Source: Geobacter sulfurreducens PCA | GTDB lineage: Bacteria; Desulfobacterota; Desulfuromonadia; Geobacterales; Geobacteraceae | Assembly: GCF_000007985.2 (NCBI RefSeq) | Contig: NC_002939.5 | Span: 3,270,001-3,302,000, forward strand | Direction of reading: 5' to 3' | DNA: 32,000 nt | In this document: piece by piece, positions 1 through 32,000 of the stretch | Layout of the letters: each line of letters starts with the position of its first letter | Numbering within the stretch: position 1 is the stretch's first letter | Notes under the pieces: model-generated | Database searches by the model: none | What the model saw: only the letters and a program-made list of their open reading frames with translations | What the model was told of the DNA's origin: nothing | Position numbers and translations under genes: made by a program

Positions 1-325
1 TCAGGGTGACGTTGGTCTTGATCCCCTCACGGGTAAGGGCGGCACACGCCTTGAGCCCCTCGGGGGTCATGGGGAGCTTGATGACGATGTTCTTGTGGAT
101 CTTGGCCAGCTCCCCGGCCTCCCTGATCATGCCGGCAGCCTCCAGAGAAACCACTTCCGCGGAGATGGGACCGTCGACGATCTCGGTGATCTCCTTGATG
201 ACGTCCTCAAACTTGCGGCCGGACTTGGCGATAAGCGACGGATTGGTGGTAACCCCGTCCACGAGTCCCAGGTCGTGGGCTTGGCGGATTTCCTTAACGT
301 CAGCGGTGTCGATGAAAAATTTCAT
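1..325 (-). CDS. tal: Transaldolase / fructose-6-phosphate aldolase family (short type), N-terminal part; C-terminus lies beyond the window edge
   Basis: Absent from the ORF track because it is truncated by the window edge. The reverse complement from 325 reads ATG AAA TTT TTC ATC GAC ACC GCT GAC GTT AAG = [48 protein letters not shown]..., the classic N-terminus of short transaldolases. GGAGG lies 7 nt upstream of the ATG. Confidence 0.9.
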
Positions 326-368
326 GCTGCAAACCTCCGGTTGATTATTGATGGCGCCATGGCGACAA

Positions 369-626
369 TTACTTGCTTTCGAGCTGCTGCCGGTACTTTT
401 CCAGACACTCCATGGAGCAGAAGTGGAGGCGCTCCCCCTCGTGACGACCAATGACGGCATCCTCCTCCGTCACATAGACGCCGCAGACCGGGTCCTGATA
501 GGTCTCCTCCCGGACCGGCTCGGGCGGCGCAGGCTCGTCCTTCTTCTTGTCGGAGACGAAGCCCTTGACGATTTTGTATCCCACGTAGATGAGGACAGCC
601 CAGACGAGCAGACGCATAAGTCCCAC
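369..626 (-). CDS. Small membrane-anchored TRASH/YHS-type metal-binding domain protein
   Basis: 85 aa with an N-terminal hydrophobic helix ([15 protein letters not shown]). The C-terminal C-x21-C-x3-C pattern (CGVYV...LHFCSMEC) fits the TRASH motif. GTG start has AGGAG 6 nt upstream, overlapping the folK stop. Confidence 0.7.
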
Positions 627-635
627 TCTGATCTC

Positions 636-1127
636 CTAAGTTTTGGTGACGCGCTCCCCCGGCGGCAGGGAAGCGAGCAGCTCCCGCACCGGCTTCTCCT
701 GCACGGGATGAATCATATCCGGCGCAATCTCCGCCAAGGGGACCAGTACGAAGTGCCGCTGATGGAGCCGGGGATGGGGAATGACGAGCCCTTCGACGGC
801 AACGGTCAGGCTCCCGTAGAGGAGGATATCCAGATCCATTGAACGCGGCCCCTGATACATCTCCCGGCGCCTGCCGAACAGGCCGGTTTCGATCCGCTGG
901 AGTTCTTCGAGGAGCCGGTGAGGGGTGAGCGAGGTTTCGATCCGCAGGACCGCGTTGAGGAAGTCGGGCTGTTCCGGCACCGGCCCCACCGGCTCGGTTT
1001 CGTAGAAGCCGGAAAGAGCGGTTATTCGGGTTTCCGGCAGTTTGCCGATCTCGGCAACTGCGCGCAGCAGGTTCAGCTCCCGGTCCCCCATGTTCGAACC
1101 GAGGGCTATGAAGACGTTGGATTCCAC
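636..1127 (-). CDS. folK: 2-amino-4-hydroxy-6-hydroxymethyldihydropteridine pyrophosphokinase
   Basis: 163 aa. The N-terminus VFIALGSNMGDR and the motifs ETEPVG, DLDILLY and IPHPRL are typical of HPPK. GTG start. Confidence 0.9.
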   Translation of the reverse strand: MESNVFIALGSNMGDRELNLLRAVAEIGKLPETRITALSGFYETEPVGPVPEQPDFLNAVLRIETSLTPHRLLEELQRIETGLFGRRREMYQGPRSMDLDILLYGSLTVAVEGLVIPHPRLHQRHFVLVPLAEIAPDMIHPVQEKPVRELLASLPPGERVTKT

Positions 1128-1187
1128 CGGACGATTAGAGCATAACGGGGATATTTTTGCAATCCATGAGCCGCGCTCCGGAAAGCG

Positions 1188-1607
1188 TCAGTGCAACTCC
1201 TCGCCGGTGGTGGTCATGACCAGCTTGCCGTGCTTAACCCCCTTCACGCCGATGAGCTCGTCGGCGATCTTCTTCACCTCCCGGGCCTTGCCGCGCACCA
1301 CCAGGACCTCCAGACAGTTGTGGGCATCCAGATGGACGTGGAGGGCCGAGATGACCTTGTCGTGGTGAGCGTGTTGCTGTTCGGTCAACTTATCGGAAAG
1401 GTCGCGGACATGGTGATCGTAGACGAGCGTCACCGTACCCACGGTCTCCTCGTCTCCCACTTCCCACTTCAGCTCCACCAATGCCGCGCGGATCAGGTCG
1501 CGGATCGCTTCGGAGCGGTTCATGTACCCCTTCTCCTCGATGAGCCCGTCAAAGCTCTCCAGCAGCTTCTCGTCGATGGATACGCCGAATCTGATGGTTT
1601 CTCCCAT
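1188..1607 (-). CDS. nikR: Nickel-responsive transcriptional regulator NikR (ribbon-helix-helix + ACT-like metal-binding domain)
   Basis: I take the ATG at 1607 ([20 protein letters not shown]...), which gives a canonical RHH N-terminus and has GGAG 6 nt upstream. HVHLDAHNC matches the HxHx5C high-affinity Ni site of NikR. The track's longer ORF to 1712 adds a non-homologous extension. Confidence 0.9.
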
Positions 1608-1708
1608 AGAACACTCCGATGCGGGGATGCGAACAGCACAAAAACGGATGAAATGATAGACCACTTTCAACGGGAGATAAACAGAAAACCGCCGTAGTGG
1701 GTGCCCGG

Positions 1709-2578
1709 TCACTTCTCCGTGAGCCGGAAGGTGATAGGCACCTCGAAGGTGAGCTCCTCGCCGCCGAGTTCAGGCGGCACGGCGGGGAAGCGGCCCACTG
1801 TGCGGACGGCCCGCAGCGCCGCGTTGTCCAGGAGCGCGTGGCTCGAGGAACGGGCCACCTCATCGCGCCGGACGGCTCCGCTGCGGGCCAGGACCACGCG
1901 TACGACGGCTGTTCCCTCCATCCGTCCCCGACGGGCCAGGGGCGGATATTCCTTGCACCGCTCGATGAGCCCCCTGAGGACGGACTGGTAACCCACGCGG
2001 ATCCGGCCGGCATCGGCCGCACCGGTGGAGGCTGCCGGGGGTTCGGGGCTGCGGACTGTCGGCACCGTTACCTGCGGACCATCGCCCCGTGCCTGCGGCA
2101 CTGCCGCCTGAACCGGTTGTGGGGGAGCCACGGGTACCATCATGGCGGAAGGTGAGGGAGCCATCGCACCTGCCGGATCTGCGGCAAGGGGGGCAATGGC
2201 AGGGGCTGTCGGCTGCGTCCGGCCGGATGGTGGCGACAACGCGACAGGGGGCGACGAGTCCCGTACCGGCGACGGCTTCACCGGCAGCGGAAGTGGGGGC
2301 CGCCGGACAGGCGAAGGTTGCGGCAGAGGCAAAAGGGCCGGTACCGGCTTCTCCGCAGACAGGACCGAACCACCCAGCTCAACGACGATGATGTTGGCAG
2401 GAGGAAGCCGCGTGCCCCCCCCAGCCGGCATCATCACACACACTGCAGCCGCCACATGGGCCACCCCTGACAGGAGGAACGCACGGGCCAGAATCCGCCG
2501 CTCCCCGGCGGAGGCACGCAATGCCTCCGCCGGGGCGTGATCGGGTGTGGCCGCGCTGAACCGCATGGCGCTGCCCAT
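1709..2578 (-). CDS. tonB: TonB-family energy transducer
   Basis: 289 aa. It has an N-terminal TM helix, a long Pro-rich spacer ([21 protein letters not shown]...) and a C-terminal TonB domain ([20 protein letters not shown]...[11 protein letters not shown]...). It starts 5 nt after the TBDT stop. Confidence 0.85.
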
Positions 2579-2583
2579 GTCCG

Positions 2584-4683
2584 TCAGAACCGGTAAGCCA
2601 GGGTCAGGTAGTAGTTTCTCCCGTTCTCCGGCACCTTGGCCCCGGTGCTGAAGGGATCCCGCTGGTAGGAAAGATGGGATAAATAGTACTTGTCGAACAG
2701 GTTGTTGACCCCGGCGTAGACCGAAAGGCCCCCATAGGTGAAACCCCCCTTCAGGTCAGTGGTGAACCAGCCGGCGGTCTCCTGCTCCTGGAGGGCGGCG
2801 TCGACCCGATCCTGCCGGTCGGCGAAGTTCTCGGCCACCTCCAGAAACCAGGAATCCACGTCGTAGCGCAGGGCCATGGTGCCCCGCAGGGGCGGGATCT
2901 CGGACAGGGGACGGTCATCACTCTCGTTGTTCCCCCTCGTGTAGGACAGGGATGCCTTCAGGAAGAAGTTGGCTGGCAGCGAGAACTGGGAGCCGAATTC
3001 CCCACCCCAGAGAGTGGCGTTCACATTGCGGTAGCTGCGGGCACGCAGAAGCGGCCCGGCGCCGTCGGGGTCGGGAAGATCGGTCACATTGATGTAGTTA
3101 TGGAGATAACCGTAGAAGAAAGAAGCATTCACGTAGTAGCTGTCCGTCGCATACTTGACCCCCACGTCGCCCTGATTGTTGACGGTGGGCTCCAGGAGCG
3201 GGTTGCCGACCCAGTTGCTCCCCATCCGCTGAAGCCCCGTGTAGAGCTCCTGGGGGTCAGGGGTACGGATGCCGCGGCCGAAGCCGGCGAACAGTTCAAG
3301 CCCCGTGATCGGCGTCCAGGTAAGCTGGAGGTTGCCGCTGGCCTCGCCGAAGTCGGTGTCGGCGGAGAGAGTACGACCCGGGTAGTAGGGCTGATAGAGC
3401 GTGGCAATGCGCCCGGCGGTAAGCCGGTCGGCCTCAGCCCTGGTCAGGTCTCCTCGCGCGGCCGCCGTGAGTTTGAGGCGTTCCGCCAGGGGCACCGTGT
3501 ACTCCAGGAACATGCCGGTGTTGTGGATGGTCACGTCGGGAATCATGGGGGAATCCCCATAGACCCAATCCGTGCCGTTGCGCATGAGCATGGTGTTGGT
3601 GGCGTCCCACCCGCGATTGTAGTAGTCGATGCCCGCCTTGAGGGTGCCGGAGCCCACTGCCAGGGAGGTGTTCATCTTCGCACCCCAGGTCTCCGTCTCG
3701 GCCAGGGTCGACATAAAGTAGTTCCGCGTCAGGAACGTCCGGTACATGAGGGCGGCATTGTCGGGATTTGAGGTCTCCCGGTACCGGTCGTCCATGAGAT
3801 GCTTGACCCGGTTCCAGTATGCCTGGAGCTTCACTTCGCTCACCAGGGGCGAAAGTTTCTCGATCCTGTAGCTCCAGTTGAACCGGTGGGTCCGGTCATA
3901 GTCGGCGTCCATGAGGAGATAGGGATAAAGGACATGATCGGCATCCTGGTAGGAGTAGGAAAACTCGGTCCGGGAATTATCCGTCGGGTTGATGCCGAAG
4001 CGCGCCCAGCCGGTGTTGATCTCGTAGGCGGTCGAATCGATGCTGCCGGGGCGGTAGCGGTTGTTGCTGGTGGCTGGGTATATCTCGGTTATCCGCTTGC
4101 CATCACCCGACTCGGGCGGTTTGGAATACTTGTAGGCGTATCCCAGGAGGCCATCGAGACGGTCAGTTCCATAGGATGCGGTGCCCGAGGCATTGATGCT
4201 GTCATAGGAGCCGTAGGTGAACGACAGATCGCTGCCGAACCCCTTTTTAGGCTTCTTTCCCACGGCGTCTACCAGGCCGCCGAGACTGCCGGCGTTTTCA
4301 ACATCATAGGGGCCCTTCACGATCCGGATCTGCTCGACCTCGGCGAAGTCGAAGTGGAACGCGGGCGAATCCATTCTGTTGGGACAGGCGCCGTAGAGGC
4401 GGACCCCGTCGATAAGGACGTTGATGTTGTCACGCTGGAGCCCGCGGATAACCACGTCATTGGCAATGGCTCCCTTGCGGACGTAGGAAAGCCCCTCCAC
4501 CTGGCGGAGGGCCTCCCCCATGTCCCGGGCCGGGCTTTCGCGGACTTCGCGGATGGTCAGACTCTCTTCGCGCGGGGACTCTTTCTGGCCCCGGACAACG
4601 ATTTCGTCGAGGATGAGGTTTTCGGCAGCCGCCGGCACGGCGGCCGCAAGAGTGCAGCAGAGCATGGATATGATAGTTCGCAT
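2584..4683 (-). CDS. TonB-dependent outer-membrane transporter, OprC/NosA-like, with a Cys/Met/His/Met candidate metal site
   Basis: ATG at 4683 with GGAG 7 nt upstream. Signal peptide MRTIISMLCCTLAAAVPAAA, TonB box LDEIVVRG, plug motif RGLQRDNINVLIDGVRLYGACPNRMD, and KHLMD about 195 aa downstream. Beta-barrel ending ...LTLAYRF with a terminal Phe. Confidence 0.9.
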   Translation of the reverse strand: MRTIISMLCCTLAAAVPAAAENLILDEIVVRGQKESPREESLTIREVRESPARDMGEALRQVEGLSYVRKGAIANDVVIRGLQRDNINVLIDGVRLYGACPNRMDSPAFHFDFAEVEQIRIVKGPYDVENAGSLGGLVDAVGKKPKKGFGSDLSFTYGSYDSINASGTASYGTDRLDGLLGYAYKYSKPPESGDGKRITEIYPATSNNRYRPGSIDSTAYEINTGWARFGINPTDNSRTEFSYSYQDADHVLYPYLLMDADYDRTHRFNWSYRIEKLSPLVSEVKLQAYWNRVKHLMDDRYRETSNPDNAALMYRTFLTRNYFMSTLAETETWGAKMNTSLAVGSGTLKAGIDYYNRGWDATNTMLMRNGTDWVYGDSPMIPDVTIHNTGMFLEYTVPLAERLKLTAAARGDLTRAEADRLTAGRIATLYQPYYPGRTLSADTDFGEASGNLQLTWTPITGLELFAGFGRGIRTPDPQELYTGLQRMGSNWVGNPLLEPTVNNQGDVGVKYATDSYYVNASFFYGYLHNYINVTDLPDPDGAGPLLRARSYRNVNATLWGGEFGSQFSLPANFFLKASLSYTRGNNESDDRPLSEIPPLRGTMALRYDVDSWFLEVAENFADRQDRVDAALQEQETAGWFTTDLKGGFTYGGLSVYAGVNNLFDKYYLSHLSYQRDPFSTGAKVPENGRNYYLTLAYRF

Positions 4684-5015
4684 GACATATCTCCGTGAAT
4701 GGATAGACGTAGAGGACGCAAGGATGCCGCTGCAGGCACCCCGCCCCGCGCGACGGCGTACGGATAGACCGCAGCCGTACCGGCACACAGTCCGCGTCGG
4801 GGATACGATGAACGGCCGCCGGCCGCTCCCTGTTGGGAAACGCTGCAGCCGCTCACGATAGGAGCAGGTCTGATGTCTCGCTTGGTTGGCCCTTGGAAGT
4901 AATGTGAGGCATTTTGCCTGCTGCCAAGGCGCGGCGACACAGACCTGGCCCAGCCATAACGACGGCAGCAGTCAAAAGGGGCACAATTACGAGGAAGAAC
5001 CAACCAATCGGGACA
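4684..5015 (-). other. Long (332 nt) non-coding, highly structured leader/intergenic RNA region between the Cys-rich gene and the TBDT gene
   Basis: No credible ORF. Nested complementary segments lie at 4865-4872/4940-4947 (8 bp), 4891-4896/4924-4929 (6 bp) and 4907-4911/4915-4919 (hairpin). Further GC-rich hairpins lie between 4700 and 4850. Confidence 0.3.
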
Positions 5016-5465
5016 CTAGGCTTCTGGAGGAGGGATGGAGGGCTCGGGCCGGAAAGCGGTCAGCATGCCCGAATAGGACGAGAGGTTGACGGTACACCGG
5101 GTAACCCCGGCCTCAAGGATGAACAGAGGGGGAATGCACTCCCACTTGATGAGAGGGACGGCGGCTGGGGAAAGGGGATCGCGGTTACAACAACCGCAGG
5201 AGATAACGGGCACTTCCTCACCCGTTGAGCAACAGTCGGGTTCCTTCTTATGGCGATTGGCCGCGCAGGAGCCTTCGCACCGACACTCCTGGGCCATGCC
5301 GGCCATGGCGGCGCAGCACTCGCCGTCGGTGCAGTGACACCCCGCCTTTTTCACGAAACCGGCCTGTGCCCCGGCAACGGCATGAATGAGCGGCACGACC
5401 TGGACGAACAGAACGAGGAGCAGCTGCAGTGATGCGATGGCGATGGTAGTGCGTCTAGTGCCCAT
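5016..5465 (-). CDS. Cys-rich, N-terminally anchored/secreted small protein (hypothetical; candidate periplasmic metal-binding partner of the TBDT)
   Basis: ATG at 5465 gives 149 aa. It has a hydrophobic N-terminal segment (IAIASLQLLLVLFVQVVPLI) and 14 Cys. Twelve of them fall within about 50 residues as CxC, CC, CxCxxxC, CC and CxCC clusters. It sits co-directionally upstream of TBDT-tonB-nikR. Confidence 0.6.
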   Translation of the reverse strand: MGTRRTTIAIASLQLLLVLFVQVVPLIHAVAGAQAGFVKKAGCHCTDGECCAAMAGMAQECRCEGSCAANRHKKEPDCCSTGEEVPVISCGCCNRDPLSPAAVPLIKWECIPPLFILEAGVTRCTVNLSSYSGMLTAFRPEPSIPPPEA

Positions 5466-5531
5466 GTAGGAACGTCCGGCCTTGAAACAAGGCAAAATGT
5501 CGGCGCAATCCAAGCGATCAACAGTCACGTA

Positions 5532-5559
5532 ACAATACTGGACCTCACTCAATTGTCAA
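5532..5559 (-). promoter_or_regulatory. Sigma70-like promoter (TTGACA-16 nt-TATTGT) overlapped by the inverted repeat ACAAT-N15-ATTGT, upstream of the Cys-rich gene
   Basis: The minus strand reads TTGACAattgagtgaggtccagTATTGT. The -35 is at plus 5554-5559 and the -10 at 5532-5537. The repeat arms are at 5532-5536 and 5552-5556. Confidence 0.4.
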
Positions 5560-5594
5560 GCAGCATGCAACCGTGCGTGCCACTCCTGCGGCCA

Positions 5595-6413
5595 TTACCG
5601 CCGCAGCCTCCGCAGGGTAAAGGCAAGGGCGAAAGCCAGGAAGTTGATCATGATAATTGTGGCGCCGGTGGGAAGGTTGGCCAGGAAGGAGACCACCACC
5701 CCGGTCACCACCGACAGGACGCCGAAGACGACAGCAAGGATGATGGCGGTCCGAAAGCCCCGCGCCAGCTGGAGCGAGGCCACTGCGGGCAGGATGAGGA
5801 GTGCGGAGATGAGCATGACCCCCACCACCTTCATGGCGAGCACCACCGTGAGGCCGGTCAGCAGCACCAGCACCCCGTTGATCCGGTCTACCCGGATGCC
5901 GGAGGTACGGGCCAGCTCCTCATCGAAGGTGATGGCGAAGAGTTCCCGGGAAAAGAGCCCCACCGCGATGACCACCACCAGAAAGAGAATCCCGGTCTGA
6001 ACCAGCTCAGAGGGGCTGATGGACAGGATGTTGCCGAAAAGGTAGCTGAACAGGTCAACATTGAATCCGCCCGCCATACTTGCCAGCATGATGCCGGTGG
6101 CAATGCCCAGGGACGAGACGATGCCGATGGCGGCATCGCCGTAGATGCGGGCCCGCTCAGCAAGGCGCAGGATGCCCAGAGCCGAAAGGAGCACGCAGGG
6201 AATGGCGGCCAGGGCCGCGTGGACCGACGGCAGACGGAAGAAGAGTGAAAGGGCCACGCTTCCGAAGGTCACATGGGCAAGTCCGTCACCGATAAGCGAC
6301 AGGCGGCGCAGCACCAGGAAGATGCCCAGGATGGCGCAGAGCGCTGCGATAAGCGACCCGGCAACCATGGCCCGCAGAAGAAACCCGTACTGGAAGATGT
6401 CGAGAAGCGTCAT
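5595..6413 (-). CDS. znuB: Zinc (metal) ABC transporter permease
   Basis: 272 aa polytopic membrane protein of the ZnuB/MntB type (FLLRAMVAGSLIAALCAILGIFLVLRRLSLIGDGLAHVTFG). Lies downstream of znuA and znuC. Confidence 0.85.
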   Translation of the reverse strand: MTLLDIFQYGFLLRAMVAGSLIAALCAILGIFLVLRRLSLIGDGLAHVTFGSVALSLFFRLPSVHAALAAIPCVLLSALGILRLAERARIYGDAAIGIVSSLGIATGIMLASMAGGFNVDLFSYLFGNILSISPSELVQTGILFLVVVIAVGLFSRELFAITFDEELARTSGIRVDRINGVLVLLTGLTVVLAMKVVGVMLISALLILPAVASLQLARGFRTAIILAVVFGVLSVVTGVVVSFLANLPTGATIIMINFLAFALAFTLRRLRR

Positions 6414-6427
6414 GGAAACCGCCCCCC

Positions 6428-7180
6428 TCAGTGCCGGTGGCAGATGAGGTGCTGGGAATGAATGCCGAAAAAGTCGGACATGGCCTGGGAGCCGCAGAAT
6501 TCGTCGAACCCGCCGTAGAAAACCACCCGCTTGTCCAGGTAGAGGAAACGGGAGGCATGACTGCCGATGGTGCCGCTGTCGTGGGTTACCAGGATGACGG
6601 TGGTACCCCGGGAACGGTTCAGGTCGCGGATGGTCTGGTAGAAGCTCTCCCGCGTCTCCGGGTCCAGGGCCGTGGTCGGCTCGTCCAGCACCAGCAGCTC
6701 GGGTCCGCTGACCAGCGCCCGGGCCAGGAGCGCCCGCTGCCGCAGCCCGCCGGACAGTTCTCCCACCAGCCGGTCCCTTATGGATTCAATCCCCATGAGT
6801 TCCAGGGCATGGGTCACCGCAGCACCGTCACCGGAACGGGGACGGCGGGGAAAGCGGCGTCCCGCCAGCAGGCCGAGCCCCACCACCTCGGCCACGGTGG
6901 CCGGGAAGTGGGGATTGAAATACTGGAGGCCCTGGGGAAGATAGCCGACCCGCTGCCACTGGTCGAAACCGGCCAGAGGGGTGCCGAAGAGACGAATTTC
7001 ACCCCGGTCGGGGCGGGCGAGCCCCAGGATGCAGCGGATGAGAGTGCTTTTCCCCGACCCGTTGGGCCCCACGATGCCGACGTAGTCCCCCGCCGCCACG
7101 GCAAAGGAGACGTCGGTCAACGCCTCGGTCCCCTGGTATCCCAGCGTCACCCCCGTGACCGCTACCGCATCTACCGGCAT
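6428..7180 (-). CDS. znuC: Zinc (metal) ABC transporter ATP-binding protein
   Basis: 250 aa with Walker A GPNGSGKST, signature LSGGLRQR and Walker B LLVLDEP. Overlaps the znuA 3' end by 10 nt. Confidence 0.85.
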   Translation of the reverse strand: MPVDAVAVTGVTLGYQGTEALTDVSFAVAAGDYVGIVGPNGSGKSTLIRCILGLARPDRGEIRLFGTPLAGFDQWQRVGYLPQGLQYFNPHFPATVAEVVGLGLLAGRRFPRRPRSGDGAAVTHALELMGIESIRDRLVGELSGGLRQRALLARALVSGPELLVLDEPTTALDPETRESFYQTIRDLNRSRGTTVILVTHDSGTIGSHASRFLYLDKRVVFYGGFDEFCGSQAMSDFFGIHSQHLICHRH

Positions 7181-8151
7181 TGAAGCCCCTTTCGCAGATT
7201 CTCCAGGTTCTTTTCCATGAGAGAAATGAACGTGACTCCCCGCGCCAAGTCATCGCGGCTTACGGTGTGGGCGCCGTTGAGCGGCAGGATGGCCGCCCCC
7301 GTCTCCCGGGCGATGGTCTCGGCGGTACGGGGATCGATGAGTTCCTCGGTATAGATAGTGCGGACCCCTTCTGTTCGGATCCGCTTCACCAGGGCCGCCA
7401 GCTTGGCCGGGGTCGGTTCCGCATCGGCGGAGGCGGCAAAGGCGGCCTCGTAGCGCAGGCCGTAACGGGCGGCAAGGTAGCCGAAAGCAAAGTGTCCCCC
7501 GTGAACCACGGTCCGCGAGGAGCAGGACGCGAGCCCCTGCCGATAGCGTTCATCCAGGTGGGCCAGCTTTGCCTTGTAGGCGGCGGCATTGGCCAGGTAG
7601 GCCTCCCGGTTGGCAGGGTCGCGCTCGGCCATCCCTGCAGCGATGTTGTCCACCATCCGCTGGGCGTTGGCGAAGTCGAGCCAGAGGTGAGGATCCATCC
7701 GCGTCTCATCGTGCGGCCCGTCATGGTGATCACCTTCGTTGTGATGATCTCCGTGCTCATGGATCCCCGCAGCAGCGAGCAGTCGGGCGCCGCGGCTCGC
7801 ATCCACCACCGTGGGTCCGCCGCCCCCGACACCCTTGAGAATGTCCGCGGCCCAGGGCTCCATGGCGCGGTTCGTATAGACGAATAGGCTTGCCCGGCTC
7901 ACACGGACGATATCCTCGGGCCGGGGTTCGAAACTGTGAGGCTCCATCCCCGGCGGAAGGAGGAGCGTCACCTCGGCCCGATCGCCGGCCACGTTGCGGG
8001 CAAAATCATAGAGCGGAAAAAGCGTCGTCACCACCGACATGCCGGCGTGCGCCGCCGGAGTCCTGCCCTCATCCTTTTTCGAGCATCCGACCAGAACGAT
8101 CGCCAGGGCGCACAGCACTCCCAGCGCCAGGATACGCACGCTTCCCATCAT
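7171..8151 (-). CDS. znuA: Zinc ABC transporter periplasmic solute-binding lipoprotein
   Basis: 326 aa. Lipoprotein signal with lipobox LVGC. The His/Asp-rich loop HEHGDHHNEGDHHDGPHDE is typical of ZnuA. It starts immediately after the zur stop. Confidence 0.85.
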   Translation of the reverse strand: MMGSVRILALGVLCALAIVLVGCSKKDEGRTPAAHAGMSVVTTLFPLYDFARNVAGDRAEVTLLLPPGMEPHSFEPRPEDIVRVSRASLFVYTNRAMEPWAADILKGVGGGGPTVVDASRGARLLAAAGIHEHGDHHNEGDHHDGPHDETRMDPHLWLDFANAQRMVDNIAAGMAERDPANREAYLANAAAYKAKLAHLDERYRQGLASCSSRTVVHGGHFAFGYLAARYGLRYEAAFAASADAEPTPAKLAALVKRIRTEGVRTIYTEELIDPRTAETIARETGAAILPLNGAHTVSRDDLARGVTFISLMEKNLENLRKGLQCR

Positions 8152-8571
8152 TCATCCCCCCTGCTGCCGCGCCAGGCACTCGCGGCAATAACCGTTGGCC
8201 TGGAAAATATGCGACACGACCCGCCCGGCCACGAGTTTCTCCAGATCCGGCAGTGCGCAGACGTCAACCTCCTCCACCCGTCGGCACGAGAGGCAGACGA
8301 AGTGGTGGTGATGCTCGCGACGGTCGCAGTAATAGTAGTAAAGCTGCCGGTTCGGATGAATGATGGTGGTTATCACCCCGCCGGCGGCCAGTTCCTCAAG
8401 ATTTCGGTAGACCGTGGGGAGCCCCACCCGGTCGAAACGGAGCTTCAGCTTGCGCCAGACCTCCTCGGGGCTCGCATACCCCTCCTCGCCGGCAAGAATG
8501 TCGAGCACGGCACGCCGCTTGGGGGTAATGCGGAGGTTGAGGTCCCTGAGAAGATCGTCAAAGTGCTTCAT
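8152..8571 (-). CDS. zur: Fur-family zinc uptake regulator
   Basis: ATG at 8571 gives 139 aa (MKHFDDLLRDLNLRITPKRRAVLDIL...). Winged-helix N-terminus, HHHHFVCLSC and CRECL (two CxxC pairs). It is the first gene of the znu operon. The track's 358-aa ORF is an upstream read-through artefact. Confidence 0.85.
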   Translation of the reverse strand: MKHFDDLLRDLNLRITPKRRAVLDILAGEEGYASPEEVWRKLKLRFDRVGLPTVYRNLEELAAGGVITTIIHPNRQLYYYYCDRREHHHHFVCLSCRRVEEVDVCALPDLEKLVAGRVVSHIFQANGYCRECLARQQGG

Positions 8572-8590
8572 GGTCAGGAGGTTTCCTGTT

Positions 8591-8611
8591 AAACAGAAAT
8601 CATTTCCATTT
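8591..8611. promoter_or_regulatory. Candidate Zur box: 10-1-10 imperfect palindrome AAACAGAAAT-c-ATTTCCATTT (perfect core GAAATcATTTC at 8596-8606)
   Basis: AT-rich palindrome, 8 of 10 arm positions complementary. It sits 20-40 nt upstream of the zur ATG and directly downstream of the predicted -10. Confidence 0.5.
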
Positions 8612-8639
8612 AAAATACCCCCGTGCCGCTGTTTGTCAA
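8612..8639 (-). promoter_or_regulatory. Sigma70-like promoter for zur-znuACB (TTGACA-16 nt-TATTTT)
   Basis: The minus strand reads cctcTTGACAaacagcggcacgggggTATTTTaaatgg. The -35 is at plus 8634-8639 and the -10 at 8612-8617. Confidence 0.4.
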
Positions 8640-8656
8640 GAGGGGAAATCCCTCCG

Positions 8657-8685
8657 TTGACTCGGGGAAACAGATGGGCTACAGT
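8657..8685 (+). promoter_or_regulatory. Sigma70-like promoter for the plus-strand PCC/J-LRR gene pair (TTGACT-17 nt-TACAGT)
   Basis: TTGACT at 8657-8662 and TACAGT at 8680-8685, about 64 nt upstream of the ATG at 8749. Confidence 0.35.
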
Positions 8686-8748
8686 GCCCCTGTCGGTCGC
8701 GGCGGCGGGAATTCCGGGCGCGCGAAGGCCGACGGAAAGCGAGGTCCC

Positions 8749-9213
8749 ATGCTCATCGGCAGACTTCCCCACAAAGGTGACCTGCTGGGCGGGCTGACGG
8801 CCGCGGCAGTGGAAGGCGGCGTCAAGGCCGGCCTCATCCAGGTCATCGGCTCCCTGGAGCGTGCGAGACTCGCCTTCTACGACCAGAGGGCCCGGCGCTA
8901 CCGGGAGTTTTCCCTCGATACCCCCCTGGAGATCACGGCAGGGCTCGGCAACATCTCGCTCAAGGACGGCACCCCCTTTGTCCACCTCCATCTCTCCCTG
9001 GCCGACCAGGAAGGAGCGATGACCGGAGGGCACGCCGTGGCAGGATGCACGGTCTTCGCTGCGGAATATGCCATTATCCCCCTCGCCGGCACGACGCCGG
9101 TGCGGGTGCATGACGAAACCACGGGCCTCTTCCTCTGGGAGCGTGAGCGCTACGGCTCCGGCCCCGCGTCTGAGCTTCCTGCCGACATCCAGCGGGCCCT
9201 GTTCATTCCCTGA
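8749..9213 (+). CDS. PCC (plants-and-prokaryotes-conserved, DUF296) domain protein
   Basis: ATG at 8749 gives 154 aa. MLIGRLPHKGDLLGGLTAAAVEGGVKAGLIQVIGSLERARLAFYD... and HLHLSLADQEGAMTGGH match the DUF296 pattern (RL..G.DL, GSL..a.L, H.H...G...GGH). GAGG upstream. Confidence 0.75.
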   Translation: MLIGRLPHKGDLLGGLTAAAVEGGVKAGLIQVIGSLERARLAFYDQRARRYREFSLDTPLEITAGLGNISLKDGTPFVHLHLSLADQEGAMTGGHAVAGCTVFAAEYAIIPLAGTTPVRVHDETTGLFLWERERYGSGPASELPADIQRALFIP

Positions 9214-9226
9214 CCCCCGATACTTC

Positions 9227-10597
9227 ATGAGAACTGGCTACCATCGCACAACAACCCCGGACGAACAGGAGCTTGAACGCAAGCGACGGGAGTTCCACGC
9301 CCTGGAGCGCCGCCTCTCCAGGCTGGAGCACGACCTGGAGGATCTGCGGGAAGAGATTCGGGAGTTCGAGCAGCTCTACGCCGACAAAATGGCCGACCGG
9401 ATCAGCGAGTTGGACCAGTTGAAGGCCGAACTGGCGCGGGCACGCCGACAGGCGGCCATGGCCGATGGGGAAGAGCGTACGGCTGAGGGCGAGCGGGACG
9501 GGTTCAGCGAGGAGCGCCGGTTCGAGGAGCGCGGCGGGGAGACGGAAACGGAAATCCCCCGGGTGAAACCCGCCACGATGAATTCGGGGACCGGCGAAAG
9601 CCTGCGGGATGTGTACCGGCGGGTCGCCAAGGCGATCCATCCCGACCTGGCCGAAAACGACGAAAACCGGCGGCTGCGGCAGAAGCTCATGGCCGAGGCG
9701 AACAGGGCCTACGCCGAGGAGGACCGGGTGACGCTCCACGCCATTATGGAGGAGTGGGAAGCGGGACCCGAGATGACTGTGGTCGTGGGGATGGCCGGCC
9801 AGCTGGAGCTGGTGAACCGGCGGATCGCTCGGGTGATCGACCGGATCAGATCAGTGGAGCGTGAAACGGCAAAACTGCGCAACAGCGACATCTACCGGCT
9901 GGTCCAGCGGGTGCAGGAGGCTCGCTGGCGCGGGCGGGACATAATCGCCGAGATGGCGGCGAAACTGGATGCGGAAATCCTTGCCGCATGCCGGCATTTG
10001 AACGAGGTCAGCCAGGTCAGCCCCCGGAGCGACGCACCTCCGGAGCCGATCAACACACCCCAGGCGTCCCTGCGCACCGTCCGCTTTCCGACCGAACGCA
10101 GCCTCGGCGTGCTCTACGTGCGCGATCTGCGCTCAGGGAGCTTCCTGGACTGGAAGCGCCTCGGCGAGGCCATGGGCGATGTGGCGGTCCCAACGGGCAA
10201 GGCCCTGCGCCTTGATGTACCGGAGGGAGACACCGGCAGTCTCGACCTGCTCGGCACCCTGGCTCCCCATGACCTCCAGGCCTGCTTCCTCTACGGCGCC
10301 GGCGACGACGACCTCACCCACCTGCTGAAGCTCATCGGCATCGAGGAAATCTACCTGTCCGGCGCCGGCATCTCCGGCGAAGGGTTGGCCCACCTGCTGG
10401 AGCTGAAAGGGCTCGAGCGCCTGTACCTCTACGATACGTCAGTCACCGACGCGGGGCTCATGGCCCTCAGACACCTCCCCCGCCTCCGCTCCGTCACCCT
10501 CTGCAATGCCCCGGTCACCGAACACGGCATCGACCGCCTAAAGCTCTCCCTTCCCGCCTGCCGGGTAGTGGTCCTCCGCAGCGGCGGCAAAGCCTGA
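9227..10597 (+). CDS. Coiled-coil / J-domain (HPD motif) / C-terminal leucine-rich-repeat protein
   Basis: ATG at 9227 gives 456 aa. N-terminal heptad-rich acidic/basic region. J-domain-like LRDVYRRVAKAIHPDLAENDENRRLRQKLMAEANRAYAEED. C-terminal ~24-aa LRRs (IEEIYLSGAGISGEGLAHLLELKGLERLYLYDTSVTDAGLMALRHLPRLRSVTLCNAPVTEHGI). Confidence 0.75.
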   Translation: MRTGYHRTTTPDEQELERKRREFHALERRLSRLEHDLEDLREEIREFEQLYADKMADRISELDQLKAELARARRQAAMADGEERTAEGERDGFSEERRFEERGGETETEIPRVKPATMNSGTGESLRDVYRRVAKAIHPDLAENDENRRLRQKLMAEANRAYAEEDRVTLHAIMEEWEAGPEMTVVVGMAGQLELVNRRIARVIDRIRSVERETAKLRNSDIYRLVQRVQEARWRGRDIIAEMAAKLDAEILAACRHLNEVSQVSPRSDAPPEPINTPQASLRTVRFPTERSLGVLYVRDLRSGSFLDWKRLGEAMGDVAVPTGKALRLDVPEGDTGSLDLLGTLAPHDLQACFLYGAGDDDLTHLLKLIGIEEIYLSGAGISGEGLAHLLELKGLERLYLYDTSVTDAGLMALRHLPRLRSVTLCNAPVTEHGIDRLKLSLPACRVVVLRSGGKA

Positions 10598-10626
10598 CCT
10601 CCGCCACACTTCCTGTCCACCCCCGC

Positions 10627-11712
10627 TCACATGGTCCGGGCAAGGACCGCGGCACAAGCCGCCAGAAGACGCTCATTGTCGGCGCGCGACCGGACCGCGA
10701 CCCGGAAGAAACGGTCGTTCAGCCCCCGGAACAAAGAGCAGTCCCGGATCAGTATCCGCTGCCGCAGCAGGGCCTCGGCCAGCGCCGGCACCGTCGGCCC
10801 GGTCGTCAGTTCCGCCAGCAGGTAGTTGGCCGCGGACGGATAGACCCGCACCCCCGGAATGGCGGCAAGCCCCGCCGCCAGAACCGCCCGCTCCTCTTCG
10901 ATCAGTCTCCGCGTTCGCGCCGCGTACTCCCCATCCACCAGGGTGGCGAGCCCGGCCGCCTGGGCCAGGGTGTTGACGCTCCACGGTGCCCGCAGATCGG
11001 CCAGCCGGGCCGCATCCTCCGGAGCCGCCACGGCAAAGCCGAGGCGCAGACCGGGAATTGCATGAAACTTGGTCAGGGAGCGGAGCACGACGCCACCCCC
11101 CTGGCGGGCCACATACCCCGTCACCGACTCCTCTTCCCGGAAATCCATGAAGGCCTCGTCCACCACCAGAAAGGTCCCGCGGGCACGGCACAGCCGGTGG
11201 ACCGCAACCATGTCGTCATGGGGGATCAGACTGCCGGTGGGATTGCCCGGATTGGCCAGGACGACGAGGTTCCATCCCTCGGCCAGACGCTGGTCGAGGA
11301 GGGCCGGCGCCAGGGCGAACCCCTCCTCCGGCGCCAGGTCCAGGTAGCCCACTTCCCAGCCGGCGCGGGTCAGGCTCCTGGCGTACTCCGAGAACGGCGG
11401 CGCCACCACTAGCCCACGCCCGCCTCCCACGAGGCGCGGCAGCAGGTAGATGAGTTCTGTGGAGCCGTTGGCGGCACAGATGCACTCTGCCGGCAGCCCG
11501 TGATGGCGGGCCAGGGAATCTCGCAGCTCGGCCGCCTGGCTATCGGGATAGTGCACCAGCCGGTCGAAGGCCGCCATCACCGCCTCCCGCACCGCAGGGG
11601 CCGGCCCCAGAGGATTTATGCTGGCGGAGAAGTCCAGAAGATCCTCCGGCCGGATACCGAGTTCGCGGGCCACGGCGAAGACCGTGCCGCCATGATCGAA
11701 GGTGCTCGTCAC
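10627..11712 (-). CDS. cobD: L-threonine-O-3-phosphate decarboxylase (class I/II aminotransferase fold)
   Basis: GTG at 11712 forms a GTGA overlap with the cbiB stop. Sequence VTSTFDHGGTVFAVARELGIRPEDLLDFSASINPLGP..., with the PLP-lysine region SLTKFHAIPGLRLGF. The track's ATG at 11799 would overlap cbiB by 90 nt. Confidence 0.85.
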   Translation of the reverse strand: MTSTFDHGGTVFAVARELGIRPEDLLDFSASINPLGPAPAVREAVMAAFDRLVHYPDSQAAELRDSLARHHGLPAECICAANGSTELIYLLPRLVGGGRGLVVAPPFSEYARSLTRAGWEVGYLDLAPEEGFALAPALLDQRLAEGWNLVVLANPGNPTGSLIPHDDMVAVHRLCRARGTFLVVDEAFMDFREEESVTGYVARQGGGVVLRSLTKFHAIPGLRLGFAVAAPEDAARLADLRAPWSVNTLAQAAGLATLVDGEYAARTRRLIEEERAVLAAGLAAIPGVRVYPSAANYLLAELTTGPTVPALAEALLRQRILIRDCSLFRGLNDRFFRVAVRSRADNERLLAACAAVLARTM

Positions 11713-12671
11713 GGACGCTCCAGGACAAAAAGGTAGCACAACATGAACCCCGTCAGCAGGATCTCGGAGCCGTACATGAGCCGGACGGCGCCGCGCCATG
11801 CCGTGCGATCGAGAGGGTTCAGGGGATCGCCGATGGTCGGTTTCGCCACCGGCCGGCCAAAGTAGACATTCATGCCGCCGAGGCGCACCCCAAGGGCTCC
11901 GGCCGCGGCAGCCTCGGGGATGCCGGCGTTGGGGGAGGAATGGTTGCGGCCGTCCCGGCGCATGATCCGCCAGGCGCCCGGCCCGGAAAGTCCCGCCAGC
12001 GGGGCGGACAGCACCATGAGCAGGCCGGTGATCCTGGCCGGCAGCAGGTTCACCAGATCGTCGAACCGTGCCGAAGCCCAGCCGAAATGAAGATACCGCT
12101 CGTTTTTGTACCCGACCATGGAATCGAGAGTGTTTACCGCCTTGTAGGCGAGCGCCAGCGGGGCCCCGCCGATCATGAACCAGAACAGGGGGGCGATCAC
12201 GCCGTCGGAGGTGTTTTCGGCCACGGTCTCCACGACGCCGCGCCAGATCTCCGGCTCGGTGAGTTCCGCGGTATCGCGCCCTACGATGCGGGAAAGGAAA
12301 AAGCGCGCCTCGGCGAGATCGCCGGCGGCCAAGGCATCCGCCACGAGCTTCGACTCCCCGTGGAGCGAGCGGGCAGCCAGACAGGTCCAGCCCAACAGCG
12401 CCTCTACCGCGAACCCGGCCACGGGGTGCACCAGTCCGGCGCCCAGAACGAGCAGCCAGGCGGTGCCCCCGGTGATCCCGACGGTCAGAACCAGCAGAAT
12501 CACACCTGCTGCTCGCTCGTTCGTCACCAGGCGGCGGAGTTGCCGTTCAAGGGCGGTCACAAGCCTGCCCACGGCCACCACCGGATGGGGGAGCCAGCGA
12601 GGATCGCCCAGCAGCCAGTCGAGAACAAGGGCGGCAAGGACCAGCAGGGCCACCCGGTCAGGGCCGGTCAC
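11709..12671 (-). CDS. cbiB: Adenosylcobinamide-phosphate synthase
   Basis: 320 aa membrane protein. LLGDPRWLPHPVVAVGRLV and SPNAGIPEAAAAGALGVRLGG are typical of CbiB/CobD. Its GTG start overlaps the kinase stop (GTGA). Confidence 0.9.
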   Translation of the reverse strand: MTGPDRVALLVLAALVLDWLLGDPRWLPHPVVAVGRLVTALERQLRRLVTNERAAGVILLVLTVGITGGTAWLLVLGAGLVHPVAGFAVEALLGWTCLAARSLHGESKLVADALAAGDLAEARFFLSRIVGRDTAELTEPEIWRGVVETVAENTSDGVIAPLFWFMIGGAPLALAYKAVNTLDSMVGYKNERYLHFGWASARFDDLVNLLPARITGLLMVLSAPLAGLSGPGAWRIMRRDGRNHSSPNAGIPEAAAAGALGVRLGGMNVYFGRPVAKPTIGDPLNPLDRTAWRGAVRLMYGSEILLTGFMLCYLFVLERP

Positions 12672-14701
12672 GCGCTCTCCTCCGGCTGTGGCGGCACAAC
12701 CACCGGCAGCGGCGTTTCGTTGAGCGTAAAGAAGAACGTGGCACCCCGGTCCACGGCACCTTCGGCCCAGGTGCGGCCACCGTGCCGGCGGATCACCCGA
12801 GCCACGGTGGCGAGGCCGACGCCGGTCCCCGGGAACTGCTCGGCTGCATGCAGCCGGCTGAAGGGTCGGAAGAGACGATTGATCTCCTCCGGATCGAATC
12901 CCGCACCGTTATCGCGGACAAAGTAAATCCGCCGATCCCCCTCGTCCCGGGACCCGAACTCGATGACGGCTTCATCCCTGATGGCCGTGTACTTCCACGC
13001 GTTGCTGAGCAGGTTCTCCACCGCAAGGCCCAGCAGGTCCATGTCCCCATCCACAGTCAGATCGCCCGCCACCTGGAAGCCTACCTTCCGTTGCGGCTCG
13101 GCGAATTGGAGGTTATCTATCACGGCCTGACCTATTTCCGCCATGTCCACCGGCTCGAGGTTCAACTCCTTGCAGGTGGCGCGGGCAAGGGCGAGCTGCG
13201 CGTCGACGAGGGCGTTCATCCTTGCCGTGGCAAGCTCAATGGCCGTGAATAAATCCGGCAGCAGCTCGCTCTCGGTGCCGTCGCATTCGGCGCGCGCCAG
13301 TTGCACGTAGCCGGCGATGCTCGACAGGGGCGTTCGGATATCATGGCTCAGGGATGAACTGAATTGCCTCAGATCCTCGTTCGCCTCTTCCAGCTGGACG
13401 GTCCGGTCGTACACTCGCTGCTCCAGAAGCCGGGCGAACGAGTCCAGGTCGCGTCGGGATTTCTGGAGGCGCTCCACCATGGTGTTGAAGGAGACGGCAA
13501 GGGCGCCCAGCTCGTCCGAACGCCGGGCATCGAGCCGGTGGGAGAAATCCCCTTCGGCAATGGCCGAGGTACCGGCCATGAGCGAATCCAGGGCCCGGAG
13601 AACGGACCGGCTCGTTCCGAGGATGAGGCTCACCGCCATCACCAGGAAGAGCGAAACGGCAAGAACGCCCTGCCAGCGGGCCGCGGCGGTCAGGGTGAGC
13701 ATCTGGGCACTGCCCGAATCCAGCGATCGGGAAATGATGGGCATGAGCGTCTTGTAGAGAACCGCCTCCATGCGGGAGTTGGCCAGAGCCACCGCCTCAT
13801 GCCCGCGCCCAGCCCTTTTGAGCGCCACGGCCTGATGCATGAGCCCGGTCAGCTCCTGGAAGCTCCGTGTAACGGTCTCAGCGTCCTTCAATGCCGTCGG
13901 GTCACCCTGGCGTGCCAGGCTCCACATCTGCTGCCGGAAATTCTCCAGGGCATGGCCGGCCTGCCAGTCCAGCCGCGAAAGATCGGTCTCGATGCCCTGG
14001 CGCTGGTTGAGCAGATACTTCATCAGCTCCTTGAGCTGCCCGGTCACCTCGAACAGCAGGTGGTTGGCGGCAAGAAAGCCGTCCAGGGCCGCTTCGCCCC
14101 GCTCGATGTTCCGGACTCCCTCCGCGGACATCCAGGGGATCCGCCCCACGGCCATTAATAGATTGTGAAAGGCGACGTGCACCTCCACCGCTCCGTCATC
14201 GAGGGCCTTGTCCACGGGCAGGAGCACCTCCCGATCGAAATAGGGCTCAAGCCGATCGCGGAACAGCGCCATCGCCTCATCGCCGCGGCCCGCGTCCTGG
14301 AGCTCAAAAAACCATTCGGCCGTGCGAACCCATGAGGCATAGCGGGTCTGCACCTCCTGGACCAGTTCAAGATCGTCGTCCTCGCCGGCAACGCCCAGCG
14401 CCCTCTGCGCCTTGATGGCATCGATCCAGACGGAAAAGGACTCATCGGCCAACTGGCCGCCCTTGCGGAATTCATCCCGGGCGGCAGGATCGGAGATGGC
14501 CAGATAATCGACCACCTCCTTCATCTGCTGAATCATGCCGGCCCGGGCCAGGGCAATGCCCCTCAGGTATTCGACCGCCGGGATGAGATGGCGCACCCGC
14601 GTATGGACCTGGGCCGACGAGTGAAACAGGTATCCCACGAACACTGCAACATGTATTGCGATCAGGATGATGACGATTTGCACTTTCCGTTTTATGGTCA
14701 C
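12668..14701 (-). CDS. Sensor histidine kinase (TM - ~300-aa helical extracytoplasmic domain - TM - HAMP - HisKA - HATPase_c); no response regulator nearby
   Basis: 677 aa. H-box SLSHDIRTPLSSI, N-box LLSNAWKYT, G-boxes DNGAGF and GTGVGLA, and a HAMP segment (IAEGDFSHRLDARRSDELGALAVSFNTM). GTG start has GGAGA 8 nt upstream. Confidence 0.9.
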   Translation of the reverse strand: MTIKRKVQIVIILIAIHVAVFVGYLFHSSAQVHTRVRHLIPAVEYLRGIALARAGMIQQMKEVVDYLAISDPAARDEFRKGGQLADESFSVWIDAIKAQRALGVAGEDDDLELVQEVQTRYASWVRTAEWFFELQDAGRGDEAMALFRDRLEPYFDREVLLPVDKALDDGAVEVHVAFHNLLMAVGRIPWMSAEGVRNIERGEAALDGFLAANHLLFEVTGQLKELMKYLLNQRQGIETDLSRLDWQAGHALENFRQQMWSLARQGDPTALKDAETVTRSFQELTGLMHQAVALKRAGRGHEAVALANSRMEAVLYKTLMPIISRSLDSGSAQMLTLTAAARWQGVLAVSLFLVMAVSLILGTSRSVLRALDSLMAGTSAIAEGDFSHRLDARRSDELGALAVSFNTMVERLQKSRRDLDSFARLLEQRVYDRTVQLEEANEDLRQFSSSLSHDIRTPLSSIAGYVQLARAECDGTESELLPDLFTAIELATARMNALVDAQLALARATCKELNLEPVDMAEIGQAVIDNLQFAEPQRKVGFQVAGDLTVDGDMDLLGLAVENLLSNAWKYTAIRDEAVIEFGSRDEGDRRIYFVRDNGAGFDPEEINRLFRPFSRLHAAEQFPGTGVGLATVARVIRRHGGRTWAEGAVDRGATFFFTLNETPLPVVVPPQPEESA

Positions 14702-14725
14702 GGGGAATCTCCTCTGAAAAGACCA

Positions 14726-17116
14726 CTACTCCGGCAACATCCCGCCGAGGCCGCAGAGTTCCAGCATGCGATCAATGTTCAGATGCTTCTCCAGGTGCGC
14801 GGCAAGCAGGTTGAAGGGATCGTCGCCCCCCTGTCCGGGCCGGCGCTCCGCCAACCCCTTCGCCTTGCGCAGCCGGTTGAGGAGCGAGGTGCGAAACACG
14901 GCATTGTCGAAGATACCGTGCAGGTAGGTGCCGAACACGCGGCCGTCACTGGAGACGGCGCCGTCCAGCACCTCCACCGGCGCGCCGGAACGGCTCGTGA
15001 TCCGGGCAAAGGGACGGACCGACGGGCCGAGGATCGTCTCTCCCATGTGGATTTCATAGCCGGCCAGCCCCCCCCGGCAGCGGGGCGCCACCAGGAACCC
15101 CGACGGCAGCAGCTCGGCCGCGGCCCGATGGGTGGATTTCTGCTCCAGCATCACCGTGACCACGTCCAGCAGCCCGAGCCCCTCGGCCTCGCGGATGTCG
15201 GACTCCACTGCATGGGGATCGGCAACCCGCTTGCCGAGCATCTGGTACCCGCCGCAGATGCCCACGATGGGGCCGGTGAACGATTGTATCGCCGGAAACA
15301 ATCCCCGCTCCATGAGAAAGAAGAGATCGGTGGTGGTCGCCTTGCTCCCCGGGATAACGAGGAGATCGAGTCCTCGCAGCTGCTCTTCACCCTCCACATA
15401 CGTGAGCTGGACATCCGGCTCCGCCTCCAGGGCGTCGAAATCGGTGTAGTTGGAGATGCGTGACAGCTTCACCACGCCGATGTTCAGCCGATCTGCCGCC
15501 GGGCCCCGATCGCCGTTTTCCGCTTTCCGCTTTTCCAGGGCCACGCTGTCTTCCTCGGGAAGACGGAAGCCGCTGAAACAGGGCACCACTCCCAAAACAG
15601 GCACACCGGTGCGCTCCTCAATGAAACCGATGCCCGGCGCCAGGAGCGATGCATCCCCCCGGAACTTGTTGATGATCACGCCGGCGATCCGCTCCCGCTC
15701 ATGGGGCTCCAGAAGCTCCAGGGTACCGACGATCTGGGCGAACACCCCGCCACGGTCTATGTCCGCCACCAGCACGGCCTTGCAGCCAGCCATCTCCGCC
15801 ACCTTCAGGTTGGCGATGTCATGGCGCTTCAGGTTGATCTCGGCGATGCTGCCGGCCCCCTCGATCACCACCAGGTCATGGCCGGCGGCGAGTCGCCCGA
15901 AGCTCTCGCGCGCCTTCTCGAAGGCGGTGGGCTTGTAGTCGTTGTATTCCCGAACCGTCATGTTCCCCACCACCGCCCCCTGGACGATCACCTGGCTGCC
16001 GCAGTCGGTGGTCGGCTTAAGGAGTATGGGGTTCATGTCGGTGTGGGGCTCGATGCCGCAGGCCTCCGCCTGCACCGCCTGGGCCCGGCCGATCTCTCCG
16101 CCTTCCGGTGTAACGGCCGAGTTGAGGGCCATGTTCTGGGACTTGAACGGCGCCACGGAGAAGCCCCGGTTTTTCATGATGCGGCAGATACCGGCCGTAA
16201 CAACCGACTTCCCCACGTCGGAGGCAGTGCCGACGACCATCAGGGACCGGGAATGTGAAGCCGGGGACCCGGGATCGGGAATCGGGGACCGGGAATTCAA
16301 AATCCGAGACGGAGAATCGGACAACTGTCCATCGACTGAGTTCTTTTGCTGTTCCCCGGCCCCTGGTCCCTCGGCCCCGGGCCCGGCCTTATAGCCCCGC
16401 GGCGTAACCATCCGGCCCTCCCGATCCACGAAGGTGGCGGAGTTGCCGATGATGACCAGGGAAAACATGTCGATCTCATGGTCGAGCATTGACGCCAGGG
16501 TGGTCACAACCCGGGTCTCCCCTTCCCGGCAGGCGTTGCGGACAATGCCGACCGGCGTGGTGGAGGCGCGGGCCGCCAGCAGGATCGTCCGGGCCTCCTC
16601 GATCTGCGTGACCCGCCCCTTGCTCCGGGGGTTGTAGAGGGCAACCACGAAGTCGGCGGCCGCGGCGGCCACGAGCCGGCGCTCGATGACATCCCAGGGG
16701 GTCAGGAGATCCGACAGGGAGATGACTGCAAAATCGTGCATCAGCGGCGCGCCGAGAACGGAAGCAGCCGCCTGCACCGCCGACACTCCCGGCACCACCA
16801 CGATCTCGGGGGGGGCTGTCATCGTGGCCGCAAGCTCCATGGCCAGCCCAGCCATGCCGTAGACCCCCGCGTCGCCGCTGGAGACCAGCGCCACGGTTTT
16901 GCCCGCCGCAGCGGCATCCAGGGCCTCGCGGCAGCGGTCAACCTCCTTCATCATCCCCGAGGAGACAACCTCCTTGCCGTCAAGCAGGGGCTCGATGAAC
17001 CCCAGGTAGGTCTTGTAGCCTACCACCACCTGGGCCCGCTCGATGGCTTCGGTGGCGTGGAACGTCATATGGTCGAGGTCGCCGGGACCGATCCCGACGA
17101 CGTAGAGTATGGACAT
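14726..17116 (-). CDS. cbiH/cbiP: Fusion protein: cobalt-factor III / precorrin-3B C17-methyltransferase (CbiH) joined by a ~50-aa low-complexity linker to cobyric acid synthase (CbiP/CobQ)
   Basis: ATG at 17116 with GAGG 6 nt upstream. The N-terminal ~240 aa are MSILYVVGIGPGDLDHMT...SSGDAGVYGMAG (tetrapyrrole methylase). The linker is GPGAEGPGAGEQQKNSVDGQLSDSPSRILNSRSPIPDPGSPASHSRS. The CbiP part follows: LMVVGTASDVGKSVVTAGICRIM...GICGGYQMLG (GATase). It is one uninterrupted frame. Confidence 0.85.
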   Translation of the reverse strand: MSILYVVGIGPGDLDHMTFHATEAIERAQVVVGYKTYLGFIEPLLDGKEVVSSGMMKEVDRCREALDAAAAGKTVALVSSGDAGVYGMAGLAMELAATMTAPPEIVVVPGVSAVQAAASVLGAPLMHDFAVISLSDLLTPWDVIERRLVAAAAADFVVALYNPRSKGRVTQIEEARTILLAARASTTPVGIVRNACREGETRVVTTLASMLDHEIDMFSLVIIGNSATFVDREGRMVTPRGYKAGPGAEGPGAGEQQKNSVDGQLSDSPSRILNSRSPIPDPGSPASHSRSLMVVGTASDVGKSVVTAGICRIMKNRGFSVAPFKSQNMALNSAVTPEGGEIGRAQAVQAEACGIEPHTDMNPILLKPTTDCGSQVIVQGAVVGNMTVREYNDYKPTAFEKARESFGRLAAGHDLVVIEGAGSIAEINLKRHDIANLKVAEMAGCKAVLVADIDRGGVFAQIVGTLELLEPHERERIAGVIINKFRGDASLLAPGIGFIEERTGVPVLGVVPCFSGFRLPEEDSVALEKRKAENGDRGPAADRLNIGVVKLSRISNYTDFDALEAEPDVQLTYVEGEEQLRGLDLLVIPGSKATTTDLFFLMERGLFPAIQSFTGPIVGICGGYQMLGKRVADPHAVESDIREAEGLGLLDVVTVMLEQKSTHRAAAELLPSGFLVAPRCRGGLAGYEIHMGETILGPSVRPFARITSRSGAPVEVLDGAVSSDGRVFGTYLHGIFDNAVFRTSLLNRLRKAKGLAERRPGQGGDDPFNLLAAHLEKHLNIDRMLELCGLGGMLPE
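16243..16317. repeat. Degenerate 12-nt tandem-like repeat (GGGACCGGGAAT x2 exact, plus GGGATCGGGAAT and GAGACGGAGAAT) inside the CbiH-CbiP linker coding region
   Basis: Exact copies at 16243-16254 and 16285-16296. Variants at 16271-16282 and 16306-16317. Confidence 0.5.
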
Positions 17117-17129
17117 CACAAACCTCGTA

Positions 17130-18185
17130 TCAGACGATTTCAGCTATGGCCAGGGTCACGTTGCCGCTCTTGACCTTCTTGAGCAGAAGGCTCCCCCCGT
17201 TGGACGCGAGCACCGCCGACGGCTCGGCCACACCAACGGCGCCGATGGCCTCCAGGGCGTGGGCCGACGGCGGCGACGGCACGGCAACGCCGTTCAACTC
17301 CTCGCTCTCGTAGAACCGGAGCTCAATGCAGTGGCGCTCGGCAAACCGGAGCAACCCCTCCTCGCCGCGCTTGGCCATGGCCGAGCCGATGACCGCCACG
17401 CTCTTGAGGGCGAGGAAGAGGCGCTTGAGCTGGACCGTGACGACCTCTTCGATCTCCTCGGCCGGGGTCCCGCTGTTACAGCCGATCCCCAGGGCCAGGT
17501 TCCGCGGGCGCAGGATCAACAGGGCGTCGGACTGCGATTGGGGCGGCAGCCGGCGATTGGTGGCGAAGACGAACCCCTTGGCGCCGCTCTGGAGGGCCTG
17601 CACAAAGGTATCGTGAAACGTGAGCCGTGCCTTGCCGTTGAAATAGGCCCTGACCCGGTCCGTCGGGTCCACCACGGCAATTTCTTCCCCCTCCAGCAGC
17701 AGGGCGTTCAGCGTCTTGATGCGGGAAAGGTCCTCGATGGCCCAGCCGGCCTCCTTGGCGAGCAGATCGAAGGAGGGAAGATCGTTGGCATCGGTGGCGG
17801 TAGTGATCACCTCACGGGCCCCGGTGACGTGGGCGCAACGGCAAGCCAGTTCATTGGCCCCGCCCAGGTGGCCGGAGAGGAGCGACACGGCGAACCGCCC
17901 CCCTTCGTCCATGACCACCACTGCCGGGTCCTTGTCCTTTGACTCCAGCAATGGCGCGATCATCCGCACCACGATGCCGGCCGCCATGATGAAGACAAAG
18001 CCCTTCACGTCCGGCCAGAGGCGCGCCACAAGCCCCTTCAGATCCCCCGCAAACGGCACGGCCACCTTCCCGGCCTGGCCCGCGAACTTCTGGAGGACGT
18101 GGAGGTCAGCGGTGCCCAGTCCCTCCCGCAGCTGGGAGCCGAGCCGGGCCCCGTTGCGGGTTATGGCGATGATGGCGATGCGCAT
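17130..18185 (-). CDS. cbiG: Cobalt-precorrin-5A hydrolase
   Basis: 351 aa. MRIAIIAITRNGARLG..., the VVMDEGGRFAVSLLSGHLGGAN motif, and a C-terminal GIGCNSGTPAEEI domain. AGGAGG upstream. Confidence 0.85.
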   Translation of the reverse strand: MRIAIIAITRNGARLGSQLREGLGTADLHVLQKFAGQAGKVAVPFAGDLKGLVARLWPDVKGFVFIMAAGIVVRMIAPLLESKDKDPAVVVMDEGGRFAVSLLSGHLGGANELACRCAHVTGAREVITTATDANDLPSFDLLAKEAGWAIEDLSRIKTLNALLLEGEEIAVVDPTDRVRAYFNGKARLTFHDTFVQALQSGAKGFVFATNRRLPPQSQSDALLILRPRNLALGIGCNSGTPAEEIEEVVTVQLKRLFLALKSVAVIGSAMAKRGEEGLLRFAERHCIELRFYESEELNGVAVPSPPSAHALEAIGAVGVAEPSAVLASNGGSLLLKKVKSGNVTLAIAEIV

Positions 18186-18215
18186 GACGCCTAACCTCCT
18201 TTGCCGCGGGAAATG

Positions 18216-19028
18216 CTACGTGATAATCCCCGTGCGGAACTCGTGCGAGAATCCGCCGTCGTACAGGAGCGACCGGGCCTTCAGCCCTTCCCGGCGCGCC
18301 TTCAGCACGTCCCCCACGAGGATGATCGCCTGTTTGCCGATGCCGGAGCTCCGCACCTTGTCGGCGATGTCGGCAAGGGTTCCCTCCACCGCCTGCTCGT
18401 CGGGCCAGGACGCCCGGGACACCACCGCCGCGGGGGTAGCCGGCGTGTAGGCCCCCTGGAGGAGTTCCGCCACCACCTGCTCGATCATGCCGACCGACAG
18501 GTAGATGACGAGCGTCGCCCCGATCCGGGCGATCTCCGCCAGCCGCTCCCGCTCGGGCACCGGGGTCCGACCGGCCAGCCTGGTTATGATGACCGTTTGT
18601 GATACCTCCGGCAGGGTCAGCTCCTGCTTCAGGGATGCCGCTGCGGCAAAGGCGCTCGTCACGCCGGGAACCACCTCGTAGCCGATGCCGAGCCGGTCCA
18701 GTTCAACCATCTGCTCCTGGATGGCCCCGTAGATGGAGGGGTCGCCGGTGTGGAGGCGCACGGCCCGCCGGCCGTCGGCCACGGCCCGGGCCAGGAGCGC
18801 CGTGGTCTCCTCCAGGGTCAGGGCGGCGGAGTCATGCACCTCGGCGCCGGGGGCGTAGGTGCGGACCAGTTCGCGGTCCACCAGGCTCCCGGCATAGACC
18901 ACCACCTTGGCCTCCCGCAGGAGCCGGGCACCCTTCACGGTGATCAATTCGGCATCGCCGGGGCCGGCGCCGACGAAGTGGACAATGGGGTTATCAGCGA
19001 CAGATGACACGGGGAACAACCTTTCCAA
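18216..19028 (-). CDS. cbiF: Cobalt-precorrin-4 C11-methyltransferase
   Basis: VHFVGAGPGDAELITVKGARLLREAKVVVYAGSLV and HTGDPSIYGA are typical of CbiF/CobM. The start is uncertain: TTG at 19028 (track) or GTG at 19010. Confidence 0.85.
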   Translation of the reverse strand: MERLFPVSSVADNPIVHFVGAGPGDAELITVKGARLLREAKVVVYAGSLVDRELVRTYAPGAEVHDSAALTLEETTALLARAVADGRRAVRLHTGDPSIYGAIQEQMVELDRLGIGYEVVPGVTSAFAAAASLKQELTLPEVSQTVIITRLAGRTPVPERERLAEIARIGATLVIYLSVGMIEQVVAELLQGAYTPATPAAVVSRASWPDEQAVEGTLADIADKVRSSGIGKQAIILVGDVLKARREGLKARSLLYDGGFSHEFRTGIIT

Positions 19029-19040
19029 TGGCGTTCGGTG

Positions 19041-19751
19041 CTACTTCCTGACAATCAGCAGCGACAGGTAGTCGAGCTTCTCCCCCACGAGCCGCTCCAG
19101 ATCGAACACCACCTCCTCGTCGGCAGAACCGACCCGGCGCACGAACACCCCGCACCGCTCCAGCCCCAGCTCCTTCAGCAGGGCGTAGACCCGGTCGAAG
19201 ACCCGGTTGACCTTCATAAGGACCACGGTGTCGTACCGGGCGAAGGTTTCGCGCAGGTCCGCATCCTCGTAGGTGGTGGGGAGGATGGCGATCCGCTCGG
19301 CAGCCATCCCCAAGGGGACACCGGCAACCGCGGCGGCGGCAGTAATGCTGGAAATTCCCGGCACAATCTCAACGGCTATTTCCGGATAGCACTCCCGGAA
19401 GATACGGTAGAGGTAGAGGAACGTGGAGTAGAGAAACGGATCGCCGATGGTGATGAACGCCACATCCCTGCCGTGCCGGACCCGCTCGGCCACCTGGGCG
19501 GCCGCATCTTCCCAGAAGGCGTCGAGCCCCTCCTGGTCCTTGCGCATGGGAAAGACCAGGGGCAGCACCTCCTGACGGGAGGGATCGATGAGGTCCTCCA
19601 CGATGGAAAGGGCATAGCTGGCGGCATCGGCGGCGCCGGTGGGGGCACAGATGACATCGGCCGAGCGGATGATCCGCTCGGCCTTCCGGGTCAGGAGTTC
19701 CGGGTCGCCGGGGCCGACCCCGACGGCGTAAATTTTGGCGAAACCGCTCAC
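19041..19751 (-). CDS. cbiL: Cobalt-factor II (precorrin-2) C20-methyltransferase
   Basis: FAKIYAVGVGPGDPELLTRKAERIIRSADVICAP and ITIGDPFLYSTF. I prefer the GTG at 19751, which forms a GTGA overlap with the cbiET stop. The ATG at 19766 is an alternative. The track start at 19847 overlaps cbiET by 100 nt. Confidence 0.8.
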   Translation of the reverse strand: MSGFAKIYAVGVGPGDPELLTRKAERIIRSADVICAPTGAADAASYALSIVEDLIDPSRQEVLPLVFPMRKDQEGLDAFWEDAAAQVAERVRHGRDVAFITIGDPFLYSTFLYLYRIFRECYPEIAVEIVPGISSITAAAAVAGVPLGMAAERIAILPTTYEDADLRETFARYDTVVLMKVNRVFDRVYALLKELGLERCGVFVRRVGSADEEVVFDLERLVGEKLDYLSLLIVRK

Positions 19752-20965
19752 TCTTCGCCTTTCCATGCCGAGATGATGTAGACCGGATTCTGGGCCTCGA
19801 ACATCTTGTACTCGGTGAGCCCTCGGGTCTTGGCCACGTTGACGCACGCCACCTCCACCAGGTAGCCGTGGTCTTCCAGGAACTCCACCGCCTTGGTGAG
19901 GGTATCCAGGGTCACGGCGTTGAGGACGATGACCCCCTCGGGCTTGAGCCGGCGGTCCACGGCCTCGATGATCTCCTCCAGCATGCCGCCGGAACCGCCG
20001 ATGAAAACCCGGTCGGGGTCGGGCAGCTCATCGAGCCCCTCGGGGGCGAACGCCTCCACCAGCACGACGTTGCGGGCCACGAATTTCTTCAGGTTCTCCC
20101 GCAGGAAGGTCACGTACTGGGGATTGCGCTCCAGGGCGAAGAGCCGGCCATTGGGCATGAGGTTGGACGCCTCGATGGATACCGAGCCGCTGCCCGCGCC
20201 GATGTCCCACATGACCAGGTCGTCCTGGAGCCGGAGCTTGGCCAGGGTGACGGCCCGCACTTCCTGCTTGGTGATCAGCTTCTTGGCCGTGGCGAACTCG
20301 TCGTCCGCGATGCCCATGACCGGGTACTGGGCCAGCTGGGGTTCCCATGCCTTCACGAGGATGAGGATGTTGAGTTCCGAGGCGGCAATGTCCAGCAGCC
20401 CCTTCACATCGGTGCGGGTGAACTTCTCGGCCGGCGTCCCCATGTCCTCGCAGAGCCACGCCTCGTACCCCTCGGCGCCGCGCTCGATCAGTTCGCGGGC
20501 GATGGCTGCGGGGGTATTGATCTTGTCGGTAAGAACCGCCACCTTCTCGGCGGCCACGATCCGGTCCACGGCGGGCTTGAGCCCCCGGCCGTGCACCGAG
20601 ACGAAGATGGCGTCGTCCCAGGGTTCCTTGATCCGGGCAAAGGCGTACTGCACGCTCGTCACGTTGGGAAAGATCTCGATCCGGTCCTTGGAGAGATTGC
20701 GGAGCAGGAAGCGGGCGATGCCGAAAAAGTTGGGGTCCCCGGAGCCAAGGACAACGGTCCGCTTGTCGGTGTTCTTCAGCTGCTCCAGGAGGATGGAGAG
20801 ATCGCCCAGTTCCTGCTTCTTCCCCTTGAACTCGGGAAAGGTGTCCAGATGACGCCGGTGGCCGATGAGAACCTCGGCCTCGTTGATGACTTCGAGGGCC
20901 TTGGAGCCGAACCCCTCCCACCCTTCGATGCCGGCGCCGACGAGATAAATTTTCTGATGAGGCAT
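19748..20965 (-). CDS. cbiET: Cobalt-precorrin-6B/7 C5,C15-methyltransferase (decarboxylating), fused CbiE-CbiT (CobL-like)
   Basis: 405 aa. The N-terminal half is a tetrapyrrole methylase (KIYLVGAGIEG...VLGSGDPNFFGI). The C-terminal half is a SAM methyltransferase (VMWDIGAGSGSVSIEA). AGGAGG upstream. Confidence 0.9.
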   Translation of the reverse strand: MPHQKIYLVGAGIEGWEGFGSKALEVINEAEVLIGHRRHLDTFPEFKGKKQELGDLSILLEQLKNTDKRTVVLGSGDPNFFGIARFLLRNLSKDRIEIFPNVTSVQYAFARIKEPWDDAIFVSVHGRGLKPAVDRIVAAEKVAVLTDKINTPAAIARELIERGAEGYEAWLCEDMGTPAEKFTRTDVKGLLDIAASELNILILVKAWEPQLAQYPVMGIADDEFATAKKLITKQEVRAVTLAKLRLQDDLVMWDIGAGSGSVSIEASNLMPNGRLFALERNPQYVTFLRENLKKFVARNVVLVEAFAPEGLDELPDPDRVFIGGSGGMLEEIIEAVDRRLKPEGVIVLNAVTLDTLTKAVEFLEDHGYLVEVACVNVAKTRGLTEYKMFEAQNPVYIISAWKGEE

Positions 20966-21009
20966 GGGGAAACCTCCTTTATGGCAAATTGCAGGACAGA
21001 GCGAACATT

Positions 21010-22098
21010 TTATCCGAAATATAGCACCGTTGAATCGTAGCCCGCCAGCAAAACCTTGATGCGCAGGGAAGGAGCCAGCAGCCGGGCCGCTTCCCGGGCC
21101 CGGCTGCAGACCAGCTCCATGAGGGCGGGGTCATTGCCCGACGCCTCCAGCACCTGCCGGGCGGTGTTGGCACCTTCAACGAGCGACGCCAGATGCGAGG
21201 CGGCAGGGGTGGCGGCGATCCATTCGGCCAGCAGCCGCAAGTCAAGTTCGGAGGAGGAGACATGGGTCTGCTCATGGCCGCAGGCGATCTTCAGGAGCTT
21301 GGCGAACTGACCCGCGAGAACCGCCTGTTCCGCCCCCTTGCGGGCGCAGGCCCGGAGCGCGTACCCCACGTGATCGCCCATCATCACGCAGGCCTCTTCC
21401 CGCAGATGCTCCCCGGCCAGAGCCCCCTGGACCACCAGCTCACTCGTCCGGCCGGTGGAGAGGACCAGGGTCCGGCAGCCGCAGGCCAGGGCCACATCAA
21501 TGGCGGCGTCGAGGGTGTCGGTCCAGGCCTTGGCCGAGATGGGCCGGACGATGCCGGTGGTCCCGAGGATGGAGAGCCCCCCCACGATGCCCAGGCGGGC
21601 ATTGAGGGTCTTTTTCGCCAGTTCTTCGCCATTGGGAATGGAGACGGTGACCGTGAGGATCTGGGGAAGGCAGACAACCGAAAACTCGGCCTTGACCGCC
21701 TCGGTGATCATGCGCATGGGCACGGGGTTGATGGCAGGTTCACCCACCGGCACGGCAAGCCCCGGCTTGGTGATCGTCCCCACCCCGCGGCCGCCGGTGA
21801 CAAAGACCATGGTCCGGGCGCCGGGCCGGTTGAGGGCCTCGCGCCGGACGGTTGCGTGGATTTCGGCGCCGTTGGTCACATCTGGGTCGTCGCCGGCGTC
21901 CTTCACCACGTGGCAGGTGGCCCAGGTCTCGGTGAACTCCTGGCCGTGGAGACGGAAGGCCACCCGCTCTCCCCGGGGCAGGACGATCTCGGCCTCGTCC
22001 GCCAGCTCCTGGCGCCGGAGCATCCGGGCCGCTCCGGCAGCCGCGGCCGCGGCGCAGGCACCAGTGGTGTAGCCGTGGCGAAGCTCCCGGCCAGACAC
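21010..22098 (-). CDS. cbiD: Cobalt-precorrin-5B C1-methyltransferase
   Basis: 362 aa. LRHGYTTGACAAAAAAGAA and GIVGGLSILGTTGIVRPIS are hallmark CbiD motifs. GTG start. Confidence 0.9.
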   Translation of the reverse strand: MSGRELRHGYTTGACAAAAAAGAARMLRRQELADEAEIVLPRGERVAFRLHGQEFTETWATCHVVKDAGDDPDVTNGAEIHATVRREALNRPGARTMVFVTGGRGVGTITKPGLAVPVGEPAINPVPMRMITEAVKAEFSVVCLPQILTVTVSIPNGEELAKKTLNARLGIVGGLSILGTTGIVRPISAKAWTDTLDAAIDVALACGCRTLVLSTGRTSELVVQGALAGEHLREEACVMMGDHVGYALRACARKGAEQAVLAGQFAKLLKIACGHEQTHVSSSELDLRLLAEWIAATPAASHLASLVEGANTARQVLEASGNDPALMELVCSRAREAARLLAPSLRIKVLLAGYDSTVLYFG

Positions 22099-22104
22099 CG
22101 CACC

Positions 22105-22647
22105 CTACCCCAGGATCGCCGGGAGGGGAACACCCGACGCAAGCATGGCCAGGGCCTGCTCCCGCAGTTCGTCCTTGCCCAGCTCTTCCTTGCCCACCAC
22201 TTCCTCCACGTCGATCCGCACGATGCCGGTGATGGCCAGTTTTTCCTCCGGGAAGGAACCCCAGGTACCGTCGGGCTGGTATTTGCGCATGAGACAGTCG
22301 AGGGCAAGCACCTTCTCGGCCGCCTCCTCAACCAATCGCGCCCTGCCCCGCATGATCACGCTGCGGTAGAGGTACTCGGCCCGGCAGGGGGTTTCCGTCG
22401 TTCCCCGCACATAGGCGATGGGCAGGTCCACCTCAAAGCAGACCCGGTCCTCGTGGCGGATATCGTCGAGCTTCTCCCCTTCCAGGGCACAGTGGAAATA
22501 GATCCGCCCCTCGTGCCAAGCGAAGTTGAGGGGCTTGATCCGGGGCCAGCCGTCGGCTCCCAGGGTGCCGAGCCGCCCCACGTGACAGGTGTCGAGCATC
22601 CGGCGGATGATGTCGAAATCGGTGATTCGCTTGTTGGCTTTGCGCAT
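22105..22647 (-). CDS. Pyridoxamine-5'-phosphate-oxidase-like (FMN-binding split-barrel) family protein
   Basis: 180 aa. ITDFDIIRRMLDTCHVGRLGTLGADGWPRIKPLNFAWHEGRIYFHCALEGEKL fits the PNPOx/Nim-type split-barrel N-terminus. Its ATG shares one nt with the cbiC stop (TAATG). Its stop lies 6 nt before the cbiD start. Confidence 0.8.
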   Translation of the reverse strand: MRKANKRITDFDIIRRMLDTCHVGRLGTLGADGWPRIKPLNFAWHEGRIYFHCALEGEKLDDIRHEDRVCFEVDLPIAYVRGTTETPCRAEYLYRSVIMRGRARLVEEAAEKVLALDCLMRKYQPDGTWGSFPEEKLAITGIVRIDVEEVVGKEELGKDELREQALAMLASGVPLPAILG

Positions 22648-23288
22648 TACCCCTCCATAGCCATGATGAGCAGGGCGTTCACCACCGCCGCCGCCACGTT
22701 GGACCCCCCCTTGCGTCCCCGGTTGGTGATGAAGGGGACTTCCGGGACCTCATGCTCCAGGGCCAGGAGCGCCTCTTTGCTCTCCGCGGCCCCAACGAAC
22801 CCCACCGGCAAGCCCACCACCAAGTCGGGACGCAGACCCTCTTCCCGCACCAGGCGGATCAGCTCGAAGAGGGCCGTGGGTGCGTTGCCGATGACGAAGA
22901 TGCCGTTACCCCGGTCCGACGCCCCCGCACGTAGAGCCAGGATAGAGCGGGTGATCCCCTGCTCCCGGGCCCGGCGTGCCACATCGGGATCAGCCACGAA
23001 ACAGGAGACGGAGATGCCGAATCGCTCCAGGCGCGGCTTGGCGATGCCCGACAGGGCCATGGTGGTGTCGGTGACGATGCCTCTTCCCGCCTTGAGCGCG
23101 GCCAGGGCGCGCGGCACGGCGTCGGGGGAGAAGACCATGCTCCGGGCATAGTCGAAATCGGCGGAGGTATGGATGACGCGGCGCACCACCGGCCACTGGT
23201 CCGGCCCCCAGGAGTGGGAGCCCGCTTCGGCATCGATGATCCGGAACGACTCGGCCTCGATCTCCTCGGGGCGGAGGTGGACCGACAT
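22647..23288 (-). CDS. cbiC: Cobalt-precorrin-8 methylmutase
   Basis: ATG at 23288 (TGATG overlap with the cbiX stop) gives MSVHLRPEEIEAESFRIID..., which aligns with the canonical CbiC N-terminus. VIHTSADFDY and GNAPTAL motifs are present. Confidence 0.9.
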   Translation of the reverse strand: MSVHLRPEEIEAESFRIIDAEAGSHSWGPDQWPVVRRVIHTSADFDYARSMVFSPDAVPRALAALKAGRGIVTDTTMALSGIAKPRLERFGISVSCFVADPDVARRAREQGITRSILALRAGASDRGNGIFVIGNAPTALFELIRLVREEGLRPDLVVGLPVGFVGAAESKEALLALEHEVPEVPFITNRGRKGGSNVAAAVVNALLIMAMEG

Positions 23289-23671
23289 CAGCGCCACCCC
23301 GTGGCGGCGAGGGCTTCGGCGATCCGGTCAGCCGCCACCTCGGCCAGCTTGCGGTGCACGCCCAGATGCCCTCCCATGGCGAACTCCACGGCAGGGTAAC
23401 GGGTGCGGGCCTCGGCCATCTCCTCGGGGAGGTCCTCCTGCACGTGGGCCCCCACAAAGAGGAAGTAGGGCATCAGCAGAACCCGCTCCGCGCCTTGGGC
23501 CACGCAGGCATCGATCCCTTGCTGGATGTCCGGCAGGTGCTGTTCCCGGAACGACACCTCCACAATCTCGAACCCAGTCATTTCCTTCACCATGGCGGCG
23601 ATCTCCCGCACGGCGTCATTCGCCTCGGGGATACGGCTGCCATGGGCCATCAACAGAATAGCAGTCTTCAT
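23288..23671 (-). CDS. cbiX: Sirohydrochlorin cobaltochelatase, short single-domain CbiX(S) type
   Basis: 127 aa. MKTAILLMAHGSRIPEANDA... and LLMPYFLFVGAHV are typical of the CbiX fold. AGGAG upstream. Confidence 0.85.
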   Translation of the reverse strand: MKTAILLMAHGSRIPEANDAVREIAAMVKEMTGFEIVEVSFREQHLPDIQQGIDACVAQGAERVLLMPYFLFVGAHVQEDLPEEMAEARTRYPAVEFAMGGHLGVHRKLAEVAADRIAEALAATGWR

Positions 23672-23672
23672 G

Positions 23673-24512
23673 TCAACTCCTTGTGGTTTCCATCAATTCC
23701 ATGATTTCCCGCCGGGCCTCGCCGATGGTGAGGGGCGTGCGCCGGAACGGGACACCATCTTCGTGCTTCAGGCGGTGGATGAGCTCGGCTATGTGGGGAA
23801 GCCGCAGCTTGACGCTCTCCATCTCGGCCGGAGCGGTGAAGACCTCCTCGGGCGGCCCGCCGCGAACGATCCGCCCCCGGCTCAGGATGTAGAGCCGGTG
23901 AAGGAACAGGGGCACCAGATCGACGCTGTGGGTCGCCATGACGATGGTCACCCCCTCCTGGCGGTTGAGCCGCGTGAGCAGCTCCATCATCCGGTACTCT
24001 CCCATGGGATCGAGGCCGGCGGTGGGTTCGTCCATGAGGAGCACCTCATGCCCCATGGCCAGGAGCCCTGCGATGCAGGCGCGCTTTTTCTGGCCGTAGC
24101 TCAGGTGGTGGATCTGCTTGGCCGCGGCGCCCGCCAGGTCGACGGCTTCCAGGGCCCGCTCCACCCGCGCCTTGACCTCGGCCTCGGCAAATCCCATGTT
24201 GCGGGGGCCGAAGGCCACATCCTCGAAGACCGTGTGGGCGAACAACTGATCGTCCGGGTTCTGGAACACGAGCCCGACCGTGCGGTAGATATCCTTCGGC
24301 TGGAGGCTCCGCACGTCCCGGCCGTCCAGGAGCACGCTGCCGTCGTACTCCCTGATCAGCCCGTCCATGATCTTGAGCAGTGTCGTCTTGCCCGAGCCGT
24401 TGGAGCCGAGGATGCCGCAAAATTCTCCCCGCGCCACCTGGAAACGGATATCCGACAGGGCCACGGTACCGTCGGGATAGGCATAGGCCTTCAGGTCCAC
24501 GGAAAACCTCAC
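23673..24512 (-). CDS. cbiO: Cobalt ECF transporter ATPase component
   Basis: 279 aa with Walker A GSNGSGKTT, signature LSYGQKKR and Walker B LLMDEP. The GTG start overlaps the cbiQ stop (GTGA). Confidence 0.9.
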   Translation of the reverse strand: MRFSVDLKAYAYPDGTVALSDIRFQVARGEFCGILGSNGSGKTTLLKIMDGLIREYDGSVLLDGRDVRSLQPKDIYRTVGLVFQNPDDQLFAHTVFEDVAFGPRNMGFAEAEVKARVERALEAVDLAGAAAKQIHHLSYGQKKRACIAGLLAMGHEVLLMDEPTAGLDPMGEYRMMELLTRLNRQEGVTIVMATHSVDLVPLFLHRLYILSRGRIVRGGPPEEVFTAPAEMESVKLRLPHIAELIHRLKHEDGVPFRRTPLTIGEARREIMELMETTRS

Positions 24513-25264
24513 TGCATCCCCCAGAGGGTTCCCATGGCCACCACGAAGAGGGCGGACAGAGCCACCTCGGCCGGCCGGAACGGACGGTGCCTGAACAGCG
24601 GCAGGTTCCCGTCGTACCCCCTCTGAACCATGGCGGTGGTAATGGTCTGGCTGTTGTCGAAGGCCTTAAGAACCAGGGCGCCGGCCAAGGTGCCGAAGGA
24701 GCGCATCCCCCGGCGCAGCCCGCTGTAGCCCAGGCGATTCCGCTGGGCCGCGTGGATCACCTGGGCGTCGTCCAGGAGCAGGAACAGGTAGCGCCAGGCG
24801 AACAGCGCCACCTCGATGAAGCTGCGCGGCACCCGCAGCCATGCCAGGGCCGCCATCAGGTCGGTGAACGAGGAGGAGAAGCCGACCGCCGATACAACCG
24901 ACACGGCGGCGGCAATGCGGCCGGCGATGAGGAGCCCTTCCCGCAGTCCCTCCCGGTATGCGGTAAGCTCCAGCCAGGGCAGCTGGAGTGTGAAAAGCGG
25001 CGTGACGCCGCTGAAGAAAAGCTTGAGCAGGAGGACCACGGCGGCGATGAACGCCGGTTCCGCAAAGCGGAGCAGGATCAGGCGGAGCGGCACCCCCAAC
25101 GAGACGACGATCCCCAGGGAGAGGATCGCCGCCAGCAGCGGGAACAGCCCGCCGGTGCAGCTGATGACCATGGCGAGCAGTGCCCCGGCCGTCAGGAGCT
25201 TGACCCGCGGGTCGAGCCGCGACAGGGGATGATCGGCCGGAGACGCGCTGAGGACGTGCTTCAT
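24509..25264 (-). CDS. cbiQ: Cobalt ECF transporter transmembrane (T) component
   Basis: 251 aa polytopic protein. LDPRVKLL near the N-terminus and the AQRNRLGY region are typical of CbiQ/EcfT. Its ATG overlaps the upstream ORF stop (ATGA). Confidence 0.85.
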   Translation of the reverse strand: MKHVLSASPADHPLSRLDPRVKLLTAGALLAMVISCTGGLFPLLAAILSLGIVVSLGVPLRLILLRFAEPAFIAAVVLLLKLFFSGVTPLFTLQLPWLELTAYREGLREGLLIAGRIAAAVSVVSAVGFSSSFTDLMAALAWLRVPRSFIEVALFAWRYLFLLLDDAQVIHAAQRNRLGYSGLRRGMRSFGTLAGALVLKAFDNSQTITTAMVQRGYDGNLPLFRHRPFRPAEVALSALFVVAMGTLWGMQ

Positions 25265-25776
25265 TCGGCAATTCCCTTCGCCGCCATGTAGTCGCGAAGC
25301 CGGTTGGCATGATCGCGGTCATCATTGTTCAACGTCTGAAACACCTTGAGGGTCCAGGAGGGAGCCCGGCTCTCCATGGCCCGCTGAAAGTGGAGCTCCC
25401 CCGCCGACTCCTCAAGGACGAGAGCGGTCCTGAAGGCTTCCTCCCGGCTGGGAGGGGTCTGTTCGTAACGGTCGAACAGGGTCTCCAGCTCCCGGTTCTT
25501 CTCCACCAGGGGTTCGAGGGATTCGGGCAGGAGCTCCCGGGGGAACCTCCCCTCGGGCAGGAAAAGGCGGCGACCGTTTCGCAGGAGGTTCGCGTGGTTC
25601 TCCTCCTCGATGGAAAGCGTCTGCCAGAACTCACCGTCATCGGGAAAGAGGTCCTGGAACAGGGCGTAGAGCCGGGATGCGTTGAGCTCCAGCGCGATCG
25701 CCTCGTTCACGAGCCGCACCAGCTCTTCAATCTCGCGGTCATTGCCCTGGACCCAGGAGGTTTCAAGTATGGTCAT
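25261..25776 (-). CDS. Ferritin-like / rubrerythrin-like four-helix-bundle protein (hypothetical) embedded in cbiMNQO
   Basis: ATG at 25776 with GGAG 8 nt upstream gives 171 aa. There are two E...(about 30 aa)...[E/D]xxH pairs: ALELNAS...EEENHANLL and LVLEESAGE...DDRDHANRL. It overlaps the cbiMN 3' end by 14 nt and cbiQ by ATGA. The upstream part of the track's 270-aa ORF is antisense-frame noise inside cbiMN. Confidence 0.65.
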   Translation of the reverse strand: MTILETSWVQGNDREIEELVRLVNEAIALELNASRLYALFQDLFPDDGEFWQTLSIEEENHANLLRNGRRLFLPEGRFPRELLPESLEPLVEKNRELETLFDRYEQTPPSREEAFRTALVLEESAGELHFQRAMESRAPSWTLKVFQTLNNDDRDHANRLRDYMAAKGIAE

Positions 25777-26803
25777 CGTACGTTCTCCGTTCCGCCACCA
25801 GCATACGCCAGAAATAGCCCGCCGCAAAGCCCCCGACTGTGCCGGCCAGCAGAAAAACGAAGAGAAGCAGGTCACCCTGGTCGGTATTGATGAGGGGGTC
25901 CCGCGGTTCACGGCCGTGTTCCGCGGCAATCTTTTCCACAACGGTTTCGTCCACGCCAGGCCATTTTTCCGATGCGCGCGACGGTCCCGCCACAAGGAGC
26001 GAGGCGAGCAGGCAAAACAGCGCCAGCATGACCACGGTTGCCCGGCGGGGACCGGCTCCCGGGCCACCGGCATCGACCACCCCCATTTTCGCCAGCAGAT
26101 CGGGGCGCTTGCGGTGGAGCAGGACCACCATACCGGCGGTCATGGCCCCTTCCAGCACGCCGAGAGGAAGCTGGGTCGGGACAAAGGCGGCAACGATCTT
26201 CAAGAACAGCGGGTAAAACGGCTCACTCCCGCGCACGCCCGAGGACAGCTCCAGGGCAGTGGTCAGGTAGGTGGCCCAGTCTGCCAGCAGCCCGGCGACA
26301 AAGGCGGCCACCGCAAGGCCCGCGCCCAGCCGGCGCATGCCCCGGAAGACGAACCAGCCGGCAAAGGAGCCCGCCACCCCCATGGACACCACGTCGGCGC
26401 CGAGCGTTGAAAGCCCGCCGTGGGCCAGAAAGAGGGCCTGGATGAGGAGCGCTACCGTGGTGATGACCACGCTGACCAGGGGCCCCACCAGGATCGCGGC
26501 GATCCCCGTGCCGCAGGGATGGGAGCAGGTACCGGCGGTGGGCACCGGAATCGGCATGCAGGAGATGATGAATACCACCGCCGCCATGAGTCCCACCAGG
26601 GGCTTGAAGGAGAGATCGTGGCGGGACAGCTCGTTCACCCGCCGAATTCCCAGGGCCAGAAAGGGCGCCGCCACGGCGAACCAGAGCGCCGCCCACCCCA
26701 GGGGGAGGATTCCCTCGGAGATGTGCATGGCGTGGGCGGGCCCGGCCAGCAGCATTGCGCCAATGATTGCCGAACCGGCAGCATATAAGGTAATTCGTTT
26801 CAT
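25763..26803 (-). CDS. cbiMN: Fused cobalt ECF transporter substrate-capture components CbiM-CbiN
   Basis: 346 aa. Signal-like leader MKRITLYAAGSAIIGAMLLAGPAHA, then MHISEGILP, the CbiM N-terminal metal-binding motif. About 245 aa of CbiM is followed by a two-TM CbiN-like tail (VVMLALFCLLASLLVA...WPGVDETVVEKIA...LLLFVFLLAGTVGGFAAGYFWR). Confidence 0.9.
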   Translation of the reverse strand: MKRITLYAAGSAIIGAMLLAGPAHAMHISEGILPLGWAALWFAVAAPFLALGIRRVNELSRHDLSFKPLVGLMAAVVFIISCMPIPVPTAGTCSHPCGTGIAAILVGPLVSVVITTVALLIQALFLAHGGLSTLGADVVSMGVAGSFAGWFVFRGMRRLGAGLAVAAFVAGLLADWATYLTTALELSSGVRGSEPFYPLFLKIVAAFVPTQLPLGVLEGAMTAGMVVLLHRKRPDLLAKMGVVDAGGPGAGPRRATVVMLALFCLLASLLVAGPSRASEKWPGVDETVVEKIAAEHGREPRDPLINTDQGDLLLFVFLLAGTVGGFAAGYFWRMLVAERRTYDDHT

Positions 26804-26929
26804 TGCGTGCTCCCTATGAAGTTATGATCCGTCGCCGTTCTTGCCCTCGCGTGCCGGAACGACCTCATAGCCGCAGTGGATATGCTCTGCTCCCCATACA
26901 ACCTCCCTTCCCCTCGGTCGGAGTGTGTT

Positions 26930-27085
26930 GTCGCCTTCCAGCCAGGTCTCCTGGCTCGGGGATCATCCCGCCTGCCGCGCCTTCCCGTCCCTTCGGACAG
27001 TGGCATCACTGCGGCATCGGTCCCCCCTCACAGTTGCGGGGCAGCACCGGTATTGCACCGGTTTCCCTTACGCCGGAAGGATGCT
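26930..27085 (-). promoter_or_regulatory. Cobalamin (AdoCbl) riboswitch upstream of cbiMN
   Basis: The minus strand reads TAAGGGAAACCGGTGCAATACCGGTGCTGCCCCGCAACTGTGAGG...GCCACTGTCCGAAGGGACGGGAAGGCG...GAGCCAGGAGACCTGGC. All conserved core blocks are present, including the B12 box (plus 26941-26957). P1 is CCTTCC (27074-27079) paired with GGAAGG (26934-26939). Confidence 0.92.
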
Positions 27086-27110
27086 TCTTCAGATTGAAAC
27101 TGCCTGAGCC

Positions 27111-28418
27111 CTACACCTTATCCCCCCTGAGATCGCCGGCAAACAGCCTGCCGGCCCCCCGGGAGGCGCAGAAGTCGCCGCACATGGTGCAGGTGGCCTC
27201 ATCCTCGGGAGTACGGCTGGCCCTGATCGCCCGGGCGTCCTCTGGATAGAGGGCCAGCTCGAACTGCCTCTGCCAGTCCAGGTCGCGACGGGCCTTGCTC
27301 ATCTCCCGGTCCCGCTCGCGCCCCTTCTCCGGGTACTTGTTCATGTCGCCGATGTAGGCGGCGACCCGGGCCGCCTTTACCCCCTGGCGGACGTCCTCTT
27401 CGTTGGGGAGGGCCAGGTGCTCGGCCGGGGTGATGTAGCAGATCAGGTCGGCGCCGAAGCGGCTCGACTGGGCCGCGCCAATGGCGGCGGTGATGTGGTC
27501 GAAGCCGGGGGCCACGTCGGTGGAGATGGGCCCGAGCATATAGTAGGGTGCGCCGCCGCTCATCCGCTTCTGGAGCTGGATGTTCCCCTCCACCTCGTCC
27601 AGGGGGACGTGACCGGGGCCCTCCACCAGCATCTGGCAGCCCATCTCGCGCCCCATCTCCGCCAGTTCGCAGTTGATCAGCAGCTCCTGGATCTGGGCCC
27701 GGTCCGATGAATCGTGGATGGCGCCGGCCCGCAGGCCGTTGCCCAGGGAAAGGACCGTGTCGTATTTCTTCAGGATACCGACCACCCGGTCGAACTGTTC
27801 GTAGAGGGGATTCTCGCGGCCGTTGGCCATCATCCAGCCCACCATGCTCACCCCTCCCTTTGAGACGAGGCCGCCGTAGCGGTACCCCTGGCGACGGAGC
27901 CGTTCGATGGTGTAGAGATTGATGCCGCAGTGGACCGCCATGAAGGCCATGCCGTCGGCGCACTGGCGCTCAATCAGGTCAAAGAGCATCTCAGGGTCGA
28001 GCCGGTTGGGGTCGCCGTATTTCCTCGCCGCCTCGCAGAAGGCCTGGTAGAGCGGAACGTTTCCCACCGGCAGGTCCACGGCCGCGATGACCTCGCGCCG
28101 GACCCGGTCCAGGTCGCCGCCCACGGACAGCTCCATGAGGGTGTCGGCGCCTGACTCCTGGGCGGCCCGGGCCTTGCGCACCTCGGCCTCGTAGTCAACG
28201 ATGTCCGATGAGGTGCCGATGGAGGCATTCACCTTGGTCCGCAGCCCCTTGCCGATGCCGACTGCCTTTGGCGCGCGCACGTGGTTCCAGGGGATGACGA
28301 CCTTCCCCTCGGCCACCATCCGGCAGACATACTCGGGGGAGACGTGCTCCTCCGCGGCCACGGCCGCCATCTGAGGGGTAATGATGCCCTCGCGGGCCTG
28401 TTCGATCTGGGTTTTCAC
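27111..28418 (-). CDS. bzaF: ThiC-family radical SAM enzyme in cob context: 5-hydroxybenzimidazole synthase (BzaF-type)
   Basis: 435 aa ThiC paralog ([15 protein letters not shown]-terminal CTMCGDFCA Fe-S motif). It is translationally coupled to cbiA (GTGA overlap) inside the cobamide locus. No TPP riboswitch is visible. Confidence 0.8.
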
Positions 28419-29809
28419 ACACGGCTCCTTGTGACGAACGATCTGCAGCGTGCCACAAACGCCGCGGCCAGCTCCGGGTTGCTCCCGAAGTGGAGGTGGA
28501 CGTAGGAGGCAAGACAGTTGCGGTAACGGTATCCTTCCATCCCCAGGTCAACCGGGCCCCGGCGGACCCGGTAGGCACGCTCCACGTCGGCGGGCATCTC
28601 TTCCATCTCCGAGTAGTGGAACTCGTGCCCCCGGGCCAGGGTGCCGGCGGGGCCGATGATGGTATCCGCCGCCAGTTCAACCTCGCGATAGCCGAGGGCC
28701 TTGCGGCGGGGAAGCATCCGGGTTGTCACGGGGAATATCCCTACGAACTCGTGGAGCGATTCAGGCTCCCCGGCGCTGTCCGTAACCCCGCGCGTAAGGT
28801 AGATGAAACCGCCGCATTCGGCGTAAACCGGCATCCCCTCGTTCACGGCCCGGGCCAAAGACTCCTTCATCCCGGTGTTGGCGGCCAGGGCATCGGCGAA
28901 GACCTCGGGGTAGCCGCCCGGCAGGTAGACGCCGGCCACATCCTCTGGCAGGCGCTCGTCGCGCAGGGGGGAAAAGGTGACTATCTCGGCGCCGGCGCGG
29001 CGCAGCAGGCAGAGGTTGTCCTCATAGACGAAACAAAAGGCTTCGTCCCGGGCGACTGCCAGTCGGACCGAACCGCCCAGGGTCTGGCAGGGAATCGGTT
29101 CGGCGCGGGGCACCGGCGCGCCCAAGGGGTTGGCCGCTCCCCAGAGCAGCCCCAGGTCAACCCGGTCGCGAATCACCTCCACCAGGTGATCCAGGAACTC
29201 GCCCGACAGGGGATGTTCCTCCGCCGTGAGAAGTCCCAGGTGGCGTGCAGGGATGTGAAGCCCGTCGTCCCGGGGGATACAGCCGAACACCTTCAGCTCC
29301 GGCAGGGACTGCCCCACCGCCTCCCGCAGAATTCGCTCGTGACTGTCGCTGCCCACGTTATTGAAGATGACCCCGGCCACCCGCACCGAGGGATCGAATT
29401 CGGCGAACCCCTTGAGGATGGCGGCGGCGCTCCTGGCCAGCCCACGGGCATCCACCACCAGGATCACCGGCGCACCGGTCAGCCGGGCCACCTGGGCCGT
29501 ACTCCCCTCGTCGGCGATCCCTCCGAACCCGTCGAAGAGCCCCATGACTCCCTCGATGATGGCCATGTCGGCGTTGAGGGCATGGTGGGCAAAGGATGCC
29601 CGGACAAACTCGGGAGGACAGATCCAGCCGTCCAGGTTGGCCGAGGGCAACCCCGTCACCAGCCGGTGGTAGCCCGGATCGATGAAGTCCGGACCCACCT
29701 TGAAGGGTGCCACGGTGAGGCCGCGCCGCCTGAAGCATTCCATGATGCCCACGGTGATGGTTGTCTTGCCGGAGCCACTGTGCGGGGCGGCGATGATGAT
29801 CGATTTCAT
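28415..29809 (-). CDS. cbiA: Cobyrinate a,c-diamide synthase
   Basis: 464 aa. N-terminal P-loop [29 protein letters not shown], and a C-terminal glutamine amidotransferase motif [10 protein letters not shown]. Confidence 0.9.
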
Positions 29810-29812
29810 GGT

Positions 29813-30415
29813 CTACCCGTTCACCAGCTTCACCACCGCACGCCCATCCTCGAAGTAGTCGATGATGTTCATGCAGCAGTAAGTCTGCTCAAGGGAAAAG
29901 AGGTTGGCCAGGGGTGCACCGATGGCCTCCAGGAGGATGATCCGGTTCACGCCGCCGTGGGCCACCACCAGGACGTCTTCCCCCCGGTGCCGCTCAACGA
30001 TGGCATTGACGGCGGGCATAACCCGGGCCCGGACGTCCAGCAGGTTTTCCCCCCCCGGCACCCGGTAGCCTTCCAGGTCGTTGAGCCGTGCCTGCCACTG
30101 GTGGGGATAGCGGTCCTGGAGCTCTTGCCAGCTCTTCGCCTCCCATTCGCCCATGCAGATTTCCCGCAGTTCCGGGTGGCGCTGCGGCTGAACGTTCAGG
30201 TGGGCGGCCAGGGACTCGGCACCCCAGACGCAGCGGGTAAGGTCGCTGGTGTAGCAGGCGGCGATCCGAACCCCGTCGAACCGCTTGCGGAGTTCCAGGT
30301 ACTGGGCCTTACCCCGCTCGGAGAGGCCCACGTCGTTGTGTCCGTTGTAACGGGGGACGCCGGCCCCCTCCACTTCGCCGTGACGGATGAGATAGATGCG
30401 TGTTTTGCGTGTCAT
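29813..30415 (-). CDS. cobC: Alpha-ribazole-5'-phosphate phosphatase (histidine phosphatase family)
   Basis: ATG at 30415 gives MTRKTRIYLIRHGEVE..., with the RHG catalytic motif at the N-terminus, and VVAHGG later. It sits between cobS and cbiA. Confidence 0.8.
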   Translation of the reverse strand: MTRKTRIYLIRHGEVEGAGVPRYNGHNDVGLSERGKAQYLELRKRFDGVRIAACYTSDLTRCVWGAESLAAHLNVQPQRHPELREICMGEWEAKSWQELQDRYPHQWQARLNDLEGYRVPGGENLLDVRARVMPAVNAIVERHRGEDVLVVAHGGVNRIILLEAIGAPLANLFSLEQTYCCMNIIDYFEDGRAVVKLVNG

Positions 30416-30545
30416 GTTCCGTTCCAGAGAGGGAAATATCCCTGTTGTTTGTTCGGGCAGCCTCACGGCATAGCCCCTGCCTCTACATCCTGTGTGTTCC
30501 CGGCAAGGAATCGAAGTATGGAAGGACAGTCTCCGTACGGGGCTG

Positions 30546-31286
30546 TCAGCCCCGGTGCAGGGCCAGGATGACCAGCAGGCAGAGAATTTCGTTCAGTTCG
30601 CTGGCGCAGCCGATGACATCGCCGGTAACCCCGCCGAGATGCCGATGGAACCACCACCGGAACCCGCCGGTGAAAAGAACGGATGCCGCAAGCACGGCCA
30701 TGCCCGCCGGGCCCAGCAGCAACCAGGCTGCAACGGCCGTGATCGTGCCGGCCGTCACCAGCTGGAACATCCCGGTCCCGGCGATGAAAGCGGCGCCGAG
30801 GCCATCCTGTCGGGCGCGGTTGGCGCCGACGGTCATCTGCACCTGGGCGTAGCGGGCCACGGCAGGGAAGAGCAAGAGCGCCTGACGCTTGAGGTCGTCC
30901 GGCACCGCCAGCAGGGCCTGGTACTTGAGCGCCAGCCCGAGCACGAGCCCCACTACCCCCACGGCTCCCACCCGGGGATCCTTCATGACCGCCAGGAAAC
31001 GCTCCCTGCCGCCACGAGCCGCCAGCCCGTCGCAGACATCGGCCAGACCGTCCAGGTGCAACGCACCGGTTACCCCGGCCAGCAGCGCCACCAGCAGGAG
31101 ATCGCTGACGGGCCTTGGCACCAGCGCTGCGAAAAGCATGTCGGCCCCGGCCAGCAGTGTTCCCAGAGTGAGCCCCGCCAGGGGGAAGAATGCCATGGAG
31201 CGTCCCAGGGCGCGCTCGTCCCAGCGCAGCCGGAACGGCAGCGGGACGACGGTCAGAAACTGAAGGGCGATGAAATAGAGTTTCAA
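30546..31286 (-). CDS. cobS: Adenosylcobinamide-GDP ribazoletransferase (cobalamin synthase)
   Basis: 246 aa membrane protein. [16 protein letters not shown] and [13 protein letters not shown] are hallmark CobS motifs. The TTG start forms a 4-nt overlap (TTGA) with the cobT stop. Confidence 0.9.
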
Positions 31287-32000
31287 TAGTCCCCTTCCGC
31301 CACGCCCGCTTCCTCAAAGGTGGCCATTTCCGTCAAAATTCTGACTCCGGCCTCGATGAGTCCCATGGCCAGTGCCCCACCAGTCCCCTCGCCGAGCCGC
31401 AGCTGGAGGTCCAGGATCGGGGCGGCGCCGATGCGGTCGAGCATGACCCGGTGCCCCACTTCCACCGACTGGTGGGCCGCAAAGAGGTAATCCCGCACAT
31501 GGGGATTGAGCTCGCAGGCCACCAGGGCCCCGGCCGTGGAGATGAAGCCGTCCACCACCACCGGCAGCCGGTTTGCGGCGCAGCCGAGGATCAGGCCTGC
31601 AATGCCGGCGATCTCCAGTCCTCCGACTTTTGCCAGCACATCGATAGGATCTTTCGGATCGGGTTGGTTCAGGGCCAGCCCCGCCTCGATAACCCGGACC
31701 TTGTTGGCAAGGGCCTCATCGCCGATGCCGGTCCCCCGGTGGGTCACCGCCGGGACCGGCAGCCCCGAGAAGGCGGCGATAATGGCAGCCGACGGGGTAG
31801 TGTTACCGATACCCATCTCGCCGGTACCGACCAGGGCGATCCCTTCCCGCTTGGCCTCATTCGCCAGATCTATCCCCACCTCCAGGGCGGCGACCGCCTC
31901 CTCCCTGGTCATGGCCGGGCCTCGAGCGAAATTACGGGTGCCCCGGGCCACCTTCCGGACAATGAGGCCGGGGGTGTCGCCGAAATCGTGATCCACCCCG
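31283..32000 (-). CDS. cobT: Nicotinate-nucleotide--dimethylbenzimidazole phosphoribosyltransferase, C-terminal ~238 aa; N-terminus lies beyond the window edge
   Basis: [32 protein letters not shown] and [10 protein letters not shown] are CobT signatures. The reading frame stays open to position 32000. Confidence 0.9.

Follow-up and report, generated by a model that had tools for sequence, protein, structure and literature searches.

To our knowledge, the import of ionic copper across the Gram-negative outer membrane has been worked out in detail only for OprC of Pseudomonas, for which the periplasmic recipient of the metal is unknown. OprC (PA3790, Pseudomonas aeruginosa) and NosA (P. stutzeri) are TonB-dependent importers of ionic copper that carry a CxxxM-HxM site (PMC8610252). 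The purified OprC protein was free of zinc and held no appreciable Ni or Fe, nor did Zn co-elute when it was added (PMC8610252). A related TonB-dependent transporter, the Zur-regulated zinc importer ZnuD of Neisseria, has a buried metal site no more than 2.8 Å away from that of OprC (PMC8610252). NikR-regulated, TonB-dependent nickel uptake is represented by FrpB4 and FecA3 of Helicobacter, and NikR boxes have led to the prediction of further such transporters in beta- and alpha-proteobacteria (cited in PMC11247825).

The locus described here comprises a Cys-rich protein gene, a transporter gene and a TonB gene, which lie, together with nikR, on the minus strand of the window (the whole 32,000-nucleotide stretch of DNA that was analysed). 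Given in the direction of transcription, its features are the following.

5595–8612, minus strand: zur-znuABC operon (FUR, ZnuA, ABC_tran and ABC-3 domains), with a Zur box at 8590–8612
5532–5559, minus strand: putative sigma-70-like promoter, TTGACA-16-TATTGT, upstream of the Cys-rich gene (consensus scan, 10/12 match)
5016–5465, minus strand: Cys-rich protein, 149 aa (from MGTRR), membrane-anchored, a divergent member of an unannotated family
4684–5015, minus strand: untranslated gap of 332 nt between the Cys-rich gene and the transporter gene
2584–4683, minus strand: TonB-dependent transporter of OprC/NosA type, 699 aa (plug and barrel domains; C100, M104, H295, M297)
1709–2578, minus strand: TonB-family protein, 289 aa (TonB_C domain)
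1188–1607, minus strand: neighbouring canonical nikR, 139-aa product

Open reading frame, domain and consensus scans placed the genes, motifs and promoter-like site where the preliminary description had them, and the coordinates agree with its start for the TonB gene, 5 nt past the transporter stop codon. ExbB and ExbD, which it had reported as missing, were likewise not found among the window open reading frames scanned. Promoter-like sites numbered 5 in the scanned 9.2-kb region, against 1.4 expected; both hexamers of the site before the Cys-rich gene are kept in G. anodireducens, where the remaining intergenic region is just 63% identical. The 332-nt gap gave no relevant Rfam family at the gathering or a permissive threshold, with an RNA fold z-score of −3.2; its final ~75 nt before the start codon are near-identical in G. 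anodireducens, which lacks its first ~150 nt. No terminator-like site was found in this gap or in the 101-nt gap between the TonB gene and nikR, and either could hold a promoter of its own. Inverted repeats in the promoter and gap regions were limited to short GC-rich palindromes, with none upstream of nikR. By-eye comparison of the regions upstream of 14 Cys-rich genes likewise revealed no common operator beyond the promoter hexamers.

Judged by its sequence, the transporter belongs to the OprC/NosA family of copper importers but is divergent within it, representing a subfamily rather than an equivalog. The TonB-copper model TIGR01778, against which the preliminary description had suggested checking it, was indeed the best NCBIfam model, although the score of 258 bits is below the equivalog cut-off of 472. 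The best PDB sequence matches were all OprC (6fok, E 8e-40), as were the top 28 Foldseek matches of the AlphaFold model (TM 0.71–0.84), with which it shares the plug and 22-strand barrel fold. In this model the barrel is confident, and the plug, including residues 102–108, has a pLDDT below 50. The proposed Cys/Met/His/Met site was borne out at the sequence level: GAC100PNRM104D in the plug and KH295LM297D in the barrel wall, with 195 residues between C100 and H295, align residue for residue with C143, M147, H323 and M325 of OprC in the PDB sequence alignment, and M258 occupies the position of M286 in the methionine track of OprC. All four putative ligands are invariant in 42 close homologues. 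Species loci were drawn from a collection scan that gave at least 600 matches, and the His and Met of the site, which played no part in selecting these loci, are present in 79 of 80 among the matches listed. Proteins of this divergent OprC-like subfamily with the same four ligands are widespread, occurring in Geobacter relatives, Aquificota, Acidobacteriota, Nitrospirota and Campylobacterota, that is, in anaerobes and thermophiles. Because identity to OprC is 22–23% and the score falls under the TIGR01778 cut-off, specificity may have drifted.

From the locus tag and a Zur box of the G. sulfurreducens type, we take the window transporter to be the probable orthologue of GSU2982. The latter has already been assigned to the copper receptor family in G. 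sulfurreducens (PMC6013743). The earlier view of the locus as an uncharacterised system holds in part only, as the family of the transporter is characterised.

TonB dependence, a feature of OprC and NosA, is implied for the window transporter by the adjacent TonB gene. The product has a TonB_C domain (2.6e-15; TIGR01352), S-x3-H in its membrane helix (LLSGVAHV) and a Pro-rich middle, and so has the features by which TonB proteins are recognised. About 20 loci have a TonB gene next to the transporter, and TonB_C occurred more often than any other domain among same-strand neighbours (11 of the 147 open reading frames downstream, 7 of the 126 upstream), in both cases among the matches listed. The TonB gene is a conserved partner of the transporter. 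It was also considered whether TonB and nikR form an ancestral pair, as a TonB gene lies upstream of nikR in G. uraniireducens. This was rejected, since the window TonB is just 32% identical (E 3e-9) to that protein and much closer, at 48% identity (E 4e-30), to the TonB adjoining a 66%-identical transporter in a relative (L084).

The one new part of the module is the small, conserved Cys-rich partner protein. It matches, end to end, a profile of upstream Cys-rich open reading frames (E 2e-7, 18.5 bits) and keeps the architecture of that family: an N-terminal membrane helix, Cys clusters, a CC pair and an EPPxPPP-like C-terminal tail. The family comprises about 265 clusters at 50% identity and is unannotated and membrane-anchored; disorder is predicted for its central region, which is fast-evolving, and dN/dS of the window protein against G. 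anodireducens is 0.39. Searches of Pfam, NCBIfam, PDB sequences and Foldseek returned no match for either the protein or the family. Among the matches listed, the Cys-rich profile had 15 hits in the 80 loci, each of them immediately upstream of either the transporter gene or a TonB gene and the transporter gene together, and the loci with family members that were examined are all of Geobacter/Desulfuromonas type. Taken together, the profile match, the architecture and the upstream position confirm the open reading frame as a real, conserved partner gene.

The partners differ from those of OprC, whose operon encodes a FoxB-like inner-membrane protein, PA3789, where the window has a dedicated TonB and the anchored Cys-rich protein. 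A further difference is seen in the relatives of the window transporter, whose neighbourhoods add NosL copper-chaperone-like genes and an FtsX/ABC system to the TonB gene. NosL (PF05573) genes, which encode copper chaperones, made up 8 of the 147 downstream open reading frames among the matches listed. They lie 3′ of the homologous transporter in several relatives, those of Geobacter included, and place the transporter family in a copper-trafficking context. The window locus itself has no NosL gene, and the Cys-rich protein has no sequence or fold similarity to NosL; it may nonetheless act as a periplasmic acceptor in a way comparable to NosL and to metal-trafficking proteins of the TRASH/YHS type.

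The proximity of nikR had led the preliminary description to propose that NikR controls the module and that the transporter brings nickel or cobalt across the outer membrane through its soft Cys/Met/His/Met site, feeding hydrogenases and cobamide synthesis. The nikR gene itself is canonical by sequence, encoding RHH_1 and NikR_C domains (NF003381 240 bits, cut-off 105; best PDB match 2bj1, E 9e-51) and the nickel site H90-V-H92-LDAHN-C98 (HVHLDAHNC), and it follows the TonB gene on the same strand. Comparable NikR-regulated, TonB-dependent transporters exist elsewhere, FrpB4 and FecA3 being examples cited in PMC11247825. A second Ni-related adjacency in the Geobacteraceae was found in a genome of G. 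uraniireducens type (L091), where a nik(MN)QO operon preceded by a one-mismatch NikR box adjoins a homologous cluster. Among the matches listed, however, this was the only such case in 92 loci, and two Ni adjacencies in about 95 loci are near chance by a rough estimate assuming ~12 neighbours per locus. NikR is about 90% identical across the Geobacteraceae, with orthologues in differing and unrelated neighbourhoods, and nikR adjoins the transporter solely in the G. sulfurreducens/anodireducens clade (0 of 80 other species among the matches listed). Conservation of the four-gene arrangement thus extends to the TonB and Cys-rich links, which recur, and not to nikR. Nor did the operator searches favour NikR control. 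The delta-proteobacterial NikR box is GTGTTAC-N13/14-GTAACAC, and a published genome-wide scan of G. sulfurreducens placed a site at nik(MN)QO only (PMC545781). Neither this box, sought over the whole window in either orientation with an N13 or N14 spacer and at most 3 mismatches, nor the E. coli-type box gave an intergenic match; the sole match lies inside the znuC coding sequence and is at chance level (23 of 100 shuffles). At N13/14 spacing the three regulatory regions scored no higher than 8/14, and with spacers of 10–17 nt they reached at most 10/14, at wrong spacings only. The one-mismatch box before nik(MN)QO in L091 served as a positive control, and because it was found, the search is able to detect real candidate sites. 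In the −10 region, tTGTTAC followed by GTGACtg was considered as an operator and set aside, as these half-sites have no spacer and misfit the two-turn operator spacing. NikR could still bind a non-canonical operator. With regard to substrate, OprC has the same site and held no appreciable Ni (PMC8610252), and inner-membrane cobalt uptake is already served by a riboswitch-controlled cbiMNQO in the same window. The locus thus differs from FrpB4/FecA3-type systems in operator, metal site and conservation of the nikR link, and we regard nickel or cobalt uptake under NikR as improbable. Going by sequence and gene order, nikR is most likely a lineage-specific neighbour, with no link to the transporter found.

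A zinc-linked module was considered as well: zur-znuABC, encoded on the same strand, ends 129 nt upstream of the module, and no terminator-like site was found in the interval. Read-through from this Zur-repressed operon would make the module a ZnuD-like system for outer-membrane zinc acquisition, with the Cys-rich protein binding zinc, as Cys-rich proteins frequently do. The homologous transporter is likewise flanked by a Fur-family gene and znu genes in L046 and L061, two loci from Acidobacteria, but with the window these make just 3 of about 95 loci among the matches listed. The published Zur box of G. sulfurreducens, TAAATGGAAATGATTTCTGTTTA (PMC545781), is present unchanged in the window; it is single and stands before zur, with none before the module, for which there is a separate, good promoter-like site. 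Only the C-terminal barrel of the transporter is matched by the ZnuD model NF038289, at 47 bits against a cut-off of 950, and the ligand set differs from that of ZnuD. Methionine, which provides two of the four conserved ligands, is suited to Cu(I) and unsuited to Zn(II). OprC, moreover, bound no added Zn (PMC8610252), and zinc acquisition seems to us as improbable as nickel or cobalt uptake. Slightly easier to entertain, though still unlikely, is that the cargo is a complexed or different thiophilic one, for instance a small molecule that chelates copper or a soft metal other than copper, or that the Cys-rich protein is a redox or assembly factor for the transporter. The divergence of the family from OprC would allow this, as would a Cys-rich family that has no recognisable fold or domain and whose central region is predicted to be disordered and is fast-evolving. 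Set against it are the conservation of all four ionic-copper ligands and of the methionine-track residue, and chelator biosynthesis genes were not found in the module or, among the matches listed, in its relatives.

We consider that the locus encodes a module of OprC/NosA type for copper uptake across the outer membrane, equipped with a TonB of its own and a new, thiol-rich partner in the periplasm, and put the probability of this reading at roughly two in three. In such a copper uptake module, ionic copper would be bound by the transporter at Cys100 and Met104 of the plug and His295 and Met297 of the barrel wall, and the dedicated TonB would supply energy with ExbB/ExbD encoded elsewhere in the genome. 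The Cys-rich protein would be anchored in the inner membrane with its thiol-rich domain in the periplasm, where it would most likely accept, buffer or pass on imported Cu(I). The neighbouring nikR would encode a nickel regulator with a housekeeping role, and its position downstream of the module would have arisen within the G. sulfurreducens lineage; transcription of the module may continue into nikR, but NikR would not control the module.

Copper-needing proteins of G. sulfurreducens include a heme-copper oxidase and multicopper proteins (PMC3403914; PMC6013743), and a copper importer would bear on the copper needs of Geobacter for this oxidase and for the multicopper proteins of metal-oxide reduction. 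A nikR gene close by is not enough to make the locus a nickel system, which corrects a tempting mis-annotation. The occurrence of a private TonB, NosL-like proteins and a Cys-rich membrane protein with the transporter in Geobacter relatives offers a testable candidate for periplasmic hand-off. As a tentative extension, less probable than the copper reading itself, the Cys-rich family could be an unrecognised periplasmic copper acceptor or relay, dedicated to the OprC-type importers of relatives of Geobacter and Desulfuromonas. It would receive Cu(I) straight from the transporter and pass it to NosL-like chaperones or to cuproenzyme assembly. If true, such a relay would supply the missing step after copper passes an OprC-type transporter.

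A preliminary description had placed four genes with metal-binding motifs behind a promoter-like site, and ORF coordinates, domains and motif positions showed this observation to be accurate:

5559-5532, minus strand, promoter-like site TTGACA-16-TATTGT
5016-5465, minus strand, Cys-rich ORF, 149 aa
2584-4683, minus strand, TonB-dependent transporter with Plug and barrel domains, 699 aa
1709-2578, minus strand, TonB-family protein, 289 aa
1188-1607, minus strand, NikR, 139 aa

The TonB-family gene starts 5 nt past the transporter stop codon; 332 nt lie between the Cys-rich ORF and the transporter, and 101 nt between the TonB gene and nikR. NikR includes HVHLDAHNC, and the transporter includes GAC100PNRM104D and KH295LM297D. 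The 332 nt before the transporter (4684-5015, minus strand) are untranslated and folded better than 100 of 100 shuffles (z −3.2), with no match in an Rfam search; the last ~75 nt are nearly identical in G. anodireducens, which lacks the first ~150 nt. This gap may be the site of a separate promoter or leader.

A search with the transporter against all PDB sequences placed OprC, the copper importer of Pseudomonas, at the top (E 8e-40); the next family followed at ~E 1e-10. The alignment sets GACPNRMD against an identical stretch of OprC that carries C143 and M147, and KHLMD against DHIMD, which carries H323 and M325. Transporter M258 falls opposite OprC M286, which helps bind Ag(I)/Cu(I) at a secondary site of the methionine track (PMC8610252). 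The best-scoring NCBIfam model was TonB-copper (TIGR01778), but at 258 bits the match fell below the equivalog cut-off of 472. An AlphaFold model (mean pLDDT 78; barrel confident, plug poorly modelled) gave 28 best structural matches that were all OprC (TM 0.71-0.84, identity 22-23%). C100, M104, H295 and M297 do not vary among 42 homologues (~60% identity). Eighty species loci, covering Geobacter relatives, Aquificota, Acidobacteriota, Nitrospirota, Campylobacterota and Gammaproteobacteria, were fetched by the plug motif, and the His and Met positions, which are independent of that selection, were present in 79 of them. The OprC-type Cys/Met/His/Met site first noticed in the motifs is thus upheld at the level of aligned ligands, and the transporter is a divergent member of the known OprC copper-importer family. 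Given the G. sulfurreducens-type Zur box in the window and the locus tag associated with this gene, we take it to be the probable orthologue of GSU2982. The G. sulfurreducens gene had previously been flagged as a copper-receptor homologue in a G. soli study, where GSU2982 was assigned to that family and its function was stated as not investigated (PMC6013743).

For a census of the genes travelling with the transporter, ORFs of the 80 loci were clustered and same-strand neighbours were scanned against Pfam. TonB_C ranked first, in 11 of 147 downstream ORFs and 7 of 126 upstream ones; NosL came next, in 8 downstream ORFs. The window TonB shares 48% identity in the C-terminal domain (E 4e-30) with a TonB whose neighbouring transporter is 66% identical, and 32% (E 3e-9) with the one upstream of nikR in G. 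uraniireducens; being closer to the transporter-linked protein, it forms a conserved pair with the transporter. The order in several Geobacter relatives is transporter, NosL, (TonB), NosL, small protein, FtsX permease, ABC ATPase and a 333-aa protein. The downstream part of this arrangement (NosL, NosL, a ~110-aa protein, FtsX permease, ABC ATPase and a ~333-aa protein without a Pfam match) was seen in loci L004, L006, L084/L085 and L091, the last from a G. uraniireducens-type genome, and L084 additionally carries an FtrD-like membrane protein; the module is missing from the window. NosL serves nitrous-oxide reductase assembly as a Cu(I) chaperone, so copper trafficking is what this context suggests. 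In five loci a divergent DeoR-type regulator is present instead.

The Cys-rich protein had no match in Pfam or NCBIfam. In Geobacter relatives, 13 ORFs of ~160 aa that cluster together directly precede the transporter or the TonB-transporter pair, and a profile built from them aligned with the whole of the window protein (E 2e-7, 18.5 bits; compositional bias was high). The aligned proteins share a plan: a hydrophobic helix lies at the N-terminus, and four cysteines do not vary (consensus C-GDC--CGCSPER-A--TCCC). There is also a CC pair, most members have a C-CPCG motif, and the C-terminal tail is of the EPPxPPP type (PEPSIPPPEA in the window protein). All 15 profile matches in the 80 loci were directly upstream of the transporter unit, which bears out the ORF as a partner gene. 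A profile search of a large protein collection gave 341 proteins, every one of them unnamed or 'hypothetical' and lacking a Pfam domain, and an exhaustive search of 1.84 billion representatives returned 265 clusters, nearly all of 150-220 aa. AlphaFold gave a confident membrane helix (6-31) and a small confident Cys-rich domain (~33-76), the rest being disordered; nothing similar was found among PDB sequences or folds. The short, positively charged N-terminus suggests, by the positive-inside rule, that the Cys-rich part faces the periplasm.

Compared with G. anodireducens, the Cys-rich protein is 59.7% identical without gaps (dS 0.74, dN/dS 0.39) and the copy there has lost the CC pair, whereas flanking genes are 91-100% identical (dS 0.10-0.24). 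The gene is under some constraint. Together with its upstream spacer, itself 63% identical, it forms a local divergence hot spot (window 5016-5594 against 6210-6772 of the G. anodireducens locus L081), a segment that may have been recombined (exchanged) or be fast-evolving.

The window NikR is canonical and ~90% identical across Geobacteraceae. When the four-gene arrangement was followed across relatives, tblastn detected no nikR adjoining the transporter in any of the 80 species loci, and G. anodireducens, with a transporter of 97% identity, was the only place where the order recurred. The G. uraniireducens nikR sits after an ExbB/DUF2149/CobN/TonB cluster, a type proposed for metal uptake in earlier work; that locus (L088, 1-6420) reads DUF2162, ExbB, DUF2149, CobN-like (1323 aa), TonB and then nikR. 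In two other genomes nikR is isolated, with homocitrate-synthase-like and MTHFR genes nearby. Since MTHFR and VTT-domain genes lie near nikR in G. anodireducens too, nikR belongs to a syntenic stretch with a variable upstream neighbour.

The delta-proteobacterial NikR box, GTGTTAC-N13/14-GTAACAC, is reported in G. sulfurreducens only upstream of nik(MN)QO (PMC545781). No box with ≤3 mismatches was found in any intergenic region of the window; the single match lies inside znuC, at a level equalled by 23 of 100 shuffles, and the three regulatory regions scored ≤8 of 14 at proper spacing. The search is able to find real candidates, as it detected GTGcTAC-N14-GTAACAC, with one mismatch, in L091 (833-860), where it precedes a nik(MN)QO operon (904-5259) by 44 nt. 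This operon adjoins the homologous transporter cluster, with an opposite-strand gene between, the sole case among 92 loci; two Ni-related adjacencies in ~95 loci with about a dozen neighbours each are, by rough estimate rather than computed statistic, near chance level. The last gene of the L091 operon overlaps the ATPase gene by 4 nt; its product, an AlgE-like (Alginate_exp) barrel of the outer membrane, might be a channel there dedicated to nickel.

NikR is therefore a neighbour of the module and not its demonstrated regulator. NikR-controlled nickel uptake through the transporter, the reading offered in the preliminary description, could draw on possible co-transcription of nikR with the module and on atypical operators, but with the operator missing, the nikR-transporter linkage not conserved and the OprC site specific for copper, it is very unlikely; the surprising combination, a copper-type site controlled by a nickel regulator, is accordingly not supported. 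The wider neighbourhood also bears on the choice of metal:

8639-8612, minus strand, promoter-like site TTGACA-16-TATTTT, abutting the Zur box ahead of zur-znuABC
8590-8612, minus strand, Zur box TAAATGGAAATGATTTCTGTTTA, an exact copy of that published for G. sulfurreducens PCA (PMC545781), which assigns the window to a G. sulfurreducens-type genome
5595-8571, minus strand, zur-znuABC operon, directly upstream of the module and co-directional
8152-8571, minus strand, zur (the real gene is 139 aa; a listed 358-aa ORF is an over-extension)
7171-8151, minus strand, znuA
6428-7180, minus strand, znuC
5595-6413, minus strand, znuB
26923-27122, minus strand, cobalamin riboswitch (104 bits), upstream of cbiM, cbiQ and cbiO
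23673-26803, minus strand, cbiM, cbiQ and cbiO

A zinc-linked module would fit the co-directional Zur operon and the Fur/znu neighbours of two Acidobacteria loci (L046 and L061), in which a Fur-family gene and then a divergent znuCB(A) operon follow the homologous transporter, a neighbourhood of the same kind as the window's. The ligand set is Met-rich, however, and no Zur box precedes the module; purified OprC was zinc-free, with no appreciable Ni or Fe, and added Zn failed to co-elute (PMC8610252). Zinc is hence as improbable as nickel. For cobalt, the riboswitch ahead of the cbi genes indicates that inner-membrane uptake is already provided under B12 control, not NikR.

Cobalamin biosynthesis genes, cbiMNQO among them, form a cluster that makes up the remainder of the window and within which a HAMP/HisKA/HATPase sensor kinase gene (12668-14701, minus strand) is flanked by cobD/cbiB and a fused methylase-CobQ-like gene (14726-17119, 797 aa). 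Downstream of the module lie folK and, tightly spaced after it, a small YHS-like gene (369-626, minus strand) for an 85-aa membrane-anchored protein with Cys motifs typical of metal-trafficking domains; its YHS-domain (weak) and PP0621 family matches were both below cut-offs.

We favour an OprC-type copper uptake module, with a probability of roughly two in three. By homology to the characterized system, the Cys/Met/His/Met site would capture copper, and the dedicated TonB would open the plug, drawing its power from ExbBD encoded at another locus. The thiol-rich anchored protein may then accept or buffer Cu(I) in the periplasm, as strict gene linkage, topology and composition suggest. What remains of interest is an unannotated Cys-rich partner family and the recurrent NosL/FtsX-ABC context of an OprC-like subfamily in anaerobes.

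Follow-up and report, generated by a model that had tools for sequence, protein, structure and literature searches.

What is a ferritin-like protein doing in the middle of a cobalt importer operon? In Geobacter sulfurreducens PCA, an open reading frame (ORF) for a protein of 171 aa lies between cbiMN and cbiQ of the ECF-type importer CbiMNQO. A first-pass annotation of the locus had taken its product for a di-metal protein made stoichiometrically with the importer, which might serve as a cobalt acceptor or chaperone, a cobalt buffer or a regulator. We followed up this proposal in a window of 32,000 nucleotides (contig NC_002939.5, positions 3,270,001 to 3,302,000 of the forward strand), to which all coordinates below refer, and in related loci from other genomes and metagenomes.

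The cbi operon and its additional gene

On the minus strand of the window, the order of features is cobalamin riboswitch, cbiMN, the 171-aa ORF, cbiQ, cbiO and cbiX. The riboswitch aptamer (26923..27122, minus strand; Rfam RF00174, 104.3 bits, E 2.4e-25, full model 1-189) is located directly upstream of cbiMN and overlaps the last bases of a ThiC-like radical-SAM gene of the bzaF type (27111-28418, minus strand). cbiMN (25763..26803, minus strand; Pfam CbiM 2.8e-54, NCBIfam NF006184 8.1e-79) is a fusion which encodes the S component of the cobalt ECF importer, known in G. sulfurreducens as GSU3004 (PMC7726332). In its product, a signal peptide precedes the N-terminus MHISEG. The CbiN half, consisting of the C-terminal 100 aa, has no match in Pfam and shows a CbiN-like topology with two TM segments (hydropathy peaks 252-278 and 310-332). 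The 171-aa ORF (25261..25776, minus strand), coding for an erythrin/rubrerythrin-like putative di-metal protein, is followed by cbiQ for the T component (24509..25264, minus strand; Pfam CbiQ 1.9e-37), cbiO for the ATPase (23673..24512, minus strand; Pfam ABC_tran 7.8e-32), which overlaps the end of cbiQ by 4 nt, and the small cobaltochelatase gene cbiX (23288..23671, minus strand; Pfam CbiX 8e-31), which starts 2 nt past cbiO. cbiC, a PNPOx-like gene and cbiD come next on the same strand.

The junctions of the ORF are as the first-pass annotation had described them. The stop of cbiMN at 25763 gives an overlap of 14 nt with the ORF, a GGAG Shine-Dalgarno element read from the sequence (25785..25788, minus strand) lies 8 nt before the ATG of the ORF and within the 3' end of cbiMN, and the ATGA at 25264-25261 combines the TGA of the ORF with the ATG of cbiQ. 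The open-reading-frame listing also allows a longer in-frame ORF from 26073; the start at 25776 is preferred since both the homologue alignments and the GGAG support it. Similar GGAG/GGGGAG elements precede the orthologues in L001-L003. As the riboswitch lies upstream and no terminator-like site is present on the minus strand inside cbiMN-cbiX, this stretch can be considered as a single transcription unit. The ORF is thus predicted to be co-transcribed with the cobalt ECF importer and CbiX under the cobalamin riboswitch, and to be translationally coupled to its neighbours.

The locus-tag numbering suggests that the ORF is probably GSU3003, and an identical protein is encoded on CP010430.1. Earlier papers on the Geobacter cbiMNQO genes cover the cluster, the cbiMN fusion (GSU3004), CbiX (GSU3000) and BzaF (GSU3005), and do not mention the extra ORF (PMC545781, PMC2700814, PMC7726332). 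A literature search for 'GSU3003' gave no match, and GSU3002-3004 are missing from the supplements of a transcriptome paper on cobalt in G. sulfurreducens.

The ORF is a genuine gene under purifying selection. In comparison with the orthologous locus L062 (87% protein identity), its dN/dS is 0.17, while its neighbours in the same comparison give 0.18 (cbiMN), 0.165 (cbiQ), 0.09 (cbiO) and 0.016 (cbiX). The cbiN-cbiQ slot is filled at ten further loci (L001-L004, L059, L060, L062, L064, L066 and L092), and the orthologue directly adjoins cbiQ in L063, making 11 other loci in total. These in-operon orthologues share 57% to 96% protein identity and occupy the slot next to fused as well as split cbiM and cbiN genes. 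In L001, L059 and L062 the gene again overlaps cbiQ through ATGA, and the remaining junctions are short. When 161 representatives of the family were placed in a neighbour-joining tree, the in-operon proteins grouped in one clade, and therefore a single capture of the gene between cbiN and cbiQ in a sub-lineage of the Geobacteraceae is suggested.

A ferritin-like fold with a predicted di-metal site

The 171-aa protein has a mass of 20 kDa, a pI of 4.7, no cysteine and three histidines, all of which are conserved. It contains no hydrophobic segment (maximum 19-residue Kyte-Doolittle mean 0.9) and no signal peptide. Its AF2 model is an all-helical bundle (mean pLDDT 90.2, pTM 0.85) with helices at residues 9-43, 45-72, 111-135 and 141-167 and an extra helix at 88-106 between helices B and C. 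A four-helix-bundle core of two helix pairs, by which the ferritin-like superfamily is recognized, is present in the model. The best 50 Foldseek matches listed from the PDB are ferritins, bacterioferritins, Dps-like proteins and di-iron carboxylate proteins, with weak scores (best E 0.057, TM 0.5-0.63). Since all of these E-values exceed 0.05, the fold assignment rests on the consistent class of the matches together with sequence profiles.

The profile evidence agrees with this class. The Pfam family Rubrerythrin (PF02915) aligns over nearly its whole length (profile 3-135/137) with 17.0 bits and E 0.0078, against a gathering threshold of 22.8 bits; it is matched at E<0.1 by 41 of the 68 sampled relatives (best E 1.2e-6), and some fused relatives score 23-27.7 bits. 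NCBIfam holds no family for the ORF. A PDB search with the single sequence returned marginal matches only and a family profile was needed, which retrieved 2fzf (3e-6), the N-terminal domain of 3ezu (6.5e-6) and symerythrin (2.8e-5) with the ExxH/ligand columns in register. Taken together with the model, these results bear out the earlier prediction of an all-helical bundle of the ferritin/rubrerythrin type.

An exhaustive profile search yielded 2018 cluster representatives at E<1e-3 (226 of them at E<1e-30), almost all of which are 150-170 aa long and consist of a single domain. The family comprises about 2000 clusters at 50% identity. Most of its members stand alone, with a length of about 157 aa, and nearly all come from anaerobes (Bacteroidales, Desulfobacterota, Cloacimonadota, Fermentibacteria, NC10 and Caldithrix). 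Where they have been given public names these are 'hypothetical protein' or 'rubrerythrin family protein'. From its model and profile matches the 171-aa protein is assigned, as a prediction, to the rubrerythrin/erythrin branch of the ferritin-like superfamily, as a soluble, cytoplasmic and acidic member. Rubrerythrins proper carry an attached rubredoxin-like Cys4 iron domain which serves as an internal electron relay; the 171-aa protein is a single domain with no cysteine, and we therefore rejected its classification as a rubrerythrin proper. Cages of ferritin, bacterioferritin and Dps are 24-mer or 12-mer shells that store iron mineral. The modelled protein does not look like a cage-forming ferritin, as its extra helix replaces the long B-C loop and the fold scores are weak.

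The putative metal ligands are E30, E58, H61, E122, D153 and H156, and thus the pattern E...ExxH / E...(E/D)xxH is present with one set of residues on each helix (E30, E58xxH61, E122, D153xxH156), in columns that align with the ligand motifs of symerythrin. Y37, E57, E127 and H129 are second-shell or extra conserved residues. Among the 161 family representatives, E58 and H61 are invariant (161/161 each), E30, E122 and H156 are each found in 159/161, and D153 in 142/161 with Glu in 6 others; Y37 and E57 are each present in 160/161, E127 in 157/161 and H129 in 137/161. Because the ligands are near-invariant, the motifs are no chance feature of a Glu-rich protein, and the two E...[E/D]xxH pairs which the first-pass annotation had read as a di-metal ligand pattern hold up across the family. 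The predicted di-metal ligand set of the 171-aa protein appears to be complete and intact. A tyrosine seven residues after the first glutamate is a hallmark of the iron/O2-reactive centres of ferritins, bacterioferritins and rubrerythrins, and the predicted site has the appearance of a di-iron centre. Only three positions, A38, Q41 and Q52 (Trp elsewhere), set the in-operon clade apart from the rest of the family, and no ligand residue is changed. Sequence comparison with non-cobalt relatives gave no sign of a cobalt specialization of the protein.

The best profile and fold matches are the erythrin-type proteins symerythrin (3qhb), a PF1190-like protein of P. furiosus (2fzf) and TM1526 of T. 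maritima (1vjx). Like the 171-aa protein, they are single four-helix bundles of about 150-180 aa with an E...ExxH, E...(E/D)xxH site and the Tyr at +7, and without a rubredoxin domain. However, the similarity is remote (E 3e-6 to 3e-5; TM about 0.5-0.6), and the protein of the window differs in having the extra helix 88-106, Asp (D153) instead of Glu as the last ligand and the extra conserved residues E57, E127 and H129. To our knowledge, no physiological role has been established for symerythrin, 2fzf or 1vjx, and none of them has been reported in a metal-importer operon. The protein is thus an uncharacterised member of a known superfamily; what is new is that a gene for a cytoplasmic ferritin-like protein is embedded in the operon of an ECF cobalt importer.

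Optional presence in cbi operons

Four relatives, namely G. pickeringii, Geomobilimonas luticola, Geobacter sp. AOG1 and one JGI MAG (L055-L058), possess the same operon without the 171-aa ORF, in agreement with the earlier remark that cbiM, N, Q and O are normally contiguous. In G. pickeringii, where cbiMN is fused, cbiQ starts 5 nt later with no ORF between them. A core subunit of CbiMNQO was therefore rejected as an identity of the protein, since it is absent at the cbiM(N)-cbiQ junction of all four. The CbiQ proteins of the carriers measured (L001-L004) are 65-73% identical to that of the window and those of the non-carriers 65-67%; because these ranges overlap, the presence of the ORF must be regarded as patchy. 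More than 100 clusters of CbiQ exist at an identity of at least 62%, and 13 clusters of the 171-aa ORF.

Among 131 related loci, the cbi operon setting is confined to a monophyletic clade of the Geobacteraceae with at least 57% identity. Outside this clade, where relatives share 39-55% identity, no cbi genes are found within 6 kb at 47 genome and 75 metagenome loci. When all loci were searched by tblastn for 15 cbi/cob proteins encoded in the window and for BtuB, BtuG and BtuJ, cbi genes were detected in the Geobacteraceae clade only and btu genes in one Bacteroidota lineage only. No cobalamin riboswitch was identified by Rfam at 43 stand-alone loci. A survey of neighbours at the 47 stand-alone genome loci revealed no recurring functional partner: the adjacent genes are heterogeneous (UDG-like, PPK2, M24 peptidase, aro genes, CrcB, Nqr and sugar ABC), and the ABC ATPases near some of these loci are of sugar or exporter types, not ECF. 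Co-occurrence with cbiMNQO, which the first-pass annotation had proposed to survey, is therefore seen in one Geobacteraceae clade, and not in the four operons named above or at the genome and metagenome loci outside the clade.

The cbi operons of the relatives also contain inserts that are clearly unrelated: in L056, cbiQ and cbiO are separated by a PDDEXK_3 gene, and in L060, cbiM is preceded by a BrnT/BrnA pair. Since these operons tolerate unrelated inserts, operon position alone is weak evidence of shared function. As judged by the sequence comparisons, the association of the gene with the importer is real, conserved in its clade and lineage-specific, and the protein would best be described as a lineage-specific, optional accessory di-metal protein and not as a general component of CbiMNQO. 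The view of it as a stoichiometric part of the cobalt importer is not supported as it was put, given its absence from four like operons, a family mostly unlinked to cobalt or B12, unchanged ligands and the Tyr at +7.

A dedicated cytoplasmic cobalt acceptor or metallochaperone, which would dock on CbiQ/CbiO, take Co(II) into the di-metal site and pass it on to CbiX, would be in keeping with co-translation with the importer subunits, the chelatase gene that follows directly, B12-riboswitch control and the acidic, soluble nature of the protein. Moreover, the three clade-specific substitutions, including W52Q near the ligands of helix B, could alter metal access. A precedent is MbfA, an alpha-proteobacterial iron exporter of the erythrin-VIT1 type, whose cytoplasmic ferritin-like domain is required for transport by the VIT1-type membrane domain (PMC7762939). 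In both cases, comparing by description, a ferritin-like di-metal domain is tied to a membrane metal transporter, but the domain of MbfA is fused to its transporter and serves iron export, whereas the protein of the window is separate, optional and placed beside an ECF importer. Such a chaperone would seem improbable to us. Sister lineages with the same importer and chelatase do without the gene, the rest of the family has no link to cobalt, non-cobalt relatives possess an identical ligand sphere, and no such CbiMNQO component is reported in the literature found. A bolder version, in which the protein would be the first soluble accessory subunit of an ECF-type importer, a gatekeeper or chaperone passing Co(II) to CbiX or shutting the importer when loaded, and in which the wider family would consist of cobalt- or corrinoid-linked metal handlers or sensors in anaerobes, appears more improbable still. 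No cytoplasmic partner of ECF-type cobalt importers is described in the literature found. Extra lineage-specific genes, nikK and nikL, are known from the nikMNQO operons of some delta-proteobacteria (PMC545781). However, NikK and NikL have N-terminal TM segments and act outside the cytoplasm, and the protein of the window belongs to another fold family. An accessory component of the NikK/NikL type was rejected on its low hydropathy (0.9 at most over 19 residues) and the lack of a signal peptide.

It is also possible, if rather unlikely, that the protein is a generic rubrerythrin-like di-iron enzyme, either a peroxide/O2 scavenger or a ferroxidase, which is co-expressed for protection of the oxygen-sensitive, anaerobic corrin pathway and cobalt import or simply hitchhikes in the operon. 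The ligand set, the Tyr at +7 and the extra Glu of helix C resemble the centres of rubrerythrin, symerythrin and ferroxidases, and the near-restriction of the family to anaerobes, the missing cobalt/B12 context outside the Geobacter clade, the unchanged ligands of the in-operon clade and the acceptance of unrelated inserts by relatives' operons all fit such an enzyme. However, with no cysteine the protein lacks a rubredoxin or any other electron-donor domain, oxidative-stress genes did not recur among the surveyed neighbours, and detoxification enzymes do not usually show fusions to REC, HTH and Hpt such as are known for this domain. In addition, carriers as distant as 57% identity still retain the gene between transporter subunits, translationally coupled.

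Signalling relatives and a possible di-metal switch

Such fusions occur in a small minority of the family; about 90% of the members stand alone, next to unrelated genes. In 7 of the 131 scanned loci the domain is extended at its C-terminus by about 127 aa; the extension is a response-regulator receiver (REC) in both of those scanned for domains (L014 and L113), and five further loci have an extension of the same length. Two representatives from the profile search are fused as well, P0038 to REC and P0025 in the order HTH_3, domain, Hpt, and both keep all the ligand residues when aligned with the protein of the window. The fused relatives are 43-48% identical to the 171-aa protein. In L046, the family gene overlaps a gene for a PocR-PAS hybrid histidine kinase. 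The same helical domain is found at the N-terminus of a G. sulfurreducens GGDEF protein (3ezu), which like the REC and HTH/Hpt fusions is a signalling protein, but the protein of the window differs from all of these in being stand-alone. The HMMER alignment of 3ezu has Thr at the position of E58 and Phe at that of Y37, so that the metal site may have been lost from this domain. The domain fusions of the family lend some support to the idea that the 171-aa protein is a regulator.

A second setting close to cobamide genes is seen in one Bacteroidota lineage, where at 7 loci the family gene is arranged tail-to-tail with a btuJ-like/btuB/btuG cobamide-uptake operon (in L025, BtuG matches 8p97_B at 1e-116 and BtuB matches 8bmx_C at 1e-111). 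The intervening neighbour protein is 77-86% identical across 9 loci, 2 of which lack btuBG. This conservation and the single-lineage synteny indicate that the adjacency represents one event. Together with the Geobacter cbi operon, it provides two independent juxtapositions which might hint at a handler of corrinoids or tetrapyrroles, a carrier or redox partner for corrin intermediates and not for the cobalt ion, and some ferritin-family proteins do bind tetrapyrroles at dimer interfaces (PMC13168243). However, the Bacteroidota adjacency is convergent and not co-transcribed, besides being confined to one lineage and incomplete in two loci, no riboswitch was seen at the 43 stand-alone loci, and no heme-type ligand position is established in the protein. 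We regard this role as very improbable.

The reading that we favour, as possible rather than probable, is that the protein is a metal- or oxidant-responsive di-metal switch or buffer which tunes cobalt import and hand-over. In its support, relatives are fused to REC, HTH_3 and Hpt, the relative in L046 overlaps a histidine kinase gene, and the 3ezu N-terminal domain, from a GGDEF protein, is among the nearest solved relatives. However, the signalling fusions are few, and in REC fusions the other domain is usually an output rather than a sensor. The Tyr at +7 and the rubrerythrin-like ligands fit a plain peroxide/O2-reactive di-iron enzyme equally well, and the PDDEXK_3 and BrnT/BrnA inserts weaken what can be concluded from operon position. 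Considered as a whole, an optional, once-captured rubrerythrin-like gene acting as a di-metal switch seems to us the best explanation, and one that we hold tentatively. The probability that remains belongs to other readings.

According to this switch model, recruitment into the operon would have changed the timing of production of the protein and not its chemistry, which is taken as unchanged because all of the ligand residues are unchanged in the in-operon clade. The timing would be supplied by the operon, through B12-riboswitch control and co-translation with the importer. Cytoplasmic metal or oxidant levels would determine the loading or oxidation of the di-metal centre, most likely a di-iron site that might also accept Co(II), and by this means the switch would adjust or limit, after translation, both cobalt import and delivery to CbiX. 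The protein would then be a sensor or buffer accessory, and neither a core subunit nor a dedicated cobalt chaperone. A cobalt acceptor, buffer or regulator, as originally proposed, is possible for the 171-aa protein.

If the protein is merely a co-expressed di-iron scavenger or a hitchhiker, the gene amounts to a minor annotation point. Beyond that, it offers a test case for how cobalt brought in by ECF-type importers reaches the chelatase without mis-metallating iron enzymes, in a host, G. sulfurreducens, which is genetically tractable and rich in heme and Fe-S proteins. It could also give a first entry into the function of a large, uncharacterised family of erythrin-like proteins, which is common among anaerobes and in some cases takes part in two-component signalling.

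Control and composition of the cbi operon

The cobalamin riboswitch aptamer located on the minus strand at window positions 26923-27122 overlaps the 3' end of the upstream ThiC-like (bzaF-type) gene (27111-28418, minus strand). Since the start of the aptamer falls within the final 12 nt of this gene, the cbiMN-cbiX unit is placed under its own B12 control directly after the ThiC-like gene. This riboswitch is GSU3004.1 in the G. sulfurreducens listing, in which 'no match' is given for the element in G. metallireducens (PMC2700814).

The CbiN-like C-terminal ~100 aa of cbiMN (25763-26060, minus strand) have a two-TM topology, as expected for CbiN. No CbiN match to this half of the fusion was found in Pfam or NCBIfam, and the split cbiN genes of the relatives (87-106 aa) likewise have no Pfam match. 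Together, they look like a divergent CbiN subfamily.

A PNPOx/FMN-binding-like gene of 180 aa (22105-22647, minus strand) is flanked by cbiC and cbiD. Among the relatives' cbi loci, it is present also in L055, L056, L057, L059 and L092 and absent from L058, L060 and L066. CbiJ (precorrin-6 reductase) has been reported as not recognisable in G. sulfurreducens (PMC7726332), and this flavoprotein-like gene could be its non-orthologous replacement.

The cbi operon accepts foreign genes. Two relatives have unrelated inserts in it: in L056 (3740-4180), cbiQ is separated from cbiO by a PDDEXK_3 nuclease-like gene, and in L060 (2494-2968), the toxin-antitoxin pair BrnT/BrnA separates the ThiC-like gene from cbiM.

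A corrinoid-uptake neighbourhood in Bacteroidota

A cobamide-uptake operon consisting of a DUF4465/BtuJ-like gene, a Por-tail protein, BtuB, BtuG and a UDG-like gene is convergent with the ferritin-like family gene in a single lineage of Bacteroidota (L025, 6472-12457). The same convergent layout is seen in L026, L027, L034 and L037, and also in L035 and L047 with ClpB intervening. This is a second, independent juxtaposition of the family gene with a corrinoid locus, but it amounts to the synteny of one lineage.

Relatives with possible links to signalling

In a Desulfobacterales MAG, the family gene is followed at a distance of ~2.2 kb by a c-di-GMP-I riboswitch (L017, 5663-5752), which is probably unrelated. 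The next gene after this riboswitch falls into one BLAST group with large sensor-kinase-like ORFs.

Residues 7-107 of the G. sulfurreducens GGDEF protein in PDB 3ezu form an N-terminal domain which is a remote relative of the family. This domain is possibly a metal-free sensor version of the fold from the same organism group, because in the HMMER alignment Thr replaces the conserved putative ligand E58 and Phe replaces the conserved Y37.

In L113 (5989-6843) and L014 (1457-2302), the di-metal domain is followed by a C-terminal response-regulator receiver domain. The fused subfamily, in which the di-metal domain is intact, includes also L114, L117, L123, L130, L137 and the family representative P0038, while a further representative, P0025, has the order HTH_3, di-metal domain and Hpt. 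The receiver, HTH_3 and Hpt fusions suggest that part of the ferritin-like family acts in signal transduction.
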